Shown: one piece after another, positions 1-64,000 of the stretch | Layout of the letters: the number at the start of each line of letters is the position of its first letter | Position numbering within the stretch: the stretch's first letter is position 1 | DNA from: Candidatus Aminicenantes bacterium | Lineage (GTDB): Bacteria > Acidobacteriota > Aminicenantia > Aminicenantales > UBA8522 | Length of the DNA: 64,000 bases | NCBI GenBank assembly: GCA_037444845.1 | Contig: JBBILQ010000004.1 | Coordinates: 12,745 to 76,744, forward strand | Direction: 5' to 3' | Notes under the pieces: model-generated | Told to the model about the DNA's origin: nothing | The model's input: only the letters and a program-made list of their open reading frames with translations | Databases searched by the model: none | Translations under genes and position numbers: made by a program

Positions 1-1150
1 CCATCGTGATTTCTTTGTTCTTCGACAGGATCACAGCGTGCTCGATCATGTTTTCGAGCTCCCTCACATTACCCGGCCAGGAGTAATTCAGCATGAATTC
101 GATGACCTCCGGCGAAAATTTCTTAACGGCCTTATTATTACTCCTGGAAAACTTTCTCAAGAAATGCTCGGCCAGGGGAAGAATATCCTCCTTCCTCTCC
201 TGAAGCGGCGGGAGTTGAACGGTGACCACCTTTAACCGGTAATAGAGGTCCTCTCTGAAAGCCCCCTGCTTGACCAGCGTTCTTAAATCCTTATTCGTAG
301 CCGCAATGACCCGGACATCAACACCGATCTCCTCATTCCCCCCAACCCGGGTAATCTTTTTCTCTTCCAGCGCTCTCAATAGGTGAATCTGGGTATTAGC
401 GTTTATTTCACCTATTTCATCTAAGAATAAAGTCCCTCCGTCTGCCGCCTCAAATTTTCCCTTTTTGCGTTCGATCGCTCCCGTGAACGATCCTTTTTCA
501 TGTCCGAAAAGCTCACTCTCGAGCAGGCTCTCCGGAAGGGAGGCGCAGCTAAGGGCAAGGAAGGGCTTCCGGCGACGCTGACTCTGATGATGAATGGCCC
601 GGGCAACGATTTCCTTCCCCGTGCCAGTCTTCCCGGTGATCAAGACCGTGGCCGTCGTCGGGGCGACCGTTTTAATAAGCTCAAATATCCTCAGCATCCC
701 ACGGCTTTTAGCGATGATCCCTTCAAAGAGATACCTATCCTCTATCTTCCGCCGCAGGGAGATGTTTTCTTCAACCAGGTCCTGGTGAGCCACCAGGTTT
801 TTGATGAGAAGCTCGACTTTTTCGGGGCAAAAAGGTTTTTCGATGTAATCATAGGCGCCTTCCCTGATGGCGGAGATGGCCGTTTGAATCGAACCGTAAG
901 CCGTGATGATGACCGTTATCAGCGCCGGGACCATTCTCCTTGCTTCCTTCATCAGCTCGATCCCGTCTATCCCGGGCATAACCAGGTCAGCCAGCATGAT
1001 TTTTATGTTTTTCCGCCTCAGAATTCCCAGCGCGGCCTCTCCGGATTCGGCGACCTCAACGTTATAGCCAACGTTTACCAGCCAGTCCCGGAGCGATTCT
1101 CTTACTATTTTTTCATCATCGACGACAAGGATTACCGCCTTTTTTCCCAT
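1..1150 (-). CDS. Sigma-54-dependent response regulator (NtrC family). N-terminal receiver, AAA+ sigma-54 activator domain; C-terminus runs off the window start.
   Basis: Manual translation of the minus strand from ATG at 1150: [16 protein letters not shown] (receiver), GKTGTGKE Walker [27 protein letters not shown] (sigma-54 interaction motifs). Not in the ORF track because it has no stop inside the window. The plus-strand ORF 500..1174 is its shadow. Confidence 0.85.
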
Positions 1151-2660
1151 CCATGGCCTCCAGGTAGATCGTGAATGTTGTCCCCTTGTTAAGCTCGCTG
1201 GCTACTTCTATCTTTCCCTTGTGCCTCTCAATAATCCCATGAACGACCGGAAGTCCCAGCCCCACGCCCCTGCCCTTTTCCTTGGTGGTGAAGAAAGGCG
1301 TGAAAAGCTTGCTCAGGTTTTCTTTGGGAATGCCGACCCCGGTGTCGGCGACATCAATCCTGACGGTATTCTTGATTGCTTCATTGATTCTGACGCCCCG
1401 GGCAGCCGATGTGGCGATGGTTAATTTTCCGCCCTCGGGCATTGCTTGAGTCGCATTCAGAATGATATTGATCAGGACCTGCTGAATCTGGTCGAAACCA
1501 GCATGAACAAGAGGTAGATCCTTGCCTAATTTCAGCTCAAGGGTAATGTTTTCCAGGCTGATCTGGTGCCTGACCAACAACAGGGCAGCCTGCACGACCT
1601 TGTTGATCTCAATCGGCCTCATGTCAGCGTCCGATTGGCGTGAGAAATCGAGCAGGTTTCTGATGATCCCGGACGTTCTTTCGAGTTCTTTCTTCATCTT
1701 CAAAAGCTGATTTTCTGTGTCTTCTGTTTGCAATCTTTTGGCTTGATACTTCTTAAGGAGGAGGGTTGTGTAGACCATAATCCCGGCTAAGGGGTTGTTC
1801 ACTTCGTGAGCGACGCTGGCCGCTAATTGACCCAGAGAGGCCAGTTTTTCTGACCTGATCAGTTCGACCTCCGTTTCTTTGCGCTTTGTGATGTCTTCTC
1901 CTGAGCTGAGGGTGCCGATGATCAGGCCCTTTTCATCCGTGAGCGTCGAATTGTGCCAGGCAATGATCCTTTCCTCACCGGACTTGGTCAAGACTGTGTT
2001 TTCATAGTCCTCAACTTCCTCCTCTTCTCCAGCCATCACTTTTTTGAAAGTTTCCCTTCTTTTTTCCCTGACCCTTTCCGGCACGCACAAATCAAACCAG
2101 TCTTTTCCGATTATCTCTTCTCCTCTGTAGCCCAAGACATCACACCCTTTCTTGTTAATGAGCGTAACGATGCCTTTTTCATTAATAGCGATGATGATGG
2201 CTCCCGCGATATTGAGGTACTGTTGGGCTCTATTCCTTTCCTCGAGCAGCTTTGCCCACAGTCCCTTGTGCTTGGTTAAATTCCTGAAGTGTTCCACGGC
2301 GCCGATGATCTCGTTCTTGCTGGAGCGCAAGGGCGAGGTCGTTATGTTGACAGGAATCTTCTTCCCTTCTTTATTCGTTATCACCACCTCATAGCCGAAA
2401 AATGTTTCCCCTGTTGTCATGGCCTTTTTGACGAGACATTCTTCTTTGCAGAGGTCACTCTTGAGAACCTGATCGCACTCCCTGTTCAGCACTTCCTCCC
2501 GCTTGAACCCAGAAATCTCCTCGGCCGCCTGATTAAACGTCGTAATTCTCATCTCTTTATCTACGGTGAGAACTCCCCCTTCCATGCTGTCCAGGACGTT
2601 TTCCAGGAATTCTTTGGTGAGGCCGTTCTCGCTGCTCAAGGAAATTTCTCCCTCTACCAT
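1116..2660 (-). CDS. PAS-domain sensor histidine kinase
   Basis: Several PAS-like segments; HisKA motif SEKLASLGQLAASVAHEVNNPLAGI; HATPase_c region DTGVGIPKENLSKLF...GRGVGLGL...GTTFTIYLE. Its 3' end overlaps the start of the regulator gene by 35 nt. Confidence 0.85.
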   Translation of the reverse strand: MVEGEISLSSENGLTKEFLENVLDSMEGGVLTVDKEMRITTFNQAAEEISGFKREEVLNRECDQVLKSDLCKEECLVKKAMTTGETFFGYEVVITNKEGKKIPVNITTSPLRSSKNEIIGAVEHFRNLTKHKGLWAKLLEERNRAQQYLNIAGAIIIAINEKGIVTLINKKGCDVLGYRGEEIIGKDWFDLCVPERVREKRRETFKKVMAGEEEEVEDYENTVLTKSGEERIIAWHNSTLTDEKGLIIGTLSSGEDITKRKETEVELIRSEKLASLGQLAASVAHEVNNPLAGIMVYTTLLLKKYQAKRLQTEDTENQLLKMKKELERTSGIIRNLLDFSRQSDADMRPIEINKVVQAALLLVRHQISLENITLELKLGKDLPLVHAGFDQIQQVLINIILNATQAMPEGGKLTIATSAARGVRINEAIKNTVRIDVADTGVGIPKENLSKLFTPFFTTKEKGRGVGLGLPVVHGIIERHKGKIEVASELNKGTTFTIYLEAMDGKKGGNPCRR

Positions 2661-2717
2661 TATTATAATAAAACCCGTTCCTCAGTAAAGACTTTTGCCT
2701 CTCCCCCTGGCTTCGCC

Positions 2718-2757
2718 GATAGAATCACCCGGCGGGTCCCGTCGAGGTTCACCCCCG
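2718..2757. promoter_or_regulatory. Conserved 40-nt motif D, copy 1 (gatagaatcacccggcgggtcccgtcgaggttcacccccg), in the 5' leader of the minus-strand kinase/regulator operon
   Basis: Near-identical 40-nt block also at 62204..62243. Both lie upstream of minus-strand genes. On the minus strand it reads as two direct GGGTGA(A/T) half-sites about 22 bp apart. Confidence 0.4.
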
Positions 2758-2800
2758 CGCCCCCTCACACCTCTTCTTACCTTGCTCAGTTCCCCTTTTC

Positions 2801-2886
2801 AATGTTTATTATATTTATAGATTTTATAAATTCTATAAAATCTATAAATTCTATTGACTTTGGATATTTTGATTTGTCATAATGAG
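2801..2886 (+). promoter_or_regulatory. AT-rich tandem 9-11 bp repeats (ctataaaWtY units) followed by a sigma-70-like promoter (TTGACT, 17-bp spacer, CATAAT) upstream of ORF 2975
   Basis: Read directly: tagattttataaattctataaaatctataaattctaTTGACTttggatattttgatttgtCATAATgagg. Confidence 0.4.
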
Positions 2887-2974
2887 GCCACGCCTGTTTC
2901 CAGAGTCATGGAAACCCGGAAAATTATTGCCAACGGAAATCCTTTGAAGACAAAATAACATAAGGAGGCCTGCG

Positions 2975-3619
2975 ATGATTTCAATAATCAGGTTAAGTTC
3001 CCAGGAGAGAAAGGAAAGAATGTGTGATCTGGTAATGGCCAAGCTGGGTGAATTACAGGAAAGCCTGAAGGACAAGGGGCAGCTTCTCTACCTGACCAAG
3101 CGCGCCAGGCATGAGGATGTGAGCCTTTTTGTCCACACCATCGACCCGAATTTCCTGGGAGATTTCATCGCTGAGGGTTTGACTAAGATAGATCATGTGA
3201 CGGGGATCTGGGCCATACACTTGATCAAGCCGGTGTTTTACCCTCTGCCCAAAGATACAAAAAACATGAAAAGATATGCCATTTCCTTAAAGGTTTTTAT
3301 AAAAAACCTCAAGGAGGTCTACAAGAATATCGCAACCCCGAGTCTCCCCGCTGGGCTCAAACTAGCGTACGTCGCCTACACGTTTCATCTCTTCGAGGAC
3401 AGCATCCAGTTTTCGATCCTGACCAAAAATGAAAAGACTCTAAACAATTATCTGACTGATGTCATCGAAAAAATGCCCGGCGTGCTGAGAACCACCGTCA
3501 ACCTGATTGAAAGGACCAGACCCCTTGTCTCTCATGACGCCTGGAGAGAATATTCTTTAAGACACGGCATCGTGTCGTCCTGGAACCAGAACTTGATGGT
3601 TGAGCAGTTCCAGGCGTAA
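2975..3619 (+). CDS. Hypothetical protein with two Lrp/AsnC-type ligand-binding (RAM) domain-like repeats
   Basis: C-terminal segment ...NNYLTDVIEKMPGVLRTTVNLIERTRPLV resembles the AsnC C-terminal domain (IPGVxRTET). No clear HTH recognised. Its own promoter lies upstream. Confidence 0.4.
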   Translation: MISIIRLSSQERKERMCDLVMAKLGELQESLKDKGQLLYLTKRARHEDVSLFVHTIDPNFLGDFIAEGLTKIDHVTGIWAIHLIKPVFYPLPKDTKNMKRYAISLKVFIKNLKEVYKNIATPSLPAGLKLAYVAYTFHLFEDSIQFSILTKNEKTLNNYLTDVIEKMPGVLRTTVNLIERTRPLVSHDAWREYSLRHGIVSSWNQNLMVEQFQA

Positions 3620-3628
3620 CCTGGCAAT

Positions 3629-3970
3629 TCATTCCAACCTAAGTCTTTCCGCTTCGAGGCCAAAATCCTTCACCATAAGTTTGATGGCATGCGCTCTCTT
3701 CTCTGCTTTGAGATTTCCCTCATTGTAGTGGCAATCACCCAGATGACAACCGGGCGTCAGCAGTCCGTTCGACGCATTTCTATTTTGGGATAGCTCCGGC
3801 TTTCTATCCTCCTCATACCTGGCGAACATGACTCCCTTCTGCCTTGCCTTGGTATAATAGCCTTCTCTGAATCCATACGTTCTGATGTCCCGGAACAAAA
3901 CATAAACCTTCGTCCCGGGGAGAAAGCTCTTTTCCCTTCAAGGCGTTCTTCACTGCCTCGGTGCAACAAA
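3629..3970 (-). pseudogene. Decayed hdrA'-'mvhD fusion remnant: partial duplicate of the hdrA/mvhD junction with internal deletion
   Basis: The 89-aa ORF 3629..3898 reads FRDIRTYGFREGYYTKARQKGVMFARYEEDRKPE (matches HdrA 8084..11347 region FRDIRTYGFRESYYSEARRQGVMFARYEEDRKPE) joined to GCHLGDCHYNEGNLKAEKRAHAIKLMVKDFGLEAERLRLE (matches MvhD 7671..8087 GCHPGDCHYKEGNLKAEKRAEAIVLMLEDFGLEADRFKLE). Nucleotide identity is visible, e.g. ctgatgtcccggaacaaaacata shared with 8776..8798. Confidence 0.7.
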
Positions 3971-4028
3971 TGCTGAAGTAATAAATCTTGAATATTCGGT
4001 TGACACGACCGAAATTTCAAGATAATCT

Positions 4029-5198
4029 ATGGCCATGATAGACCGTCCTAGAGAAATTAAAACGCTGAAGAGGCTCATCGCTAGCCATCCTGTCGTCGGC
4101 ATCATCGGCGCCCGACAGGTTGGGAAGACGACTCTGGCCCGGTCGTTCGTCGCCCAGTGGCCAGGGCCGACTCATTATTTTGACCTCGAGAATACCGAAG
4201 ACGAGGCACGGCTCAGTGACCCCATGCTTGCGCTCAAAGGGCTTAAGGGCCTCATCGTGATCGATGAAATCCAGCGCTTGCCGGGTCTCTTTCAGGTTCT
4301 TAGGGTGCTCGCAGATAGAGTCCGGCCCGCCGCCCGTTTTCTCGTCTTGGGAAGCGCCTCGCCCGAGCTGCTTCGTCAGGGGTCTGAGACGCTTGCCGGC
4401 CGGATCATATATCACGAGCTAAGAAGCCTGTCTCTTGATGAAGTCGGGATGATAAATCACGCGCGCTTATGGTTGAGAGGAGGATTTCCCAGGGCTTATC
4501 TGGCCCGAACGGCCACCACGAGCGATGAGTGGCGCCGCGGCTTCATTAGGACATTTCTGGAGCGAGATCTGCCCCAGCTTGGTATTGCGATCCAATCGTC
4601 TACGCTGCGCCGATTCTGGACCATGCTGGCGCATTATCACGGCCAGATCTGGAATTCCTCGGAATTTGCCCGCTCATTCGGCGTTGCCGACACGACCGTA
4701 CGGAACTATCTCGATCTGCTGACTTCGGCGCTGGTTGTCACTCAGCTTCAGCCGTGGCATGAGAACATCAGCAAGCGTCAGATAAAGTCGCCAAAGATCT
4801 ATCTTGCAGATAGTGGAATACTGCACACCCTCCTCAACATCACCTACTTGCAGGACCTCGAAATGCATCCCAAACTTGGAGCCTCATGGGAGGGTTTCGT
4901 GATCAGCCAGGTGATCCGGCAGCTTGGGGCGAGGCCTGATGAATGCTATTTTTGGGGCACCTATGCCGGAAGTGAATTGGATCTATTCGTGGCCAAGGGT
5001 CAATTGCGGCTCGGATTCGAGATCAAGAGAACCAGCTCGCCACGCCTCACGCCGTCCATGAGAACCGCTATGAAAGACCTGAAATTAAAGAGTCTGGACG
5101 TAATCCATGCGGGAGAGAACACCTTTGGCTTGGCCGAGAAAATCCGAGCAGTGGCTTTCCCCAGGTTGCTCGAAGATATAAAGCCCCTACACAAATAG
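4029..5198 (+). CDS. AAA+ ATPase of the DUF4143/COG1373 type (P-loop NTPase)
   Basis: Walker A GARQVGKTTLA and Walker B LIVIDEIQ; architecture typical of stand-alone AAA ATPases that often sit next to defence genes. Confidence 0.75.
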   Translation: MAMIDRPREIKTLKRLIASHPVVGIIGARQVGKTTLARSFVAQWPGPTHYFDLENTEDEARLSDPMLALKGLKGLIVIDEIQRLPGLFQVLRVLADRVRPAARFLVLGSASPELLRQGSETLAGRIIYHELRSLSLDEVGMINHARLWLRGGFPRAYLARTATTSDEWRRGFIRTFLERDLPQLGIAIQSSTLRRFWTMLAHYHGQIWNSSEFARSFGVADTTVRNYLDLLTSALVVTQLQPWHENISKRQIKSPKIYLADSGILHTLLNITYLQDLEMHPKLGASWEGFVISQVIRQLGARPDECYFWGTYAGSELDLFVAKGQLRLGFEIKRTSSPRLTPSMRTAMKDLKLKSLDVIHAGENTFGLAEKIRAVAFPRLLEDIKPLHK

Positions 5199-5349
5199 TG
5201 TCAACGCCTCGAGCTCGACCCAGTCTTTGGAAAGCACTGTTGAAGCCCGGGAGGCTGCCGCCGTGGCCAGAAAGACAGCGTCTTTTTAGCATGATAAAAA
5301 TATCGTAAACCGGACTTGAATTCATGGCCATATTAAGATTATTGGCAGG

Positions 5350-6381
5350 ATGAGGGAAATATTCCGGTTCGGTTCGCCAGCCGACAAAACGAAAAAACTC
5401 AGCAAGAGGACTTCCATAAGAAGCGCAAGTAAAGTGTTTGATACGCGCCCCCGGATCAGTGACTCTTTTGGACTGGATGAACGGATCGTCGTTCATTGCG
5501 GCGACTGCCTGGATTTCCTGAAATCGATTCCGGATCAAACACAACAGTTTATTGTAACATCCCCGCCCTATAATATAGGCAAGGAATACGAAAAACGCCT
5601 TGAGCTCCAGGTATATTTGGATCAACAAGCAAATGTCATTACTGAGTGCGCCCGGGTTTTAAAGCATTCCGGCAGCATCTGCTGGCAGGTTGGAAATTAT
5701 GTTAAGAACGGATCGATAATTCCCCTCGATACTGTCTTATATCCCATCTTTATAGGATTGGGCTTTAAGATGAGAAATCGCATCATTTGGCATTTTGAGC
5801 ACGGCCTTCATTGCTCAAGGCGCTTCTCTGGTCGCTACGAAACGATCATCTGGTTCACTAAGTCGGATGAATACTATTTTAATCTCGACGGGGTCCGCGT
5901 TCCGCAAAAATACCCAGGGAAAAGGCATTTCAAGGGCCCAAAAGCAGGACTGTACTCGGGCAATCCGCTGGGCAAGAATCCCGGCGATCTGTGGATCATT
6001 CCAAACGTCAAGAGTAACCATATCGAGAAGACAATCCACCCCTGCCAGTTTCCCGTTGAACTAATCGAGCGGCTCGTGTTAGCCCTGACTCAAACCGGAG
6101 ATTGGGGCCTGGACCCATTTCTTGGGGTCGGCACTTCGATCATCGCCGCAATCCGGCATGATCGAAGAGGCGCTGGCGCGGAAATCGTTCCCAAGTATGT
6201 TGAGCTTGCCAAAGAGAGAATTGACCAGGAGATCGACGGCACCCTAAAAACGCGGCCCATGAGCCGGCCTGTATATGATCCAGTTGAAGCGGGGAACAGC
6301 CTGACGAAATCCCCATGGGGATCAGAATCTAAGTCTCCTCAACTCTCCCTCATCAAAAGCTTGGTGAACAGGCAGGAATAG
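5350..6381 (+). CDS. Type II DNA methyltransferase, beta-class (N4-cytosine or N6-adenine; SPPY motif IV before FxGxG motif I)
   Basis: TSPPY catalytic motif near the N-terminus, HPCQFP and DPFLGVGTS (AdoMet motif I) near the C-terminus. This order is typical of N4C MTases such as M.BglII, M.PvuII and M.BamHI. Confidence 0.85.
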   Translation: MREIFRFGSPADKTKKLSKRTSIRSASKVFDTRPRISDSFGLDERIVVHCGDCLDFLKSIPDQTQQFIVTSPPYNIGKEYEKRLELQVYLDQQANVITECARVLKHSGSICWQVGNYVKNGSIIPLDTVLYPIFIGLGFKMRNRIIWHFEHGLHCSRRFSGRYETIIWFTKSDEYYFNLDGVRVPQKYPGKRHFKGPKAGLYSGNPLGKNPGDLWIIPNVKSNHIEKTIHPCQFPVELIERLVLALTQTGDWGLDPFLGVGTSIIAAIRHDRRGAGAEIVPKYVELAKERIDQEIDGTLKTRPMSRPVYDPVEAGNSLTKSPWGSESKSPQLSLIKSLVNRQE

Positions 6382-6385
6382 CTGA

Positions 6386-7155
6386 TTGACAATCGCTGAA
6401 ATCTATTCTCATCTTAATGGGCAGGAGTTTCTCTTGGTGCATAAGCGCGCGCTTTGGAAAGAAATCAAAGCGGTCATTAAAGAAGTCGATGCCGTGAAAT
6501 GCAGGACAAAAATCTCGAAGGAAAAAACGAAGAAAGGAAGAACGCTGTACAGCCCGATTGCTCTCAACGCAGATTTTAAAAGACTGCTCAGGGCAAAGAA
6601 TTGGCAAGAGAGCCGGGTTAGTTACTGGGTGACGAAGAGCGAAAAGCTTATTCGAAAGACGTTGACGATGACCGCGGCCGAGCAAAAACGCGAAATCGAA
6701 GAAGCTGGAGAGAAACCTATTTTTAGCTATAATCAGACGGATTTCGTCAAAGACAGAGTCGCGGTAGAAGTCCAATTCGGGAAATACGCGTTTGTTGCTT
6801 ATGATCTATTCGTAAAACACTTGGCTTTCTATGTTGGCGATCAAATAGCCTGATCTATTCACAAAATGATACGATAAAACGCCCCCTCCCCTGGCGGGAG
6901 GGGATAGAGGGGAGGGGGAATCTTTGAATGATCCCCCTCACCCCGACCCTCTCCCACATGGGGAGAGGAGATTTTTTCCTTTCATTTCGTGAATAGTCCA
7001 GGATAGATGTTGGGATTGAAATTCTTCCGATGAAGACTCTACAGAACGAGATGAGTTCGGGCGTTCCTTATTTTGAGGGTGAGTTTTATAACGTCGTTCG
7101 ACAGGGACGGGGAGTCCCCGCTGTGCCTCTGGTGCTAATCGGAGTCGAAGCTTAA
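6386..7155 (+). pseudogene. BglII-family type II restriction endonuclease gene interrupted by a MITE-A insertion (N-terminal part 6386..6848, C-terminal part 7007..7155)
   Basis: N-terminal ORF ends ...RVAVEVQFGKYAFVAYDLFVKHLAFYVGDQIA*. It contains the BglII-like ALWKEI segment and the catalytic EVQF block (BglII TLVEVQF). The stop codon lies in the MITE terminal repeat. Removing 6849..7006 (element plus one ATAG copy) restores an in-frame 203-aa reading frame: ...DQID VGIEILPMK...VPAVPLVLIGVEA*. Confidence 0.75.
6849..7002 (-). mobile_element. MITE-A copy 1 (154 bp), flanked by 4-bp ATAG duplications; sits inside the REase gene
   Basis: Near-identical to 20977..21116 and 59289..59442. Terminal inverted repeats cctgRYctattcacRaaat; direct repeats atag at 6845..6848 and 7003..7006. 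Confidence 0.85.
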
Positions 7156-7445
7156 TCCCTGAGCACTCAACCCTAAGGTAATGAGGTAGCAGCGCGCCTA
7201 ATGCTTCAGCCATAAAGTCAGCATAACGCCATAAATAGGGTTCATAAGGATATGGGCTCAGATGTCAAATCGTGCAAAAAATGCGGAAGGCGGGCTCTGA
7301 AGATACAAAAAGGCCGAGTCACGCAGAAATCATCCAGACCTGTCTGACCTATCCTCCTGGAAAAGAAAGGATTACTAAAAATACTCAGCCGAAGTCTCGG
7401 CGGCCAGGAGAACTTCGTGATAGACAAGGCAGGATTGCTGGGCGG

Positions 7446-7655
7446 TTAAGCCGGGGGCGGCTGGCCTTCCAGGACAATTTTCGTCACCAATCTTCTTGTA
7501 TAAAGAAGAAATTGCCCCCCTTCTTCTATCAACTCCACTTCAAAATTGTCCTTCTTGTAGTTCTCCATCACCTCTTGAGCCTTCTCCCTGGACTCGTAGA
7601 CAACGCCATCCCACATGAATTTTTTCCCGTTTATGATCCTCGAAGAATCCGGCAT
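7446..7655 (-). CDS. Small hypothetical protein (69 aa) at the 3' end of the hdr operon
   Basis: ORF on the same strand and tightly spaced after mvhD. No recognisable motifs or cysteines. Confidence 0.3.
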   Translation of the reverse strand: MPDSSRIINGKKFMWDGVVYESREKAQEVMENYKKDNFEVELIEEGGQFLLYTRRLVTKIVLEGQPPPA

Positions 7656-7670
7656 CTTAAACCCTCTGTC

Positions 7671-8087
7671 TTAGGTTTTATACGGGCTCGGCCCTAACTT
7701 TTTAACCTTCTCGGTAAACTCCCTCACCACCTGGGCGAACCTCGGCCCCTCAGACGCCGAAACCCATTCCAACTTAAACCTGTCCGCTTCCAGGCCAAAA
7801 TCTTCCAGCATCAAAACGATTGCCTCGGCTCTCTTCTCCGCCTTGAGGTTTCCCTCCTTGTAGTGGCAGTCGCCGGGATGGCAACCGCACATCAGCACCC
7901 CATCCGCTCCCTTGGTCAGGGCATCAATCACTAAATTGGGATGGACCATCCCTGAGCACATCACTCTGATGATCCTTATATTGGGAGGATACTGCAACCT
8001 TGACACCCCGGCCAGGTCCGCTCCCGCATAGGAACACCAGTTGCAGCAAAAACTCACGATTAAGGGCTCAAACGCCTCACTCATCAT
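7671..8087 (-). CDS. mvhD: MvhD-like subunit (methyl-viologen-reducing hydrogenase delta / FlxD-like)
   Basis: FCCNWCSYAGADLAG...RVMCSGMV...CGCHPGDCHYKEGN, the MvhD signature. Confidence 0.9.
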   Translation of the reverse strand: MMSEAFEPLIVSFCCNWCSYAGADLAGVSRLQYPPNIRIIRVMCSGMVHPNLVIDALTKGADGVLMCGCHPGDCHYKEGNLKAEKRAEAIVLMLEDFGLEADRFKLEWVSASEGPRFAQVVREFTEKVKKLGPSPYKT

Positions 8088-11000
8088 CCTACTCCTAAGG
8101 CCGCGTTGGCCTGCGCGGCTAACTGTTCAAGGGTAAAGCCTTTGACGAATATTCCCTTCTTGGGACAGGTGGCCATGCAGCACCCGCAGCCCTTGCAGGC
8201 CGTCTCATCCACCTCGACCGTCTTTTTCACCGAACCATTTCTCATGTATTCGATTAATGTAATTGCCTGATAAGGACATGGTTCAATGCAGTAGGCGCAG
8301 CCGTCGCAGTTCTCATCCACCACCTGAGAAATGTTCGCCTCCAGCTCCACACTGTCCTTGGAGAGCACCGTCGATGCCCGGGAGGCTGTCGCCTGGGCCT
8401 GGATGATGCTCTCGTCGATGGCTTTGGCCGAATGAGCCAGGCCGCATAAAAAGACTCCCTCGGTGGCAAAATCAACAGGCCGCAACTTCATGTGGGCTTC
8501 CAGGAAAAACTTCTCCTTGGTTAAGGGGACTTTCAAGAATTTGGCAATCTCCTCGTTCCCCTGATCTGCCACAATTCCGGCCGACAACACGACCAAGTCC
8601 GCGGTAAGCTCCAGGGGCATCTTTAACGTCTGGTCAAAAACCACGACACTCAACCCATTCCCGTTCTGGGACACCTCCGGCTTTCTATCCTCTTCATACC
8701 TGGCGAACATGACTCCCTGCCGCCTGGCTTCGGAATAGTAGCTTTCCCTGAACCCGTACGTCCTGATGTCCCGGAACAAAACATACACATTCGTCTTAGA
8801 AGAAAGCTCTTTTATTTTTAGAGCGTTCTTGACGGCTTCGGTGCAGCAAATCCGGGAGCAGTAGGGCCTTTCCACATCCCGGGAGCCAACGCATTGAATC
8901 ATCACGATGTTCCTGGGAATTCCGTTATTCCTGCCCTTTGACCAAATTCCACCCTCGCCGAGGCGCTGCTCCAGCTCAAGCTGAGTTATGACTCTGTCAT
9001 TCTGTCCGTACAGATACTCCTTGGGTTTATATTGCTGAGCTCCGGTGGCAACGATCACGACGCCGTGTTCAAATTCTTCTGATTTTCCGTTCGTGCTAAT
9101 CGTTGTCTTGAAATTCCCGATTGTCCCTTCAATCTTTTCGATCTTAGCATCTGTGTAAAGAAAGATTTTTCCCGAGTCTTCGACCTGTTCGATAAGGCTT
9201 TTTAACCTGCTCTGCGGGTTTTCTCCGCTTATTAAGTAGTTGATATGCCGGAGATTTCCGCCCAGCTCCTTCTCCTTCTCAACCAGATGGACATAAAACC
9301 CCTGGTTAGCCAGTTCGATTGCCGAAGTCATGCCCGAAAGCCCGCCGCCGATGACGAGGGCAGCTTTAACGATGGGCACGGCTCTTTTCTGGAGAGGGCT
9401 CAATAATCGCGCCTTGGCCACAGCCATTCTGACCAAGTCCCTGGATTTCTCCGTTGCCTTTTCCGGCTCCGCCATATGCACCCAGGAGCACTGGTCCCTG
9501 ATATTGGCCATCTCGAAAAGATAGGGGTTCAGCCCAGCTTCCCTGGCCGTATTCCTGAACAGAGGCTCGTGAGTTCGCGGCGTGCAGGAGGCCACGACGA
9601 CGCGGTTGAGGCTGTGCTCCTTGATTTTTTCCTTTATTCTCTCTTGAGTGTCGTTCGAACAGGTGTAGAGGTTATTTTCTGCGTAAACGACACCGGGAAG
9701 CGTCCTGGCATACTCGACTACATCCAGGACACGGACCACCCCGGCGATATTTGTCCCGCAGTGACAGACGAAGACTCCGATTCGCGGCGCCTGCCCGCTG
9801 ACATCAGTCTCCGGGGGGTATTCCTTGGGAATAATAAGGCTTCCTTTAACGTCTCTTAAGAGCGACAGGACTTTGGACGAGGCGCCCGAGGCCTGCATGA
9901 CCGTCTCCGGTATATCCTTTGGCTCAGTAAAAGGACCGGCGACATACACTCCTTCGCGTTTTGATTCAACCGGAGCAAAAGGAGACGTCTTGCAGAAATG
10001 GAATTCATTGAGCTCGACCCCGAATATTTCAGAAATTTCTTTGGCCGATTTTGGGGGGAGCATGCCGACGGATAAAACAACAAGGTCATACTCACGCGAA
10101 GCCTTCCTGTCGTCCTCCGTTAGATAGTCGACGATCAGGTTTTTTGTTTGAGGGACCTCTTTAATGGTGGGCGGACGACACCTTACATAATTTACTCCAT
10201 GCTCCTTAGCCCTTTGATAATACTCATCAAACCCCTTGCTGAAGGCGCGCATGTCCATGATGTAGACATCACAGTCCAGATCTCCGCTGATATGCTCCTT
10301 GGCAATGATGGCTTCCTTGGTCGCGTACATGCAGCAGACAGAGGAGCAATAATCCCGCTCCGAATCACGCGAGCCCACGCACTGGATAAAGGCTATCCTT
10401 CTGGGTTCGGTCTTGTCATAAGGCCTTAAGACTTTTCCAGAATAGGGGCCCGAAGCAGAGAGGATTCTTTCAAACTCGAGCGAGGTGACGACATTAGGGG
10501 AAGCCCCGTATCCCAAACCCTCTTTGATCTTGGCGTCGAACAGGTCGTATCCCGGCGACAGGATGACCGCGCCGACATCCAATTCCATTTTCTTCTCGGT
10601 CTGGTCATAGTCAATCGCCCCGGCTTCGCAAAACTCCTTGCAGACCCCGCATTCATCCTTGAGCACATGGACACAGTATCGTTCGTCGATCGCTGCTTTA
10701 TGAGGAACGGCCTGGGGATAGGCAATGTAGGCCGCAGCCCGATCGAGCAATCCCTTGTCAAATTCATTCAAGATGGGGATTTCTTTATTCTTGCTGATTT
10801 TCTCAAGCCTAATCCTTTCGGTCGGACAAATAAAGGCACAGGCTCCGCAGGTCTGGCAGACATCGGAATTGGCATCAAACGGCGGGCCGACCTTCCGCTG
10901 AGGTCCGCGATGGACAAACCCGATGGCCGCGACACCCATTCGTTCGCAGCACATTCTTGTGCACAAGCCGCAAAGGAAACAATCATCGTTCCTCTTTGTA

Positions 11001-11347
11001 AAGCGTGTTTCTCTAACCCCATGTTCTTCGGCAACACTCTGGATGACTTTTGAATCAGGGCATCTCGCCAGGAGCAGTTCGATCATGATCTTCCGCGATT
11101 TTTTCACCCTTTCGGAATCCGTCTTCACCTCCAAACGATGGCTCGCCGGATAGGTGCATGAAGTCTGAATCGTCGTCCTCCCCCTTTGAATAACCTCGAC
11201 CAGGCATAATCTGCAAGCTCCGTAAGGAGTTAGGGCTTTATGATAACAGAGAGTCGGGACCTTTATGCCCACACTCTGAAGACATTCTAAGACTGTCTTC
11301 CCTTCATCGAATTCGTACTGTCTGCCGTTTATCGTCAGCTCAATCAC
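8084..11347 (-). CDS. hdrA: HdrA-like FAD/FeS oxidoreductase with an N-terminal NuoG-like 2Fe-2S/4Fe-4S domain and tandem HdrA modules (1087 aa)
   Basis: N-terminus MIELTINGRQYEF...CYHKALTPYGACRLCLVEV (2Fe-2S ferredoxin domain); FAD-binding GGGLSGMTSAIELA; HdrA Cys-rich CHCGTNIAG and CSWVH motifs; C-terminal CxxCxxCxxxCP ferredoxin. Confidence 0.85.
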   Translation of the reverse strand: MIELTINGRQYEFDEGKTVLECLQSVGIKVPTLCYHKALTPYGACRLCLVEVIQRGRTTIQTSCTYPASHRLEVKTDSERVKKSRKIMIELLLARCPDSKVIQSVAEEHGVRETRFTKRNDDCFLCGLCTRMCCERMGVAAIGFVHRGPQRKVGPPFDANSDVCQTCGACAFICPTERIRLEKISKNKEIPILNEFDKGLLDRAAAYIAYPQAVPHKAAIDERYCVHVLKDECGVCKEFCEAGAIDYDQTEKKMELDVGAVILSPGYDLFDAKIKEGLGYGASPNVVTSLEFERILSASGPYSGKVLRPYDKTEPRRIAFIQCVGSRDSERDYCSSVCCMYATKEAIIAKEHISGDLDCDVYIMDMRAFSKGFDEYYQRAKEHGVNYVRCRPPTIKEVPQTKNLIVDYLTEDDRKASREYDLVVLSVGMLPPKSAKEISEIFGVELNEFHFCKTSPFAPVESKREGVYVAGPFTEPKDIPETVMQASGASSKVLSLLRDVKGSLIIPKEYPPETDVSGQAPRIGVFVCHCGTNIAGVVRVLDVVEYARTLPGVVYAENNLYTCSNDTQERIKEKIKEHSLNRVVVASCTPRTHEPLFRNTAREAGLNPYLFEMANIRDQCSWVHMAEPEKATEKSRDLVRMAVAKARLLSPLQKRAVPIVKAALVIGGGLSGMTSAIELANQGFYVHLVEKEKELGGNLRHINYLISGENPQSRLKSLIEQVEDSGKIFLYTDAKIEKIEGTIGNFKTTISTNGKSEEFEHGVVIVATGAQQYKPKEYLYGQNDRVITQLELEQRLGEGGIWSKGRNNGIPRNIVMIQCVGSRDVERPYCSRICCTEAVKNALKIKELSSKTNVYVLFRDIRTYGFRESYYSEARRQGVMFARYEEDRKPEVSQNGNGLSVVVFDQTLKMPLELTADLVVLSAGIVADQGNEEIAKFLKVPLTKEKFFLEAHMKLRPVDFATEGVFLCGLAHSAKAIDESIIQAQATASRASTVLSKDSVELEANISQVVDENCDGCAYCIEPCPYQAITLIEYMRNGSVKKTVEVDETACKGCGCCMATCPKKGIFVKGFTLEQLAAQANAALGVG

Positions 11348-11375
11348 GCCGACCTCCGTTCAAAGGAAACTGTTT

Positions 11376-14300
11376 TCATTCTTTAGCCTCGAGATCACAC
11401 CTCAGACATCGCTTGGCTTCAAGGACGGCATCGGCCTCGCTGAATCCCAGTTCAACCTCTGAAAAATCTTTAAGTCTCTGCTCAACCGGCCGGGATTGGA
11501 CTTCAGGCCTTTTCAGGCTTTTCGTCTCTTGCTCCGTGAGCTCAACGGCCTCCACATGCACGGCCGGACGGGTGACCTCATATCTTCTCTCCAGCTTTTC
11601 ACCCCTGATATACGTATCTATCATCTGAGCAGCCGTTTTGCCATGGGCCATGGCCTCGGTCACTGTATTCGGGCCGGTCACCACATCACCCCCTGCGAAT
11701 ATCCCCTTGATATTTGTAGAAAGAGTTTCGGGATCGACCTCGATGGTATTCCATTTAGAAATGTTCAATCCATTTCCGCTGAACAAAGAGACATCCGGCT
11801 CCTGACTGATGGCCAAAATCAACGTATCCACGTCGAGGCGAAATTCTGAGCCCTCTACCGGGACAGGCCGTCTTCTCCCGCTCTGGTCTATTTCTCCCAG
11901 TTCCATCCTGATACATTCAATAGCTTTGAGCTGGCCATTGCCTGAAATGACTTTGACCGGAGCAGCCAGGAATTGGATCTCCACGCCCTCGGCCATGGCT
12001 CCTTCAACTTCGCTCTCGATAGCGGGCATCTCCGCTCTCGTCCTTCTGTATAAAATTTTCGTATTCCTGCCTAAGCGTCTGGCTACCCGGGCAGCATCGA
12101 TGGCAGAATTTCCCCCCCCGACAACGATGACCTTGTCACCAATCTTGACTTGGCGTCCAAGGTTAACATCCCTCAGGAATTCGATGGCATCGATAACACC
12201 CCCCGCTTCTTCGCCGGGGATTTTCATCTTCAAGCCTCTATGAGCTCCGATGGCGATGAAAACAGCGTTATAGTCTTCCTTCAGTTTAGCTAAGGAAATG
12301 TCTTTCCCCACAGTCGTGTTCGTCTTTATTTCCACCCCTAATTTTTTTATCCTGTCTATTTCATACTTCAAGACATCCTTGGGGAGCCTGAAATCCGGAA
12401 TACCCAGGGCCAGCATGCCGCCGGGGAGTTCCTGGCTTTCAAATATGGTCACTTTGTACCCTTCAAGAGCAAGATAATAAGCGCACGTCAGCCCTCCCGG
12501 ACCGGAGCCAACGATGGCCACCTTTTCTTTTTTTTGGCTCTTTGGTTTTTCTCCCGTGTCGAGGTCATGCTTCATCTCATAATCGGCCAGGAAACGCTTC
12601 AGCAGCCTGATGGAGATGGGATCATCCCATTCCCCGGCGACGCACTTCTTTTCACAGGGCGTATTACAGACCCTCCCGCAGACAAGAGGGAGCGGGTTTT
12701 CTTTTCTCACCACTTTAATGGCATCTTCAAGTTTTCCCCGGGCAATGAGCCCTATATAACTGGGGACATCCTGGGAAAGCGGGCAGATATGCTGACAGGC
12801 AGATGAAATAATCCCCTTGCACACCAACGCAGAGCATCTCTTGTATTTAATGTGCTCGATATACTCGTCCTCGAAATATCTCAACGTGCTCAGGACAGGG
12901 TTCGGGAGCGTCTGTCCCAGCCCGCACATCGAGGCGTCTTTGATCGCATCGCTGAGCTCTTCTAAAATCTGGATGTCCTTTTCTTTGCCTTCCCCTCTGC
13001 AGATCCTCCTGAGTATTTCCAGGAGCTCCGTTGACCCGTCGCGGCAGGAAGCGCATTTTCCGCAGGACTCATCGTTGGTGAATTCGATAAAATACTTGGC
13101 CACATCCACGACACAGGTGTCCTCGTCCATCACAATCAACCCGCCGGATCCCATAATCGACCCTGCTTCGGTCAATTTTTCATAATCCACCGGCAGGTTT
13201 ATCAAACTCGCGGGAATGCACCCCCCTGAAGGCCCTCCCGTCTGGATGGCCTTGAACTTTTTCCCCTTCGGGATTCCGCCTCCGATATCATAGATGATTT
13301 CTTTTAGAGTAATTCCCATGGGGACTTCGACCAGGCCCGTGTTGTTGATCTTGCCGACAAGAGAAAATACCTTTGTCCCTTTGCTCAACGGAGTGCCAAT
13401 ACTGCTAAACCAATCCGATCCTCGGTCAATGATAACCGGAATCGTCGCCCAGGTTTCGACATTATTGATGACCGTGGGCTTTCCCCATAGCCCTGACTCA
13501 ACAGGAAACGGCGGCCTCTGTCTTGGCTCTGGCGGACGCCCCTCTATGGAACCGATGAGCGAGGTTTCTTCGCCGCAAACGAATGCCCCTGCTCCCTGTT
13601 TGATGGAAATATCAAAGCTGAAATCCGTATCGAATATTCTTTCACCAAGAAGCCCGTAATCTCTTGCCTGGGCCAGCGCAATCTCCAGCCTCTTCATGGC
13701 CAGCGGGTACTCCGCTCTGATGTAGACATACCCTTTTCTGGCGCCTATGGCTCTGGCTCCGATCAGCATTCCTTCGATGACCGAATGAGGGTCAGCCTCG
13801 ACAATGCTCCTGTCCATGTAAGCGCCGGGGTCGCCTTCATCTCCATTGCAGATGATGTATTTTGTGTCTCCCGGCTGGTTCCAGCACAGTTCCCACTTCA
13901 GGCCTGTTGGGAATCCAGCCCCTCCCCGGCCTCGCAGGCCGGATTTTTTCACTTCTTCAATAATATCTTCCGTCGACATTTCTGTGAGCGCCTTGGCCAG
14001 GGCTTTATACCCGTCTCTGGCGATGTATTCGTCGATGACTTCAGGGTCTATTAACCCCCTGTTTCTAAGAGAGATGAGCGTCTGGCGGGAGAAGAATCCA
14101 ATATCCATCATCTTGGGAATGGGAACCCTCTCGGCAGGGGGGGTAAACAGAAGCCGCTTGACAGGCCTCCCTTTCAAGAAATGCTCCTCAACCAGATGCG
14201 GAATGATATCTTTAGTTAGACTATGATAGAAAATGCCATCGGGCATGACAGTCATGACAGGGCCTACAGCGCAAAATCCGTTACATCCTGTCATGACAAC

Positions 14301-14441
14301 GATGACTTCTTTATCCAGTCCTTGCTTCTTTAATTCTTCGTCCAGCGCTTCCTTGATCTTAAAAGCCTTATTGGAAACACAAGCGGTCCCCGCGCAGAGC
14401 ATTAAATGGAGCCTGTATCTGTCCAAGTTTTGCCCGTTCAT
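11376..14441 (-). CDS. NuoE-like/NuoF-like/GltD(NfnB)-like fusion: NAD(P)H-oxidising flavoprotein (FlxA-like input module)
   Basis: N-terminal thioredoxin-like 2Fe-2S domain; NuoF motifs GLRGRGGAGFPTGLKWE and SCGKCxxCR; C-terminal GltD-type VAIVGSGPGGLTCAYYLALEGY...GGGNSAIDAAR. Confidence 0.85.
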   Translation of the reverse strand: MNGQNLDRYRLHLMLCAGTACVSNKAFKIKEALDEELKKQGLDKEVIVVMTGCNGFCAVGPVMTVMPDGIFYHSLTKDIIPHLVEEHFLKGRPVKRLLFTPPAERVPIPKMMDIGFFSRQTLISLRNRGLIDPEVIDEYIARDGYKALAKALTEMSTEDIIEEVKKSGLRGRGGAGFPTGLKWELCWNQPGDTKYIICNGDEGDPGAYMDRSIVEADPHSVIEGMLIGARAIGARKGYVYIRAEYPLAMKRLEIALAQARDYGLLGERIFDTDFSFDISIKQGAGAFVCGEETSLIGSIEGRPPEPRQRPPFPVESGLWGKPTVINNVETWATIPVIIDRGSDWFSSIGTPLSKGTKVFSLVGKINNTGLVEVPMGITLKEIIYDIGGGIPKGKKFKAIQTGGPSGGCIPASLINLPVDYEKLTEAGSIMGSGGLIVMDEDTCVVDVAKYFIEFTNDESCGKCASCRDGSTELLEILRRICRGEGKEKDIQILEELSDAIKDASMCGLGQTLPNPVLSTLRYFEDEYIEHIKYKRCSALVCKGIISSACQHICPLSQDVPSYIGLIARGKLEDAIKVVRKENPLPLVCGRVCNTPCEKKCVAGEWDDPISIRLLKRFLADYEMKHDLDTGEKPKSQKKEKVAIVGSGPGGLTCAYYLALEGYKVTIFESQELPGGMLALGIPDFRLPKDVLKYEIDRIKKLGVEIKTNTTVGKDISLAKLKEDYNAVFIAIGAHRGLKMKIPGEEAGGVIDAIEFLRDVNLGRQVKIGDKVIVVGGGNSAIDAARVARRLGRNTKILYRRTRAEMPAIESEVEGAMAEGVEIQFLAAPVKVISGNGQLKAIECIRMELGEIDQSGRRRPVPVEGSEFRLDVDTLILAISQEPDVSLFSGNGLNISKWNTIEVDPETLSTNIKGIFAGGDVVTGPNTVTEAMAHGKTAAQMIDTYIRGEKLERRYEVTRPAVHVEAVELTEQETKSLKRPEVQSRPVEQRLKDFSEVELGFSEADAVLEAKRCLRCDLEAKE

Positions 14442-14481
14442 CGTCTATTTGACCTCTATTCGTGAAATGACGGAAAGCACG

Positions 14482-14865
14482 TCAAGAGACCCTCTCGCTT
14501 CCCACAGCCAGGGCATAGTCACTGACGATCTTCCCTCCGTTGACGTGCTCTGCCAATATTCTCCGTATCTTTTCCGGAGTCAAATCGACATACTTGACAG
14601 GCGCGTCGCCCTTCAGTTCCACCGTGGCCATGGGCTCTTTGCTGCACAACCCCGCGCACCCTGAGCTGGTGAGAATAACATCCTTGATGTTTTGCTTCTC
14701 AAACTCATCCATTAACGTGCTCATGATCACCCTCGCTCCAGCGGCTATCCCGCAAGTTCCCATGTGAACGGTTATTTTGGCTCTTCCCGCTCCTTCCCTC
14801 AAAAGAGTCGTCTTTTTCACTCTCTCGCTGATGGCATCCAAATCTTTAATCGTTAGTTTCGGCAT
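14482..14865 (-). CDS. NuoE/HoxE-like thioredoxin-fold 2Fe-2S ferredoxin
   Basis: Cys pattern HMGTCGIAAGA...SSGCAGLCSKEP, typical of NuoE-family proteins. Confidence 0.8.
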   Translation of the reverse strand: MPKLTIKDLDAISERVKKTTLLREGAGRAKITVHMGTCGIAAGARVIMSTLMDEFEKQNIKDVILTSSGCAGLCSKEPMATVELKGDAPVKYVDLTPEKIRRILAEHVNGGKIVSDYALAVGSERVS

Positions 14866-14926
14866 TATCTCTCTCTCCGTTAAAAGCGTTCAAGCATCAG
14901 ACCTTGAACGGCTTTTGCCCGAGCCA

Positions 14927-15817
14927 TTACTGGGCGTGCGCATATGTTCCCAGCAACTCGGGCACTTTTGTCTTGGACATAAGACCATGAATATCTTCTC
15001 CCACCTTCAGGACTGGAGCCAGGCCGCAGCATCCGATACAACGCACGGTCTCAAGCGTAAAAAGCATGTCCTTTGTCGTCTCCCCGTTTCTTATCCCCAG
15101 CTCACTTTCAAGGGCCCCGACAACTTTGCCGGCGCCCTTGACATGACAGGCCGTCCCGAGGCAGACCGTGATGATATGCTTGCCCCTCGGCTCCAGGCTG
15201 AAAGCGTTATAAAAGGTGGCGATTCTACAGACCACACTCAAAGGCATGTTGAGCTGATCAGCCACGTATCTCAACACGGGCTCGGGCAGATAGTTATACG
15301 TATCATTGGCTTTCTGCAGGATGGCGACCAGCGGCCCTTCTATATCTTTATATTCTTTGATGATTCTGTTCATGATTTCCATATCTTTAACGGAAATATC
15401 AATTTTGTCTTTTTCCGGTGTCACATAAATGATATGGTGAACCGGGCAATTCTCCGTGCAGATACCGCATCCCGTGCACTTCTCCTCGTCCACAAACCTC
15501 GGTCTCTTCCGGATTTTTACTTTAAAATGGCCAGCTGTTCCTTCGATGCTCTCGATGTCGGCAAGGGAAATCACTTCAATGTCCTTGTGTCTGCCCACTT
15601 CAACCAGCCTCGGCGCCATCGTGCACATGGCGCAATCGTTCGTCGGGAAAGTCTTGTCGAGTTGAGCCATGACGCCGCCGATGGATGGTTGGCTATCGAC
15701 CAGATAAACCTTAATGCCTGATTCAGCCAGGTCAAGGGCTGCCTGCATACCGCCAATTCCGCCGCCAACAACCAGGGCGGCACCAATTTTTTTATTTTCC
15801 TCTGCGTTCATTGACAT
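14927..15817 (-). CDS. Fusion of an HdrA N-terminal FAD-binding/ferredoxin segment with a NuoE-like 2Fe-2S domain
   Basis: ALVVGGGIGGMQAALDLAESG...DKTFPTNDCAMCTMAPRLVEV (HdrA N-terminus), CTGCGICTENCP, then NuoE-like CLGTACHVKG...CIGCCGLAP. Confidence 0.7.
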   Translation of the reverse strand: MSMNAEENKKIGAALVVGGGIGGMQAALDLAESGIKVYLVDSQPSIGGVMAQLDKTFPTNDCAMCTMAPRLVEVGRHKDIEVISLADIESIEGTAGHFKVKIRKRPRFVDEEKCTGCGICTENCPVHHIIYVTPEKDKIDISVKDMEIMNRIIKEYKDIEGPLVAILQKANDTYNYLPEPVLRYVADQLNMPLSVVCRIATFYNAFSLEPRGKHIITVCLGTACHVKGAGKVVGALESELGIRNGETTKDMLFTLETVRCIGCCGLAPVLKVGEDIHGLMSKTKVPELLGTYAHAQ

Positions 15818-15898
15818 GGCCTGAGATTCTCTCCTTGTTCACACGCCTTTGAACCCTATTTTTCATTCCGGTTCGTATCGCCTTCATTCCTTCTCCAC

Positions 15899-16750
15899 TC
15901 AGAGAAGGCCTTTTGATTTCAATAGATCACACGGATCAATAATGTGCCTTCTTAGCCATTGATCTACTTCCTCCGAGCCCAAGGCCAATCCTAGTAGCTC
16001 TGTAAAATAAAAGATGGGGAAGTGAACCTCCCGACCTACATTTTTCGAGACCGCCAGCTGTTTCGTGTCCAGATTGGCTTGGCAGAGGGGGCATGCCGTG
16101 GCCACACAATCCGCTCCTGCATCTTCCGCCATTTGGATGAGTTTTCCTGAAAGCTGGGCCACAATATCAGGTCGGGAAAGCATCAGGCTTCCACCACAAC
16201 AGTCTGTTTTATAGGACCAGGGATAAACCTCCACGCCCAAAAGGGATAAAAGCTCATCCATAGCTTGGGGATTTTCGTAGTTTTTCGCATCCGTCACCTT
16301 GGGAGGCCTGGTTATGAGACACCCATAGTAACAAACAGCCTTGAGACCCTTCAAAGGTTTTTTTATTTTCTCTTTGATGCCTTTAAGATTTTCTTTTTCA
16401 AAGAGAAAATCGAGGAGATGTTTAATGGGAACTTTTCCCCGATAGGAAGTCTCTATAACAGGTTTCTTTCCTTCTCGGACGTGTTTTTCTGCAACCTTGA
16501 ACCTTTGAAAGCAAGCGGCGCAAGGAATCACCAGGTCCAAGCCAACATCCTCCGCCGTAACAAGGTTGCGTGTCGCAAGCTCAATGGCTAAGACCTCATC
16601 GGTACAATGGGCAGAACTCGCACCACAGCAGTTCCAGTCTGTAAGTTCATTTAGCTCGATACCCAGAATCTTGCAGACCTCCAGCGTGGATTTTCCATAC
16701 TCAAGTCCAGTGCTACGCAGGGAACAGCCGGGGTAATACGAAACTTTCAC
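15899..16750 (-). CDS. hdrB: HdrB-like subunit with two CCG domains
   Basis: YYPGCSL...NCCGA and YYGCLITRP...CCGG...CPLCQ, the CCG-domain signatures. Confidence 0.9.
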   Translation of the reverse strand: MKVSYYPGCSLRSTGLEYGKSTLEVCKILGIELNELTDWNCCGASSAHCTDEVLAIELATRNLVTAEDVGLDLVIPCAACFQRFKVAEKHVREGKKPVIETSYRGKVPIKHLLDFLFEKENLKGIKEKIKKPLKGLKAVCYYGCLITRPPKVTDAKNYENPQAMDELLSLLGVEVYPWSYKTDCCGGSLMLSRPDIVAQLSGKLIQMAEDAGADCVATACPLCQANLDTKQLAVSKNVGREVHFPIFYFTELLGLALGSEEVDQWLRRHIIDPCDLLKSKGLL

Positions 16751-17334
16751 GTACGTTCTCCTCTGTTTAGCTTTTTGAAAAGCTTTTTGATCTCTTTTCT
16801 TCCTTTGATCCTTTCAGGGATGATTTTCAGCTTTCCATTCTTGAACAACTTCCATCCCACTTTCATGTCTTCCAAAAGAGAACCGTTCTTTATGTTGGAA
16901 ACCAAATCTCCACTTCTCAGGACGTATGAGCCAATCATCCCCAGCTCATACAGTCTTCCCGTTTTTTTAATCGAGGAGAGAACGGAACCGTGAAAAACAG
17001 ATGGCCTCTTTTCTCCCAACTCCAATCCGGATTTGATTGAAGCCATCCTCAGAGCGTCTATAATCTTGGCGACATCAATATCATTAGGACAGCGTGTGGT
17101 GCAGGCTTCACAGGAAACGCACAGCCAGATAGAAGAGCTCTTTAAAACGATTTCTTTTAGTCCCATTCGAATCATATGAATGATCTTGTGCGGCGGTAAA
17201 TCCATAGCAAAAGCAACGGGGCATCCGCTGGAACATGTCTTACACTGATAACAGATTGAAGCGCTTTCCCCGCTGAATTTCTCCACCTCCGCAAGCCAGG
17301 CGTGATTTGGGACAATCGCTGACTCAGACGGCAT
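16747..17334 (-). CDS. hdrC: HdrC-like 4Fe-4S subunit
   Basis: CYQCKTCSSGCPV and CVSCEACTTRCP cluster motifs. Confidence 0.85.
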   Translation of the reverse strand: MPSESAIVPNHAWLAEVEKFSGESASICYQCKTCSSGCPVAFAMDLPPHKIIHMIRMGLKEIVLKSSSIWLCVSCEACTTRCPNDIDVAKIIDALRMASIKSGLELGEKRPSVFHGSVLSSIKKTGRLYELGMIGSYVLRSGDLVSNIKNGSLLEDMKVGWKLFKNGKLKIIPERIKGRKEIKKLFKKLNRGERT

Positions 17335-17647
17335 GATTTATCTCCTTGACACTGTGAGGAAACGGGCCATCGAAATCATATCTCCACCCCCAGGGCTCTG
17401 TCTTTCTGGGGCAGGCCGTTGAACAATCGCCGCAGTAGTAGCACAACCACGGCTCGAGGCTGCTTCGCAGCAGGCCTTTCAAGCCCAGGAGCACATAGCG
17501 CATCGTTCTCCTGGGAAATGAAGCCGAGTCCTTTGCTAAGTTACAGGAAACCGTGCAGCTTCCGCATTGATAACAAGCGTTTACGTCGAAATGGCCGTAC
17601 TTCCGGACTTCTTCCAATAAGTTAGGATCACTTTTAATATTTATCAT
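17324..17647 (-). CDS. Small HdrC-like 4Fe-4S ferredoxin; first gene of the operon
   Basis: CYQCGSCTVSC and CYYCGDCSTACP motifs; overlaps hdrC by about 11 nt. Confidence 0.65.
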   Translation of the reverse strand: MINIKSDPNLLEEVRKYGHFDVNACYQCGSCTVSCNLAKDSASFPRRTMRYVLLGLKGLLRSSLEPWLCYYCGDCSTACPRKTEPWGWRYDFDGPFPHSVKEINHAV

Positions 17648-17982
17648 GCTTGCACCGCTTCACTGAGATAGCCCTATCCTTTCTTTTGGCCACAAACCTC
17701 CCTTTTGGCTTCTCTTAAAATCAATACATGGGTAAAGCTGTTTTGTCTTTCCGCTTTGAATAAGGGCATCGTCTTATAATTATAATAACAAGCAGGCAAT
17801 TAGTCCTGAACTGGGCCTCAGGAACACGGTATAATATAAAACAAAGATTCTGTTGTCAAGAAATTCGCAGAAACTCGCTTGGCTGACCAAAATTCGGGAG
17901 CGGTAGCGCTTTGAAAGCGAGTTGGATATAATAGAATGTTTATTTCTTTGATTCTCGAATTCATAAAATAAGGAGGCCCTGG

Positions 17983-18429
17983 ATGAGCAACGGAACTTTC
18001 GAGCCCAGGCTGGTCGGGTTCCTGTGCAACTGGTGCTCATACACAGGAGCAGACCTTGCCGGCACAGCGAGGATGATCTACGCGCCCAACATCCGCGTCA
18101 TCCGGGTCATGTGCAGCGGCCGTGTCGACCCTCAGTTCGTTCTGAAAGCATTCAAGGAAGGGGCTGACGGAGTCCTGATCTCGGGCTGCCATCCAGGAGA
18201 CTGTCATTACAAGGAAGGCAATTATAAGGCTCTCAAGCGGGCCAAGCTTCTGTCGAAAATGCTTGATCAGTTCGGCATCGAAAAAGAGAGATTCCGGCTG
18301 GAATGGGTCTCCGCAGCCGAGGGAGTAAAATTCCAGCGGGTCTGCAATGAATTCACGGAACAGATCCGGAAACTGGGGCCGCTCGGCCTGGCCAAAAACG
18401 GAGGCAAACATGAGCAACGCGAAGCCTAA
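17983..18429 (+). CDS. mvhD: MvhD (second paralog), first gene of the mvhDGA operon
   Basis: LCNWCSYTGADLAG...ISGCHPGDCHYKEGN; RBS AAGGAGG before the ATG; a TATAAT box at about 17926. Confidence 0.9.
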   Translation: MSNGTFEPRLVGFLCNWCSYTGADLAGTARMIYAPNIRVIRVMCSGRVDPQFVLKAFKEGADGVLISGCHPGDCHYKEGNYKALKRAKLLSKMLDQFGIEKERFRLEWVSAAEGVKFQRVCNEFTEQIRKLGPLGLAKNGGKHEQREA

Positions 18430-19390
18430 GGTTGCCTTTTACTGGTCCTCCTCGTGCGGCGGCTGCGAGGAATCCATCGTTGACCTGGCAGAAGACATCC
18501 TCAAAGTTGTTGCTGCCGTGGACATCGTCTTCTGGCCGGTCGCTCTCGATTTTAAGAAGAAGGATGTCGAGGCCATGCCCGACGGCTCCATCGCCGTGAG
18601 TTTCATCAACGGCGCCGTCAGGCTCTCCGAGCAGGAGGAAATGGTCAAGCTCCTGCGCCGGAAATCCCAGCTCGTCGTCGCCCACGGATCCTGCTCCCAT
18701 CTTGGAGGAATCCCCGGGCTGGGGAACTTCTGGAATAGAGAGACGATCTTCCGGCGCGCCTATCACACGACGCCTTCCACGCAAAACCCTGAGAAAATCG
18801 TCCCGCAGGAAAAGACCATCCTTGAAGGAAAAGAGCTCACCCTGCCCGTGTTTTACGACACGGTTTACGCTCTCAACCAGGTCATCGATGTCGACTATTA
18901 CCTGCCCGGGTGCGCGCCGCCTCGGGATCTCATCCTCAGCGCCGTCAGCGCCATTTTAGAGGGAAAGCTTCCGGCGAAAGGAGCCGTCCTCTCGCCCAAC
19001 ACGTCTCTCTGTGACGACTGCGATAGGAACAAAACCAAGCCCGAAAAATTGACCATCAAGGAGATCAAGCGTCCCTGGGAAATCATGTTAGACCCAGAAA
19101 AATGCTTCCTTGCCCAGGGAGTCATCTGCATGGGACCGGCCACCCGGACAGGCTGCAACGAGCGCTGCATCGAGGCGAACATGCCTTGCCGGGGCTGTTT
19201 CGGCCCCACCGACCAGGTCTACGACCAGGGCGCCAAGTTTCTCTCAGCCCTGGCTTCGATCTTAGACACGAACGACGAAAAGGAAATCGACAGGATCGTC
19301 CAATCCATATCCGACCCTGCAGGAACCTTTTACCGGTTCAGTCTGCCCACGTCCATCCTGCAGCGAAGACGCATGGAGGCCATAAAATGA
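18407..19390 (+). CDS. mvhG: NiFe hydrogenase small subunit, MvhG-type (group 3c)
   Basis: Start chosen at MSNAKPKVAFYWSSSCGGCEES (RBS GGAGG 5 nt upstream); proximal cluster Cys motifs; overlaps mvhD by 23 nt. Confidence 0.85.
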   Translation, partial: NMSNAKPKVAFYWSSSCGGCEESIVDLAEDILKVVAAVDIVFWPVALDFKKKDVEAMPDGSIAVSFINGAVRLSEQEEMVKLLRRKSQLVVAHGSCSHLGGIPGLGNFWNRETIFRRAYHTTPSTQNPEKIVPQEKTILEGKELTLPVFYDTVYALNQVIDVDYYLPGCAPPRDLILSAVSAILEGKLPAKGAVLSPNTSLCDDCDRNKTKPEKLTIKEIKRPWEIMLDPEKCFLAQGVICMGPATRTGCNERCIEANMPCRGCFGPTDQVYDQGAKFLSALASILDTNDEKEIDRIVQSISDPAGTFYRFSLPTSILQRRRMEAIK

Positions 19391-20847
19391 CTCAAAGAAT
19401 AACCATTGACCCGATCACTCGACTCGAAGGCCACGGCAAAATCGAGATTTTTCTCGACGACAAAGGAAATGTCGACCGGGCCATCCTCCAGATCCCGGAG
19501 CTCAGGGGTTTCGAACAGTTTGCCGTGGGCAGGCCGGTGGAGGAAATGCCGCGGATCACACCCCGCATCTGCGGTGTCTGTCCGACCGCTCACCACATGG
19601 CGTCGACCAAAACCGTCGACGCCGTCTTCCACGTCGAGCCCACTCCGACTGCCCGCAAAATCAGGGAACTCATCTACAACACGTTCATGATGGAAGACCA
19701 CACTCTCCACTTCTTCTTCCTGGGAGGGCCGGATTTCGTCGTCGGCCCCCAAGCGCCGGCGGCCGAGCGGAATATCTTGGGCGTCATCGGCAAGGTCGGC
19801 CTCGAGATTGGCGGCAAGGTCATCCGGGTGCGGCGTGAGTGCCGGGACATCATCAATTACCTGGCCGGAAAAGTCATCCACCCGGTCTGCGGCCTCCCGG
19901 GCGGCGTCTCCAAGGGGCTGGATGAAGAACACCGGGTTCAGTTCCTGGAGACGGCCAAATTCGCCGTCGAATTCGCCCAATTCGCCCTCCAGATATTTAA
20001 CGACGTCGTCCTGAAGAACAAAGAATACGTCGCCCTCGTCGTCGGCGACGCCTATAAAATCAAAACCTACTACATGGGACTTGTCGATGACAAAAACAAG
20101 GTCAATTTCTATGACGGAGCCGTGCGCGTCGTCTCTCCGGAAGGGAAAGAGTTCGCCAAGTTCAGGCCGAATGAATATTTAGAGCACATCGCCGAGCGCG
20201 TCGAGCCGTGGAGCTACATTAAGTTTCCTTTCTTAAAAAAAGTCGGCTGGAATGGGTTTACGGAAGGTTCGGGATCGGGCGTCTACAGGGTTGCCCCGCT
20301 GGCCCGGTTGAACGCTTCGGATGGCATGGCCACTTCTCTGGCCCAGAAAGAGCACGACCGGATGTACGAGACACTCGGAGGAAAACCTGCTCATAACACG
20401 TTGGCTTTCCACTGGGCCCGCCTGATTGAGGCCCTCCAGGCTGCCGAAGCCATGGTCATGTTGCTCGAGGACAGGTCCATCACCGATACAAATATCCGCA
20501 CGATCCCCACCCAGACGCCAACCGAAGGCGTGGGCATCGTAGAAGCACCCCGGGGAACGCTCATCCACCACTACAAGACAGATGAAAAGGGGATCGTTGA
20601 GGAGGCCAACTTGATCGTGGCCACGGTCAACAACTCGGCGGCTATCAACATGTCCATAGAGAAAGCGGCTAAAGCGTTCATAAAGGGTGGAAATGTCTCC
20701 GAAGGGCTGCTTAACCTGGCTGAGATGGCCTTCCGCCCCTACGACCCCTGCCATGCCTGCGGAACCCATGCCCTGCCAGGCGATATGCCGCTCGTCATCA
20801 ACATCTATGATCGAGACGGAGAGCTCGTCCGGCAGCTGAAGAGATGA
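19387..20847 (+). CDS. mvhA: NiFe hydrogenase large subunit, MvhA-type
   Basis: Start MTQRITIDPITRLEGHG overlaps the mvhG stop (ATGA). RICGVCP N-terminal Ni-binding motif; C-terminal DPCHACGTH followed by a short cleavable tail. Confidence 0.9.
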   Translation: MTQRITIDPITRLEGHGKIEIFLDDKGNVDRAILQIPELRGFEQFAVGRPVEEMPRITPRICGVCPTAHHMASTKTVDAVFHVEPTPTARKIRELIYNTFMMEDHTLHFFFLGGPDFVVGPQAPAAERNILGVIGKVGLEIGGKVIRVRRECRDIINYLAGKVIHPVCGLPGGVSKGLDEEHRVQFLETAKFAVEFAQFALQIFNDVVLKNKEYVALVVGDAYKIKTYYMGLVDDKNKVNFYDGAVRVVSPEGKEFAKFRPNEYLEHIAERVEPWSYIKFPFLKKVGWNGFTEGSGSGVYRVAPLARLNASDGMATSLAQKEHDRMYETLGGKPAHNTLAFHWARLIEALQAAEAMVMLLEDRSITDTNIRTIPTQTPTEGVGIVEAPRGTLIHHYKTDEKGIVEEANLIVATVNNSAAINMSIEKAAKAFIKGGNVSEGLLNLAEMAFRPYDPCHACGTHALPGDMPLVINIYDRDGELVRQLKR

Positions 20848-20910
20848 AACTCATGAGGATGGTCCTGAAGAAGCGCCCTCTCTTATAGGGATTTCCGTTT
20901 GTTCAATTCT

Positions 20911-21165
20911 AATAGGCGGATGTTTCTCCTGTCAAGGCGAGCACCCATTGCGTGCGTGGCATCCCATGATAACTAACCTGGACTATTCACGAAATGAAAG
21001 GAAAAAATCCCCTCTCCCCATGTGGGAGAGGGTCGGGGTGAGGGGGATCATTCAAAGATTCCCCCTCCCCCCAGGGGAGGGGCCTGCTTTCTGGCATAAT
21101 TTGTGAATAGGTCAGGCTAACTGAGATCACTTCGTTTCGCTCGCGATGACAAAGTCCTAACGGCA
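20911..21165. repeat. Repeat-C palindromic element (REP-like) split by a nested MITE-A insertion
   Basis: Left half gtcaaggcgagcacccattgcgtgcgtggcatcccatgataa, right half ctgagatcacttcgtttcgctcgcgatgac. Together they align to the uninterrupted copy at 38620..38696. Confidence 0.7.
20977..21116 (+). mobile_element. MITE-A copy 2 (140 bp; 14-bp internal deletion relative to the other copies) with CTAA target duplication
   Basis: ctaa at 20973..20976 and 21117..21120; inserted within repeat C. Confidence 0.85.
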
Positions 21166-21251
21166 ATTTTCGGGCCACTTTATTTCCTTGAGGGTCTTCG
21201 CTCTTTTAGAGTATAATGTTTTTTAAGAAAAAAATAGCCCCGTAAAGTCTG

Positions 21252-23234
21252 ATGCATCCTCTTCGCTTGTCCCTGCGAATAAAGCTCATCCTCAGTTTTT
21301 TGGTGGTCATCATCATAGGCGGGTTGATCTCCCTCACCTTCGGCCAGCGCTTGATCAAGAACGTTCTCATCTCTCAAGCCCAGGTCAAGGTCAATCACGA
21401 CCTGGCCTCTGCCTGGATCGTCTTCAACGAGAAGCTCAATGACATCGAAGACATCGTCAGCCTTACCGCTTCCCGGGAAAGCCTCCATGAGGCAATCCGG
21501 AATAACCGGAAAGACATTCTTCTCCGCTACCTGAACCGGGTCAGGAACCAGTACGGCCTGGACGTTCTGACCCTTACGGACAGACGAGGTCGGGTCATCA
21601 CGAGGACCAGGAACCCTGAGGTGGAAGGGGATGACCAGTCCGGGGATGAAATCGTCAGCTGGGCTCTTCAGCCCAATGTCCTCGCCTATCCCCAGATTAT
21701 CCCCCGGGAGGAGCTCCTTAAAGAGGGAAAAGACCTGGCCGAGAAAGCCTGCATGGAATTCATCCCTACCCCCAAGGCCGCTCCAAGGCCCGAGAATAAA
21801 GAGACAAGCGGCTTGATGCTTAAGGCAGCTGCCTCGGTCATCGATGAGAATGACGAGCCCCTCGGGGTTCTCTACGGCGGCATCCTCCTTAACCGCAACT
21901 ATGAGATCGTGGATAAGGTCAAAGAGACCGTCTTCAAAGGAGAAAAATACAAGGGGGTGGAGACGGGAACGGCGACGATCTTCCAGGGAGACCTGCGCAT
22001 CTCCACAAACGTCACCGATGCCCAGGGCCATCGGGCCATCGGCACGCGTATCTCCGAGGAGGTGAAGAAAGCCGTGCTCGATAAGGGCAAGTCCTGGAAC
22101 GACCGGGCGTTCGTCGTCAAGGACTGGTACATCACGGCTTACGAGCCGATCAAAAACATCAAGGACGAGATCATCGGCATCCTCTATGTGGGAACGCTGG
22201 AAAAGCCGTACATCGATATCGCCAATCGAGTCATGTTGACTTTCACTATCCTGGCCTCCCTCTGCGTCATCTTTCTCTTAGTCAGCCTCTATTTCTCAAC
22301 GACAAGAATCATCAAGCCTCTTCAGCGGATGGTCAACGCTACTCAGGAGATTGCCAAAGGAGACCTCGAGCATAAGGTGGAAATCAAGTCGACCGACGAG
22401 CTGGGCTATCTTGCCTCCTCCTTCAACCAGATGACCGAAAAACTCAAGGCCGCCAACGAGGAGCTTATCGAATGGGGCAGGACGCTTGAAAAAAAAGTCC
22501 AGGAGAGGACCGGAGAACTCCTGGAGATGCAGGCCTCCCTCGTTCAGTCAGAAAAACTGGCCTCGCTGGGCAAGCTGGCCGCAGGAATCGCCCACGAAAT
22601 CAACAACCCCCTGGGAGGAATTCTCATTTATAGCCATCTCCTCCTCGAAGAGACAAAGGGAAAAAGCGGCCAGTCTGAAACCCTGAAAAAAATCATCAAA
22701 GAGACATCCCGCTGCAAGAACATCGTCAAAGGGCTGTTGGAGTTTGCCCGGCCCAAAGAGCCGGAGATGGCGCCAACCGACCTCAATGAGGTAATAAACA
22801 AGACCCTGGCGATTTTTGAGCGCCAGGCGCTTTTTCAAAACATCAAGGTCGAGAAAGATTTTTCTGGCATTCCCAGGATCGTGGCTGACGGGTCCCAGCT
22901 CCAGCAGGTCTTCGCCAACATCATCATCAACGCCGCCGAAGCCATGGACGGAAATGGCCTGCTGACGATCAAGACATATCTGGACACAAAGACCAACGTT
23001 TTAAGAATCGAGTTCCGGGACACGGGACACGGAATCCGAGAAGAGGACCTGCCCCGTCTCTTCGAGCCTTTCTTCACCACTAAAGAAGTGGGCAAGGGGA
23101 CCGGCTTGGGCCTGGCCATCAGCTACAGCATCGTCCAAAAACACAACGGGTCTATCAAGGTAAAGAGCGAGGTCGGCCAGGGCTCAACCTTTACCGTCAT
23201 TCTCCCCCTGAACAAGGAAGCGCCATATGAATAA
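21252..23234 (+). CDS. Sensor histidine kinase with periplasmic sensor domain, HAMP, HisKA and HATPase_c
   Basis: N-terminal TM segment LILSFLVVIIIGGLISL and a second TM segment; HAMP region; SEKLASLGKLAAGIAHEINNPLGG; GTGLGLAISYSIVQKHNGSIKV. Confidence 0.85.
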   Translation: MHPLRLSLRIKLILSFLVVIIIGGLISLTFGQRLIKNVLISQAQVKVNHDLASAWIVFNEKLNDIEDIVSLTASRESLHEAIRNNRKDILLRYLNRVRNQYGLDVLTLTDRRGRVITRTRNPEVEGDDQSGDEIVSWALQPNVLAYPQIIPREELLKEGKDLAEKACMEFIPTPKAAPRPENKETSGLMLKAAASVIDENDEPLGVLYGGILLNRNYEIVDKVKETVFKGEKYKGVETGTATIFQGDLRISTNVTDAQGHRAIGTRISEEVKKAVLDKGKSWNDRAFVVKDWYITAYEPIKNIKDEIIGILYVGTLEKPYIDIANRVMLTFTILASLCVIFLLVSLYFSTTRIIKPLQRMVNATQEIAKGDLEHKVEIKSTDELGYLASSFNQMTEKLKAANEELIEWGRTLEKKVQERTGELLEMQASLVQSEKLASLGKLAAGIAHEINNPLGGILIYSHLLLEETKGKSGQSETLKKIIKETSRCKNIVKGLLEFARPKEPEMAPTDLNEVINKTLAIFERQALFQNIKVEKDFSGIPRIVADGSQLQQVFANIIINAAEAMDGNGLLTIKTYLDTKTNVLRIEFRDTGHGIREEDLPRLFEPFFTTKEVGKGTGLGLAISYSIVQKHNGSIKVKSEVGQGSTFTVILPLNKEAPYE

Positions 23235-24579
23235 ACCGGCCAACATCCTGATCATCGACGACGAAGAATCCATGCGCGATTCCATGAGCCAGGTTCTCCG
23301 CAAAGAAGGCTACACGGTCAAAGGGGCGGTTGAAGGAAAAGAAGGGTTGAACCTCTTCAACCGGGAGACATTCCACGTTGTCTTCCTCGACCTTAAGTTG
23401 CCGGGGGTCAAGGGTATGCAGGTGCTCAGCTGGATCAAAGATACCAGCCCGGAAACGCCGGTCATCATCGTCACCGGCTACGCATCGATCGAATCAGCTG
23501 TTGAAGCGATGAAGCGGGGCGCATTCGACTACATGGCCAAGCCCTTTACTCCCGAAGAGCTGCGGGTCGTCACCAAGAGGGCCTTGGACGGACGGAAGCT
23601 TCTGTTTGAAAACATCTATCTTCGCGGCGAGCTCGAGGCCAAAACTGAATTCGAGATGGTCATCGGGAAGAGCAAAGCCATGCGCGATGTTCTCGACATC
23701 GTCAGGCGGGTCAGCCCCACCGAGAGCACGGTCCTCATCACCGGAGAGAGCGGCACGGGCAAGGAGCTCATCGCCCGGGAAATTCATCTTCACAGCCTGA
23801 GACGACAGGCGCCTTTCGTGGTCGTCGACTGCGGAGCCCTGGTCGAGACGCTCTTCGAGTCTGAGCTTTTCGGACACGTCAAAGGGTCGTTCACCGGAGC
23901 CCACGAGACCAAGCACGGGCGGTTCGAAGTGGCTGACGGAGGCACAATTTTCTTCGACGAGATCAGCAACATCGGGCTCAACATCCAGGTCAAGCTGCTC
24001 CGTGTTATCCAGGAGAGGGAGATTACCCGGATCGGGTCGAGCAAGCCGATCAAAGTTGACGTCCGGATCCTGGCCGCAACCAATGAAGACCTGGCCGAGG
24101 CCGTGAGAAAGGGAAAATTCAGGGAGGACCTCTTCTACAGGCTGAGCGTCGTCCCGATCCAACTGCCCGCCCTGCGCGAAAGGAAAGAAGACATACCTCT
24201 GCTGGTCGAGCATTTCTTGCGCAAGTACAACAAAAGAGCCAAGAAAAATATTGAAGGCGTTTCCCCTCGCGCCATCAAAGCGCTCGCCGAATACGACTGG
24301 CCCGGAAACATCCGCGAGCTGGAGAACACGATAGAAAGAGCCGTCGTCCTGTCCAAGACGAACGGCATCGACATGGAGGACCTGATGTATCACGGGATCA
24401 GCGCTTCAACCGGCCTGGCGGCATCTGCCGGCGGAAAATACAGAACCCTGGAAGAAATAGAGAAAGAGCACATCAAAGCCGTCCTCCAGGCTCAGTTCGG
24501 GAACAAGAGCCGGGCCGCTGAGGTGCTGGGGATTGACCGAAAAACTCTCTGGGCCAAAGTCAAGAAGTACAAAATCTAG
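23227..24579 (+). CDS. Sigma-54-dependent response regulator (NtrC family) with C-terminal HTH
   Basis: Receiver ILIIDDEESMRD...DLKLPG; GESGTGKE; ESELFGHVKGSFTGA; GKFREDLFYRL; C-terminal Fis-like HTH RAAEVLGIDRKTLWAKVKKY. Confidence 0.9.
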   Translation: MNKPANILIIDDEESMRDSMSQVLRKEGYTVKGAVEGKEGLNLFNRETFHVVFLDLKLPGVKGMQVLSWIKDTSPETPVIIVTGYASIESAVEAMKRGAFDYMAKPFTPEELRVVTKRALDGRKLLFENIYLRGELEAKTEFEMVIGKSKAMRDVLDIVRRVSPTESTVLITGESGTGKELIAREIHLHSLRRQAPFVVVDCGALVETLFESELFGHVKGSFTGAHETKHGRFEVADGGTIFFDEISNIGLNIQVKLLRVIQEREITRIGSSKPIKVDVRILAATNEDLAEAVRKGKFREDLFYRLSVVPIQLPALRERKEDIPLLVEHFLRKYNKRAKKNIEGVSPRAIKALAEYDWPGNIRELENTIERAVVLSKTNGIDMEDLMYHGISASTGLAASAGGKYRTLEEIEKEHIKAVLQAQFGNKSRAAEVLGIDRKTLWAKVKKYKI

Positions 24580-24674
24580 GTCAGCAGTATTTTTTTGTAT
24601 TTTTCGTGGACGCCGTGCCACCCATTCTCATTAGGCTGGTTTGCCTGATCAAGGCGAATCGTCCAGGATAAGGA

Positions 24675-24693
24675 TGGGGGAACGTCCCCCAGG
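24675..24693. promoter_or_regulatory. Palindrome TGGGGGAACGTCCCCCAGG, candidate upstream activator site about 135 bp before the sigma-54 promoter
   Basis: Inverted repeat read directly. A related palindrome CCTGGGGAAAAATTCCCCAGG sits about 120 bp before the second sigma-54 promoter at 29849. Confidence 0.45.
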
Positions 24694-24824
24694 AGTGAGG
24701 AAAAATGCCACTCTAAGGAGAACGAGTTTTTTAAACCAACTTCTGGGAAGGTCGGTTGCCTGATAATTTATTTTGAATCAATGTGTTAGGAAGTAATTAG
24801 CCGGCGCCAGAGCGCCTCCAATTA

Positions 24825-24839
24825 GGCACAGAATTTGCA
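24825..24839 (+). promoter_or_regulatory. Sigma-54 (-24/-12) promoter GGCAC-N5-TTGCA upstream of the sulfhydrogenase-like operon
   Basis: taGGCACagaatTTGCAt matches the TGGCAC-N5-TTGCW consensus with correct GG/GC spacing; located just downstream of the sigma-54 activator gene. Confidence 0.7.
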
Positions 24840-24971
24840 TAACCTCTTCTTCTACGGTTGCGGAGTCTGTTTTTTCATGATACAAGAACAGTGTCATCAA
24901 AATCGGGCTCTTATGTTGTTTGCCCTAACGGAGGGGCAAAAAATGTTCGAGCCGACATAAGGACGGACAAC

Positions 24972-26030
24972 ATGAGAATATCAAAACTCCAAAAGAACGG
25001 GCTTTTCCCCTTCCTTGAAGCTATTTCCAGGGAGGCAGAGCTGTGGGCGCCCGTCGCCAAGGGGGATAAGTTCGCCTTTGACCGCGTCGCCGACTTTTCG
25101 CGGATCGCCATGAATTCAACCCGCACGATCATCCCGGCTAAAAAAATCATGGTCCCTGCCAGCTTCAACATGTTTCACTTCACAGAAAAGGGGTATAGGG
25201 AGGACCTCTCTCATGTCACCAACAGAATCCTGTTCGGCGTTCATGCCTGCGACATTCATGGCCTTTTGACCTTGGACAAGATCTTTACGCAGGCCTATCC
25301 CGACCCTTATTATCTCGAACCCAGAAAAAGGACGATGATTCTCGGGCTGTCCTGCTGGCCTGACGAGCACTGCTTCTGCAAATCAACCCATACTCACATT
25401 GTCGAGGAAGGTTATGACCTTTTCTTCACGGACTTAAAGTCATATTTCCTCGTCTGGATCGGGTCCAGCCGGGGCGACGACCTCATTCGCCTCGCCCCCG
25501 ACCTTTTCGACGAGAACCTGACCGAGAAGGACGTCAAGACGTATATCAAATGGCAGGACGAAAGAGATAAGGCCTTCAAGACAGAAATCCAGTTCATCCG
25601 GATGCCTGACCTGATGGAGCTCAACTACCGGGCGCCTTTCTGGGAGGAGGCCGGAGATGCCTGTCTGGCCTGCGGCTCCTGCACCATGGTTTGCCCGACG
25701 TGCAATTGTTACAACGTCATGGATAAGCAATTTCTTGGGGGAAAACCGGGCCAGCGGGTACGGCACTGGGATTCCTGCACTCTCCCCGAGTATTCTGAGG
25801 TGGCGGGCGGAGAAAACTTCAGGGAGAAAAAGTCCCAGCGTCTCAAGCTCTGGTACACCCATAAGCTCCAGGCTTATGTCTCCAAGTACGGCAAGCCGAG
25901 CTGCGTCGGCTGCGGCCGTTGCCTGGTAACGTGCCCGGTCCAGATAAACGTCAAGACGGTGGCCGCGGCCCTGGAAGGGCAGGAGCCGGAGGCATTCTGG
26001 AAAAACCTGGCCAGGGAGGCAACAAGATGA
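24972..26030 (+). CDS. hydB: Sulfhydrogenase beta-like 4Fe-4S subunit (HydB/AsrA family)
   Basis: Start moved to MRISKLQ (RBS AAGGA; the annotated upstream ATG would overlap the promoter). CLACGSCTMVCPTCNC and CVGCGRCLVTCP motifs. Confidence 0.7.
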   Translation: MRISKLQKNGLFPFLEAISREAELWAPVAKGDKFAFDRVADFSRIAMNSTRTIIPAKKIMVPASFNMFHFTEKGYREDLSHVTNRILFGVHACDIHGLLTLDKIFTQAYPDPYYLEPRKRTMILGLSCWPDEHCFCKSTHTHIVEEGYDLFFTDLKSYFLVWIGSSRGDDLIRLAPDLFDENLTEKDVKTYIKWQDERDKAFKTEIQFIRMPDLMELNYRAPFWEEAGDACLACGSCTMVCPTCNCYNVMDKQFLGGKPGQRVRHWDSCTLPEYSEVAGGENFREKKSQRLKLWYTHKLQAYVSKYGKPSCVGCGRCLVTCPVQINVKTVAAALEGQEPEAFWKNLAREATR

Positions 26031-26887
26031 ACACTCAAGATAAGTGTCCTGCGGAAACTAATCCCTTTATGCCCGAGCCGGCCCGAATTGTCCGCGCCTA
26101 TCATCTGACCGAGGACGTCAAATTCTTCCAGGCCCGATTCGTTGACATGGAAAAGGCTCTGGCCTTCAGCTATAAGCCGGGGCAGTTTGCCATGGTCTCG
26201 ATCTTAGGGGCCGGAGAAGCTCCTTTCTCGATCTCCTCGACGCCTTCGCGGCCAGGCCTTCTTGAGTTCTGCATCCGGAGAGCCGGGACGGTCACCAACG
26301 CCCTCTTCCGGCTGAAAGAAAACTCGCTCATCGGCCTCCGCGGCCCTTACGGCAACGGTTTTCCCGTCGAGGCCATGACTGGCAAGGACATTCTTATCGT
26401 CGTCGGCGGGCTGGGCGCGGCCCCTCTCCGCTCTGTCCTTCTTTACAGCCTGGACAACCGCGACCAGCTCGGCCGGGTGACTGTTCTCTATGGCGCCAAG
26501 AGGCCGGCGGAAATGATTTTCAGGGAGGAATATTTATCCCTGAAACAGAGGAACGACCTCGAATGTCATTTAGCTGTAGACGCGGACGACACCGGGAAAT
26601 GGACAGAAAACGTCGGCGTCGTGACCACGCTCTTCCCCAGTCTAAAAAAAATAGACGCGCCCAACACCTATGCTCTCGTCTGCGGCCCGCCCGTGATGTA
26701 TAAATTCGTCATCAAGGAACTGATCAAGCTCGCCATCCCCAAGAACCAGATCCTGATGACGCTCGAACGGCGGATGAAATGCGGGGTGGGCAAGTGCGGC
26801 CACTGCGCCATCGATTACATCTACACCTGCCTCGACGGCCCTGTTTTTACCTACTGGGATGTCATCCACATGAGGGAGCTCATCTAA
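26027..26887 (+). CDS. hydG: Sulfhydrogenase gamma-like FAD/NAD(P)-binding 2Fe-2S subunit (HydG/AsrB/PyrK-like)
   Basis: Start MNTQDK overlaps the hydB stop (ATGA). FAD and NAD folds; C-terminal CGVGKCGHC 2Fe-2S motif. Confidence 0.8.
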   Translation: MNTQDKCPAETNPFMPEPARIVRAYHLTEDVKFFQARFVDMEKALAFSYKPGQFAMVSILGAGEAPFSISSTPSRPGLLEFCIRRAGTVTNALFRLKENSLIGLRGPYGNGFPVEAMTGKDILIVVGGLGAAPLRSVLLYSLDNRDQLGRVTVLYGAKRPAEMIFREEYLSLKQRNDLECHLAVDADDTGKWTENVGVVTTLFPSLKKIDAPNTYALVCGPPVMYKFVIKELIKLAIPKNQILMTLERRMKCGVGKCGHCAIDYIYTCLDGPVFTYWDVIHMRELI

Positions 26888-27107
26888 GTGCGCCCTTTCG
26901 TAAATACTGTAACACACTCAATATCTCCGGAGGGCGCACTTGGGGCGGTGTCGGAGGGGTATGCCCCTCTGACGGGGTTACAGCGGAAGAACGCGACGAG
27001 GAGGAGCGTTCTGGAGCGCCAGAGGGGCGTTAGCCCCTGTGGAAGTGCCCCGTTTCGTCCCAAAATATGGGATAGCATTTATGAAACGGGGCACTAAGGA
27101 GGAGACG

Positions 27108-27890
27108 ATGGAAAAAGAAAAGTTGAAAATCGGCATCTACGAGCTCACCGGCTGCGCCGGCGACGCTCTCCTCATTGTCGACTGCGAAGAGGAGCTTGTG
27201 AACATCTTCAAGGCCGCCGACATCGAGTCCTTCCTCATGGCCAAGAGCGATAACCGCAACGGCGAGCTCGACGTGGCTCTGGTGGAGGGCTCGGTCAGCA
27301 CGGAAAACGAAAAGGAAGAGCTCCTGGATATCAGAAAACGGTCCAAGGTTGTCGTGGCCATAGGCAACTGCGCCTGCGTCGGCGGCATCCAGGCAGCCTT
27401 CCTGGACAAGAAAGACTGGGAGAAGAACTTCAAGAAAGTTTACGGTGCCACCGCCTTCACCCACACCAAACCCGCCCAGAGCAAGCCTATCGACGCGTAC
27501 ATCCGCGTCGATCATTATCTTCCTGGCTGTCCCATCGGGAAAGAGCAGTTTCTTTCGACCTTCGCCCGGATGGTGGAAGGGAACCCGCCGGAGCTTTACC
27601 GCTTCCCCGTTTGCGTCGAATGCAAATGGCATGAAAACGACTGTCTTCTCAACAAAGACATCCCCTGTCTGGGTCCTTTGACATTGGGCGGCTGCGGGTC
27701 CGTTTGCCCGAATCATGCCATCCCCTGCTTTGGCTGCTGGGGCCCGACAGAGGAGGCCAATATGACTTCCGAATACCGCCTTCTCTTAGAAAAAGGCTTT
27801 GACCTCGAAATGATCAAAAAGAGAATGGCCACCTACTCCGGAACGAGGATTGCCGAGTTCTTCGCGCAATTCAGAAAGGAGAAAAGATGA
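27108..27890 (+). CDS. hydD: NiFe hydrogenase small subunit, group 3b (HydD-like)
   Basis: Start MEKEKLKIGIYELTGCAGD with RBS AAGGAGG; GNCACVGG and other cluster Cys motifs. Confidence 0.85.
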   Translation: MEKEKLKIGIYELTGCAGDALLIVDCEEELVNIFKAADIESFLMAKSDNRNGELDVALVEGSVSTENEKEELLDIRKRSKVVVAIGNCACVGGIQAAFLDKKDWEKNFKKVYGATAFTHTKPAQSKPIDAYIRVDHYLPGCPIGKEQFLSTFARMVEGNPPELYRFPVCVECKWHENDCLLNKDIPCLGPLTLGGCGSVCPNHAIPCFGCWGPTEEANMTSEYRLLLEKGFDLEMIKKRMATYSGTRIAEFFAQFRKEKR

Positions 27891-29623
27891 AGACGATCAG
27901 CATCGACCACCTCGCCCGCGTTGAAGGCAATGGCGGCATTTCCGCCACCATCGATGGCCGCGTCGTCACCGAAGTCAAGTTCACGGTCAACGAAGGCCCG
28001 AGACTCATCGAGCGCCTGACGGTCGGCAAGACGCCCGAAGAGGACGTCAGCATCGCTCCCCGGATATGCGCCATCTGCACTCTTTCTCATAAAAACGCCG
28101 TCCTCCGTGCCATGGAGAACGCCCTGGGTGTCAAGGTTCCGGCGAAAGTGACTCTCCTCCGGGAGCTCATGCACATGGGTGAGTTCATCGAAAGCCATTC
28201 CCTGCACGTGTTTTATCTTGCTCTCCCCGATTATGTAGGTTTTCCCAACGCCATTGCCATGGCCTCAAAATTTCCGCTTGAGGTCAAGATCGCCTTAGAG
28301 ATGAAGCAGTTCGGCAACCACATCATGAAAGTCCTGAGCGGCCGGTATATCCACGGCGAAAACCCGGTCATCGGCGGGTTCGGGAAGTACCCCGCCAGGG
28401 ATGAGCTCATCTGGATCAAAAACCGGGCGTTCCAGTTCATGCCCTTTGTTATCAGGACGGTGGACCTGTTCTGCGGCCTTGGCTATCCGGCCATTCCCGA
28501 GGAGGATACCGTCTACGCCTGTTGCGAGCCGGAAGACGGAAAATACGGTCTCTGGGGGGACGAGATCATCCTGTCCACGGGAGAAAAAATCAACAGGGAT
28601 GACTACAGGAGTTTGACAAACGAATTTTTCGTCCCGCATTCCTTTTGCAAGCGCAGCCGGTACAAAGGAAACACGTATTCTGTGGGCGCCCTCGCCCGAG
28701 TCAACGTCCTGGGCGAGAGGCTCGAGGGGGAAACAGGCAAGATGTTCAAGAAATATTTCAACGCCCGCTGGAAAAGGAACCCCCTCTTCCACAACGCTGC
28801 CCAGGCTCTGGAAATTCTTTACGCTTTTGAAAAAATCCCGGAGCTGGTGGATGAAATTCTCAAACACCCAGAGAATCCAGCTTTGGTTCCGTACAAATCC
28901 AAGAGCGGCAAAGGGACAGGCCTGGTGGAAGCTCCCCGGGGCCTCCTCGTCCATCATTATGAAATAGCAGACGGCCTTGTCGCCGACGTCGACATCATCA
29001 CTCCGACCGCTCAGAACGCCGAAGAGATCGAACGATATTGCTACATTGCAGCCCAGAAGCTCTTAGATGAGGGGAAAGAGAGCGAGATCAGAGACAGGAT
29101 GGAGCTCGTCGTCCGGGCGTTTGACCCATGCATCAGCTGTTCGGTCCATATGGCCGAGGTCAAAAAGGCCCCGGCCGAGAACTGGAAAATCAAGCTGGCC
29201 GGGCTCCTTAAAGCCAACCCTGTTTTTATCGGCGTCGGGAAAGAAGGCCGGTCGGACGACCGGGCCGGCCTTGAACTGGCCTTAGAGATGAGGAAAGCCG
29301 GCGTCAAAGACGTCTACCTGGAACAGGAACTCGAAGAGGGCCACATCCTGGAAAAGGCCTCCCGGCGGCCTCTCATTTTCCTGGACATCGCGAACATGGG
29401 AGAACAGGCGGGTAAAATTGCCGTGCTGCCTCTCCAGCACGTCTTCTGGAACTCCGTGCTAAGCCACAGACTCTTGCCCGCCCTCTCGAACAAACTGACC
29501 CACGACGAGATCAAACACGCCTACATTCTCGGCATCCAGCCCAAATCTGTGGAAGAAGGAGACGACTTGTCTCGGCCGGTCCGGCGGGCCCTAAAAAAAA
29601 TCCTGAGTGAAACGATAGATTAA
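27887..29623 (+). CDS. hydA: NiFe hydrogenase large subunit (HydA-like) fused in frame to a C-terminal maturation endopeptidase (HycI/HybD-like) domain
   Basis: RICAICT N-terminal motif; DPCISCSVH C-terminal Ni-binding motif at about aa 410. After a 24-aa linker comes VFIGVGKEGRSDDRAGLELALEM (compare the protease motif LGxGNxxxxDDGxG), then LIFLDIANMGEQAGK and THDEIKHAYILGIQPK. Confidence 0.8.
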   Translation: MKTISIDHLARVEGNGGISATIDGRVVTEVKFTVNEGPRLIERLTVGKTPEEDVSIAPRICAICTLSHKNAVLRAMENALGVKVPAKVTLLRELMHMGEFIESHSLHVFYLALPDYVGFPNAIAMASKFPLEVKIALEMKQFGNHIMKVLSGRYIHGENPVIGGFGKYPARDELIWIKNRAFQFMPFVIRTVDLFCGLGYPAIPEEDTVYACCEPEDGKYGLWGDEIILSTGEKINRDDYRSLTNEFFVPHSFCKRSRYKGNTYSVGALARVNVLGERLEGETGKMFKKYFNARWKRNPLFHNAAQALEILYAFEKIPELVDEILKHPENPALVPYKSKSGKGTGLVEAPRGLLVHHYEIADGLVADVDIITPTAQNAEEIERYCYIAAQKLLDEGKESEIRDRMELVVRAFDPCISCSVHMAEVKKAPAENWKIKLAGLLKANPVFIGVGKEGRSDDRAGLELALEMRKAGVKDVYLEQELEEGHILEKASRRPLIFLDIANMGEQAGKIAVLPLQHVFWNSVLSHRLLPALSNKLTHDEIKHAYILGIQPKSVEEGDDLSRPVRRALKKILSETID

Positions 29624-29718
29624 GTAAGAATATGATCGATCCATTTATCTCTTGTGAGCCTTCCCCTAAAGTGATAGAATCGTTCTCCTGAAAAGAAGTC
29701 GAGGAAATATTGGAACAA

Positions 29719-29739
29719 GCCTGGGGAAAAATTCCCCAG
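29719..29739. promoter_or_regulatory. Palindrome CCTGGGGAAAAATTCCCCAGG: candidate activator binding site and/or hydA terminator hairpin
   Basis: Perfect 9-bp inverted repeat with a 3-nt spacer, about 95 nt after the hydA stop and about 120 bp before the sigma-54 promoter. Confidence 0.45.
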
Positions 29740-29848
29740 GCCGCTTGGATATCGCAGGGCCCAAAAGAGAGAAGAGATGGCTGTTAGCTCTATGTTATTT
29801 AATATCAATAACATAAATATTCCACTCGGGCCACCTCCCCCGCACGTT

Positions 29849-29864
29849 TGGCACACAAATTGCT
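29849..29864 (+). promoter_or_regulatory. Sigma-54 promoter TGGCAC-N5-TTGCT upstream of the receiver gene
   Basis: tTGGCACacaaaTTGCTt is a perfect consensus match; the RBS GAGGA and ATG 29891 follow. Confidence 0.75.
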
Positions 29865-29890
29865 TTACTTCCCTCCCTGAGGAATATGCG

Positions 29891-30262
29891 ATGAGCAGCG
29901 GAGAAAAGAGAATCCTGATCGTCGACCCCGATCCTGTTCAGAGGCGGGACTTGGCCCAGTTTCTTAAGAATGAAAACTACGATCCCGAAACAGCCAGAAA
30001 CCTCTCCGAGGCCATCAAGAAAGTATCCGGGAGAGGTTTTAGCTGTCTGGTGATGGATACTCATCTTCCCGAGATGAAAGGCTATGAAGCTGTTTCCATT
30101 CTCAAGAACCTCGACCCGGGGCTCAAGATCATCATGACGACGAAGAAAAACACCAAGCGGCTTGAGGCCAAAGTCCGGGAGCAGGACATCTTCTTCTATT
30201 TTATCAAGTCCTTCGGCAAAGATGAGCTGAAGCTTGCCATAAGAAACGCTTTTAACAAGTAA
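29891..30262 (+). CDS. Single-domain response regulator (CheY-like receiver)
   Basis: Start chosen at MSSGEKRILIVDPD; phospho-acceptor Asp context CLVMDTHLPEMKG; conserved K in IIMTTKK. Confidence 0.7.
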   Translation: MSSGEKRILIVDPDPVQRRDLAQFLKNENYDPETARNLSEAIKKVSGRGFSCLVMDTHLPEMKGYEAVSILKNLDPGLKIIMTTKKNTKRLEAKVREQDIFFYFIKSFGKDELKLAIRNAFNK

Positions 30263-30275
30263 AGGAGGAAAGGCA

Positions 30276-30683
30276 ATGAACAAAAGCGCCCAGAAAATCT
30301 TGGTCATCGACGACGACCCCGATTTCTTGGCTGCGGTGACCCCAATCTTGAAATCAGCCCTTTACGAAGTTGCGACGGCCACAAACCCAAAGGAGGCCAA
30401 GGAAAAGATTTTTTCCGAAAAGCCCAACCTCATCCTGCTCGACATCATGATGGACAGCCTTTTTGACGGCTTTTCCCTCTGTCACGCCATTAAGACTTCG
30501 AAGGAATTTAGAGACTATAAAGATACACCCATCATTTTCATTTCAGCCGTAAAGGAGATCGCCGGCACCAGGTTCCAGTTCAAGGGCGATGAAGAGGGCA
30601 TGGCCGGTCCCGATGACTATATCGACAAGCCGGTCAAGCCCGACGACCTGCTGGCCCGGATCGCCAAACTCCTCAAAAAATAG
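30276..30683 (+). CDS. Single-domain response regulator (receiver) with a divergent C-terminal half
   Basis: KILVIDDDPDFL...LILLDIMMDS...IIFISA; strong RBS AAGGAGG. Confidence 0.75.
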   Translation: MNKSAQKILVIDDDPDFLAAVTPILKSALYEVATATNPKEAKEKIFSEKPNLILLDIMMDSLFDGFSLCHAIKTSKEFRDYKDTPIIFISAVKEIAGTRFQFKGDEEGMAGPDDYIDKPVKPDDLLARIAKLLKK

Positions 30684-30744
30684 AATTCCTCCGCCTCCTC
30701 CATTCCCTTCCCGCTGCCCCAGGAAAAGAAAGTAACTTCTATAA

Positions 30745-30866
30745 TGGGCGCAGGGGGCTGCTCTAAAGCCCCCGTAGCGGAGGGGGGACCCGTCGGCTTC
30801 TCCGACGGGGGGAACCGACGGGACTGGTTCCCCGGGGCGCGGGGGCCAAGAGCAGCCTCCTGCGCC
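30745..30866 (+). ncRNA. Repeat B copy 1: about 122-nt structured element (outer 19-bp stem enclosing three hairpins), candidate small RNA preceded by TATAAT
   Basis: Second copy at 52253..52376 shows compensatory changes in the stems. G-U pairs are possible only on the plus strand. TATAAT lies at 30739..30744, immediately upstream. Confidence 0.5.
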
Positions 30867-30961
30867 CTATCCAATGATATAAGTAGAAATGCTTAGCGGA
30901 GTAAAATCCGGGCTGAAATGAATCGCGATTTGCGCTAAAATAGAGCTCCAGGAGAAAAGCC

Positions 30962-32074
30962 GTGGCCGAAAAAAACCCGATTGTTCTTGTTATTGACGAC
31001 GAAGAAGCCATGCGGGATTCGTGCTCCCTCATCCTGGCCAAAGGCGGGTTCACCGCCGTGACAGCCGAAGACGGCCAGGTTGGGCTGGAAAAAATAAGGG
31101 ATCTCAAACCCGACGTCGCTCTCATCGACCTGAAGATGCCGGGCATCAGCGGGTTCGACGTCCTGGAAAAAACGAAAGAGATTGACCCCCAGCTCATTCC
31201 CATCGTCATCACGGGATATGCGACCGTGGATTCTGCCGTCGAAGCGATGAAAAAAGGCGCTTATGACTTCCTGCCCAAGCCCTTCACTCCCGAGGAGCTC
31301 CGGATTATCATCAGCCGGGCGCTGGAAAGGCGCCGGCTGGCTATGGAGGCCGAGACACTGCGGCGCGAAAAGAAGCTCATGGAGGATAATTTCATCACCA
31401 TGGTCACCCACCAGCTCCGCAGCCCGCTGGTGGCCATCCAGCAGTATTTCGAGGTCATCCTGGCTGGACTGGCCGGCCAGGTCGATAAAACCCAGCAGGA
31501 GATGATCCTGAGAGCCCGGGAGCGGCTGGACAGCCTGCTCCGGCTGATCAACGACTGGCTGGACCTGGCCAGAATCGACCGGGGCCAGATCGTGGGCAAG
31601 CTCAAACCCGTGGCTCTCGACAACCTGCTCAAGAAGCAGGTTGAATTTTTAGAGTCGCTGGCGAAGGAGTATGAGGTGAGCCTGGAACTCGAGCCGGCCA
31701 AAGGGCCAGCCGCTGTGCTGGGCGATGAGCAGATGCTGGACCAGGTCTTCTCCAATATCATCACCAATGCCATCAAGTACAACAAGCCGAAAGGCTCAGT
31801 GACCATCTCGATGGGTCATGAGGACAGCTTCGTCGTCGTCAAGGTAAAGGACACGGGGATCGGGATTGCCAGGGAACACCTTCCGTTCATCTTCGACCAA
31901 TTCTACCGTGTCAGCCGCAGGGAGGACCAGAAAATCAAGGGGACTGGCCTGGGGCTTTCAATCGCCAAAAAAATCGTCGAAGCCCACAACGGCTCGATAG
32001 ACGCGGAGAGCGAGCCGGGTCAAGGCTCCACGTTCAGCGTCAGGCTTCCCCGGCCGGAAGATGAAACAAAATGA
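30962..32074 (+). CDS. Hybrid response regulator-histidine kinase (N-terminal receiver, HisKA, HATPase_c)
   Basis: IVLVIDDEEAMRD...IDLKMPGISG; HQLRSPLVAIQQY; DTGIGIAREHLPFIFDQFYRV...GLGLSIAKKIVEAHNGSI. Confidence 0.85.
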   Translation: MAEKNPIVLVIDDEEAMRDSCSLILAKGGFTAVTAEDGQVGLEKIRDLKPDVALIDLKMPGISGFDVLEKTKEIDPQLIPIVITGYATVDSAVEAMKKGAYDFLPKPFTPEELRIIISRALERRRLAMEAETLRREKKLMEDNFITMVTHQLRSPLVAIQQYFEVILAGLAGQVDKTQQEMILRARERLDSLLRLINDWLDLARIDRGQIVGKLKPVALDNLLKKQVEFLESLAKEYEVSLELEPAKGPAAVLGDEQMLDQVFSNIITNAIKYNKPKGSVTISMGHEDSFVVVKVKDTGIGIAREHLPFIFDQFYRVSRREDQKIKGTGLGLSIAKKIVEAHNGSIDAESEPGQGSTFSVRLPRPEDETK

Positions 32075-32550
32075 AGACTCTTGTTTTAGGCCTGGGAAAC
32101 GAGCTCTACGGAGACGACGGAATCGGCGTCCAGGTCATTCGCCATCTCAGGGAGGAAATGACAAAAATGCCGACCGGGGATTTCCAGGATGTCGACCTGG
32201 AAGAATGCTCCCTGTCCGGCCTCGCCCTTTTAGATGTTATCGTCGGCTACGACCGGCTCATCCTCATCGACACCATCAAGCGGGAGGCCCCCCAAACGGG
32301 AAGAATCCAGGTTTTGGGAGAGGCCGATATCCGGGCCGTTCCCGGCCCCTCTCCCCATTACGCCTCGGTGCCGCAGGCGATCGAAATCGGGCGAAGCCTC
32401 GGCCTCCACATGCCCTCCCGCATCCAGGTCGTGGCCGTCGAGGCAAAGAACCTTCATTCTTTAGGAGAAAAGCTATCGGAGGAAATGGAAAAAAACATGC
32501 CGGCCATTGCCGAGAAGGTCAAAAAAATCTTGAGAAAAACAGAGGATTAG
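32071..32550 (+). CDS. hycI: Hydrogenase maturation endopeptidase (HycI/HoxW/HybD family)
   Basis: LVLGLGNELYGDDGIGV signature; start overlaps the upstream stop (ATGA). Confidence 0.85.
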   Translation: MKTLVLGLGNELYGDDGIGVQVIRHLREEMTKMPTGDFQDVDLEECSLSGLALLDVIVGYDRLILIDTIKREAPQTGRIQVLGEADIRAVPGPSPHYASVPQAIEIGRSLGLHMPSRIQVVAVEAKNLHSLGEKLSEEMEKNMPAIAEKVKKILRKTED

Positions 32551-32553
32551 GAA

Positions 32554-33225
32554 GTGGACAGAAAAGAGGTTCTTGTCCGCGAGGAGATCTTAGCCTCAAA
32601 CAAGAAAATAGCCGCTGAAATCCGCGCCCGGCTGGAAAAAGAAGGCATCCTGACCGTCAATCTCCTCAGCTCGCCGGGAGCAGGCAAGACCTCGCTCTTG
32701 GAGAGAATCGCTGAAGCTTTCAAACTGAATCACCGCATGGCTGTCATCGAGGGCGATATCGAAACTGACCTGGACGCCGAGCGGATCCGGAAGAAGGGTG
32801 TGACGGCCTGGCAGATCACCACCGGCGGCGCCTGCCATCTCGAGGCCAGGATGGTCGCCAGGCTCATTCCCGAAATTCCCTCCGAGACCAAGTTTTTGTT
32901 CATCGAAAACGTCGGCAACCTTGTCTGTCCGGCCAGCTACGACCTGGGAGAAAGCCTGCGCTGCGTCCTCCTCTCACTGCCCGAGGGCGACGACAAACCA
33001 AAGAAATATCCCAAGGCTTTTGCCACGGCCGACTGCCTCATTTTCACCAAGGCCGACCTGATGCCCGTCGTTCCCTTCGACCTGAGGCGGGCGGAAAAGG
33101 AAGCCCTGGAGATCAACCCGAAGCTCCGCGTTTTCCTGACCTCTGCCCTCAGGGGCGCGGGCATTGCCGAGCTTGTCCGCTTCTTTATTGAGCGCCGCGT
33201 CAACATGATCCAGCGTCATGCATGA
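32554..33225 (+). CDS. hypB: Hydrogenase nickel-incorporation GTPase HypB
   Basis: P-loop SSPGAGKTSLL; ENVGNLVCP; SYD...; probable GTG start. Confidence 0.85.
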   Translation: MDRKEVLVREEILASNKKIAAEIRARLEKEGILTVNLLSSPGAGKTSLLERIAEAFKLNHRMAVIEGDIETDLDAERIRKKGVTAWQITTGGACHLEARMVARLIPEIPSETKFLFIENVGNLVCPASYDLGESLRCVLLSLPEGDDKPKKYPKAFATADCLIFTKADLMPVVPFDLRRAEKEALEINPKLRVFLTSALRGAGIAELVRFFIERRVNMIQRHA

Positions 33226-33562
33226 ACTTTCCATCATCGCCAGCCTGTTTGAAATCCTGGAAGAAAAAGCCCAGGAGCAGAAAGCGAACAAAATCGTCCT
33301 CGTCAAGTTAAAGGTCGGAAAACTGGCGGGCGCCGTCCCCGAGTTCCTCGAAACCGCCTTCAATATTTACAAGGACGGAACAATCGCCAGAGAAGCGATC
33401 CTGGAAATCGAGGAAGTCCCCCTCAGGATTCGCTGCCGCACGTGTCAGGCCATTGCCGAAAGGGATGACTTTGTCTTCGTCTGCCCGGCCTGCGGTTCGA
33501 CCGTCCTCGAAACTCTCGAAGGGACCGAGCTTCTCCTCGAAAAAATCGCCCTGGAAATCTAA
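33218..33562 (+). CDS. hypA: Hydrogenase nickel-insertion protein HypA
   Basis: MHELSIIASL N-terminus; zinc-finger CRTCQ...CPACGS. Confidence 0.85.
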   Translation: MHELSIIASLFEILEEKAQEQKANKIVLVKLKVGKLAGAVPEFLETAFNIYKDGTIAREAILEIEEVPLRIRCRTCQAIAERDDFVFVCPACGSTVLETLEGTELLLEKIALEI

Positions 33563-36500
33563 CCCCCCAGGAGGCCTTCGATCTCCGCAAAAATCTGCTC
33601 ATCACGGAAATGATTCTGCTGGGAAGCGGCCGCGGGACAGGCGGCGACACACGTCCCGCAGCCCTTGCAGAGCGCCTCGTTCACCTTGGAGATGCCTTCG
33701 TCCTCAGAGAACTTGATGGCCGTGTAGGGACAGAGGTCGTTGCAGAGGCGGCAGCCGGAGCAGAGCTCCGGGTCGATATAAGCCTGGATGGGCTCGATTT
33801 CAATCTCTCCCTTAGAAATATAGGCCAGAATGCGCGCGGCCGCCGAGCTCGCCTGGGCCACGCTGTCTGGAATGTCCTTCGGCCCTTGACAGCATCCCGC
33901 GATGTATATTCCATCTGTGGCCGTGGCCGTTGGGTCGAGCTTGGGATGCTTCTCCAGGAAGAAACCATCAGGGCTTCGGCTGATGGAAAAGAGCCGCTGG
34001 ATGTCGCCCGCGTCGGGTTGAGGCTCGATGGCGTTGCAGAGCACGACCATGTCAACGGGGATTTCCCGGTACTTTTTGATCAGCGTATCTTCGCAGCGGA
34101 TGAGGAGAGTCCCTTCTTCTTTTTTGGACCAGCCAGATTGAACCACCTCGGCCACTTTGCCCCGAATGACATTCACCCCCTCTTCTAAGATCCGGGAATA
34201 GAACTCTTCATACCCCTTGCCAAAGGCTCTCATATCAATGTAGAACTCGTAGACTTCAGCGTCTGTCCTGTCTTTGATGAGATGGGCAAACTTGAGCGCA
34301 TACATGCAACAGACACGGGAGCAGTAGGGGTGATACTTTTCATCCCGGGATCCGACGCAATGGATGATCCCGATGGCCCTCGGCTCCTGGCCATTTTTCA
34401 AGACAATCCTTCCCTGGGTTGAGCCTGTGGAACTCACGATCCTCTCAAATTCAAGGCTTGTGTAGACGTTATCGAATTGGCCGTAGCCGTAAAGGCTGAG
34501 GGCCTTGGAATTTAACGTTGCGTAGCCTGTGGCCAGGAGGATCTGCCCGACCTTAATCTCCTTGATCTCATCCTTCATGCGATGGTCAATGGCTTTCGGC
34601 TCGCAAACGCGCACGCACTCTTGGCATTCAACACAGATGCCGCAATTCAGGCAGCGTTCCGCTTCTTTCATCGCCTCTTCCTCGGTTAAGCCCAACTCCA
34701 CTTCTTCAAAGGTTTTGAGCCTTTTCTCCAGGCTAATTTCACTCATCTTCGTCCGGGGCACCCTGGGAGTTTCCTTGAAGGCTGGAGCATACCGATGAGG
34801 ACGGAAGCTCTCATCCCTTTTCGCCAGCTTCTTCGCCCGGGGAGTTGTGAAATCCGCGAGAGGCTCGTTGTTGAGGTATTTATCGATGGCTTCAGCGGCG
34901 CGCTTCCCGTCGCTCATGGCAGCGATCACGGTGGCCGGCCCGAGGACAACATCTCCTCCGGCAAAAACTCCTCTGATGTTGGTCTCCAGCGTCTCCGGGT
35001 TGACCTCGAGGGTGCTCCATTTGGTCACGTTGAGGGGAAATTTACCGGTTAAAAAGTCAACAACAGGCTCCTGGCTGACGGCAATGAGCAATGTGTCAAA
35101 GGCGAGATCATGCTGGCTTCCCTCAACTGGCACCGGCCGGCGCCGGCCGCTCGAATCAGGCTCTCCCAGTTCCATGCGGATGCATCGCACGCCGCAAATT
35201 TTTCCTTCTTTTCCTAAAACTTCGACCGGAGCCACGAGATATTGAATGGCGACTCCTTCTTCTTCAGCCGCAAGAATTTCCGCTTCCTCGGCCGGCATCT
35301 CCTTCCTGGTTCGCCGATACAAGACGGTCACCTCCCTGGCTCCGCAGCGGAGAGCGGTCCTGGCGGCGTCTACGGCCGTATTTCCCCCTCCCACAACAGC
35401 CACTCTCTTTCCCACAGGCTGAGGCCTTCCGAGGTTGATATCCCGCAAGAAATCGACGCCGTGCAAGACGCCTTCCAGGTTTTCTCCCGGAATGGCCATT
35501 TTTAGGCTTTTGTGGGCTCCTGTGGCAATATAAATCGCCTTGAATCCCTGGCTAAAAAGATCGTCGATGACGAAGTCTTTTCCCAGAGCCATGTTTGTCT
35601 TTATCGTCACCCCCATCCGTTTGATAAAGTCAATCTCCATATTGAGGATTTCCCGGGGCAAACGGTATTCAGGAATGCCCAAAATCAGCATGCCTCCCGC
35701 CACCTCGTGCTTTTCAAAGATGACGGGTGAATAGCCTCTCAAGGCGAGCTCATGGCCGCAAGCAAGGCCGGACGGCCCTGATCCGATAATGGCAATCTTC
35801 TCTTTCTTTTTCTTCTCCGCCTTGGGAACTTCGACAAGCGCCTTATTTTTGAGCTCCCAGTCCATGACAAACCGCTTGATGTTTTTTATGGCTAAAGGCT
35901 CATCGGCAAACCGGCGGCTGCATTCCGACTCGCAGGGATGGTAGCAGACGCGGCCGCAGACGAAGGGCAAAGGATTGTCCCGGCGAATGAGGCGGGCCGC
36001 TTCGGCAAACCTCCCTTTGGCAACAAGGGCGATGTATCCGGCGGCCTCCTGGCCGATGGGACAGGTCTCGCGGCAGGGGGGGCGTTCTTCCTTATCGATA
36101 AGGTAGGTGTTGGGAACAGCCTGGGGAAAGGTCCTGTAGATGGCGCTCCTTGCAACCTGATTCTCTTCAAATGAGTTGGGAACAAGGATTGGACAGGCTT
36201 TAACACATTCCCCGCAGGCGGTGCATTTTTCGCTGACATAGCGGGCCTTTTTCTTCACCTTGACGGTGAAATCGCCGATGAAGCCCTGGACATCCTCGAT
36301 TTCGCTCAGGCTGAGGAGCTCGATGTCCTCGTGCTGGGCGACGGAGACCATCTTTGGAGTGAGGATGCAGGCGGCGCAATCCAGGGTGGGGAAGGTTTTA
36401 TCGAACTTGGCCATCTTGCCGCCGATCGTCGAATCCCGCTCGACAAGATACACTTTGTTTCCGGAATCGGCGATCTCCAGAGCAGCCTGAATCCCTGCGA

Positions 36501-36963
36501 TTCCGCCTCCAACGATGAGCGTAGCAGGGTTGACTTTTACCACGACGGGGTCGAGGGGAGCCTGGCGGACAACTCTCATCACCGCTGCCTTGACCAAGGC
36601 TTTGGCCTTCTCGGTAGCCTCCTCCTTTTTTTGATGAACCCAGGAGCACTGTTCCCGGATATTGGACATCTGAAAAAGGAATCGGTTCAATTTGGCCGTC
36701 TCACAGGCCTTGCGAAACGTCTTTTCGTGCATCAAGGGCGAGCAGGAAGCGACCACAACCCGGTCGAGCCCCATCTCTTTTATATCCTTGATGATGAGCT
36801 CCTGGCCGGGATCAGAGCACATGAACTTGTATTCCCGTGCCACTGCCACACAGTCGAGCCTGGAGGCAAAACCCGTCACTTCGTAGACATCAACTGTCTG
36901 AGCGATATTGAACCCGCAATGGCAAATATAGACTCCGACCTTCACATTTTTATCCCTGCTCAT
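33559..36963 (-). CDS. hdrL: HdrL-like protein: HdrA with an inserted NfnB/GltD-like NAD(P)H-binding domain (1134 aa)
   Basis: HdrA N-terminus VYICHCGFNIA, CSWVH, IVGGGIAGIQAALEIA; inserted GltD-like IAIIGSGPSGLACGHELA...VVGGGNTAVDAAR; C-terminal HdrA half with ferredoxin motifs CSGCRLCNDLCP and CKGCGTCVAACP. Confidence 0.85.
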   Translation of the reverse strand: MSRDKNVKVGVYICHCGFNIAQTVDVYEVTGFASRLDCVAVAREYKFMCSDPGQELIIKDIKEMGLDRVVVASCSPLMHEKTFRKACETAKLNRFLFQMSNIREQCSWVHQKKEEATEKAKALVKAAVMRVVRQAPLDPVVVKVNPATLIVGGGIAGIQAALEIADSGNKVYLVERDSTIGGKMAKFDKTFPTLDCAACILTPKMVSVAQHEDIELLSLSEIEDVQGFIGDFTVKVKKKARYVSEKCTACGECVKACPILVPNSFEENQVARSAIYRTFPQAVPNTYLIDKEERPPCRETCPIGQEAAGYIALVAKGRFAEAARLIRRDNPLPFVCGRVCYHPCESECSRRFADEPLAIKNIKRFVMDWELKNKALVEVPKAEKKKKEKIAIIGSGPSGLACGHELALRGYSPVIFEKHEVAGGMLILGIPEYRLPREILNMEIDFIKRMGVTIKTNMALGKDFVIDDLFSQGFKAIYIATGAHKSLKMAIPGENLEGVLHGVDFLRDINLGRPQPVGKRVAVVGGGNTAVDAARTALRCGAREVTVLYRRTRKEMPAEEAEILAAEEEGVAIQYLVAPVEVLGKEGKICGVRCIRMELGEPDSSGRRRPVPVEGSQHDLAFDTLLIAVSQEPVVDFLTGKFPLNVTKWSTLEVNPETLETNIRGVFAGGDVVLGPATVIAAMSDGKRAAEAIDKYLNNEPLADFTTPRAKKLAKRDESFRPHRYAPAFKETPRVPRTKMSEISLEKRLKTFEEVELGLTEEEAMKEAERCLNCGICVECQECVRVCEPKAIDHRMKDEIKEIKVGQILLATGYATLNSKALSLYGYGQFDNVYTSLEFERIVSSTGSTQGRIVLKNGQEPRAIGIIHCVGSRDEKYHPYCSRVCCMYALKFAHLIKDRTDAEVYEFYIDMRAFGKGYEEFYSRILEEGVNVIRGKVAEVVQSGWSKKEEGTLLIRCEDTLIKKYREIPVDMVVLCNAIEPQPDAGDIQRLFSISRSPDGFFLEKHPKLDPTATATDGIYIAGCCQGPKDIPDSVAQASSAAARILAYISKGEIEIEPIQAYIDPELCSGCRLCNDLCPYTAIKFSEDEGISKVNEALCKGCGTCVAACPAAASQQNHFRDEQIFAEIEGLLGG

Positions 36964-37829
36964 AGCCTTCCTCCAAGAATTTTCTCTCCAGCAGGGACAA
37001 GGTTCTGGCCAAGCCCGGCTTCCTTTGGGGTCGATCCCATGGAAAGAGCCAAGAGCTGCGTAAAAAAGAGGATGGGGATATGGACCTTAATCTTGAATTT
37101 TTTGCTGATTTTCTTCTGATAGGCATCCAAATTGATCTGACACAGGGGGCACGTCGTCACGATGCAGTCGGCGCTGTTCTCCACGGCGCACTCGAGAATC
37201 TCTTTGTTGAGCTTCAGGGCGACTTCAGGAAACGTCGTCATGAGCATGCCCCCGCAGCAACGGACTTTCACCGGAAAATAGACATTGTTTCCGCCCAACG
37301 CTTCAAACAGCTTGTCCATGGCGGTTGGATTTTCCGGGTCATCGAAGACCCCTTCTGGCCTGACGATCTGGCATCCGTAGTACGGAGCAATGTTGAGGCC
37401 TTCCAAGGAGTGCGTGGCCCTCGAAGCGATCGCATCAATCCCGACATCATTGACGAGGACATCGAGAGGGTGCCGGGCCTTGACCTTCAGGTGATAGGAC
37501 AGGCCCTCCCGTTTTAAGGACTGGTTGACTTTGGCCTTCAAAATGAAATTTTCTTTGAGAATTTTGTTCGTCTTGTTGAGGATGGTGTAGCAGGAACTGC
37601 AAGGAGCGACCACGTCTCCTCCCATCCTTTCCGCCAGCGCCAGGTTGCGGGCTGAAAAGACAAGGGAAATCGTCTCCTTGGTGGACATGTACATCGTGGC
37701 TCCGCAGCAATTCCAATCCTCGAGCTCCACCAATTCTTTCCCGAGGCTCTGAAAAACCCAGCGGGTCGACACATCATACGATTTTGCTGACGACTCTAAA
37801 CTGCAACCGGGATAATAAAGGTAAGACAT
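36960..37829 (-). CDS. hdrB: HdrB-like CCG-domain subunit
   Basis: YYPGCSL...NCCGA and YYGCQIVRP...CCGG...CPLCQ. Confidence 0.85.
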   Translation of the reverse strand: MSYLYYPGCSLESSAKSYDVSTRWVFQSLGKELVELEDWNCCGATMYMSTKETISLVFSARNLALAERMGGDVVAPCSSCYTILNKTNKILKENFILKAKVNQSLKREGLSYHLKVKARHPLDVLVNDVGIDAIASRATHSLEGLNIAPYYGCQIVRPEGVFDDPENPTAMDKLFEALGGNNVYFPVKVRCCGGMLMTTFPEVALKLNKEILECAVENSADCIVTTCPLCQINLDAYQKKISKKFKIKVHIPILFFTQLLALSMGSTPKEAGLGQNLVPAGEKILGGRL

Positions 37830-37839
37830 CTTTGCCTCC

Positions 37840-38505
37840 TCAGGACGCCTTAATCATGCCTGGGGCAACCGCTCTTTTGGGAACCACCGGGTAGGTCCCC
37901 TCGGGGACAATCATTTCCATGACCTCGGCCTCAGTTAGGATGGCCGAAAGCTCTTTCCTCTTTTTTATTCTCGCGGGAAACGGAGCGATTCTTCCTTTCC
38001 TGAACAACCGGTACGCAAGGGGGAGAAGAGAAAACAGTTTCAGGGGATTTGTCCTCAGGTAGTAAAGAAGAAGCAGCCCGGCCTCGTAACTTCGGCCGTA
38101 GCGGTTGATCAGAAAGACAAAGGATTTGGAGAGAACGAAGATAGGAAATCTTTTGGGAAAAAGCTCCTTTTCCATGGCCATTCTTTTGAGAGCATAAAGA
38201 ATATCCGTGACTTTAATGCCCACGGGGCATCGGACTGTGCAGGCGTAGCAGGAAGCGCATATCCAGATGGTGCGGCTGTTGAGGACGGATTCCATAGCTC
38301 CGGCCCGAAAAAGGGCGATGATTTCACGCGGCATGATGTCCATCGTGTAGCTCACTGGACAGGACCCCGTGCATGTTCCGCACTGAATGCATTTTTTGAT
38401 TTTTTCTCCCCCGGGTATGTTGGAGACCTGGTAGAGGAAAGCGGCTCGAAGTTCGCTCTCTTTTTTATCCAGGATTCCCGGCTCTTTTAAAACATCGACG
38501 GCCAT
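37840..38505 (-). CDS. hdrC: HdrC-like 4Fe-4S subunit
   Basis: CIQCGTCTGSCPV and CASCYACTVRCP. Confidence 0.8.
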   Translation of the reverse strand: MAVDVLKEPGILDKKESELRAAFLYQVSNIPGGEKIKKCIQCGTCTGSCPVSYTMDIMPREIIALFRAGAMESVLNSRTIWICASCYACTVRCPVGIKVTDILYALKRMAMEKELFPKRFPIFVLSKSFVFLINRYGRSYEAGLLLLYYLRTNPLKLFSLLPLAYRLFRKGRIAPFPARIKKRKELSAILTEAEVMEMIVPEGTYPVVPKRAVAPGMIKAS

Positions 38506-38619
38506 CGTGTTGACCTCCTCAGATTTGTCTTAGCATAACTTTATATTGTCCGACGAAATGATGATCTGATCAAGGCGCATTTCACAGTCCAGAATTGCCG
38601 TTAGGAAAACGTTATCCCT

Positions 38620-38696
38620 GTCATCGCGAGCACCCCTTGGGTGCGTGGCGATCTCATCAACACAAACTGAGATTGCTTCGCTTCGCTCGCAAAGAC
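38620..38696. repeat. Repeat-C palindromic element (uninterrupted copy) in the hdrC/gdh divergent intergenic region
   Basis: gtcatcgcgagcaccccttgggtgcgtggcgatctcatcaacacaaactgagattgcttcgcttcgctcgcaaagac; the terminal arms gtcatcgcgagc and gctcgcaaagac are inverted repeats. Confidence 0.6.
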
Positions 38697-39087
38697 AATT
38701 TTCTATCGGCAATTTCTGGTCACGGCCTCGGCGTTAGCCAGAAGAGATTGCAATTTTGATACCAACTTCAGGGATAAAAACAGGCTCTCCTGGATCCCTA
38801 TAACCTGTTGATATCAAACAAATAGCTGGATCAGGTCATTCTCGGCGTCAGACCCTTAGGGTTCCGCTGAGGATTTTTTCCCCACTTTTGGGAATTTTTC
38901 CCAAACTCACCCCTACTTCCATCGCCCATGCGAAAATTGTCAATCGTGAGATCGCCGCGGCATCTTCAATCCCTCCTCATGACGGGGATCGCGCTGTCCC
39001 ACCGGCAACTTTGGGCCCCGGTCGCGAACAGGCACCCTTCGGTCTTATGATATAATAAACGCTAACTGTATATGGGAGAAAGTCACG

Positions 39088-41964
39088 ATGAAAAGCCTTA
39101 AAGAGATCGCCGTCAAGTCGGTCCTTTCCGAGACCCAGCTCAGGGAGCTCGAGCGGATTATCCTCCGCCAGGGGCCTTACACTCAAGAATCCGTTCGCGA
39201 GGAGTTGGACTGGTTCTGCGCCGGGCTGGGAATGAACGAGTACTACTTCCGGACGACACCCCTCCAGACGATCGCCAATCACATCCAGGCCATCAAGGCC
39301 GCCGAGATCATCGCCACGATCAAAAAGGAAAAGTCGGTCACAATCGACCTGGCCACCGAACATGAAAACGAGGCCATCTACCTCGTAGACGACGTCCACA
39401 GCCGGGCTCTCGAAATCGAGCGCCGGATCGAAGAAAAATACCCGAACTGCCGCCTCCAGTCTTACCGGACTCAGCGCAAGGCCATGGGACTGGAACACCT
39501 GAGGATGTATGTCGTGTGCCGGCCGAAGTTTCCGGCGGCTCATCCCGAGCCCGGAGAAACCCGCCTCCGTAAGATCGCCGACCTGACCTTCCTCAAGACA
39601 GCTCCGGCCGAAACCTTTAACCGCTACCAGGCCCTTATCTCGAAGACCAGCCGCTGGGAAAGCCCGCACATCGAATCAAGCCACGTTTCCCGGACGGGCG
39701 AGCTCCGTCTCACGGTCGTGACCAAGCGCGACTCCAGCTACCGCTTCTTTTCCAATGTCTCGGACGTGATCAACTCTCACGGCCTTGTCTCCAACCGCAA
39801 GTATGTCGAGCAGTTCAGCAACGGCCGGACAGCCTACGCCTTCTATTTCAAGGATCTCAAGGATAAAGCGCTCGTCCAGGAGTTAGTCGAAGACATCAGC
39901 CTGATCTATGTCGTTCCTGAGTCGCCGCTCTCGAGCTTGTTCCGGGAGGGAAAGCTCAGCGCCCAGGAGACCGCTTTCGGCGTCTCAGCCTGGAGCTTCG
40001 CTCACCAGTTCCTGACGGGCTACAACGAAGAATACCTGAGGCTGGCTGAGGCCCTGAAGGACTCGCCAGAACTCCTGGGAATCCTGCGGACACTGAAGAC
40101 CAAGCTCGTCAAGGACACCTACACGGAAGCCAGAGTCTGGGATGCCTTCCTGGAGAACCATGGGATGATAAAGGAACTCTTCCGGCTGTTCGACCGGAAA
40201 TTTAGCCCTGCTTCACCCGGCCGGGAGGTCAACAAAGACATGGACGCTTTGAAAAAGGACATCGCCGTCAACCTGCCGGTGGAAATTGACCGGGATATCT
40301 TTCTCGCCGTCTGCACCTTCATCGAGGCCATCCTGAAGACCAACTTTTACGTCAAAGAAAAGACATCTCTCGCCTACATGTATAACCCCGGCTTCCTGAA
40401 CAAGGTCGATTATCCCGTTACCCCCTGCGGCGTCTTTCACGTCATCGCTGCCGAGATGCGCGGTTTCCATGTCCGCTTCCGCGACATCGCCCGCGGCGGC
40501 ATCCGAATCGTCCGCTCCAGCGGCCTGCAGAACTATCTCAACAACTCGGATTTCATCTTCGACGAAAACTACAACCTGGCCCTGACCCAGCAGCATAAAA
40601 ACAAAGACATTCCCGAAGGAGGCTCGAAGGGAACGATCCTGCTGCGCTGGGGATACCAGCATTGCGCCGAAGAGGCTTTTAAAAAGTACGTCGATGGCCT
40701 GTTAGACCTGATGCTCAACGAGGAGGGCGTTGTCGATAACTTAGGCAAGGAGGCCCTTCTTTTCCTCGGCCCGGACGAGGGAACCGCTGAGCTCATGGAA
40801 TGGGCAGCTCTCCGCGCCAGAGTTAGAGGCTACCGCTACTGGCGGTCGTTCTCGACAGGAAAGCCCGTTTCGATGGGCGGCATCCCTCATGACCTCTACG
40901 GCATGACGACCAACTCCCTCCACCAGTATGTCCTGAAATCCCTGGAAAAGCTGGGGCTTCGGGAGGAGAAGATCACCAAGGTCATGACCGGAGGCCCGGA
41001 CGGCGACCTCGGCAGCAACGAAATCCTGATCTCTAAGGACAGAATTCTAGCCATCATCGACGGCTCGGGCGTTCTCTGCGACCCGGAAGGACTGGACCGG
41101 AAAGAGCTCGTGCGGCTGGCCCGGGCGCGCCAAATGGCCGAAAATTTCAGCCGCGAGCGACTCTCGATCCGGGGGTTTTTTGTCGGGATCACAGAGCGGA
41201 ATGTGCGCCTTCCTGACGGGGAAAAAGTCGATTCCGGCCTCGACTTCCGGAATTCCTTTCATCTTCATCCGAGGTTTCAGGCCGACCTCTTCGTCCCCTG
41301 CGGCGGCCGGCCCTCCTCGGTCAACATCAACAATTGGCAAAACTACCTGGATGAAAAAGGCAATCCGAGGTTTAGAATCATCGTCGAGGGCGCCAACCTG
41401 TTCCTCACCCAGCAGGCCCGGCTACGCCTCGAGGAGCGCGGGGTCATCATCTACAAGGACGCTTCAGCCAACAAGGGCGGCGTCACGTCGTCCTCCCTCG
41501 AAGTGCTGGCCAGCCTGGCCCTCACGGATTCAGAATACGACAAGCTGATGTGTGTCCGGGACGGCGTCGTCCCGTCTTTTCGCCGGAAATACATCGCTCA
41601 GATCCTCGATATCATCCGGGAAAACGCCCGGCTCGAGTTCGACATCATCTGGAGGGAAAACGAGGCCAAAGGCCTGCCGCGCTCGGTTCTCTCCGACCTC
41701 ATCAGCGAGAAGATCAACCTGATCAAGGACGCGGTCGCCCAGTCTGACCTGTGGCAGGACCGGGCCCTTTTCAGGAAAGTGACCGCCTGCTGCATCCCCG
41801 CCGTTCTGGCCGAGGAAATCGGGTTTGCCAGGATCCTGAAGAGGGTGCCGATGGCTTATCTCAGGGCGCTTTTTGCTTCGGAGCTGGCCAGCCGGTACGT
41901 TTACAAACACGGCCTCGACGCCAACGAGATCAACTTCTACGCCTTCCTCAAAGAAATCCGCTGA
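39088..41964 (+). CDS. NAD-specific glutamate dehydrogenase, large (about 110 kDa) type
   Basis: Motifs GPDEGTA, ARGGIRI, GGPDGDLGSNE, KGGVTSSSLEV typical of the large NAD-GDH family. Assigned from recalled family features only. Confidence 0.55.
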   Translation: MKSLKEIAVKSVLSETQLRELERIILRQGPYTQESVREELDWFCAGLGMNEYYFRTTPLQTIANHIQAIKAAEIIATIKKEKSVTIDLATEHENEAIYLVDDVHSRALEIERRIEEKYPNCRLQSYRTQRKAMGLEHLRMYVVCRPKFPAAHPEPGETRLRKIADLTFLKTAPAETFNRYQALISKTSRWESPHIESSHVSRTGELRLTVVTKRDSSYRFFSNVSDVINSHGLVSNRKYVEQFSNGRTAYAFYFKDLKDKALVQELVEDISLIYVVPESPLSSLFREGKLSAQETAFGVSAWSFAHQFLTGYNEEYLRLAEALKDSPELLGILRTLKTKLVKDTYTEARVWDAFLENHGMIKELFRLFDRKFSPASPGREVNKDMDALKKDIAVNLPVEIDRDIFLAVCTFIEAILKTNFYVKEKTSLAYMYNPGFLNKVDYPVTPCGVFHVIAAEMRGFHVRFRDIARGGIRIVRSSGLQNYLNNSDFIFDENYNLALTQQHKNKDIPEGGSKGTILLRWGYQHCAEEAFKKYVDGLLDLMLNEEGVVDNLGKEALLFLGPDEGTAELMEWAALRARVRGYRYWRSFSTGKPVSMGGIPHDLYGMTTNSLHQYVLKSLEKLGLREEKITKVMTGGPDGDLGSNEILISKDRILAIIDGSGVLCDPEGLDRKELVRLARARQMAENFSRERLSIRGFFVGITERNVRLPDGEKVDSGLDFRNSFHLHPRFQADLFVPCGGRPSSVNINNWQNYLDEKGNPRFRIIVEGANLFLTQQARLRLEERGVIIYKDASANKGGVTSSSLEVLASLALTDSEYDKLMCVRDGVVPSFRRKYIAQILDIIRENARLEFDIIWRENEAKGLPRSVLSDLISEKINLIKDAVAQSDLWQDRALFRKVTACCIPAVLAEEIGFARILKRVPMAYLRALFASELASRYVYKHGLDANEINFYAFLKEIR

Positions 41965-41974
41965 CGCGGCGGCC

Positions 41975-42736
41975 CTAACTAATCTCACCGGTCAGATAGG
42001 CTCTGGTTCTGGGGTCTCTGGGGTTGGCGAAGACCTCCTCGGCCGGGCCGTGCTCGACGAGCTCTCCCATATAAAGGAAAGCGATATAATCAGCGATCCT
42101 CTTGGCCTGCCGGAGGATGTGCGTGACGACAATCACGGTATAGTCATTCTTTAATTCGATCAGCCGCTTTTCCACGTTCTGGCTCGATTGAGGATCAAGG
42201 GCCGAGGTCGGCTCATCTCCCAGGATAATCTCCGGCTCCACAGCCAGGCCTCTGGCTAAGCAAAGCCGCTGCTGCTGGCCGACCGAAAGCCGAGAAGCTG
42301 GCTCGGACAGCCTGTCCTTGACTTCCTCCCAGAGCTTGGCCATCTGGAGATACCGCTCGACGATCTCGTCCAGCTTTTTTTTGTTTTTCTGGCCGTGGAG
42401 ACGAGGCCCGTATGCGACGTTATCATAGATGGACATCGGAAGAACCTGCGGCTTCTGAGAAAGAAGGCCCATCTTTTTCCGGATGTGCGTCACCTCCGTT
42501 TTCGGGTCGTAGATGTCCTCCTCGTCAACGAATATTTTTCCGCTGACCTTGACGCCGTCCAGGGGTTCCACCAGCCGGTTCAGACACTTCAACAGGGTCG
42601 TTTTCCCGCAGCCGGAGGGCCCGATGATGACCGTGATTTTTTTGTCTGGAATATCGATAGTAATATCATTTAACGCCCTCTGTCTGCCGAAAAAGACGCT
42701 TAAATTCTGGATCCTGATGTGCGGTTTCTTGTTCAT
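41975..42736 (-). CDS. pstB: Phosphate ABC transporter ATP-binding protein PstB
   Basis: GPSGCGKTT Walker A; LSVGQQQRLCLAR signature; PstB-typical N-terminus. Confidence 0.9.
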   Translation of the reverse strand: MNKKPHIRIQNLSVFFGRQRALNDITIDIPDKKITVIIGPSGCGKTTLLKCLNRLVEPLDGVKVSGKIFVDEEDIYDPKTEVTHIRKKMGLLSQKPQVLPMSIYDNVAYGPRLHGQKNKKKLDEIVERYLQMAKLWEEVKDRLSEPASRLSVGQQQRLCLARGLAVEPEIILGDEPTSALDPQSSQNVEKRLIELKNDYTVIVVTHILRQAKRIADYIAFLYMGELVEHGPAEEVFANPRDPRTRAYLTGEIS

Positions 42737-42761
42737 GGCTTTAACCTCTTTGCCTATCTTC

Positions 42762-43637
42762 CTAAATCACATGTTTTGTGTATTTTTTGATCAGGCTTCT
42801 GGCCAGCAGGCTGACGAGCAGGATGATCCCAGTCAGCAAGGCCGCCGAGGCGTAGGCTCTGGCCTGGACCTCGGGGAAGGGCGTGCCCAATTGGAAGAAA
42901 ATGGCCAGAGGCAGCGTCGCCGCCGGCTGGAATAAGGAGGTAGGAAGACGGTCGGTGAAACCGGCGGTGAACAGGACTGAGGCGGCATCGCCGATGCCGC
43001 GGCCAAAAGCGATCAAGATGGCGGTCAAGATGCCGGGAAGGCTCTGTCTGACTACGACCTTCAGGGCCGTTTCCAGCTTGGTCGCGCCCAGGGAATAAGA
43101 TGCCTCCAGGAGCTCGGAGGGCATAAGACGAATGACTTCATCCATTGCCCGGCTCATGATCGGCAGCTCAAGAAGCGCCACGATGACGATTCCTGCCAGG
43201 AGAGAGGCTCTCATTCCCATAAAAACCATGAGAATAAACCCAAAGGCCCCGTAGACAATCGAGGGAACCCCCCACAGGACGTCGAATGAAAACCTTGTCC
43301 AGGTTGCCAGCCGGGAAGTCTTTCTGGCATACACGTTGATAAAGAGGACGATCGGAAGGCTGAAAACGACGGCCAAGAGAGTCGCTCCAGAAGCAATGTA
43401 AAGGGAGCCGACGATGGCATTGAGAATTCCTCCCTCTCTCCCCAGATAATAGCCGCCCTTGGGTGTCTCGGTGATCATGGATAGGCTCAAGGCCGGCAGC
43501 CCTTTCCAGAGAATCGCACCCACAATCAACCCCAGGCAGGCGATGACGATCGAGATAGACGTGACCATCAATACGCGGAAAAAATTTTCCTCGACCTTCC
43601 TCCGGCGGAGGTTGCGCAGGGCCTGCGGCTTTCTCAT
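42762..43637 (-). CDS. pstA: Phosphate ABC transporter permease PstA
   Basis: Multi-TM permease; position in the pstSCAB order. Confidence 0.8.
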   Translation of the reverse strand: MRKPQALRNLRRRKVEENFFRVLMVTSISIVIACLGLIVGAILWKGLPALSLSMITETPKGGYYLGREGGILNAIVGSLYIASGATLLAVVFSLPIVLFINVYARKTSRLATWTRFSFDVLWGVPSIVYGAFGFILMVFMGMRASLLAGIVIVALLELPIMSRAMDEVIRLMPSELLEASYSLGATKLETALKVVVRQSLPGILTAILIAFGRGIGDAASVLFTAGFTDRLPTSLFQPAATLPLAIFFQLGTPFPEVQARAYASAALLTGIILLVSLLARSLIKKYTKHVI

Positions 43638-44515
43638 CCTGATTTCCTTTCGACTCTGACCAGTATAATCCTGGCCAGGACGTTGAAGGCCAGGACGATG
43701 ACCAGGAGGACTCCGGCCGCCAGCATGAGCGCTGAATCATAAAGCGGCACAGACATCATTTCCCCGTAGTTATTGGCGATCAGGGCCGGCAGAGGATAGC
43801 CTGCATCAAAGACTGACCGGGGCACTTTAGGGACGTTGCCGACGACCATCAACACAGCCATGGTCTCACCGAGGGCCCGTGACAGGCCCAAAACGACGGC
43901 GGCAATAATGCCCTGCAACCCCTTTTTCAAAACGACATGCTTGACGGTTTCCCATTTGGTGGCGCCCAAGGAAAGCGATGCCTCTCTCAGCTCGTAAGGG
44001 ATGGAGGAAATGACTTCAAGGGAAACGTAGATGATCGTGGGAAAGATCATGATGGCCAGGACCAATCCGCCGGCCAGGATGCTGTAGCCGCTGGAGGCAC
44101 CGCCGAAAAAAGGAGCAATTCGGGCGACAAGAGGCACGATCAAGAGGACGCCCCAGACACCATAGACGACCGATGGAAGACCAGCCAGCACGTCGATCAT
44201 CGGCCGGATGAATTCCCGGACAGGCCGAGAAGCGTATTCGGAAAGATAGATCGAGGCAAAGAGAGAAATCGGCACGGCGATGATCAAAGCGACTGCGGTG
44301 ACCCACAAAGTTCCCATGATGAAAGGAAAGAACCCAAAATCTCCGCGGCCAGGAGCCCAGGAAGAAGAGAACAGCAAGGAAAAGAGAGGCTTCTCTGCCA
44401 AGATAGGCCGGCCGCGAAGGTACAGACCGAAGATTATCAGGAAGACAACGAGGCCCGGGAAGAAGCTCAAAAAAAGCATTACCTTTGAAGCGAGCGCGTC
44501 TTTCAGCAGCCTCAC
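43634..44515 (-). CDS. pstC: Phosphate ABC transporter permease PstC
   Basis: Multi-TM permease; position in the pstSCAB order. Confidence 0.8.
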   Translation of the reverse strand: MRLLKDALASKVMLFLSFFPGLVVFLIIFGLYLRGRPILAEKPLFSLLFSSSWAPGRGDFGFFPFIMGTLWVTAVALIIAVPISLFASIYLSEYASRPVREFIRPMIDVLAGLPSVVYGVWGVLLIVPLVARIAPFFGGASSGYSILAGGLVLAIMIFPTIIYVSLEVISSIPYELREASLSLGATKWETVKHVVLKKGLQGIIAAVVLGLSRALGETMAVLMVVGNVPKVPRSVFDAGYPLPALIANNYGEMMSVPLYDSALMLAAGVLLVIVLAFNVLARIILVRVERKSG

Positions 44516-44524
44516 GTTGTCCCC

Positions 44525-45484
44525 TTAGCGAAAGCCGATTTTTCTAAAGCTTTCGGCCAATTTTTCCGGACTCAACTCAATATAGCCAGTTTCGGCAACA
44601 TACTGCTGGCCGTCTCCCAGGATCCATGTCAGGAACCTGACCAAAAGGGGATTTTCTGGCTTTCCCTTGGTCACCAGGTAAAGGTCGCGGGCTGGAGGAG
44701 AAGGATATGCTCCCCGGGCAATGGCCTGCGTGACGGCATCCCGGTTCGCGTAGAAATCTTCCTCCTCATCAACCTGGCGGTTCCCGTTAAGGTCAATCGG
44801 CAGAACGGCTATTCCCAGGACAGGTTTTTTTGTCTTGGCATCGTAAGCGTAGTTGATGTTGTTGAAACCTATCCCCAAGGAGTCGCGGCGGACAGCCTCA
44901 GCCAGTCCCGGGTCACCATAGACGCCAACTCCTTCGAGGTCCTCTTGCCTCTTCCCCAGGAATGCCGCCCAGGTCTCGGCAGCTCCGCACGCATCCGACC
45001 GGGTGTAGACATGAAGCGGAGCTTTTTCGTCGCTTCCCAGGAGATGGCCCCAGGTTGTCGCCTCTCTGGTGATCCAGACCATGACGCACATTTCCTTGGT
45101 CACGCCTTTCTCGAGAACCTGACGCCGGAATGGATTTTTCTCGCTGATCGTCGGGACGACGGCGTCCTTGCAGACGGCGATGGCCCAGGCTCCTTTCTCG
45201 ACTTCGGCGGGATGAATGTCCCGCGAGACCATCCCCACATCGACGAGGCCGGCCAGGACGTCTGCAATTCCCTTGCCCGCTCCTCCGGCCTGGACATCGA
45301 TGCGCACCCGAGGATAGATTTTCTTAAACTCTTCTGCCCACCTGAGGGCCATGGGGTAGAGGGCCCAGGCGCCCGAGATCGTCAGGCTTCCCTGCAGGCC
45401 TTTTTCCGCCGGCAAAGGTCGAGAGATGATGACGACCGTGATGGCGATCGTCATGAGGCCGCTCGCGACTTTGTTCGCCCTCAT
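44525..45484 (-). CDS. pstS: Phosphate-binding periplasmic protein PstS
   Basis: Signal peptide; LTISGAWALYP...QAGGAGKG, typical of the PstS family. Confidence 0.85.
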   Translation of the reverse strand: MRANKVASGLMTIAITVVIISRPLPAEKGLQGSLTISGAWALYPMALRWAEEFKKIYPRVRIDVQAGGAGKGIADVLAGLVDVGMVSRDIHPAEVEKGAWAIAVCKDAVVPTISEKNPFRRQVLEKGVTKEMCVMVWITREATTWGHLLGSDEKAPLHVYTRSDACGAAETWAAFLGKRQEDLEGVGVYGDPGLAEAVRRDSLGIGFNNINYAYDAKTKKPVLGIAVLPIDLNGNRQVDEEEDFYANRDAVTQAIARGAYPSPPARDLYLVTKGKPENPLLVRFLTWILGDGQQYVAETGYIELSPEKLAESFRKIGFR

Positions 45485-45519
45485 CTTTCTCCGCTATCAA
45501 TATTAATATAAACGCATTA

Positions 45520-45695
45520 AGTGTCATTGCGAGGAACGCAGTGACGAAGCAATCCGACGCAGTCGCCGCGAGCGCAGCGTGGCGGTCTCATGCCTATTTC
45601 GCACTTGATGAGATCCCTCGCCATGCTCGGGACGGCCCAAAGGGCCGGATTGCTTCGCTCCCGCCGGTCGCTCGCAATGACCATGTAATATTATT
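45520..45695. repeat. Long imperfect palindrome related to repeat C, between pstS and the Rrf2 gene
   Basis: Left arm gtcattgcgaggaacgcagtgacgaagcaatcc pairs with right arm ggattgcttcgctcccgccggtcgctcgcaatgac; internal ttgatgagatccctcgcca resembles the repeat-C core. Confidence 0.55.
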
Positions 45696-45767
45696 AATTA
45701 CGTTTGTATTAATACGATATAATCGATAGACAAACTAAACTATAAATAAAAAAAATATAGATCAGCG

Positions 45768-46208
45768 TTAATTCCTTCTCCGGCCTGGCTTGGCGGCCCT
45801 CGCTTTGCTCGCCAGGTCGGCGAAGGTCGTCCTTTCCATGATCTCCGCCACGGCGTCCCGGACGTCCTTCCACAGCCATCTCAGGGTGCAGGTGGCCTCG
45901 TGCGGGCAGACTTCGTGCGCCGTCACGCTGACGCAGTCGATGGGCGCGAGCGGCCCGTCCATGACCCGGATGACCTCGGCGACGTTAATCTCGGCAGGCG
46001 GCTTGGAAAGCGTATAGCCGCCGTTCGGACCCTTGCGGCTGCGCAGGTAGCCCGCCCTCTTGAGCTGGAGCAGAATCTGCTCCAGGAACCGCTGCGGGAT
46101 GTCCTGAGCCTTGGAAATGTCACGGATGTGGAGGGGTTTCTTTTCGTAGTGACGGGCTAACTCGAGCATGGCCCGGCTGGCGTATTCGCCTTTCGTAGAA
46201 AGCCGCAT
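45768..46208 (-). CDS. Rrf2-family transcriptional regulator (IscR-like, with a Cys cluster)
   Basis: MRLSTKGEYASRAMLELA HTH; Cys residues CVSVTAHEVCPHEATC. Confidence 0.85.
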   Translation of the reverse strand: MRLSTKGEYASRAMLELARHYEKKPLHIRDISKAQDIPQRFLEQILLQLKRAGYLRSRKGPNGGYTLSKPPAEINVAEVIRVMDGPLAPIDCVSVTAHEVCPHEATCTLRWLWKDVRDAVAEIMERTTFADLASKARAAKPGRRRN

Positions 46209-46425
46209 GCGCGTCGATCCCTTTATTGTCGACTAATTCAATCGACTATATCAACTTATCACGTCTGCAACCTGCTGTCAAGCCATTTTATTGCAAAGCC
46301 GCCCTTTCGGGCGACTTGTGGCCGGACAGTGTTTTATAATATCATCCTTGTTCAGAAGTTCCCCGGGCGAGATGAGCCAGGGGATCTTAGGCCAAAACAA
46401 AACCTGTAGAGGAGGAGAAATATTC

Positions 46426-48615
46426 ATGTTTAAACAAAAACGAGCCTTTATAATCCGCTTCATTCTGTTTCTCTTTCTTGCCAACTTGGCTTTGGGCCAG
46501 CCTCACGTTCCGGCGAAAAGAATCACCTTTGAACAGGCCTATTTGAACAAGGAGCCCCGCCTGCTCGTAAGACTCCCGCGCGCGACCTGGCTCGATGACG
46601 AAAATTATCTCCTCCGAGAGACAGACGATAGGGATAAAACCAGGCGCTTATTCAAAGTGTCTGTCCGGACAGGAGAAAAAACTCTCTTCCTGGATGTCAT
46701 CGCGCTCGAAAAACGCCTTCCCAAGGGCATGGTTGCCAGGGAACACGTGGCTGCCACGCCAGATTTTTCGATCCTTGTGTATTCTTATGAGAATGATCTC
46801 TACTGTTATGTTCAACCTGCCGAGAAACTCAAACGGCTGACCGCCACGCCGGCTGAAGAGGAAAAGAATCCCCGTTTCTCCCCCGACGGAAAATACTTAG
46901 CCTACACCCGTTCGAACAACCTTTTTGCCTGTGAGCTCGAAACGGGGCTCGAACACCAGCTCACGTCAGATGGATCTGAGACGATTGCCAACGGCTGGGC
47001 CTCCTGGGTTTACTACGAAGAAATCCTGGGCCGGATTTCTCGGTATGCAGCCTTCTGGTGGTCTCCAGACAGCCGAAAGATCGCCTTCCTGCGCTTCGAC
47101 GACAGCCCGGTCCCGACGTTTCCCATTTTCCACGCTAAAGGCGTTCACGGCGAGCTCGAAATCCAGAGGTATCCCAAGTCAGGCGATCCCAACCCGCGGG
47201 TGAAGTTAGGCGTGGCCAGCCTGCCTGACGGCAACATTGTCTGGGTCGATATCGATGACAGGGCGGACCATTACATCGCCTGGCCGCTCTGGCTTCCCGG
47301 AGGCTCCGGGCTGACTTTCCAGTGGATGAACCGCGGCCAGGACAACATCAAGATCTACGCCATGGACCTCAAGACCGGCGGAAAAGAAGAAATCTTCGAC
47401 GAAAAACAGCCCTCATGGGTCGAGTTTTTCGAGGACCTCTATTTTTTCAAAGACGGGAGCGGTTTTCTCCTCCGGAGCGACGTCGACGGGTGGCGGCATC
47501 TCTACCATTACGACCTCCAGGGGAAGCTTATCCGTCGCCTGACCGAGGGCCCCTGGCAGGTAGAGAGCATCAACCTTGTTGACGAAAAAAACAGGCGGGT
47601 TTATTTCACTGGCCGGAAGGAGAAAACAACGGAAACTCATCTTTTCAAGGTCGGGCTCGACGGCCAGGGCCTCGAGCAGCTCACCCGCGAGCCCGGAACC
47701 CATCGCAGCCAGGTCTCGCCGGGCGGCAGCTATTTCCTGGATTCTTTCTCGAGCGTCGATTCTCCCACGCGGCTGGACCTCTTCCGCAGCGACGGGACCG
47801 AGCTCAAAACTATCGAACTGAGCGAAACGCCGGAAATGAAGGAATACACGCTGGCAAAAAAAGAGCTCTTCACCATCCCCACCGAAGACGGCTTCGAGCT
47901 TCCTGCTTACTGGCTTCTTCCGCCGGGTTTTGACCCGGCCAAAAAATACCCCGTGCTTTTTACGATTTACAGCGGGCCGGGATCGGCCACCGTCTCCAAT
48001 TCCTATCCGCCTTTATCCTCTTTGTTCCTGGCCCAGGAGGGGATCATCGTCATGAGCGTTGACCACCGAGGCTCGGGCCATTTCGGGAAAAAGGGCATGG
48101 CCCTGATGCACCGGAATCTGGGCAAGTGGGAAATGCACGACCTTATCGAAGCGGCCAAATGGATCCGCCAGAAGCCTTTTGTGGACAGCCAAAGGATCGG
48201 CATCACGGGAGGGAGCTACGGCGGCTACACGACCTGCTTGGCCCTGACCTACGGCGCCGACTACTTCACTCACGGGTTCGCGAGCGCTTCAGTCACAGAC
48301 TGGAAGCTCTACGACACGGTCTACACCGAGCGCTACATGGACAGGCCGGAGGAGAATGAAGATGGGTACAGGTTCGGGTCGGTCATGACCCATGCGGGAA
48401 AGCTCAAGGGCGTTCTTTTCCTCGAGCACGGGGCCACTGATGACAACGTCCACATGCAGAACACCATCCAGCTCATCGATGCCCTGATGGACTTAGACAA
48501 AATGTTTGAATTCATGCTGTACCCCGGCCAACGCCACGGGTTCATCGGCAAGAAACGGGAAAACTCAAACCGCCGGTCCGTCAATTTCTGGCTCAAACAC
48601 CTCCTCAATCGTTGA
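46426..48615 (+). CDS. Secreted S9-family serine peptidase (dipeptidyl-peptidase / prolyl oligopeptidase-like)
   Basis: Signal peptide; beta-propeller N-terminal half; catalytic GGSYGGY serine motif; start chosen at MFKQKR with RBS GGAGGAG. Confidence 0.8.
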   Translation: MFKQKRAFIIRFILFLFLANLALGQPHVPAKRITFEQAYLNKEPRLLVRLPRATWLDDENYLLRETDDRDKTRRLFKVSVRTGEKTLFLDVIALEKRLPKGMVAREHVAATPDFSILVYSYENDLYCYVQPAEKLKRLTATPAEEEKNPRFSPDGKYLAYTRSNNLFACELETGLEHQLTSDGSETIANGWASWVYYEEILGRISRYAAFWWSPDSRKIAFLRFDDSPVPTFPIFHAKGVHGELEIQRYPKSGDPNPRVKLGVASLPDGNIVWVDIDDRADHYIAWPLWLPGGSGLTFQWMNRGQDNIKIYAMDLKTGGKEEIFDEKQPSWVEFFEDLYFFKDGSGFLLRSDVDGWRHLYHYDLQGKLIRRLTEGPWQVESINLVDEKNRRVYFTGRKEKTTETHLFKVGLDGQGLEQLTREPGTHRSQVSPGGSYFLDSFSSVDSPTRLDLFRSDGTELKTIELSETPEMKEYTLAKKELFTIPTEDGFELPAYWLLPPGFDPAKKYPVLFTIYSGPGSATVSNSYPPLSSLFLAQEGIIVMSVDHRGSGHFGKKGMALMHRNLGKWEMHDLIEAAKWIRQKPFVDSQRIGITGGSYGGYTTCLALTYGADYFTHGFASASVTDWKLYDTVYTERYMDRPEENEDGYRFGSVMTHAGKLKGVLFLEHGATDDNVHMQNTIQLIDALMDLDKMFEFMLYPGQRHGFIGKKRENSNRRSVNFWLKHLLNR

Positions 48616-48616
48616 G

Positions 48617-49534
48617 ATGGAAGGAACAGAGGCTCAATTCATCGACGTCGCCGCCTGTCCGGCCTGCGCCGGGCGGAGCTTTCATCCCCACAAAAAGGGA
48701 ACGTACGCGGGCCGGCTGACCCGGGACGAGATCAAGATCACGGACAGTCAGTACGGCAGAGTATGGGACCTCAGCCTGTGTCTGGACTGCGGCCATATCT
48801 TTGCCAACCCGTGTCCTTCTCCGGACTTTATCTTCTCTCTTTACGGCGAGGTCTGTGACCCAGAGTACGAAGAAGAGGCGGCCGGACGCTCCAGAAATTT
48901 TCTCAGGATTCTCGACGCTCTCGAAAGGATTGTCCCGGAGCGGGGCGCTCTTTTCGATGTCGGCGCGGCCACGGGCATCCTGCTCGACATCGCCCGCAGC
49001 CGCGGCTGGCAGCCGGACGGCATAGAGCCAAGCTCCTGGGCCGTCAGAATCGCAGCGGAGAAATATGGCTTGGCCTTGCAGCACGGCCCCTTTGAAACGG
49101 CCCGCCTCAAGGAGAACGCTTACGCGGCCGTGCTGATGGTTGATTTCATCGAGCACACGCCTTTGCCCCGCGAGGCGATCGTCCGGGCGCAGCGAATTTT
49201 GCGGCCAGCCGGAATCTTAGTTTTGGTGACGCCGGACATCCGCAGCCCGGCCGCAAAAATCGCTGGCCGGAGGTGGTGGCATCTCCGCCCGGCTCACCTT
49301 GCTTTTTTCTCCCGCGCCTCTCTCCAGGCCCTGCTCAGCCGGGCCAGCTTCACGATCATCGAGGAGAGGCGGTATGCCTGGACCTTTAGCGCCCACTACC
49401 TGCTTTCCAGGAGAAGCCTGACGCGTGTTCTGCTCAAAAATTCAGCTATGGCTTCTTTTTTCAAACGAATTCCGATAAAATTGGCCCTCGGCGACTCGTT
49501 TGAAATATATGCCCGAAAGGACAGAAACGCATGA
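48617..49534 (+). CDS. Class I SAM-dependent methyltransferase
   Basis: LFDVGAATGILL (motif I) and LRPAGILVL; N-terminal Cys4 zinc-ribbon-like CPACAG...CLDCGH. Confidence 0.65.
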   Translation: MEGTEAQFIDVAACPACAGRSFHPHKKGTYAGRLTRDEIKITDSQYGRVWDLSLCLDCGHIFANPCPSPDFIFSLYGEVCDPEYEEEAAGRSRNFLRILDALERIVPERGALFDVGAATGILLDIARSRGWQPDGIEPSSWAVRIAAEKYGLALQHGPFETARLKENAYAAVLMVDFIEHTPLPREAIVRAQRILRPAGILVLVTPDIRSPAAKIAGRRWWHLRPAHLAFFSRASLQALLSRASFTIIEERRYAWTFSAHYLLSRRSLTRVLLKNSAMASFFKRIPIKLALGDSFEIYARKDRNA

Positions 49535-50424
49535 AGGCTTACGTGCGGGCTCTGCGTCTCGAACGATGGCCGCGCAGCACTGCCATCCTTTTGGGGGGCG
49601 CCGGCTTCTTTTTCCTCCACCATGACATCCTTGAGCCCTTCAGCCTGCCGACGATTCTCTCTCGCCTTCTTTTTTCTTTTCTCCTGACCTGGGGCATATC
49701 CACGGCCAACTACGTGATCAACGAAATCGTCGATGTCCCCTACGACGCTCACCATCCAATCAAGCGACATCGGCCCCTGGTCAAGGGTGAAATCAGCAAA
49801 ACGTTCTTCATCCTGGTCGGCGTCGCGCTTTCCTTGACTTGCCTCAGCCTGGCAGCAGCAGCTTTTTCCCGGCCCTTTTTCCTGGCGCTCCTGTCCCTTC
49901 TTGCGGCCGGGTTTGTATACAACATCAAGCCCATCAGGACGAAAGACATCCCGTTTCTCGACGCGGTCTCCGAATCAGCCAACAACCCCATCCGTTTCCT
50001 CATCGGCTGGTATGCGTTCTCTCCTTCCCAGCTTTTCCCCCCCCTGAGCTTGCTCATCTCGTGGTGGTCGTTCGGGGCTTTCCTGATGGAGGCCAAAAGG
50101 TTGTCAGAATTCAGGCTGCTCAAAGAAAACGCCGCCAACTACAGGGCTTCTCACAAGAAATACACCCGGACGTCTCTCCTCGCCGGCATGGCAGCGAGCG
50201 CCGTCCTCTTCATGGCAAGCTACGCGCATTTCGCCCTCAGCCAGGGGCTTCCTCTCCTCCTCTATGCCTCGCCCCTCCTCCTTCTCTATCTCTCCCTCTT
50301 TTTCCATAAAACTCTTCGCGAAAAGGAAATCATGGAAGAACCGGAAACTCTGCTCCTCCACCCGCTGATTGCGCTCTTCACTTTAGTGCTCCTCCTCCTC
50401 TTTGCCCTGGCCTTCTTTTTGTGA
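49531..50424 (+). CDS. UbiA-family prenyltransferase (membrane)
   Basis: NYVINEIVDVPYDAHH (NxxxDxxxD) motif; multiple TM helices; start overlaps the upstream stop. Confidence 0.7.
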   Translation: MKAYVRALRLERWPRSTAILLGGAGFFFLHHDILEPFSLPTILSRLLFSFLLTWGISTANYVINEIVDVPYDAHHPIKRHRPLVKGEISKTFFILVGVALSLTCLSLAAAAFSRPFFLALLSLLAAGFVYNIKPIRTKDIPFLDAVSESANNPIRFLIGWYAFSPSQLFPPLSLLISWWSFGAFLMEAKRLSEFRLLKENAANYRASHKKYTRTSLLAGMAASAVLFMASYAHFALSQGLPLLLYASPLLLLYLSLFFHKTLREKEIMEEPETLLLHPLIALFTLVLLLLFALAFFL

Positions 50425-50447
50425 TACAGTAGCAACATGTTTGGGGT

Positions 50448-51104
50448 TTGACAGGCATGAATATCTTGGAAACGTTGCTCAAACTTCTCCTGGCCATCGC
50501 TCTCGGCGGGATTATCGGCCTGGAAAGAGAGACCAGCCAGAAGCCTGCCGGGTTGAGGACTCATATCCTCATCTGCCTGAGCGCAACCATGATGATGGCC
50601 TTTTCCCAGTTCATGCTGGCAGGCAAAGGAGCGGCAACGAGCGACATGCTGCGCGTCGCGGCTGCCGTCATCATGGGCATGGGGTTTATCGGCGCCGGCA
50701 CGATCATGCAGGCCCAGGGAAGCGTCCACGGGCTGACAACGGCTGCAACCCTTTGGGCTGTGACCGGGCTGGGGCTGGTCGTCGGAGCAGGCTACTATGC
50801 CGTCGCCGTGGTGTTCTCGGTGCTGGTCCTGGCGACTCTCGTCCTCTTCCGCCGAGTCGAAGAAACCCACCTCAAGAAAGCCCTTTATCGGTATCACCTC
50901 AAGATTAAAGACAGCCCTGATTTCCTGATCAACCTGAGAAAACTGGTCTTCCATTTAGGGCTCAAGATGGCGGAGTTGAACCTGAAAAAGGAAAGGAACA
51001 TCTTGGCCATCGCCCTCTCCTTCGCTGCGTCTGAAGAAAAGGAGAGGGAATTCCACCAGAGCCTCTACGACCTGGCCGATATCCTCGAAATCAAAATTGA
51101 CTAA
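50448..51104 (+). CDS. mgtC: MgtC/SapB-family membrane protein
   Basis: LLLAIALGGIIGLERE N-terminal signature. Confidence 0.8.
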   Translation: MTGMNILETLLKLLLAIALGGIIGLERETSQKPAGLRTHILICLSATMMMAFSQFMLAGKGAATSDMLRVAAAVIMGMGFIGAGTIMQAQGSVHGLTTAATLWAVTGLGLVVGAGYYAVAVVFSVLVLATLVLFRRVEETHLKKALYRYHLKIKDSPDFLINLRKLVFHLGLKMAELNLKKERNILAIALSFAASEEKEREFHQSLYDLADILEIKID

Positions 51105-51735
51105 AAAGAAGCTCGTTCTGGCCACCTCAAACCGGGGCAAATTCAGAGAAATAAAAGAGTATCTGGCCGACCTTCCCGTCCATATCGTTTCCCTCGATGA
51201 CCTGAGCTCAAGCGAGGAGGTCGAAGAAAAAGGAAAGACTTTTTTTGAGAATGCCCGCCTGAAAAGCCTGACCTGGAGCCGGAAAGCGGACGGCCTCGTC
51301 CTGGCTGAAGACTCGGGCCTTGAGGTTGAGCACTTGGGCGGAAAGCCCGGCATCTTTTCAGCGCGCTTCTCTGCGCCCCGGCCAACCGACGAAAAGAACA
51401 TCCGGAAGGTGCTCCAGCTGATGGCCGGTGTGCCCTGGAACCAGCGCCAGGCCCGGTTTGTCTCTTGCCTGGTCCTGGCTCAAAAAGGAAAGGTCCTAAA
51501 GGAAGCGAGGGGCGAGGTCAGAGGCTTTGTTGCTTTCAAGAAAAAGGGCAACCGGGGATTCGGCTACGACCCGATTTTTTACTACCCTCGCTGGCGGAAG
51601 AACTTCGGCGAGCTCGACCCCCGGGAGAAAAACAAAGTCAGCCACCGCGGCCGCGCTCTCCGGAAAATGAAAGCTTTTCTCGCCGCCTTTCTGAGCGTGC
51701 AAAAAAAGCGAGAAGGACGGGAAGAAGGGGGCTGA
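51097..51735 (+). CDS. rdgB: Non-canonical purine NTP pyrophosphatase RdgB/HAM1
   Basis: LVLATSNRGKFREI, EDSGLEV, FGYDPIF, SHRG motifs. Confidence 0.85.
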   Translation: MTKKKLVLATSNRGKFREIKEYLADLPVHIVSLDDLSSSEEVEEKGKTFFENARLKSLTWSRKADGLVLAEDSGLEVEHLGGKPGIFSARFSAPRPTDEKNIRKVLQLMAGVPWNQRQARFVSCLVLAQKGKVLKEARGEVRGFVAFKKKGNRGFGYDPIFYYPRWRKNFGELDPREKNKVSHRGRALRKMKAFLAAFLSVQKKREGREEGG

Positions 51736-51751
51736 GCCCCCTTCTTATTTG
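51721..51751. terminator. Bidirectional hairpin terminator between convergent rdgB and comEA
   Basis: gaagaagggggc-tga-gcccccttctta then tttg; the rdgB stop codon forms the loop. Confidence 0.55.
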
Positions 51752-52056
51752 CCCGTGCTTTCAGCGCCGACAGTGATCAGGTCTTTCAGCTGATTATACG
51801 TTTTTTCGCCGATCCCCCTGACCTTCATGATCTCTTCGATTTTCCTGAAATTCCCGTGCTCCTTCCTGTAGTCGATGATCCTCTGGGCGACCTGCGGCCC
51901 GACCCGGGGCAGCTTCTGGAGTTCACTTAGTGAGGCGGTGTTGATGTTGATTTTCTGTTCACCGCCTTTGGACCCAGCCTGCTGGGCGATGAGAGGAAGG
52001 AACGACAGGCCCACGGCCAGGGCAATGACCAGGGCTACGACCTTTGAGCTTTTCAT
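51745..52056 (-). CDS. comEA: ComEA-like helix-hairpin-helix DNA-binding protein
   Basis: Signal peptide; KININTASLSELQKLPRVGPQVAQRIIDYR...IGEKT HhH motifs. Confidence 0.8.
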   Translation of the reverse strand: MKSSKVVALVIALAVGLSFLPLIAQQAGSKGGEQKININTASLSELQKLPRVGPQVAQRIIDYRKEHGNFRKIEEIMKVRGIGEKTYNQLKDLITVGAESTGK

Positions 52057-52252
52057 GATAACCTCCTTTCGTCTTCCCCTTATGCAAACCGGAGGCCAAA
52101 GCCTGGATGTTGTATAGTTACTTTATTTTCAATGAGATAGAATTTTGTCCGGCTGGCTGATGTCAATGTCCGTTGACTTTTTCTGCCGCCGCGATCAACC
52201 GGCGTTGACGCAGGAGTGCGGGAAGAATCTCCAAATATGTGATTTCTATTAT

Positions 52253-52376
52253 GGGTGCAAGGGGCTGCTCTGAAGCCCCCGTAGCGGAGGGGGGACCCAT
52301 CGGATTCTCCGATGGGGGGAACCGACGGGACTGGTTCCCCCGGGGCGCGGGGGCCAAGGGCAGCCTCTTGCGCCCA
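52253..52376 (+). ncRNA. Repeat B copy 2 (structured element, candidate small RNA) preceded by TATTAT
   Basis: About 90% identical to 30745..30866, with compensatory substitutions in two stems. Confidence 0.5.
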
Positions 52377-52412
52377 ATTGAATCACATAACGGAGATATC
52401 TACAGGAGTGTT

Positions 52413-53543
52413 TCATTCGACCGGGGGAAGCGTCAGCCCTTCTGGCTCGAAAATGACCCGTCGCTCCCCTTCCTCCACATGGCCAAGGTCAAGGAGTTCG
52501 TACCCGGCTTTTTTGCCCGCTTCAATTGTTTTATCCACTTCTTTTTCAGGCGCGAAGATATAGAATCCCACCCCCCAGTTGAACGTGGTCAGGCAGTCTT
52601 TCAGGCTGACGCCAATTTCTCGCATGAACAGGAAGAGGGGCGGTATCTCCTCCACCCATTTTCGGATTCTGTACGTGAATGGCCTCTTGTCATAGGCAAT
52701 CTTGGAAATCCCTCCGCCCGTGCCTCCCAGCAGAGAGTGCACCTCCACGCCGTTTTCCAGGAGCGCCTCAACCAGCCTCACATAAGAGCGGGTTGGGATA
52801 AGCGCCTCATCTCCCAGCGTGTTTCCGTTCGGCAGCTGATGGAGAAATTTGTCCTTAAGCGTCAGGGCTCGCTTGATCACTAAGGAAATCCCGTTAGAAT
52901 GGAGCCCGGACGACGTCGCTCCGATGACGTGATCGCCCGCACCGAGCTTTTCTCCTGTGACCATTCTTTCGGCAGGCGCGATGATTCCCGTCACGCACCC
53001 CGACAGGGAAGGAGCGCTCTTCACGGGCGGCTCAGGTTTGATCAAATAGCGGAGGGCCGGAGATTCGCCGGCGGGAAGGGCCATGCCGCACATCTCGCAG
53101 GCCTTAAAAAAACTCTCCGCCAAGTCATGGCTTCTCTTTTCATCCATGAACCACTCGCTGTCTCCGGCAGCCACCTCATCCGTGTAGATGACAGGAAGAG
53201 CGCCCTGACAAATCACGTCGTTGGCGGCCATCAAAGCTGTATCAATGCCAATGCCCTCGTAATACGTCCTTCCTGTCCCCGCATGGTGATACATCCATTC
53301 CGCGATCCAGTTCTTGTTGCCCAGGCCTTCCTGAGTCTTGCACCAGAGGTGAGACCCAGCCCCGCGATAGCGGAAAACAACGCCGTGCAGCCCCAGGCTT
53401 TCAGCCTCGATGTAGACATCTCTCTTGTTCGGAAATTCGAGCGTCCGCTTTCCGGCCTCAACCATGGCCATCTTGAAGGGCTCGATCTTTGCGTAGTCAA
53501 CCCCGGCCTTGGCGTACTCAGATTTCGGCTTTTCCTTGGACAT
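52413..53543 (-). CDS. purM: AIR synthase (PurM)-like protein
   Basis: Start chosen at MSKEKPKSEYAKAGVDY (PurM-like N-terminus); AIRS N- and C-terminal domain character. Confidence 0.55.
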   Translation of the reverse strand: MSKEKPKSEYAKAGVDYAKIEPFKMAMVEAGKRTLEFPNKRDVYIEAESLGLHGVVFRYRGAGSHLWCKTQEGLGNKNWIAEWMYHHAGTGRTYYEGIGIDTALMAANDVICQGALPVIYTDEVAAGDSEWFMDEKRSHDLAESFFKACEMCGMALPAGESPALRYLIKPEPPVKSAPSLSGCVTGIIAPAERMVTGEKLGAGDHVIGATSSGLHSNGISLVIKRALTLKDKFLHQLPNGNTLGDEALIPTRSYVRLVEALLENGVEVHSLLGGTGGGISKIAYDKRPFTYRIRKWVEEIPPLFLFMREIGVSLKDCLTTFNWGVGFYIFAPEKEVDKTIEAGKKAGYELLDLGHVEEGERRVIFEPEGLTLPPVE

Positions 53544-53544
53544 A

Positions 53545-54648
53545 TCAGGCCTTTTTCTCGAGCTCTCCCATGTCTGTCTCTGAAGGCCGGTTGGGAATGA
53601 CCGCGATTGTTCTGCCTTTGTACTCGAACACCTGTTTGTCATCATCTGTAATTTCGGCGATCATTTCCGCTTTGACCCCTTTGGAACGGATGACGGACAA
53701 GACGTCATCAACGTCTTTCCCTTCCACCTGGACCGCCATTCTGCCCTGAGTTTCACAGATCATGATTTCTTCCGGCGTGATCTCGTCAACCTTAACCGGG
53801 ACCTTGGATAAGTTGACAGATGCTCCAAAACCTCCGTACCTGGCTGATTCGCAAACCGCCGCGCCGATGCCGGCTGCGCCAAGGTCAGAGCACGCCTTTA
53901 TCTTTCCCGTGCGAAACGCGGCCAGGGTTGCCTCCATGACCTGCCTTTCTTCCTCAAAAAGAGCGACGGCAGGCCTCATTTCCTTGACCAGGCCTGCCCT
54001 GTAGAGAGTGTCGTTGCCGTCGTTTCCGGTCTGGCCGATGAGGATGACTTTATCTCCGGCCGACTTGGCGGGCTTCGTGAGCGGCCTGGCCGTGACCAAC
54101 TTTCCGATCACTGAAACAACGACGGCCGGAACGATGTCGGAGAATGAGGTGGAAAAACCGCCCCCGATGATAAACACATCCATGGCGTGGCACATGTCCC
54201 TCAGGCCTTTGACCATCAAATTCACTCTTTCCTGGCTCGTCATTTCGACGCACTTTCCGCAGGTGCACCTTCCCTCAAACCCACAGACGCCGACGATGAC
54301 CTTTTCATGCAAAGGCCGGGTCCCGATAAAATTCATGAGAAAAATTGGCCTTGCTCCCATGGCCAGAACATCGCGCATAGCCCCGCCTGCCCCTGTTGCA
54401 GCAGCGTCGTACGGCCTCGGAACACAGGGAGAACAATGGCTTTCCATTTTGGCAACGAATAATGCGTCCGTCTCAGGAAATTTGATGACAGCCGCATCAT
54501 CTCCCGGGCCGACGATCAGAGCGCCAGGAAACATCTTGCTGACCTGGTCATTTAGGGCCTCAATAGCCCTAAAATCAATCGCCTTATCGATGTTGTGATG
54601 AAGATGGACAAACAGAGCATGCATTAAAGCTTTTTCGATGGTGTTCAT
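53545..54648 (-). CDS. AIR synthase-related (PurM/PurL/HypE superfamily) protein
   Basis: GDDAAVI and GGAMRDVLAMGARP motifs of AIRS-domain proteins; no HypE C-terminal PRIC motif. Confidence 0.55.
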   Translation of the reverse strand: MNTIEKALMHALFVHLHHNIDKAIDFRAIEALNDQVSKMFPGALIVGPGDDAAVIKFPETDALFVAKMESHCSPCVPRPYDAAATGAGGAMRDVLAMGARPIFLMNFIGTRPLHEKVIVGVCGFEGRCTCGKCVEMTSQERVNLMVKGLRDMCHAMDVFIIGGGFSTSFSDIVPAVVVSVIGKLVTARPLTKPAKSAGDKVILIGQTGNDGNDTLYRAGLVKEMRPAVALFEEERQVMEATLAAFRTGKIKACSDLGAAGIGAAVCESARYGGFGASVNLSKVPVKVDEITPEEIMICETQGRMAVQVEGKDVDDVLSVIRSKGVKAEMIAEITDDDKQVFEYKGRTIAVIPNRPSETDMGELEKKA

Positions 54649-54789
54649 CCTCCAGCCTCCTCAAAATTGAATGATAATTCTCGCCCGACTGTAAGATAGA
54701 CAAGTTTTAAGAAATTAGCAAATTTTTTTGTTCATCTTCATTATTGACATGAATTTTCGCTTACAAACCATTGATACAAGACAGGATGA

Positions 54790-55674
54790 TCAGGACCGCG
54801 GGTGGCTCTTGCGGTAGACGTCCATCAGCCGGCCGAGGTTGAGGTGGGTGTATTTCTGGGTCGTGGCCAGGCTTTCATGGCCGAGGAGCTCCTGGATGAC
54901 CCGGAGGTCTGCTCCGCGGCTCAAAAGATGGGAGGCAAAAGAGTGCCGGAGGGAATGGGGGCTGATCTTCCTCCGCACGGCCGCGAGCCGGATGTACTTG
55001 TCAACGATTCTCTCCACCGACCGGGCCGTCAGCCGCCTCCCCTGGTAGTTGAGAAAGAGCGCTTTTTCTCCGACCTCGGATTTGAGGAGCGTTAGCCTAA
55101 CCCCCACGTATCCTGTCATCCTCTCTCCGGCGATCCGGCCGAACGGCACAAGGCGCTCCTTCTTGCCCTTCCCCCGGATGCGGATCAGCCGTTCCTTAAA
55201 ATTCACGTCATCTTGATTGATTCCAACGAGCTCGCTGACCCGGATGCCCGTGGCGTAGAGGAGCTCAAGGATGGCCCTGTCCCGAAGATCGAGGGGCCGG
55301 CCGGAGCCGGGCGTCTCCAGAAAGCCGGCCACTTCTTCTTCGGATAGAAAAGAGGGGACGCGTTTATCCTGCTTGGGCGTGGCCACGATTCTGGCCGGGT
55401 TCTCGGCCAGCCAGCCCTTCCTCACGCAGAATTGAAAAAAAGACCGGACTGCGGCCAGCTTGCGCGCCAGCGAGGATTTCTTGAGTTTTCTCTCGTGGAG
55501 CTCGGCCATGAACCCCCGGACATGGACATTGTCCACCCGGCTCAGGGTGAGCTCTCTGGATTCAAGATAAGCCGCCAATTGCCCCAGGTCACGCCTGTAG
55601 CTTGAAATCGTATGGCCCGAGGCGTTCCGCTCATGGCGGAGATAGTCAAGGAACTGGCTAAGTTCTCGCTTCAT
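54790..55674 (-). CDS. xerC: Tyrosine site-specific recombinase XerC/XerD
   Basis: R...HSLRHSFASHLL...LGH...Y catalytic motifs; conserved dprA-topA-xerC neighbourhood. Confidence 0.85.
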   Translation of the reverse strand: MKRELSQFLDYLRHERNASGHTISSYRRDLGQLAAYLESRELTLSRVDNVHVRGFMAELHERKLKKSSLARKLAAVRSFFQFCVRKGWLAENPARIVATPKQDKRVPSFLSEEEVAGFLETPGSGRPLDLRDRAILELLYATGIRVSELVGINQDDVNFKERLIRIRGKGKKERLVPFGRIAGERMTGYVGVRLTLLKSEVGEKALFLNYQGRRLTARSVERIVDKYIRLAAVRRKISPHSLRHSFASHLLSRGADLRVIQELLGHESLATTQKYTHLNLGRLMDVYRKSHPRS

Positions 55675-57889
55675 CTTTTTGGGATTCTTTGGCCTCTTCC
55701 TTGAAGCCGCATTTCTCGTCCCGGCAATAGACAGTGGTCACCCCCTTCCGGGTTTTGCGTAGAAGAACGGGCTTGCCGCAGCAAGGGCAGGCCCTGGCGA
55801 CGGGCTCGTCCCAGGTGGCAAAACGGCATTTGGGAAAACGGCTGCAGCCGTAAAATATCTTCCCCCGCCTGGTCGTCCTCCGGACGATCTTCCCGCCGCA
55901 GCCCAGGGGACAGGCCATATCGGTCTCAGCCTTTTCCGTCTTCTCTTTCTTGATGAACCGGCACTGCGGATAGTTCGAGCAGGCGACGAATTTCCCGAAC
56001 CTTCCCCGCTTTTCCTGGAGCTGGGCGCCGCACTTGGGACAGAGCTCATCCAGGTTGATCGTCTCTTTTTTGGTCAGGCTCTCTTTGTGCGTGCATTCGG
56101 GAAAACCCGAACAGGCTTTGAACCGGCCGAACCGGCCGTTCTTGATCAGCAGGGGCCGGCCGCAGCGGGGGCACTTTTCGTCAACCGGGATCCCTTTGAC
56201 GCCTTTGACTTCCCCGGCTTTGGCCAGGTCCTGGTTGAGAAGATCGTGGTACCGGCGCAGGGAGGACAGCCAATCCTGGTCGCCCTCGCTGATTTTGTCC
56301 AGCTCCTCCTCCATCCTGGCCGTGAACTTGACTTCCATCAGGTCAGCAAAATGGGCCACTAAAAAATCCGTGACAAACATTCCAAGGTCGGTCGGGATGA
56401 ACTTGCCCTTTTCCTTGATGACGTAAACACGGTCCTGAAGGGTGGCGATGATCGGCGCATACGTGCTCGGCCGGCCGATGCCTTTGGCTTCAAGCTCTCT
56501 CACCAGAGTTCCCTCAGTGTAGCGGGGCGGAGGCTGAGTGAAATTCTGTTTTGTCTCAAGCTCCAGGAGCCGGAGAGTCTCCCCTTTCTGTGCTTTGGGC
56601 AACTGCTCTTCCTCCTCCTTTTTGGAGTTGGGGAAAAGCACTAAGAAGCCGTCAAACCTGATGACTTCGCCCTTGGCCCTAAACTCCGACCGTCCGGCCC
56701 GGATCAAGAACTCGGTCTCCTCTGTGTCGGCGGCGCTCATCTGCGAGGCTAAGAAACGGTTCCAGATGAGCGTGTAGAGGTCAAATTCCTCTTTCTTGAG
56801 ATAGGGCTTGACGACATCGGGCGGCAGGTCGGGAGAGGTCGGCCGGATGGCCTCGTGAGCGTCCTGAGCCTTCCGCTTATTCTTGAACAGGCGAGATTTG
56901 GCCGGGACATAGTCTCTGGAATAGGTGACCTCGATGTGCTTTCTGGCCCAGTTGATGGCGCTATCGGAGACGCGGACAGAATCGGTCCTCATGTACGTGA
57001 TCAGCCCTACCAGGCCGCGCTCGCCGACCGGGAGGCCCTCGTAAAGCCTCTGGGCGATGGACATCGTCCTCTTTACGGGAAACTGGAGAAGCCGGAAGCT
57101 GTCCTGCTGCAGGGTGCTTGTGATATAGGGAGGGCCAGGCTGGCGTTTTTTTTGCCTGACCTTGATGTCCTCAAGGACAAAGGCCGCTGTCTTCAGCTCG
57201 GCCACGATCTCATTGGCCCTGGCTTCGTTACTGATCTTAGCCTTCTTGCCGTCTATTCGGGCGAGGTTCGCTTTGAAAGCCGGCGGGCGAGAAGCCTCAA
57301 GATGCGCGGCGACCGTCCAGTATTCCTCAGCCACGAAATTCCTGATCTCTTTTTCCCGCTCGCAGACGAGCCGCAGGGCGATCGACTGAACCCGGCCGGC
57401 GCTCAGTCCGCGGCCGATTTTTTTCCACAGGAGCGGGCTGATGAGATACCCGACCAGCCGGTCGAGAATGCGCCTGGTTTGCTGGGCCTTGATTTTGTTC
57501 TCGTCGAGGTGTCCCAGGCTCTGGAAGGCTTCTTCAACCGCCTTCTTGGTGATCTCATGGAGGAGGACGCGGCGGATGTTCGGGTTTCGCTTCTCGAGGA
57601 GGGCGCTGAGATGCCAGCAGATGGCCTCTCCCTCCCGGTCCGGGTCAGCGGCCAGGATGACGGAAGCGGAATCCGCTGCCAGCTTTTCGAGGTCGGCGAC
57701 GACCTTTTTCCGCTCGGGGATGAGGACATAACGGGGCGCAAAATCATGCTCGACATCCACGCCCAGGCTGCTTTTCGGAAGGTCGCGGACGTGCCCCATC
57801 GAGGCCTTGACGAGGTAGCCGGAGCCAAGGTAGCGGTTGATGGTCTGGGCTTTGGCCGGCGATTCGACGATCACGAGAGATCTGGACAT
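55658..57889 (-). CDS. topA: DNA topoisomerase I with C-terminal zinc-ribbon repeats
   Basis: MSRSLVIVESPAKAQTI Toprim N-terminus; catalytic-Tyr region; multiple C4 zinc fingers at the C-terminus. Confidence 0.9.
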   Translation of the reverse strand: MSRSLVIVESPAKAQTINRYLGSGYLVKASMGHVRDLPKSSLGVDVEHDFAPRYVLIPERKKVVADLEKLAADSASVILAADPDREGEAICWHLSALLEKRNPNIRRVLLHEITKKAVEEAFQSLGHLDENKIKAQQTRRILDRLVGYLISPLLWKKIGRGLSAGRVQSIALRLVCEREKEIRNFVAEEYWTVAAHLEASRPPAFKANLARIDGKKAKISNEARANEIVAELKTAAFVLEDIKVRQKKRQPGPPYITSTLQQDSFRLLQFPVKRTMSIAQRLYEGLPVGERGLVGLITYMRTDSVRVSDSAINWARKHIEVTYSRDYVPAKSRLFKNKRKAQDAHEAIRPTSPDLPPDVVKPYLKKEEFDLYTLIWNRFLASQMSAADTEETEFLIRAGRSEFRAKGEVIRFDGFLVLFPNSKKEEEEQLPKAQKGETLRLLELETKQNFTQPPPRYTEGTLVRELEAKGIGRPSTYAPIIATLQDRVYVIKEKGKFIPTDLGMFVTDFLVAHFADLMEVKFTARMEEELDKISEGDQDWLSSLRRYHDLLNQDLAKAGEVKGVKGIPVDEKCPRCGRPLLIKNGRFGRFKACSGFPECTHKESLTKKETINLDELCPKCGAQLQEKRGRFGKFVACSNYPQCRFIKKEKTEKAETDMACPLGCGGKIVRRTTRRGKIFYGCSRFPKCRFATWDEPVARACPCCGKPVLLRKTRKGVTTVYCRDEKCGFKEEAKESQKDEART

Positions 57890-59035
57890 TTAGAGACTCC
57901 TCTGAAAATACTTCCCGGGGACTTGATGGACGAGTCCCTTGAGCTCGAGGCCGAGAAGGATGGCTAAGATTTCGGACACTGAGGCGGTCGTCGCCTCGGC
58001 CAGCTCATCTATATGAGTGACCTCGTCCGTCTTGAGGTGATCAACAATCATCTTCTCCTCAGTGCTCAGTTCCGGCATTTTCTCTTTTTCCTCCTCCTTG
58101 CGAGCGAGAAACTTCTCCCGCAGGGGCAACGAGAATTCTTCTACCACATCTTCCCATGTTTCCACAAGCTTGGCGCCCGATTTGATGAGCCAGTGGCAGC
58201 CTCGACTGAGGCCGGAGGTGACGTTTCCGGGCACGGCCATCACTTCGCGATCCTGCTCCAGGGCCAGCCGTGCCGTGATGAGCGAACCGCTCCGGCCGGT
58301 CGCCTCGACAACCACGACGGCCAGAGAAAGGCCGCTGATGATACGGTTCCGGAGGGGGAAGTGAAAAGCGAAAGGTGGCATCGCCGGAGGAAACTCGGAG
58401 ACGACGGCCCCGCGGTCGACAATCTTACGAAACAGGGGTTTATTTTCCCGGGGATAGATATTGTCGAGCCCAGATCCCAAGACCGCGACGGTCCTCCCCT
58501 CTGCAAGCGCTCCCCAGTGGGCGATCGAATCGATCCCCAAGGCCATCCCGCTCACCACGACAAGGCCGCGAGCCGCCAAATCCTTAGCGAGCCTCTCGGC
58601 AACAGCCCGGCCGTACGGAGTCGGCCGGCGGGCGCCGACGACGGCGACAGACGGTTCTTTCAGGACTTCCGGGTTTCCCGCGCCGTAAAGAAGGTAAGGC
58701 GGGTCGAAGATTTCCCGCAAGGTTTCAGGGTAGTCCGGACTATCCGGGGTGATCAAGAAATAGCCCTTTTTGGAGACCCAGTCGAGAACCCGGCCGGCCT
58801 GGTCAAAAATGGCTGGAGAAGTGAGCGCTCTGGCTTTTTCTTCTTCCAGCCCGAGGACCGTGAGATGCGAGGGAGAGGCGTGGAAAATGTCCTCGAGGCT
58901 GGCAAAATGGTTGATAATTTTCTGGGCCGGACCGAGGCTGTCGGAAAGGACGAGGTTCAAGCCCACTCGAAAAAGGAGGCTTTCAGCATCGCCCCTGAAT
59001 AATTTTCCCTGGGAGTGTCCTTTCCCTCGTCGCAT
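57890..59035 (-). CDS. dprA: DNA processing protein DprA/Smf
   Basis: Rossmann-like core VVSGMALGIDSIAH...VLGSGLDNIYP. Confidence 0.85.
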   Translation of the reverse strand: MRRGKGHSQGKLFRGDAESLLFRVGLNLVLSDSLGPAQKIINHFASLEDIFHASPSHLTVLGLEEEKARALTSPAIFDQAGRVLDWVSKKGYFLITPDSPDYPETLREIFDPPYLLYGAGNPEVLKEPSVAVVGARRPTPYGRAVAERLAKDLAARGLVVVSGMALGIDSIAHWGALAEGRTVAVLGSGLDNIYPRENKPLFRKIVDRGAVVSEFPPAMPPFAFHFPLRNRIISGLSLAVVVVEATGRSGSLITARLALEQDREVMAVPGNVTSGLSRGCHWLIKSGAKLVETWEDVVEEFSLPLREKFLARKEEEKEKMPELSTEEKMIVDHLKTDEVTHIDELAEATTASVSEILAILLGLELKGLVHQVPGKYFQRSL

Positions 59036-59288
59036 GATCGTGTTTTCCAGCCCAAACGGCCGCCTCTATTCAAGACGACTGACCCCGCCTCTTCTTTCTC
59101 AGCCTCTGGAGCATCAACCCTGATGAAAATACTCTAAGTATGAATATAAAGACTTGGATGAGCGCCTAATTATTGACTGGTAATCCATTCCATCTGAGGC
59201 GGAAGCGTTCCCAGTGAGATGAATTGAAAGACATCCCTTAAGATCCCAATAGTCTGGGGGATATTGTCATAGGCGAGTTTTCTATTAA

Positions 59289-59442
59289 CCTGGACTATTC
59301 ACGAAATGAAAGGAAAAAATCCCCTCTCCCCATGTGGGAGAGGGTCGGGGTGAGGGGGATCATTCAAAGATTCCCCCTCCCCTCTATCCCCTCCCCCCAG
59401 GGGAGGGGCCTGCTTTCTGGCATAATTCGTGAATAGGTCAGG
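59289..59442 (+). mobile_element. MITE-A copy 3 (154 bp) flanked by TTAA / TTAG
   Basis: Identical architecture to copies 1 and 2; intergenic between dprA and the nucleotidyltransferase gene. Confidence 0.85.
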
Positions 59443-59714
59443 TTAGATAAGTTTTAAGCATTCATCCCTGCTGGCATCGATAAGGAGTATAAACCGGCAG
59501 CTCGGAAAGCGTCAAGTTGCCGGAGAAGGAATTGGTTCTTGGTTGTACCAGATCTATATAAAACGTCATAAATAGTCGGGCGCAATTTTAGGCGTTATCA
59601 CTCCTGCCTTTATGGATAGATCACGTTGGTGAAGAAGTAAACTGGCGCCTTCGAAGGCAGTTCCTTATTCGAAAATGATAGCAACACAGGGTCCTGCCGA
59701 ATTTTCGCCTTGCT

Positions 59715-60341
59715 TTGGGCTTGTCCCAATGGGTGAGAACTGTTATTATTTACGGCGTCATGAAGGCCGAAGAAATAAAAAAAATTCTTCAGCGAGCAGA
59801 GTCACCGCTGAAAAAACAGCTTCTCCTTGTCGCATTGATCAGCCGCACGCTCGAGGATCGGGGCAAGGACACGCCAGTCGTCATCGGCGGTTGCGCTCTT
59901 TCATACTATACGCGGGAGGTATATTTTACGGCTGACATAGACCTTGCTTATGCCGACAGGAAAGCTCTGAATGCAGTGCTCAGGGAGTTCGGGTTTTCGA
60001 AGAGAGGTAGGTACTGGGTCAGCCATGATCTGGATATGGCCGTCGAGGCTCCTGTCTCAACACTGGCCGGAGAAGATTCTCCCATCGAGGTTGTCGAGTT
60101 CGACGAAGGCTGGCGGTGCAAGATACTCGGACTCGAGGATTTGATCATCGATCGCATGAACGCCTGCAAACACTGGAAATCGGAAATCGATTGCGAGATG
60201 GTCGAACTTCTACTGAGAAAGTATGGAAAGGAGGTTGATTGGAGCTATTTGAAGACGAAAGCCGCTCTGCCGGAAAATGACCTTCTCCCGGAACTGACAA
60301 CGCTAAGAACAAAAACACGCCGAAGCAAGAGAAAGAGATGA
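59715..60341 (+). CDS. Predicted nucleotidyltransferase (Pol-beta superfamily minimal NTase fold)
   Basis: VVIGGCAL...TADIDLA (G[GS]-x(n)-DxD NTase motif). The true start may be MKAEEIKK at 59760. Confidence 0.45.
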   Translation: MGLSQWVRTVIIYGVMKAEEIKKILQRAESPLKKQLLLVALISRTLEDRGKDTPVVIGGCALSYYTREVYFTADIDLAYADRKALNAVLREFGFSKRGRYWVSHDLDMAVEAPVSTLAGEDSPIEVVEFDEGWRCKILGLEDLIIDRMNACKHWKSEIDCEMVELLLRKYGKEVDWSYLKTKAALPENDLLPELTTLRTKTRRSKRKR

Positions 60342-60365
60342 TTTTAAAGCGAGAACCTTAGGGGA

Positions 60366-60581
60366 ATGAGAGCGAGAGAAAAAAAGTATAAAGAAACTTC
60401 GCCTCTGGAATTCCTTCTCCTCAGGGATAGGTGGGGTCTGAGTAGGTATAGAAAAAGTCGGAGAAGGGACCCTCTAAAGCTTAAAATTCTGACCAAGCTA
60501 GCCCTAGAAAAGATGGAGAAAAAGGAAAAGGATGATTTTATCCTGGTTGAGTACCGGAGGCGGAAATTAAAACTTCTCTGA
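60366..60581 (+). CDS. Small, highly basic hypothetical protein (71 aa)
   Basis: ORF only; follows the NTase gene on the same strand. Confidence 0.2.
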   Translation: MRAREKKYKETSPLEFLLLRDRWGLSRYRKSRRRDPLKLKILTKLALEKMEKKEKDDFILVEYRRRKLKLL

Positions 60582-60655
60582 CCCGGCCCTGTCATGGAAT
60601 TCTTGATACCTTTTCGAGGTCTGATTTACCGTTCTCCAATTGTTCTGATGTCACG

Positions 60656-61966
60656 TTATTTCCCAAGGAGAATCGAGCTGCCGGTGAAGAATGTGCCGGC
60701 CACAGCGCCGGTCATCAAGCCGACCAGGGTGGCAGCAAGAAGGGCCCTGAAGCCCAAGCGCGACAGGTCCTTGGTGCGGGTAGGGGCCAGAGCGCCGATC
60801 CCGCCGACAAAGATGGCCAGCGAAGCGACGTGGGCGAAGCCGCATAGAGCATAGGAGGCAATGAGGCCCGAGCGCGGGTGAACTAGCGTGCCTTGGGCCA
60901 GCAACCGGGCTAGGTCCTTGTAAGAGGCAACTTCGGTGGCCACGACCCTCTCGCCGATGATCCTGGCGATAGAAAGAGCATCGGCCGGCGGAATGCCGAT
61001 GACGAGGGCAAACGGGTAAAAAATGTAGCCCAACAGCGCTCTGAACGACCATTCCTGGGTCCAGCCGAACCAGCTATTCAGGTAGCCGCCAAACCAGCCC
61101 AGGGCGAGGTCTAACAGGGCCAGGATTCCCAGGAAAGCCAGGAGCAGGGTGATGATTCCGCCCAGCAGCCTCAACCCGTTCCAGGCGCCGTTGATGATCG
61201 CCAGGATGAGATTGTCTTCTTTTTCGTAATGGGGCTTGATATCCAGCCCCAGAGTCTTCGGCGTCTCCGTCTCGGGCATCAACAACTTGGAGATGACCAA
61301 CGTCGCCGGTGCGGCCAGGAAAGAGGCAGAGACGAGGTGGCCGGCGATGGTCGGAATTTCATTATGGAGTAAAAAAACATAGACGGCCAGCACGGTCGAA
61401 GCGATGGTGGACATCCCGGCCGTGAGGATGGTCGTGAGCTCGGAGCGCGTCATTTCCGCGAGATACGGCCTGATGACAAGCGAGGATTCGACGCCGACAA
61501 AAATTTCGCTCGAGACGCACAGAGCTTCTGCGCCGCTGACCCTCATCAACTTGGTGAAAACCCGGGCGAAGAGCCGGACGAAAAAAGGCATAATACCCAG
61601 GAAGTAGAGGGCGCCGACGAGGCCGGCGAAAAAGATGACCGTGGACAGGCCCTGGAAGGCTAAGATGCTGCCCAGGGAAGCCTCGCCGGCCTCGCCCGTC
61701 GTCCCTGGAGGAATGGCCAGCACGCCAAAGACGAAACGTGTCCCGGCCGAGGCGCTGTCTAACACGGTGACGACGATCCGGTTTACGAAAAGGAAAGCTT
61801 TGGTACCGACGGGAAGGACAAAAATGAAAAAAGCGAACAGGAATTGAAGCCCGATTCCCCAGAAAACGACGCGCCAGTTGACAATCCTCCTTTTAGCCGA
61901 GAGAAGCCAGGCGAAAGCGGCCAGGATGAAGATGCCGGCAAAACTCACCGCGTTATAAGCGTCCAT
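60656..61966 (-). CDS. nupC: Concentrative nucleoside transporter (NupC/CNT family)
   Basis: Multi-TM; CNT-family N-terminal region and C-terminal GFAH...GGIGALAP region. Confidence 0.8.
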   Translation of the reverse strand: MDAYNAVSFAGIFILAAFAWLLSAKRRIVNWRVVFWGIGLQFLFAFFIFVLPVGTKAFLFVNRIVVTVLDSASAGTRFVFGVLAIPPGTTGEAGEASLGSILAFQGLSTVIFFAGLVGALYFLGIMPFFVRLFARVFTKLMRVSGAEALCVSSEIFVGVESSLVIRPYLAEMTRSELTTILTAGMSTIASTVLAVYVFLLHNEIPTIAGHLVSASFLAAPATLVISKLLMPETETPKTLGLDIKPHYEKEDNLILAIINGAWNGLRLLGGIITLLLAFLGILALLDLALGWFGGYLNSWFGWTQEWSFRALLGYIFYPFALVIGIPPADALSIARIIGERVVATEVASYKDLARLLAQGTLVHPRSGLIASYALCGFAHVASLAIFVGGIGALAPTRTKDLSRLGFRALLAATLVGLMTGAVAGTFFTGSSILLGK

Positions 61967-62203
61967 GTGACCTTCCTTCCCGCCGATATCTTAAGTGGCA
62001 TGAGAACGGGTCCTGTCCCGGCGCGAGCTTCTCGACCCCAGCGTGGCGCGCGCCCGGCCGGACCCGGACGGTCAGCAATGTTTTCTCCTTCTTCCCGCCC
62101 GCTTCTTTTCTCTCCATGGTGGATTCCCGGCGGCGACGCCAATATCGCAATTTACTATAAATGGAGCAATTTCTATCGCGATGTCATTTTACACAAATTC
62201 GCA

Positions 62204-62243
62204 GATAGAATCACCCGGCGGGTCCTGTCGCGGTTCACCCCCG
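62204..62243. promoter_or_regulatory. Conserved 40-nt motif D, copy 2, in the long 5' leader of nupC
   Basis: gatagaatcacccggcgggtcctgtcgcggttcacccccg; 37/40 identical to 2718..2757. A third GGGTCCTGTC occurrence lies at about 62008. Confidence 0.4.
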
Positions 62244-62358
62244 AACCACGCCACCCATCGGGTGTAATCCCTGTCATGCTCATTTAGTGGCAAAGCAAAC
62301 GCTTTTGTTGGTGAAAATTCCCAAAAGGCAATTTCGGGGTGCTTTCCGGTGTTTTTTG

Positions 62359-62682
62359 TTAGAATGGGGGACGCGCGGTCGCAAGCAGGCGTTTAGCGTA
62401 GTGAGCGAGCGATCCGACAAGAAAAGAATCGACGAAAACAATGACCAGAGCGACGATGATGGGGCTGACGTCAATTCCTCCCAGGTTGCGGGGCGGGACG
62501 AGGCGACGGAAAGGCCGGAGCACGGGCTCGGTCAGCCGGTAGAGGACGAGGATGACCGGGTAAAGAGAGGGGACGTTGACCCAGGAGAGAACAGCCCGGA
62601 TGATGACGACCCACAGATAGAGCATCAGGACAAGATGGAGAATCTTCGCAACGGCAGCCAGAAAATTCCCGAAGAGGATCAC
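62359..62682 (-). CDS. yggT: YggT-family membrane protein
   Basis: LYLWVVIIRAVLSWV and LYRLTEPVLRPFRR, the YggT signature. Confidence 0.75.
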   Translation of the reverse strand: MILFGNFLAAVAKILHLVLMLYLWVVIIRAVLSWVNVPSLYPVILVLYRLTEPVLRPFRRLVPPRNLGGIDVSPIIVALVIVFVDSFLVGSLAHYAKRLLATARPPF

Positions 62683-62691
62683 CTCACGGTC

Positions 62692-63471
62692 TCAGCGGAG
62701 GATGTCTTTGTATTTATTAAAGAGCTCTTTGAGCTGCTCTTTGGTGATGATGTAGCCGGTCAAGTAGAGGGAAAGCGTGGAGCGCATCGGGTCGTTGGAT
62801 TTGATCAGGATGTACTCCCTGACCGTGCCCGACCTTTCCTGAGTGGGAATCCTGGCTTCAAGAGTCGTTTCTTTTCTCGCCGCGATTTTCAGAGGCGAGG
62901 GAGCGGGTTTTCCTCCCAGGAAAAAGGAGGCGTTGCGGTGGTTGAACTCGACCCTCAGCTCGAGCTCACCCTTGTTCATGATCTTCAGGGAGGCGCGCAA
63001 CTCGTCCCCGGCCAAGACGAGCCCTCCATCATAGTTATAGGGGTCAACTTCTATCTTCGGCGCCGGAGGGACCTCGATATCGGCTGAAACCTCAAGCTGC
63101 ACCCGCGCCTGACCCGGGTCGTTTGAATCGACAAAGATGTGCTTGCTGACCCTATTTCCGAAGCCCCGGGTGTCAAACTTGACCTCGATCTTTCCCTGTT
63201 TGCCGGGAGCCAGTTTCTCATCCGAGACGAGCGCTGCCGTGCAGCCGCAGGAAGTGGAGACTTTCTTGATGACGAGAGTTGAATCGCCCTCGTTGGCGAA
63301 AACAAACTCATGAGAGAGGATGTCACCCTGCTTGACCTTGCCGAAATCCCTGGCCAGCTCCTTGAATTTTATCCGGGGCTCGCCGGCCCGAAGAGCGGAG
63401 CTCCCAAGGAAAAGCAGCAAGACAAGGCCTGTTAAGGCCACGGCCTGTGTTCCTGCGTGATGCCTTTTCAT
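62692..63471 (-). CDS. Secreted DUF1573-domain protein (two repeats)
   Basis: Start chosen at MKRHHAGT with RBS AAGGAGG; signal peptide; FGKVKQGD...TSCGCT DUF1573 hallmark. Confidence 0.7.
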   Translation of the reverse strand: MKRHHAGTQAVALTGLVLLLFLGSSALRAGEPRIKFKELARDFGKVKQGDILSHEFVFANEGDSTLVIKKVSTSCGCTAALVSDEKLAPGKQGKIEVKFDTRGFGNRVSKHIFVDSNDPGQARVQLEVSADIEVPPAPKIEVDPYNYDGGLVLAGDELRASLKIMNKGELELRVEFNHRNASFFLGGKPAPSPLKIAARKETTLEARIPTQERSGTVREYILIKSNDPMRSTLSLYLTGYIITKEQLKELFNKYKDILR

Positions 63472-63622
63472 AGCTCCTCCTTGCTTTAAAGAATGTACAC
63501 TTTTTTGTCGGAATTGGCAAGCAAAAGGCGACGGGCGCGGTTTTCGCAGAAGGCCATTTCTGACGATAGTCCCGGTTGACCGCTGCTTAATTTTTATTGA
63601 AATCGGCCGAGGTTTTGATATC

Positions 63623-64000
63623 ATGAATACACATGAAATGAGAGACAAATACCGTCAAAGAATGAGCGGAAAGGATGAAAAGGTTATTATCCTGGGCATC
63701 CTGGTCTTTTTTGGCGCAGTGAGACTCCAGGGAGAGACAATAAAACTCAGGGTCACGGCCGAGCAGGCCAATATCCGCGAAAGGCCTGACATCACCAGCG
63801 CCATCCTTCTCCAGGTCAACGAAGGAAGCCTTTTAGAAGCAGATAAAAAAGAGGGAGAGTGGTATGCCGTGCGGGTCGAGCAGGAGGGCGGAATGCTCAT
63901 CAACGGCTACGTGCACGAAAGCCTGGTCGCGGTCTTGGAGCTGCCCAGGCCCGAAGAAAAGGCCGCTCCCATCCTGGAAAAGCCGGTCTTAGAAAAACCG
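63623..64000 (+). CDS. Secreted SH3b-like domain protein, partial (runs off the window end)
   Basis: Manual translation: MSGKDEKVIILGILVFFGAV...ANIRERPDITSAILLQVNEGSLLEADKKEGEWYAVRV, the bacterial SH3 pattern. Confidence 0.45.
   Translation, partial: MNTHEMRDKYRQRMSGKDEKVIILGILVFFGAVRLQGETIKLRVTAEQANIRERPDITSAILLQVNEGSLLEADKKEGEWYAVRVEQEGGMLINGYVHESLVAVLELPRPEEKAAPILEKPVLEKP

Follow-up and report, generated by a model that had tools for sequence, protein, structure and literature searches.

A small non-coding mobile element of Candidatus Aminicenantes carries a conserved, strand-specific folded core that may be a new structured RNA

The window (the whole stretch of DNA that was analyzed, 64 kb in length) contains exactly two copies of a GC-rich repeat, both on the + strand, at 30745-30866 (copy A) and 52253-52376 (copy B), which are ~92% identical. 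A first-pass annotation made from the sequence alone had reported a 122-nt element occurring twice, and this was confirmed by both searches performed: a 38-nt probe matched the window only at these two sites (0 matches expected from 100 shuffles), and a covariance model run with filters off returned only the same two matches in the window, with 138 and 134 bits and E values of ~1e-28. The G+C content of the element is 71 to 74%, against 54% for the window. Copy A is located in the intergenic region between a response-regulator gene and a response-regulator-histidine-kinase gene, both on the + strand. The intergenic region that holds copy B is bordered by two - strand genes, one AIR-synthase-like and the other ComEA-like. 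Copy A is thus sense and copy B antisense to the flanking genes. The proteins adjoining the two copies have their closest homologs in Candidatus Aminicenantes, with identities ranging from 84% to 92%. The region around copy A (27887-33562) is a hydrogenase cluster in which the NiFe hydrogenase large subunit gene and two response-regulator genes are followed by the element and the response-regulator/histidine-kinase gene; the orthologous genes downstream in relatives encode HycI, CobW/HypB-like, and HypA proteins.

Other repeats are also present in the window. A second, unrelated palindromic repeat (presumed "Repeat A") occurs at 6846-7006, 20973-21119, and 59286-59445; two of these three copies are identical over at least 97 nt, and one is inverted, with arms that are 98% complementary. 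With its G/C-run hairpins and AT-rich ends, it is probably another miniature element (MITE). The direct repeats at 3769-3986 and 8650-8866 and at 5205-5275 and 8336-8406, which are 76 to 84% identical and spaced by 4.9 and 3.1 kb, respectively, resemble segments of paralogous genes rather than mobile repeats.

Comparison with relatives reveals that the repeat is the center of a larger inserted unit. Copy B occupies 52221-52403 (+ strand, 183 bp) and has the termini GGAAGAATCTCC and GGAGATATCTAC, in line with the terminal inverted repeat (TIR) consensus of its subfamily, GGAAGCATCTC...GAGATGCTTAC. It is flanked by the target-site duplications AGGAGTGCG (52212-52220) and AGGAGTGTT (52404-52412), as defined by comparison with the empty site in locus L240, whose neighboring protein is 92% identical. 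The L240 spacer contains a single ACGACTCCT (...GGTCGAATAA ACGACTCCT GCGTCAACGG...), and the filled site in the window, read on the - strand, is ...GGTCGAATGA AACACTCCT, 183 bp, CGCACTCCT GCGTCAACGC...; the single 9-bp target of L240 is thus doubled around copy B, which indicates an empty site and a target duplication. In blastn searches of copy B against relatives, the match spans ~52220-52397. Copy A occupies 30728-30896 (+ strand, ~169 bp, ends approximate); its left arm is shortened and partly decayed, and at its right end GAAATGCTTAG corresponds to GAGATGCTTAC, the terminus of the family. Its site is empty in L244 and L245, where the neighboring proteins are 93% and 92% identical, the flanks align with the window on both sides of copy A, and the same two genes are separated by 101 and 104 nt versus 278 nt in the window. 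The target duplication of copy A has decayed to 5 of 9 positions. Among relatives with window-type termini, when scored at ends located by the terminus consensus, three duplications match at 9 of 9 positions, and the mean is 5.4 of 9, compared with 2.4 when the flanks are permuted.

The window copies are shorter than ~300 bp, lack a conserved ORF, and possess TIRs, target-site duplications, empty sites in relatives, and many dispersed copies elsewhere. Both are, with near certainty, insertions of a small non-coding mobile element of the MITE type. The first-pass annotation had named a DNA-level MITE with target duplications as what would speak against its RNA reading, and the inverted repeats, duplications, and empty sites reveal that a MITE is what both copies are. 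No parent insertion sequence with the same ends was seen in the 64-kb window or in the fetched loci. In L246 (100-456) and L247 (40-399), in which the neighboring protein is 85% identical, the intergenic site of copy A holds another element with related termini (GGAAAAAAGTATCTCC...GAGATGCTCTCC) and a different interior (cargo). Since the site is empty in the closer relatives (92% to 93%), this suggests an insertion hot spot or a replacement of cargo. An ORF of 51 codons spans 30743-30896, from the ATG in TATAATG to the TAG of the element's right terminus. Protein coding was rejected because copy B loses this frame through a 1-nt indel and one of the internal hairpins (hairpin A, below) varies in length by steps that are not multiples of three.

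The element belongs to a family of more than 240 loci in Aminicenantes, Methylomirabilota, Desulfaltia, and sediment metagenomes. At least 118 loci in species-representative genomes contain a 20-mer taken from the core, and these loci come from Aminicenantes, Methylomirabilota, Desulfaltia, and metagenome-assembled genomes labeled Eubacteriales or Clostridiales. The latter labels are probably wrong because JARYMI01, which carries one of them, encodes a protein 92% identical to a window protein. When the hairpin B block of the core was used as an independent probe, at least 120 metagenome loci were retrieved, and the 20-mer was present in 33 of the 125 hairpin B block hits among the metagenome matches listed. 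For about one genome hit in four, a locus end is no more than 150 nt away, and a Logan contig (L239, SRR11582151) identical to 29896-30818 of the window ends inside copy A at hairpin B. Both findings are to be expected of a repeat at which assemblies break. Viral contigs contained no exact match to the hairpin B block, and copy B had no blastn match in plasmids. Full-text literature searches with the family motifs returned unrelated primers only, and those for MITEs of Aminicenantes and for structured RNAs borne by MITEs gave nothing relevant. The GC-rich center is part of a large family that carries no annotation, shares a conserved three-way-junction fold, and is present in several phyla of uncultured bacteria.

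The family fold consists of a long stem P1 (~19 to 25 bp), an internal loop, a shorter stem P2 (6 to 7 bp), and a three-way junction. The junction contains the unpaired, purine-rich strand J1 (RUAGCGGAGGGGGG, with the nearly invariant 13-nt strand UAGCGGAGGGGGG), hairpin A, which is closed by CCC/GGG and variable in both stem and loop, and hairpin B (GGAACC GNCGGGACU GGUUCC), whose 9-nt loop GNCGGGACU is invariant. In copy A, the two strands of P1 (30746-30764 and 30849-30867, 19 bp) enclose the P2 strands GCCCCCG (30768-30774) and CGGGGGC (30840-30846), J1 (UAGCGGAGGGGGGA, 30775-30788), hairpin A (CCCGTCGG/CCGACGGG, 30789-30809), and hairpin B (GGGAACC GACGGGACU GGUUCCC, 30810-30832), all on the + strand. 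The G-run at 30834-30837 is an alternative partner of the 5' strand of P2, and in the canonical type the register of P2 is ambiguous between two tandem G-runs. The structured module of copy B (52253-52375, + strand), a full-length match to the covariance model with 133.7 bits, contains P1 (52253-52271 with 52357-52375), P2 (52275-52281 with 52348-52354), J1 (52282-52295), hairpin A (52296-52316), and hairpin B (52317-52339).

Alignment of the 126-nt cores of the two window copies gives 9 substitutions and 1 indel; wherever a stem is affected, the pairing is retained, and no pair is broken. As the first-pass annotation had noticed, two stem positions change together, each from G-C to A-T, one in the closing stem and the other in its second hairpin. 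Two further substitutions replace Watson-Crick pairing with U·G, which is paired on the + strand only. Both strands fold far better than shuffled sequences (z scores of -7.2 and -7.9).

Covariation extends across more than 200 homologs and is strong in P1, P2, and hairpin A. In the genome set, aligned with MAFFT, 86.6% of the cells were paired, compared with 80.0% in shuffled and at most 59% in slid alignments, and there were 224 double-change cells versus 90. In the metagenome set, 93.4% of the cells were paired, compared with 74.1% (shuffled) and at most 57% (slid), with 693 double-change cells versus 178; the pairing counts of this set are inflated because its alignment was fitted to the model. 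In both sets, cell counts overstate the number of independent events since many copies share ancestry. Double changes in the metagenome set affect 19 of the 19 pairs of P1, 6 of the 7 of P2, and 6 of the 8 of hairpin A. P2 occurs as GCCCCCG/CGGGGGC, GGCTCCC/GGGAGCC, CTGAGACA/TGTCTCAG, AGACCC/GGGTCT, and GTACCC/GGGTGC, with J1 constant in all of them. Most positions of J1 are 94 to 99% conserved and two are 78 to 87% conserved among 106 metagenome members not selected on J1, and the ACGGGA of the hairpin B loop is 90 to 100% conserved among 74 genome members not selected on the loop. Both J1 and this loop remain constant in L183, L150, L216, and L147 although the sequences of P1, P2, and hairpin A are completely different there. 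The pair L014/L053 was considered as an orthologous pair for a rate comparison and was discarded since their left flanks could not be aligned.

The 19-bp closing stem and the second and third hairpins of the first-pass model are present in this fold. Its first hairpin (GCCCCC/GGGGGG) can be drawn in the sequence but is not a pairing conserved by the family: in divergent members, changes in the C-run are compensated by the downstream G-rich strand of P2, with the GGGGGG unchanged, and the covariation of P2 with a constant J1 removes this hairpin. For the window copies, the energy of the family fold is -86.4 kcal/mol, that of the fold with the first hairpin is -82.3 kcal/mol, and that of the minimum-energy fold is -100.3 kcal/mol. 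The minimum-energy fold, which pairs the 5' strand of hairpin A with the hairpin B loop, was rejected because it is not conserved: where hairpin A changes, the compensating change lies in hairpin A itself.

The wobble bias toward the + strand that had been noted between the two copies holds for the family. Overall, 171 G·T pairs stand against 58 A·C pairs (~3:1), and in P2 and hairpin A together the numbers are 61 and 9, which indicates that the + strand is the one under structural constraint. These data make strand-specific structural selection on the + strand fold quite probable, and a fold of one strand with invariant unpaired nucleotides, selected independently of the transposon ends, is well supported.

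The hexamers TATAAT (30740-30745, + strand) and TATTAT (52247-52252, + strand) directly abut the first G of the stem in copies A and B, but the first-pass annotation's view of them as the element's own TATAAT box was not supported. No -35/-10 pair was found at either window copy, and the hexamer is a local form of the arm consensus TTTATGAT, which belongs to the MITE arm and not to the core. The TA-type and Methylomirabilota subfamilies lack it, and in flipped copies (e.g., L044, L069, and L155) it lies on the opposite side. Neither window copy has an intrinsic terminator (a GC-rich hairpin with a U-tract), and no promoter or terminator was found family-wide.

Several different types of ends surround the core. 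The window subfamily has AT-rich TIRs beginning with GGAAGCATCTC or GTAAGCATCTC and a 9-bp duplication. The TA-type subfamily has the ends C-TA-ATAC...GTAT-TA-G, or more fully C-TA-ATACAAACG...CGTTTGTAT-TA-G. IS630/Tc1 elements duplicate TA, preferentially within CTAG (PMC2170065), and the ends of the TA-type subfamily fit an IS630-type TA duplication. The arms of a third subfamily are of the TTCTCCCGATTTCGG type, and a clear target duplication was not seen there. Some copies have no frame, only long covarying stems, and are without an obvious target duplication. While the arms of the different subfamilies cannot be aligned, the core is ~95% identical. The core is common to at least two, and probably three, unrelated MITE frames and also occurs outside any frame. 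Every TA-type end pair in the fetched loci encloses a core, and no coreless TA-type frame was found there. An extra GTAAGCATCTC match in L192, considered as a coreless frame or parent, proved not to be an element.

In several copies, including L044, L069, L155, L031, L077, and L079, the core is flipped with respect to the slightly asymmetric arms, as called by inspection only. Hairpin A, whose length is variable and which is a site of nested insertion in relatives, is replaced or interrupted in L005, L015, L017, and L087, and either hairpin A or hairpin B is replaced by other hairpin elements in some copies. In L150 (10676-11240, - strand), four divergent members, each followed by an AT-rich spacer, are arranged in tandem at intervals of ~145 nt within a ~700-nt intergenic region adjoining a fucose-isomerase-like gene. 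In L216, three copies fill gaps of a sugar-metabolism operon, all antisense to the genes. In L140 (- strand, ~150 nt upstream of the core), a member is interrupted inside J1 after GCCCCCGTA by a member of the third frame with CGTA on both sides, so family members appear to insert into each other. The 549 neighboring ORFs were clustered, and no recurring linked gene or transposase family was found among them, the clusters comprising only common paralogs, such as TPR, histidine kinase, SDR, ABC, and outer membrane proteins. The 51 copies with a classifiable gene context showed no orientation bias (18 divergent, 14 convergent, 9 tandem-sense, and 10 tandem-antisense). The presence of the core in several frames, in both orientations, and without a frame indicates that it is a cargo with its own constraint and not part of what the transposases of these frames recognize.

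The Rfam comparison suggested in the first-pass annotation gave no match to the window at the gathering score for any of the 4227 models, which included self-cleaving ribozymes, IS605-orfB/omega RNAs, HEARO, and tRNA. In the E-value mode, only chance-level hits below the threshold were obtained for the window (E values of ~1.6 to 4.6), and divergent members matched mostly generic hairpin (microRNA precursor) models, also at the chance level. No self-cleaving ribozyme model gave a hit to the window or the divergent members, even in the E-value mode, and no tRNA or tmRNA was detected by ARAGORN.

Taken as a whole, the explanation proposed here, that MITE insertions carry a core folded on one strand and that this core is most likely an RNA-level cargo, has a probability of about 0.7. 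The element is a non-autonomous DNA transposon that makes a 9-bp target duplication and must be moved in trans by a transposase. The core would act as a folded single strand, most likely as RNA supplied by read-through transcription or by weak promoters in the arms. Half of the classifiable copies are antisense to their neighbors, so read-through would give the folded strand in some copies only. The RNA may serve the element family, for instance as a protein-binding or processing module, and not the neighboring host genes, while the long stem may have REP- or Correia-like local effects on transcripts that contain the element. The core may thus be a new structured RNA without being a stand-alone RNA gene, and assigning it any specific function would be speculative.

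Whether the constrained strand acts as RNA or as single-stranded DNA (ssDNA) is a question on which the chances appear about even. G·T pairs are tolerated in ssDNA hairpins too, so the strand bias does not separate RNA from ssDNA. REPIN hairpins are DNA elements and also exhibit compensatory change (PMC3116915); covariation alone is therefore no proof of RNA. The main rival is a REPIN-like ssDNA element, a P1-P2-junction unit moved by a Y1/HUH transposase (RAYT or IS200-like) that recognizes hairpin B and the conserved GTAG/ATAG in J1, in which case the DDE-type MITE copies would be secondary nestings. This would account for J1 and hairpin B being the most conserved parts independently of the arms, as in a recognition site, for the strand-specific structure, and for the core in either orientation and several frames; frame-less copies without an obvious target duplication, the tandem cluster in L150, the other hairpin elements nested in loops, and the compensatory change known in REPINs also fit. 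However, the architecture is the reverse of a REPIN, with a conserved center and variable stems and without an inverted REP doublet, the window copies were mobilized in the manner of DDE-type MITEs, producing a 9-bp duplication, and no Y1 transposase recurs among the 549 ORFs near copies. The family also spans phyla, whereas REPIN-RAYT systems are reported to be mostly inherited vertically. A REPIN-like unit is thus considered unlikely, although it is less so than the readings that follow.

An independent small-RNA gene with a TATAAT promoter of its own, as had been proposed from the window alone, a neutral palindrome, and a terminator-like role for the host each fit less of the evidence than an RNA-level cargo. 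The conserved fold and the -10-like hexamer next to P1 in both window copies, with TATGAT at this place in the subfamily, are what a small-RNA gene would predict, but the hexamer has no -35 partner, no terminator follows, and the hexamer sits in the mobile arm, is missing from two subfamilies, and changes sides in flipped copies such as L044, L069, and L155. Moreover, a start ~7 nt downstream of the hexamer would cut off part of the 5' strand of P1, and the copies are insertions absent from close relatives; such a gene is improbable. A neutral palindromic MITE, in which pairing is maintained by hairpin repair or template switching and the core looks conserved because the copies are young, agrees with the demonstrated MITE, with the many near-identical copies, and with the stable folding of both strands. 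It has little probability, given that J1 and the hairpin B loop are unchanged in L183, L150, L216, and L147 where P1, P2, and hairpin A differ wholly, that the core is shared by subfamilies with unalignable arms, and that the G·T excess is strand specific. A host-level REP-like element, serving neighboring genes as a transcript-end barrier, an RNase III site, or a terminator, would explain the strictly intergenic copies, which often fill short operon gaps (L216), the very stable GC-rich stem in both orientations, and the T-run after one divergent copy (L183). The window copies, however, have no U-tract, 18 of 51 copies lie in divergent intergenic regions, which are thus not shunned, the same sites lack the element in close relatives, and a simple barrier leaves the asymmetric invariant junction and loop unexplained, so this role is also hardly to be expected.

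The cargo reading bears on how such elements are conserved. MITEs are usually conserved at their ends, which are the transposase binding sites, whereas the conserved part here is an asymmetric folded center that is common to frames with TA and 9-bp duplications and is kept through a total change of the stems. Conservation of the center across different transposition chemistries indicates that it is selected by something other than those transposases. It can tentatively be proposed that the core represents an undescribed class of structured RNA, defined by a three-way junction, the invariant 13-nt strand, and the 9-nt loop and carried as cargo by several MITE families, unrelated to each other, in Acidobacteriota (Aminicenantia), Methylomirabilota, and Desulfobacterota. 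If so, it would be a bacterial counterpart of the functional RNAs borne by SINEs, perhaps a protein-binding decoy or a new ribozyme. A function as RNA would add an abundant new RNA class to poorly known sediment and groundwater bacteria, and recognition as ssDNA would imply a second, nested mobilization system. In practical terms, the element breaks assemblies of these genomes and could be annotated with the covariance model used here.

The core shares with the structured RNAs of Rfam the pattern of covarying stems combined with invariant junction and loop nucleotides, although it matches none of them at the gathering score. REP and REPIN sequences resemble the family as interspersed extragenic palindromes with compensatory hairpin changes (PMC3116915), a GTAG-like motif, and occasional clusters. 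However, in a REPIN two inverted copies of a conserved REP flank a variable spacer and there is no target duplication, whereas the present family has a conserved center and variable stems, with TIR ends and a 9-bp duplication in the window copies, and no RAYT was seen in the window or among the ORFs next to copies. One large subfamily shares its TA-duplication ends with the IS630/Tc1-mariner-type MITEs (PMC2170065). The window subfamily differs in its GGAAGCATCTC ends and 9-bp duplication, and only the core is in common. Bacterial MITEs with stable hairpin transcripts include Correia/CREE of Neisseria, RUP and BOX of pneumococcus, ERIC, and Nezha. Like these, the present elements are small, non-coding, multicopy, and intergenic, with TIRs, target duplications, and a long hairpin. 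In contrast to these MITEs, conservation is highest in an asymmetric three-way junction at the center and not at the ends, and one core occurs in at least two, and probably three, unrelated frames (the TA, 9-bp, and TTCTCCCGATTTCGG types) in several phyla.

Follow-up and report, generated by a model that had tools for sequence, protein, structure and literature searches.

A previously undescribed MITE family of Aminicenantes bacteria with a conserved centre whose plus strand is probably selected to fold

The window, meaning the whole 64,000-nucleotide stretch of Candidatus Aminicenantes DNA analysed here, contains exactly two copies of a module, both on the plus strand. Copy 2, at 52253-52376, lies between a PurM-like gene and comEA on the minus strand, and the coordinates bear out the original prediction that it is antisense to both neighbours. 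The PurM-like protein scores 152 bits against TIGR00878 (purM), under the 236-bit cut-off; the other genes adjoining the two window copies encode ComEA, a response regulator and a hybrid kinase. That copy 2 repeats copy 1 (~91% identity), as first proposed, was found alike by a 29-mer search (at most 3 mismatches; 2 matches in the window versus 0 in 100 shuffles), a repeat finder (91% and 87% identity across two segments), an alignment and a covariance model (144 and 137 bits). The 124 bases of copy 2 form the centre of a 184-nt element, whose parts and surroundings are as follows.

30746-30868, plus strand: copy 1, P1-plus-core module; its shell is older and more degenerate (~30722-30896, edges uncertain), with no visible duplication
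51745-52056, minus strand: ComEA-like gene (HHH_3; TIGR00426 above its cut-off)
52211-52218, plus strand: left target-site duplication, 8 bp, CAGGAGTG
52219-52402, plus strand: whole MITE, 184 nt, of the subfamily termed shell ii
52219-52246, plus strand: left terminal inverted repeat (CGGGAAGAATCTCCAAATATGTGATT...), an imperfect match to 52377-52402 and paired with 52379-52402 in the fold
52247-52252, plus strand: TATTAT, a -10-like hexamer in an asymmetric internal loop of the rod, abutting the stem
52253-52271, plus strand: outer stem P1, 5' arm, pairing with 52357-52375
52275-52281, plus strand: stem P2, 5' arm GCCCCCG, pairing with 52348-52354
52282-52295, plus strand: junction strand UAGCGGAGGGGGGA, near-invariant in the conservation profile
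52296-52316, plus strand: hairpin A (CCCAUCGG-AUUCU-CCGAUGGG), of variable length, seen by covariation
52317-52339, plus strand: hairpin B (GGGAACC-GACGGGACU-GGUUCCC), stem and loop near-invariant
52340-52347, plus strand: 3' junction strand (CCGGGGCG), from the conservation profile
52348-52354, plus strand: stem P2, 3' arm CGGGGGC
52357-52375, plus strand: outer stem P1, 3' arm
52377-52402, plus strand: right terminal inverted repeat (...AATCACATAACGGAGATATCTA), pairing with the left terminus and abutting the right duplication copy
52403-52410, plus strand: right target-site duplication, CAGGAGTG, 2 nt from the PurM-like stop codon
52413-53645, minus strand: PurM-like gene (Pfam AIRS and AIRS_C), stop codon at 52413-52415

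The outer boundaries of the element were defined by comparison with the two closest relatives that keep the order of the PurM-like gene and comEA, loci L121 and L122 (91% and 94% protein identity), in which the element is absent. The spacer between the two genes measures 356 nt in the window versus 164 nt in both relatives, and the 192-nt difference consists of one 184-nt block and an 8-bp repeat that flanks the block here and occurs only once at the empty sites, reading CACTCCTG on the gene strand. A comparison of the flanks for target-site duplications, as had been suggested with the original prediction, was decisive. The outer flanks tatgtgatt (52238-52246) and aatcacata (52381-52389) are complementary and extend the palindrome as had been claimed, being paired in the fold of the longer element, and the palindrome continues outward to 52219 and 52402, between the 8-bp direct repeats. 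The whole element is predicted to fold as a single long rod (-114.3 kcal/mol, z = -10.2). Since the indels in hairpin A are not multiples of three, there is no conserved reading frame in the element. Short and non-coding, with terminal inverted repeats and a target-site duplication, dispersed in many copies and polymorphic for presence or absence, the element at 52219-52402 is a MITE that inserted just past the PurM-like gene with duplication of 8 bp of target. The orientation of copy 2 relative to its neighbours is an accident, because the MITE insertion placed it there, and its antisense position, earlier taken as a sign of an autonomous gene, reflects the arrival of a mobile element; a false lead is thereby removed, and the same insertion logic applies equally to the other palindromic repeats of this genome.

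The site is seldom occupied. Orthologous PurM-like loci were collected from metagenomes (n = 80), of which 71 were informative in having at least 250 nt of downstream sequence, and an element was present downstream of the PurM-like gene in just 3 of them, the other 68 being empty; the three occupied loci carry a different subfamily in reverse orientation. At the site of copy 1 there is likewise no element in the orthologous spacer of L010, whose adjacent proteins are 64-82% identical. One read-assembly contig terminates within copy 1.

These empty sites bear directly on the idea of an autonomous small-RNA gene, in which each copy would have its own -10 promoter, would be kept by the host at fixed loci and would include the palindromic flanks in its RNA. 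In its favour are a G-U bias on the plus strand (described below), the irrelevance of neighbour orientation, the persistence of the core at sites common to different genomes, and a hexamer directly upstream of the stem in the window copies, where TATTAT at 52247-52252, correctly noted at the outset, is matched by TATAAT at copy 1 and by TATGAT or TATAAT in subfamily relatives, TATGAT being that of the close ones. The hexamer does not, however, behave as a promoter. A sigma-70 promoter scan gave no call and no -35 at either copy (a weak test, as the Aminicenantes' own consensus may differ), and -10-like hexamers are as frequent on the opposite side of the element, with 26 of 97 on the plus side versus 29 of 97 on the minus side across the family. 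TATTAT is not conserved family-wide and belongs to the inherited flank of one subfamily, and at standard sigma-70 spacing a start ~7 nt past the hexamer would be expected to fall inside the P1 5' arm. Intrinsic terminators were found at neither window copy, with no T-run on either strand at copy 2, and none of the 118 loci has a copy with conserved synteny that could serve as a "master gene". With copy 2 itself an insertion bounded by inverted-repeat ends and an 8-bp duplication, and missing from 68 of the 71 informative loci, the small-RNA gene is improbable, the empty site being enough to contradict it as a full account. The small transcript first proposed may still exist, and the strand asymmetry even favours it, but the unit is a MITE and not a stand-alone sRNA gene.

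The element belongs to a family of at least 118 copies in at least 26 Aminicenantes MAGs, several of which have 5-8 copies or more; among the matches listed, all record titles were those of Aminicenantes MAGs or of MAGs titled Eubacteriales or Clostridiales. No match to the element came from plasmids, phages or viral contigs. The core sequence strings occurred in no paper found, and Aminicenantes was mentioned in none of the top-ranked literature results on Aminicenantes with repeat, MITE or structured RNA. Rfam 15 at the gathering threshold gave no match in the window, nor any to the element at 18 related loci, and the best sub-threshold scores were at chance level (EBv-sisRNA-2, 25.9 bits versus 41.8; Pxr on the minus strand, 20.6 versus 80). 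This repeat family of Aminicenantes bacteria is previously undescribed.

Copies are intergenic and randomly oriented, with 25 between divergent genes, 15 between convergent genes, 22 antisense in tandem and 11 sense in tandem settings, and the neighbouring genes lie on the same strand as the element 91 times and on the opposite strand 98 times. Copy orientation thus ignores the local direction of transcription. The 118 neighbouring proteins scanned fall into 125 different Pfam families, each in at most 3 proteins, with no shared functional theme and no transposase among the families listed. The original prediction had disfavoured a cis-leader, and the random orientation and varied neighbours agree with it and likewise speak against a riboswitch. 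A cis-acting role in a wider sense, either as a terminator or RNA-stability hairpin of the PurM-like mRNA or as a regulatory leader of comEA, would suit the position 2-3 nt past the PurM-like stop, the very stable hairpin on either strand, the median distance of 71 nt from copies to the neighbouring 3' end, and the finding that MITE transcripts in other bacteria can influence mRNA fate (PMC10969869). It is nevertheless very unlikely, as the closest relatives have the spacer without the element, a T-run is absent from both strands, the genes around different copies are functionally unrelated, and copies within 150 nt of a gene 3' end show no bias in orientation (27 sense versus 34 antisense); any effect of this kind would be a by-product of insertion.

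Traces of transposition extend beyond the PurM-like locus. Exact direct repeats of at least 8 bp were found at symmetric flank positions in 11 of 98 other copies, versus 1.27 on average and never more than 4 in shuffled flank pairings, although no duplication is visible at most family copies and the lengths of the duplications, 8-11 bp, vary more than is usual for a single transposase. Some copies are truncated and others have internal insertions. At least three unrelated terminal shells carry the common module, each with its own flanking duplications: shell ii has the terminal consensus G(T/G)AAGCATCTCC and flanking repeats of 8-10 bp, shell i has (A/T)A(T/C)TAATAC, and a further type has GGTTCTTCTCC. 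The left-terminus flank type of copy 2 recurs in related copies with the consensus GGAAGCATCTCTAAATATGTGATC, and its own termini are degenerate (GGAAGAATCTCC and TAGATATCTCC). The same modularity is seen at 45503-45713 in the window, where a shell type that elsewhere flanks the module encloses a different GC-rich interior. The shell-ii termini resemble the ends of the IS66 family, whose inverted repeats are 20-30 bp long and begin with GTAAGCG and whose insertion makes 8-bp direct repeats (PMC11946415; an example of such an end is GTAAGCGTCCGG..., PMC12888890), yet the match comprises six terminal bases only. No IS66-type transposase, no full-length IS with shell-ii termini and no autonomous partner IS with matching termini was present across 1.26 Mb of loci, the latter also not among the neighbouring proteins, and clustering of 721 ORFs from the loci in search of an associated protein gave only spurious repeat-spanning ORFs and paralogous large outer-membrane-type proteins.

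A further candidate was an element of the REP/REPIN type, mobilised by a RAYT (Y1/HUH) transposase. It would account for a strand-asymmetric hairpin that is dispersed and intergenic, and GTAG does occur within CCCCCGTAGCGG, beside the GC-rich core hairpin. REP elements, however, are without the terminal inverted repeats and target-site duplications that are both present here; REPINs conserve the inverted pair and vary the centre, the reverse of this family; and no Y1-transposase-like neighbour recurs among the 25 commonest families of the 8-kb loci. This origin is barely credible.

The conserved part of the family is the centre, with P1, P2 and the three-way junction, and not the termini. The strands of the junction are purine-rich and, like hairpin B, invariant, and the folded core is conserved well above the level that junk DNA would be expected to show. 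It has a G+C content of 72-76% and is near-invariant across at least 26 species-level MAGs, but copies were retrieved by an exact 22-base pattern from the core, so that the invariance is partly by construction, including part of 52282-52295, where the pattern fixed the bases. Between pairs of copies, identity averages 0.89 for the core and 0.51 for P1. Pairing was assessed on a supplied structure, as RNAalifold on a plain MAFFT alignment gave poor core structure. Across the module 94.7% of cells are paired, versus 80.7% in shuffles (0 of 500 reached the observed value), slid structure controls were 40-55% paired, and 29 of 40 pairs changed on both sides. In P1 compensatory changes occur at 19 of 19 pairs across 105 copies, with 92.1% of cells paired, and P2 is 94.1% paired, with 2 of its 7 pairs changed on both sides (e.g., UCCCCG/CGGGGA in the L012 group). 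Hairpin A is 97.5% paired and has changes on both sides in 6 of 8 pairs, among them a G-C to A-U change between copy 1 and copy 2; it becomes a 22-bp hairpin in L019 and has a 110-nt insertion in L063. Hairpin B is the most constant, at 99.7% paired, with 4 of 6 pairs never varying and the sole variants being G-U compatible (GGUUCCUC, GAGCC). In the 3' junction strand one G-run is missing from the L011 and L062 variants. The minimum-energy fold predicts a pairing of the G-run at 52289-52295 with 52335-52341, which may be an alternative to the three-way junction fold. The idea that the hairpin-B loop pairs with hairpin A was rejected, as the two window copies show no such covariation.

Four same-site pairs between genomes gave core identities of 0.91-0.99 (0.97-0.99 in three of them) and shell identities of 0.78-1.00, and a fifth pair, more diverged and less certain, gave 0.86 for the core and 0.50-0.60 for P1 and shells. 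At individual sites, gene conversion between copies could give the same picture as purifying selection on the core.

The two strands of the module are not equivalent. Among isolated mismatches in the helices, counted on an alignment fitted to the plus-strand model, there are 135 G-U versus 45 A-C, divided as 34:1 in hairpin A, 12:3 in P2 and 89:40 in P1, and clustering at 90% identity leaves 93 versus 39 (p = 3e-6). The bias emerges only with isolated within-helix mismatches, as a count that includes the unpaired junction gives 113:113. In a strand-symmetric DNA alignment the ratio is 66:35 in P1 and 94:81 in the outer inverted repeats, which serve as an internal control for simple mutation bias. 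Copy 2 itself has three G-U pairs and no A-C in its outer stem, in keeping with the plus-strand pairing originally described, and the suggested folding of both strands gave a more stable plus strand at both window copies, with -94.9 versus -76.2 kcal/mol for copy 2, -100.3 versus -87.2 kcal/mol for copy 1, and z-scores of -7.1 and -8.1 on the plus strand versus -5.8 and -7.2 on the minus. An excess of G-U over A-C of about 3:1 in the stems and not in the outer repeats argues that the plus strand has been selected to fold. This constraint on the plus strand had been anticipated, and the module would most simply fold as RNA, a single plus strand under selection.

DNA hairpins also tolerate G-T mismatches better than A-C, so the strand bias alone is no proof of RNA. 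A purely selfish DNA palindrome would have its stem and core needed by the transposition machinery or by a host DNA-binding or bending protein, possibly as a single-strand hairpin, with no role for RNA. Such an explanation sits well with the demonstrated mobility, the random orientation and the lack of a promoter or terminator in the searches above, and the inverted repeats GGGGAACC-N9-GGTTCCCC and CCCGTCGG-N5-CCGACGGG are possible protein sites. An element that has terminal inverted repeats and duplications, however, moves as double-stranded DNA, with equivalent strands, which leaves the 3:1 bias without a reason, and the near-equal neighbour strand counts are a weak proxy against a replication-strand effect. 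Recognition by a transposase predicts conserved termini, whereas here the termini differ completely by subfamily and the centre is constant. The hairpin-B loop does not vary, as the spacer in a dimer binding site typically would, and the core stays conserved in resident same-site copies, on which selection for transposition competence does not act, although gene conversion could explain this. On balance the DNA-only account is doubtful, while the preferred reading, that of a new MITE family whose unusual, conserved module has a plus strand selected to fold, is probable. The 184-nt element inserted 3 nt past the PurM-like stop, duplicating CAGGAGTG. In the proposed mechanism, it was mobilised in trans by a putative DDE transposase, and a plus-strand RNA, produced by the element itself or through read-through, might be recognised by a conserved partner, either protein or RNA.

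A further step, which can be put forward only tentatively, would make the 124-nt module a new Aminicenantes-restricted class of structured RNA that was acquired by, or recruited, several unrelated MITE shells. Under purifying selection at resident sites, it would work in trans, either as a ribozyme or as an RNA that binds protein, to the benefit of the host or the carrier elements. Several known classes were tried and rejected. Retron msr-msd RNA was considered because UAGCG occurs beside a long closing stem, but no reverse-transcriptase gene lies next to either window copy. For hammerhead, twister and HDV-like ribozymes no motif matched, and on the favoured strand the helices come in the wrong order; 6S RNA is single-copy and Rfam-detectable, unlike this element; a CsrB-type sponge would be left with only 2 GGA motifs; and attC sites, plasmid single-strand origins and G-quadruplexes offered suggestive fragments only.

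Typical MITEs are AT-rich and defined by conserved termini common to the parent IS, while the ERIC/IRU palindromes of enterobacteria measure ~127 bp. The Aminicenantes element, in contrast to typical MITEs, has a GC-rich and near-invariant centre, termini in unrelated subfamilies and stems with an RNA-like G-U bias. It shares with ERIC/IRU the form of an imperfect intergenic palindrome with a conserved central inverted repeat, but comes from another phylum, differs in sequence and has clear duplications and empty sites; ERIC/IRU are transcribed within neighbouring mRNAs and can alter mRNA stability (PMC10969869). In other respects it is like prokaryotic MITEs in general, among them the Correia element of Neisseria and MITEAba12, in being non-coding and shorter than 500 bp and in having terminal inverted repeats, age-faded duplications, dispersed intergenic copies, insertion polymorphism and a transcript predicted as one long hairpin; some prokaryotic MITEs have -10 or sigma-70-like boxes (PMC10969869). 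The pneumococcal BOX (boxA-B-C), RUP and SPRITE repeats and the enterobacterial BIMEs similarly combine one internal module with varied outer modules, and these mosaic repeats cluster and insert into one another (PMC10969869); their sequences are dissimilar, and the module here is a three-way junction and not a simple hairpin or tandem box. The QMITE1 and QMITE2 elements of Coxiella burnetii, which give rise to the sRNAs Cbsr3, Cbsr13 and Cbsr16, offer a parallel for a MITE that may give small structured RNAs (PMC10969869), although those sRNAs were detected experimentally, whereas plus-strand folding in Aminicenantes is known solely from sequence comparison.

The family inverts the usual MITE pattern, in that the ends vary and the centre is invariant, covarying and strand-biased, which is the signature by which functional RNAs are discovered. 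Should the module prove to be an RNA, it would be among the very few conserved structured RNAs spread by bacterial DNA transposons. To our knowledge, the phylum has no cultured, genetically tractable members. The copies are insertion-polymorphism markers and possible rearrangement sites for the comparison of Aminicenantes MAGs, and they may account for some assembly breaks.

Repeat B occurs at exactly two sites in the window, both on the plus strand (copy 1 at 30746-30868, copy 2 at 52253-52376), when a 29-mer of copy 2 is searched with up to three mismatches (0 in 100 shuffles). The two copies share 91% and 87% identity over two segments by a repeat finder, with which direct alignment concurs. 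Copy 2 lies inside a 356-nt spacer with a minus-strand gene on each side, and everything the original prediction had described in the sequence (repeat, neighbours, TATTAT and flanks) is present:

51745-52056, minus strand: gene for a ComEA-type helix-hairpin-helix protein
52211-52218 and 52403-52410, plus-strand coordinates: 8-bp duplication CAGGAGTG
52219-52402: whole element, 184 nt
52247-52252: TATTAT hexamer
tatgtgatt and aatcacata: complementary flanks of copy 2
52413-53645, minus strand: PurM-like gene (Pfam AIRS and AIRS_C; best NCBIfam match purM, 152 bits against a cut-off of 236)

The name PurM-like is a fair one, since the purM score falls under its cut-off. The gene belongs to a pair of adjacent minus-strand ORFs of the AIR-synthase superfamily (52413-53645 and 53545-54648) that overlap by about 100 nt, the upstream one resembling a PurL fragment (TIGR01736, 189 bits, far under the cut-off). 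Many homologues of the 410-aa ORF align only from about residue 30, and its translation therefore probably begins further downstream than listed.

A search of metagenome contigs with the PurM-like protein gave 80 orthologous loci at 76-94% identity, 71 of which extend 250 nt or more downstream. L121 and L122, the two nearest relatives, keep the order of the PurM-like gene and comEA and have a spacer of 164 nt, versus 356 in the window; alignment with them leaves a single 192-nt block, present in the window only, directly 3' of the PurM-like stop codon. The relatives read ...TAAaCCACTCCTGCGTC..., and the window, on the same strand, ...TGAaaCACTCCTG[184 nt]CACTCCTGCGTC...; the check for a target-site duplication suggested at the outset revealed one of 8 bp, and the site in the relatives is empty. 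The element is bounded by CGGGAAGAATCTCCAAATATGTGATT... and ...AATCACATAACGGAGATATCTA, two imperfect inverted repeats that base-pair with each other when all 184 nt are folded (plus strand -114.3, minus strand -97.8 kcal/mol). A MITE is defined as small and non-coding, bounded by terminal inverted repeats and a target-site duplication, present in many copies and polymorphic for insertion (PMC10969869), and the copy 2 element shows all of these features. Very probably, then, copy 2 forms the central part of a MITE of 184 nt whose insertion took place 3' of the PurM-like gene, and it is transposition that explains the copy's antisense placement, which had been taken to favour an autonomous small transcript over a cis-leader.

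The covariance model found an element in only three of the 80 loci (L175, L176 and L189), of a different subfamily, about 120 nt past the stop codon and in the opposite orientation; there the spacer was struck independently in another lineage. In the L175 copy (3785-3915) the sequence outside the module is truncated, with only TATTAG remaining on the 3' side. Elsewhere in the family, exact symmetric flanking direct repeats of at least 8 bp border 11 of 98 other copies, against a mean of 1.27 and a maximum of 4 for shuffled flank pairings. Target-site duplications of MITEs fade with age (PMC10969869). The site of copy 1 is empty at the orthologous locus L010, which has the identical gene order without the repeat, and copy 1 looks older because its ends are degenerate and no duplication is visible. 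A short read-assembly contig terminates within it, as is typical of repeats. Copy 1 sits in a [NiFe]-hydrogenase neighbourhood (27887-33562), together with two single-domain response regulators, a HycI-like protease, a CobW/HypB-like protein, HypA and the following:

27887-29623: [NiFe]-hydrogenase large subunit
30962-32074: hybrid response-regulator/histidine kinase

An exact two-anchor core pattern (CCGTAGCGGAGG, a gap of 18-40, CCGACGGGAC) matched at least 118 stretches in a collection of species-representative genomes. The carriers among the matches listed are MAGs titled Candidatus Aminicenantes, or Eubacteriales / Clostridiales; in the first 80 matches at least 26 MAGs carry the module, several with 5-8 matches. 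No Rfam family matched repeat B at curated or permissive thresholds, nothing resembling it was found in viral contigs, plasmids or phages, and no relevant occurrence of the core strings was found in the literature searched. Crude ORF calls place nearly every copy between genes and in random orientation (25 divergent, 22 antisense tandem, 15 convergent and 11 sense tandem), with 27 sense and 34 antisense copies within 150 nt past a gene's 3' end and 34 and 31, respectively, ahead of gene starts. Among the 118 nearest neighbour proteins 125 Pfam families are represented, each at most three times, and clustering the ORFs of the loci found no recurrent partner gene. The repeat is therefore no leader or riboswitch, nor does it have an operon partner dedicated to it, and to that extent the argument against a cis-leader held. 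A cobalamin riboswitch (RF00174, 103 bits) at L018:6228-6406, minus strand, some 2 kb from one copy, is unrelated.

The repeat-B elements are a new MITE family, and an unusual one. Beyond the outer stem P1 lie unrelated sequences, here called shells, of the following and other types, each enclosing the same module of P1 plus core (stem P2, junction strands, hairpins A and B):

Shell (i): ...TAATACAAACGCAATAAATAAAGTGACA..., about 197 nt in total
Shell (ii), the window type: consensus termini G(T/G)AAGCATCTCC
Further shell: GGTTCTTCTCC type
45503-45713: MITE-like palindromic element with shell (i) termini TTAATATAAACGCATTAAGTGTCA ... TGACCATGTAATATTATTAATTACGTTTGTATTAA and, in place of the module, interior GTCATTGCGAGGAACGCAGTGACGAAGCAATCC ... 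GGATTGCTTCGCTCCC...GCTCGCAATGAC

Each shell type has the duplications at its outer margin and is therefore a mobile unit, and in the window shell (i), which flanks the module in other Aminicenantes genomes, surrounds a wholly different GC-rich palindrome. In a transposase-driven element the ends should be conserved; this family keeps its centre instead.

About 110 full copies were aligned, and 105 were realigned to a covariance model of P1, P2 and hairpins A and B. The central 75 nt or so are nearly invariant, P2 being GCCCCCG paired with CGGGGGC, and the 19 bp of P1 vary freely in sequence with pairing kept. Standard pairs fill 94.7% of pair cells in the model alignment, against 80.7% when shuffled (reached in 0 of 500 shuffles) and only 40-55% with slid partners. 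Two-sided changes were found in 29 of 40 pairs (P1 19/19, hairpin A 6/8, P2 2/7, hairpin B 2/6). Hairpin B varies too little to be told apart from a rival pairing in the minimum-energy fold, that of the 5' junction G-run with the C-run. Averaged over pairs of copies, identity is 0.51 across P1, 0.80 across hairpin A and 0.89 across the remaining core; of the 64 positions in this last part, 44 reach 97% invariance or more, 22 of these 44 being preset by the search pattern. Core invariance is overstated because copies were sampled by that exact pattern; more diverged ones occur (e.g., L060:641-767). Hairpin A tolerates large changes, as the first two of these loci illustrate:

L019:60-208: structural variant, hairpin A swapped for a perfect 22-bp hairpin
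L063:3922-4161, minus strand: structural variant, 110-nt insertion in hairpin A
L059:3774-3910 and L065:1200-1269 (the latter minus strand): truncated modules

In one MAG (MFD01872.bin.1.66; L034, L043, L069 and L105) the module is embedded in a bigger repeat, some 400-500 nt long, with extra flanking hairpins CACCACCGCAGCTTTGCTGCAGTGGTGG and GCGGGTTTGACTCGCCGGGGCAAACCCGC and a small insertion in the 3' junction.

Folding both strands favoured the plus strand in copy 2 (-94.9 versus -76.2 kcal/mol) and copy 1 (-100.3 versus -87.2), with no shuffle equal to either. A G-C pair becomes G-U by C-to-U on the folded strand and A-C by G-to-A, and a double-stranded DNA palindrome should show the two equally. 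The covariance-model alignment has 135 G-U against 45 A-C (hairpin A 34/1, P2 12/3, P1 89/40), with G-U ahead in 25 pair columns and A-C in 6, so the plus-strand G-U pairing noted in copy 2 belongs to the whole family. Counting each 90%-identity cluster once gave 93 versus 39 (p = 3e-6), and cluster majorities 57 versus 20. In strand-neutral DNA alignments, isolated P1 mismatches gave 66 versus 35, and the outer flanking inverted repeats 94 versus 81 with many transversions. Since the outer repeats share any local mutation bias, selection for plus-strand folding is the best account of the asymmetry in P1 and core. Four same-site pairs from different genomes have core identities of 0.91-0.99 (three at 0.97-0.99) and shells at 0.78-1.00; a fifth pair, which is further diverged and not as secure, has 0.86 in the core and 0.50-0.60 in P1 and shells. 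Gene conversion among copies could imitate such site-wise purifying selection. Conservation at resident sites, together with the invariance of loop and junction strands and the bias between strands, points to the folded plus strand as functional; an RNA bound by a conserved partner is the simplest candidate. These comparative data are best explained if the module works as plus-strand RNA, a reading that we consider about evenly balanced. In DNA hairpins G-T is also the least damaging mismatch, which counts against RNA, as does copy orientation independent of local transcription.

The TATTAT of copy 2 had been proposed as a -10 box. About half of the shell (ii) copies, by inspection, share a TATTAT/TATAAT/TATGAT hexamer, but it has no -35 partner, and it abuts P1, so that a transcript would begin within the stem. 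Promoter and terminator scans, whose rules may not be those of Aminicenantes, called none at either window copy. Good -10-like hexamers within 50 nt upstream occur at 26 of 97 copies on the plus side and 29 on the mirrored minus side, and full promoter-like pairs at 3 and 4; the -10 assignment was not borne out.

No transposase is among the neighbour Pfam families listed, and no full-length element with shell (ii) ends was found in 1.26 Mb of collected loci. IS66-family ends are inverted repeats of 20-30 bp that begin GTAAGCG, with 8-bp direct repeats (PMC11946415; for an example, PMC12888890). The shell (ii) consensus has GTAAGC and copy 2 an 8-bp duplication, whereas duplications at other copies are 9-11 bp and the ends of copy 2 itself are degenerate. 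Mobilisation of shell (ii) elements by an IS66-type transposase is a lead suggested by these termini, though a doubtful one.

The window holds a separate palindromic family, repeat A, probably another MITE family:

6846-7005, 20974-21119 and 59286-59445: repeat A

Its AT-rich inverted ends TAACCTGGACTATTCACGAAAT ... ATTTGTGAATAGGTCAGG enclose GGGGAGGGG/CCCCTCCCC hairpins, and over 97 nt the copies that start at 20974 and 59286 match at every base. A 62-nt direct repeat of 84% identity, TTCGCCGATAGAATCACCCGGCGGGTCC...GGTTCACCCCCG, recurs nearly 60 kb apart (2712-2773 and 62198-62259). Diverged duplicated segments of 77-84% identity and a recurring cysteine-codon-rich motif, GCAGCCCTTGCAGG..., at 3630-3914 versus 7765-8795 and also 8162-8325, 15443-15495 and 33634-33686, suggest that there may be paralogous genes for iron-sulfur or cysteine-rich proteins.

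Follow-up and report, generated by a model that had tools for sequence, protein, structure and literature searches.

The 154-bp element termed MITE-A is very probably a non-autonomous DNA transposon (MITE) that is moved in trans by a DDE transposase of the IS1380 family. It is present as dispersed copies, three of them in the 64-kb stretch of DNA analyzed here (hereafter, the window) and another two in 20.5 kb of a MAG contig, L108. A first-pass annotation of the window had already called the family a MITE, and this designation was borne out by the following features: (i) terminal inverted repeats (TIRs), (ii) 4-bp target duplications, (iii) near-identical copies, (iv) two insertions that split genes, and (v) ends of the IS1380 type.

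Alignment of the copies within the window supported the earlier description of copies 1 and 3 as 154 bp long (6849–7002 and 59289–59442), and of copy 2 as lacking a 14-bp stretch, leaving 140 bp (Table 1). The alignment placed the gap in copy 2 at TCTATCCCCTCCCC, which is equivalent to the cctctatcccctcc given in the first-pass annotation. Since the missing segment is located between the direct repeats CCCCTCCCC(TCTAT)CCCCTCCCC, both descriptions refer to one deletion, and this position points to slippage as its origin. The TIRs, also claimed previously, are 17 nt in length (CCTGGACTATTCACGAA) and show 0–3 mismatches across all copies. When up to one mismatch was allowed, the TIR core CTATTCACGAA was found six times in the 64-kb window against 0.83 expected, a count reached in none of 100 shuffles. 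The TIRs enclose a noncoding, G+C-rich interior of 120 bp; within the 140–154 bp of MITE-A the longest through-frame is 49 codons, and no copy encodes a known domain. Two subfamilies were discerned, A1 comprising copy 1 and both L108 copies (99.4–100% identity), and A2 comprising copies 2 and 3 (99.3% identity, plus the 14-bp indel). A1 and A2 are ~90% identical to each other, with the differences clustering in ~20 nt beside the right end. A profile search revealed no further MITE-A fragments in the 64-kb window. Copy 2 is situated between two co-directional genes, encoding a NiFe-hydrogenase large subunit and a histidine kinase, and copy 3 in the divergent intergenic region between dprA (57890–59035, minus) and a DUF6036-like ORF (59715–60341, plus).

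Table 1. Positions of the MITE-A copies, of the features of copy 3 and of the disrupted restriction-modification genes. Positions are those of the window unless L108 is given.
Feature	Position	Strand	Remarks
MITE-A copy 1	6849..7002	-	154 bp, subfamily A1, inside restriction endonuclease gene
MITE-A copy 2	20977..21116	+	140 bp, subfamily A2, with 14-bp deletion
MITE-A copy 3	59289..59442	+	154 bp, subfamily A2
Copy 3 left flank TTAA	59285..59288	.	half of target-site duplication, imperfect vs TTAG
Copy 3 left TIR	59289..59305	+	CCTGGACTATTCACGAA
Terminator-like site, stronger	59312..59344	-	9-bp GC stem; CCCTCTCCCACATGGGGAGAGGG, then GATTTTTTCC
TM_ECO/BoxC/PIT intrastrand-triplex pattern, exact	59322..59356	+	CCCTCTCCC-CATGT-GGGAGAGGG-TCG-GGGTGAGGG
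Second triplex-type block, inverted	59373..59408	-	CCCCTCCCC-TGG-GGGGAGGGG-ATAGA-GGGGAGGGGG
14-bp segment missing from copy 2	59383..59396	+	one unit of direct repeat CCCCTCCCC(TCTAT)CCCCTCCCC
Terminator-like site, weaker	59388..59418	+	9-bp stem, then CCTGCTTTCT
Copy 3 right TIR	59426..59442	-	minus strand = CCTGACCTATTCACGAA
Copy 3 right flank TTAG	59443..59446	.	other half of imperfect duplication
N4/N6 DNA methyltransferase, partner of disrupted endonuclease	5350..6381	+	intact
BstYI/BglII-type restriction endonuclease, 5' part	6386..6848	+	interrupted by copy 1
Same endonuclease gene, 3' part	7007..7155	+	in frame again after 158-bp removal
MITE-A copy in L108	L108 10473-10626		flanks CTGA/CTGG; splits ORF
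MITE-A copy in L108	L108 16423-16576		flanks CTAG/CTAG; between parB and rho

Each of the five copies in the window and L108 has 4-bp flanks, three of which are perfect duplications while the other two agree at three of four bases. Copy 1 lies between ATAG at 6845–6848 and ATAG at 7003–7006 (CTAT/CTAT in the orientation of the element), and copy 2 between CTAA at 20973–20976 and CTAA at 21117–21120. In both imperfect duplications (TTAA/TTAG and CTGA/CTGG) the mismatch is at the fourth base.

The insertion of copy 1 could be reconstructed precisely. This copy contributes a premature stop codon (6851–6853) to the 5' part of the endonuclease gene. Removal of copy 1 together with one ATAG (158 bp) joins 6386–6848 to 7007–7155 and restores a protein of 203 aa, which spans the Pfam domain Endonuc-BglII in full (1–163/163, E 5.6e-35). 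Residues 1–201 of the restored protein align with BstYI (PDB 1SDO, 203 aa) with an E-value of 3.3e-89, and the junction, with FYVGDQI to its left and DVGIEILPMK to its right, is matched without a gap by FYVSDKIDVGVEILPMK of BstYI. From this gap-free alignment the length of the insertion is known exactly, and the endonuclease of the restriction-modification (R-M) pair is seen to have been inactivated. The stretch 5350–7155 as a whole is a BstYI-type R-M pair in which the methyltransferase is intact and the endonuclease is split by copy 1; the methyltransferase (5350–6381) is thus probably an orphan methylase following the disruption of its partner.

When a six-frame pseudo-protein of MITE-A was compared to 5.8 billion proteins, a single match was obtained, P0001, the C-terminal 22 residues of which are encoded by MITE-A. 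The contig of P0001 (NCBI GCA_964548295.1, CAZJPZ010000001.1; locus L108, 20.5 kb) contains the two additional copies listed in Table 1. Removing 10473–10626 along with 4 bp merged two ORFs, of 178 aa and 302 aa, into a single one of 461 aa, and two of the five copies in the window and L108 therefore sit inside genes. The protein encoded at L108 10001–11544, which MITE-A has split into P0001 (178 aa, with the MITE-encoded tail) and the 302-aa ORF, is secreted-looking and has the HExxH-like motifs HESWH and HEGLAEY; the restored 461-aa ORF had no Pfam match. The tetranucleotide signature of L108 correlates with that of the window at r 0.963, and the two halves of the window correlate with each other at 0.969. 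Because of this matching signature, L108 putatively belongs to the same genome as the window or to a very close one.

The first-pass annotation had made its proposal dependent on additional copies elsewhere in the genome, and it withstood this attempt at refutation, as copies do lie beyond the window. Apart from the two in L108, MITE-A or its relatives were detected in L078, L066 and L104. L104, a JGI metagenome contig (flank CTAG), was the one locus returned by a specific TIR scan of metagenome contigs, and both L104 and the public short-read contig L103 end inside MITE-A, as is expected for a multi-copy repeat. The specific TIR scan of viral contigs and a BLAST search against phages gave no match. 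The diverged relatives in L078 and L066 come from two MAGs of similar composition. The L078 element is ~77–80% identical over its full length to the copies of the window and L108 (best local blastn hit, 85% over 124 nt). The L066 element is from Candidatus Desulfaltia (Desulfobacterales); it occupies 2590–2950 with ATAA/ATAA flanks and a degenerate left end, and the loop of its first hairpin holds a nested insertion of ~200 bp, which is a different palindromic element with ends GAGACTGTGTC... and ...GACACAGTCTC. The 99.3–100% identity within subfamilies, together with the two contigs that end inside the element, argues that MITE-A has recently been active.

The relationship to the IS1380 family, which the first-pass annotation had not noted, was apparent from a Rokubacteria MAG (L027), in which a 1695-bp element (5458–7152) with ends CCTGACCTATTCACGAA and CCTGACTTATTCACGAA lies between CTAG duplications. 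Its sole long ORF encodes a 429-aa transposase with a PF13701 domain (Transposase DDE domain group 1; E 1e-102), and this protein is 35–40% identical to annotated IS1380-family transposases on plasmids. The termini of MITE-A match the ends of the L027 element at 17/17 and 16/17 positions, and the right TIR of copy 3 is the one that equals an L027 end at 17/17; beyond these 17-nt ends, the L027 element has no clear similarity to MITE-A. The ends of two plasmid-borne IS1380-family elements are similarly preceded by CTAG, followed by CCCGTCCTATTCACGA in Mesorhizobium and by CCCGGATATTTCAC in Acidovorax, and the target duplications in L027, L106 and L107 are all CTAG, 4 bp in length. MITE-A resembles the IS1380 family (IS1380, ISEcp1, ISPme1) in its CC-initial termini and 4-bp palindromic CTAG target, and differs from it in having no transposase gene and in its length of 154 bp vs. 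about 1.6–2 kb. IS1380-family elements duplicate 4–5 bp of target (ISfinder), and the combination of CC-initial ends and a 4-bp palindromic target parallels the TTAA of piggyBac. IS1380 transposases form the prokaryotic outgroup to the TTAA-targeting piggyBac (PMC10813416), and IS1247 is listed with a 5-bp duplication (PMC3281130).

The same type of end proved to be widespread. A degenerate TIR pattern scan of public genome contigs yielded at least 102 matches, most of which are due to chance. Among the 102 matches listed, YTAR precedes 26 (~1.6 expected by simple arithmetic) and CTAG precedes 13 (~0.4 expected); a second, inverted TIR within 4 kb was found at a minimum of 14 of the listed loci, L078 included (~0.5 expected, again by simple arithmetic). 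The TIR pairs at the other loci, at least 13 in number, bound elements of 95–193 bp, most of them with interiors unrelated to that of MITE-A; the host groups comprise Acidobacteria, Verrucomicrobia, Woeseiaceae, Zetaproteobacteria, Aminicenantes, Bacteroidales and a Thermoplasmatota archaeon. The IS1380-type end CCTGGACTATTCAYRAA is common to several distinct MITE families, 95–193 bp in length and with CTAG, TTAA or TTAG duplications (L007, L040 and L025; L065 and L083; L002; L004; L072; and others); members of these families were seen in Woeseiaceae, Mariprofundaceae, Aminicenantes, Acidobacteria, Verrucomicrobia and the Thermoplasmatota archaeon, and in L083 copies are adjacent to each other. 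Judging from its ends, MITE-A is one of many families that make up a wide range of IS1380-type MITEs. Among the matches listed, a full-length IS with exact MITE-A ends was present just once, in the unrelated MAG L027.

A tblastn search with the L027 transposase as the query found no IS1380-type transposase gene in the window, L108, L103, L104 or the other loci examined. We infer that MITE-A is moved by an IS1380-type transposase of this organism, present or former. Such an enzyme would bind the 17-nt TIRs (CCTGGACTATTCACGAA) and target YTAR-like tetranucleotides, CTAG being optimal, for insertion with duplication of 4 bp; a partner element or its remnant in the host would be expected to end in CCTGRNCTATTCACRAA. 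In the literature searched, we found no link between a MITE and IS1380 ends, no mention of the TIR core in a transposon context, and no paper on IS1380 with CTAG targets.

The interior of MITE-A was proposed in the first-pass annotation to fold into three hairpins enclosed by the TIRs. The predicted minimum-free-energy (MFE) folds of copy 3 consist of the TIR stem and precisely those three hairpins, at −45.8 kcal/mol (z −6.6) for DNA and −91.6 kcal/mol (z −7.3) for RNA; none of 200 shuffles was as stable in either case. Hence the fold prediction suggested at the time came out in favor of structure, MITE-A folding far better than shuffled sequence (z about −7). The particular arrangement is less firmly established, as the opposite strand and the alignment consensus favor one long imperfect hairpin instead, and no compensatory pair was found for any fold (0 of 52 pairs; covariation among few divergent copies). 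For these reasons the three-hairpin fold is not unique, and in the predictions it is one of several near-equivalent folds of the C-rich and G-rich blocks. The MFE fold of copy 2 is without the third hairpin, which is abolished by the 14-bp deletion. At gathering thresholds, Rfam gave no match in the window, and at a relaxed threshold only generic hairpin models were returned, scoring 15–27 bits vs. thresholds of 35–105.

The C-rich and G-rich blocks have a known counterpart, which likewise had gone unnoticed in the first-pass annotation. In copy 3, the exact intrastrand-triplex pattern in Table 1 includes hairpin 1 and a canonical G-quadruplex motif at 59336–59358, and hairpin 3 falls within the second, inverted block, along with a G-quadruplex motif of the minus strand. 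In both triplex-type motifs the C-block and the G-block form a stem (hairpins 1 and 3), and hairpin 2 joins the third block of one motif to that of the other. The TM_ECO pattern, CCCTCNCCC-N3-6-GGGNGAGGG-N3-GGGNGAGGG (Holder et al., 2015; PMC4666352), is matched exactly by copies 2 and 3 (21010–21044 and 59322–59356) and by both L108 copies (10506–10540 and 16456–16490), copy 1 is one base short of it, and it was seen in none of 100 shuffles. The right-hand motif of MITE-A is an inverted variant composed of CCCCTCCCC/GGGGAGGGG blocks and falls outside the TM_ECO pattern. One local effect is that nearly all canonical G-quadruplex motifs of the 64-kb window are MITE-borne (five of six in a regex search).

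In a BLAST search of MITE-A against plasmid and chromid records, the matches in E. coli and Azospirillum were confined to the interior. Its E. coli counterpart is the BoxC pair at hrpB-mrcB (78% identity over 87 nt), a site between the two genes that reads CCCTCTCCCTGTGGGAGAGGGCCGGGGTGAGGGC, followed by a spacer and the inverted partner. From E. coli TM no. 20 (CCCTCTCCCTGTGGGAGAGGGTCGGGGTGAGGGC) the MITE-A motif deviates at only three places, which fall in the first loop and on the final base. BoxC, PIT elements and TM_ECO are names for one motif, described as an intrastrand triplex by Holder et al. (2015; PMC4666352), who counted 3610 occurrences over 262 proteobacterial genomes, and the same motif behaved as a G-quadruplex-hairpin-duplex switch in vitro (Kaplan et al., 2016; PMC5100583). 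The interior of MITE-A is an inverted BoxC/PIT/TM_ECO pair, in which each outer hairpin would be made of a C-block and a G-block, and the third G-blocks would pair centrally; hairpin or cruciform, intrastrand-triplex or G-quadruplex forms would be open to the element on either strand. The inverted arrangement is like that of five sites in E. coli MG1655. The setting is different, since the MITE-A pair lies within IS1380-type inverted repeats and target duplications, and lands in genes. The E. coli motif has been described as invariably intergenic, and Holder et al. found it in association with no transposon, transposase (or transposase remnant) or integrase, and only speculated on horizontal transfer (PMC4666352); by contrast, two of the five MITE-A copies are in genes and all have transposon ends.

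Whether BoxC in general could be linked to such elements was considered at the E. coli and Azospirillum BoxC sites, none of which has inverted ends like those of MITE-A. The BoxC pair of the hrpB-mrcB spacer (L109 1490–1590, compared with L111) is absent from ~35% of complete E. coli genomes. Between alleles with and without the pair, ~117 nt are exchanged for ~15 nt, with neither a target duplication nor inverted ends; this is a replacement rather than a clean insertion, and it lends no support to a general link between BoxC and MITEs. Taken together, the lack of such ends in E. coli BoxC and the replacement at hrpB-mrcB indicate that the motif is not generally carried by a MITE of the MITE-A type. 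It seems unlikely that IS1380-type MITEs such as MITE-A serve, or once served, as vehicles that spread BoxC-type motifs; if they did, the BoxC units seen singly or in pairs in E. coli and Azospirillum would be remnants whose ends were lost.

A role as a transcription terminator or mobile promoter had also been put forward. The terminator half of this suggestion is in keeping with the finding that both strands of every copy carry a GC hairpin with a T-run behind it, such sites being ~3–6 times commoner per region than in shuffles; in the A1 copies, L078 and L066, the other side ends in a T-run as well. Against it, the core motif was inactive in E. coli, according to the work cited in PMC4666352, which is quoted there for PIT elements as having neither promoter nor terminator activity. 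As for the promoter half, no sigma-70-like promoter was found inside any MITE-A copy, and MITE-A differs in this respect from ISEcp1 and ISPme1, for which outward promoters are known (PMC9330008). Based on its sequence features, the interior could conceivably act as a terminator, though we are inclined to doubt it; it may be a bidirectional transcription stop or may otherwise aid the element. The positions of the copies do not indicate a selected role, as copy 3 lies between divergent genes, copy 2 between co-directional genes, and two copies are in genes.

These data bear on three other explanations for MITE-A. If MITE-A were derived from an element of the IS5 family (IS5 group) and moved by its transposase, the 4-bp duplications and YTAR-like targets would fit, as the IS5 group duplicates 4 bp at CTAG/YTAR targets (ISfinder). 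The ends speak for a different origin: they match an element in which a PF13701 transposase is the only long ORF and resemble annotated IS1380-family ends, and the IS5 ends (GGAAGGTGCGAA...) are not known to be related to them. We regard an IS5 origin as extremely improbable. There is hardly any likelihood that MITE-A is a REP/BIME-like palindrome dispersed through a RAYT (IS200/IS605-like) enzyme, recombination or gene conversion. Its GC-rich palindromes, its mostly intergenic positions and the original listing of BoxC among the palindromic repeats of E. coli (PMC4666352) would fit. Terminal inverted repeats like those of a DDE-type IS, and target duplications, are not known from REPs, and MITE-A has both. 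REP/BIME, as 20–40-bp palindromic units with neither transposon-type ends nor duplications, was rejected as the identity of the element for the same reason.

The strong predicted structure raises another alternative, that of a host-encoded element (a bidirectional terminator, a small RNA or a BoxC-type switch) that is multi-copy owing to its function and not to transposition. Such an element would account for the hairpin and T-run on both strands of every copy, and it would agree with the widespread occurrence of the BoxC/TM motif and its G-quadruplex/hairpin switching in vitro (PMC5100583, PMC4666352). It sits poorly with the destruction of genes by two of the five copies, with target duplications and transposon-type ends, and with the location of copy 3 between divergent genes, where a terminator would be without a target; moreover, Rfam gave only sub-threshold matches to generic hairpins, and there were no compensatory changes. 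A purely host-encoded element is hence very unlikely, while function and mobility of MITE-A are not mutually exclusive. Our preferred reading remains that of a MITE mobilized by an IS1380-family transposase.

MITEs of comparable design have been described. Chunjie, Nezha and the Correia elements of Neisseria belong to the same size class as MITE-A and, like it, end in inverted repeats, duplicate their targets, fold very stably, are present in multiple copies and occasionally insert into genes (PMC3184786, PMC10969869). Chunjie of Geobacter uraniireducens was rejected as a match, having 21-bp TIRs, 9-bp duplications and an A+T-rich composition vs. 17 nt, 4 bp and G+C-rich in MITE-A (PMC3184786), and so was Nezha of cyanobacteria, on its end and duplication features; the ends of Nezha are shared with ISNpu3. 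The kind of element is known, and the IS1380 assignment, the end-sharing family that crosses phyla and, above all, the triplex/G-quadruplex cargo are new.

Other repeats were noted in the window. Repeat B, ~122 bp long, represents another MITE-like family, the two copies of which (~30746–30867 and ~52253–52375) are ~90% identical; a GC-rich hairpin (z −5.8 for the DNA fold) makes up the interior, and the inverted ends are GGGCGCAGGGGGCTGCTCT and AGAGCAGCCTCCTGCGCCC. The first-pass annotation had attributed the same architecture to repeat B and MITE-A. This applies to the layout of TIRs plus internal hairpins, which the two share, and not to the ends, those of repeat B (GGGCGCAGGGGGCTGCTCT) being unrelated to those of MITE-A. 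A 62-nt direct repeat at 2712–2773 and 62198–62259 (84% identical, 59.5 kb apart; core TTCGCmGATAGAATCACCCGGCGGGTCCyGTCGmGGTTCACCCCCG) lies upstream of two minus-strand genes, for a PAS histidine kinase (1116–2660) and a nucleoside transporter (60656–61966). It had no Rfam match, and no tRNA was found in the window; the repeat may represent regulatory sequence common to both genes, or else a third family of repeats. Direct repeats of 62–84% identity in coding sequence (3769–3986 vs. 8650–8866; 8162–8325, 15443–15495 and 33634–33686), partly within or near an HdrA-like ORF (8084–11347), resemble paralogous segments of genes more than they do mobile repeats, and are possibly iron-sulfur cluster-binding regions.

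The present work ties a MITE to the IS1380 family. It further reveals one IS1380-type end with a CTAG/YTAR 4-bp target that is common to many unrelated short elements across bacterial phyla and in at least one archaeon, and such end-sharing is unrecorded in the MITE reviews and papers that we found. A triplex/G-quadruplex motif that has been studied since the 1990s, including for genomic instability, is here located inside a mobile element and has demonstrably moved, into a restriction endonuclease gene and a second ORF, and its spread thereby becomes testable. We treat MITE-A as primarily selfish DNA with a slippage-prone interior. The loss of 14 bp from copy 2 illustrates this tendency, and agrees with the instability that was linked to the motif by Holder et al. 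In practical terms, short-read assemblies break at the element, and an R-M pair has lost its endonuclease to it with the methylase left intact. If, as seems unlikely, MITEs such as MITE-A do spread BoxC-type motifs, their insertions might also excise precisely, given that IS1380 transposases are bacterial relatives of piggyBac, and gene disruptions such as that of the BstYI-type endonuclease would then be reversible.
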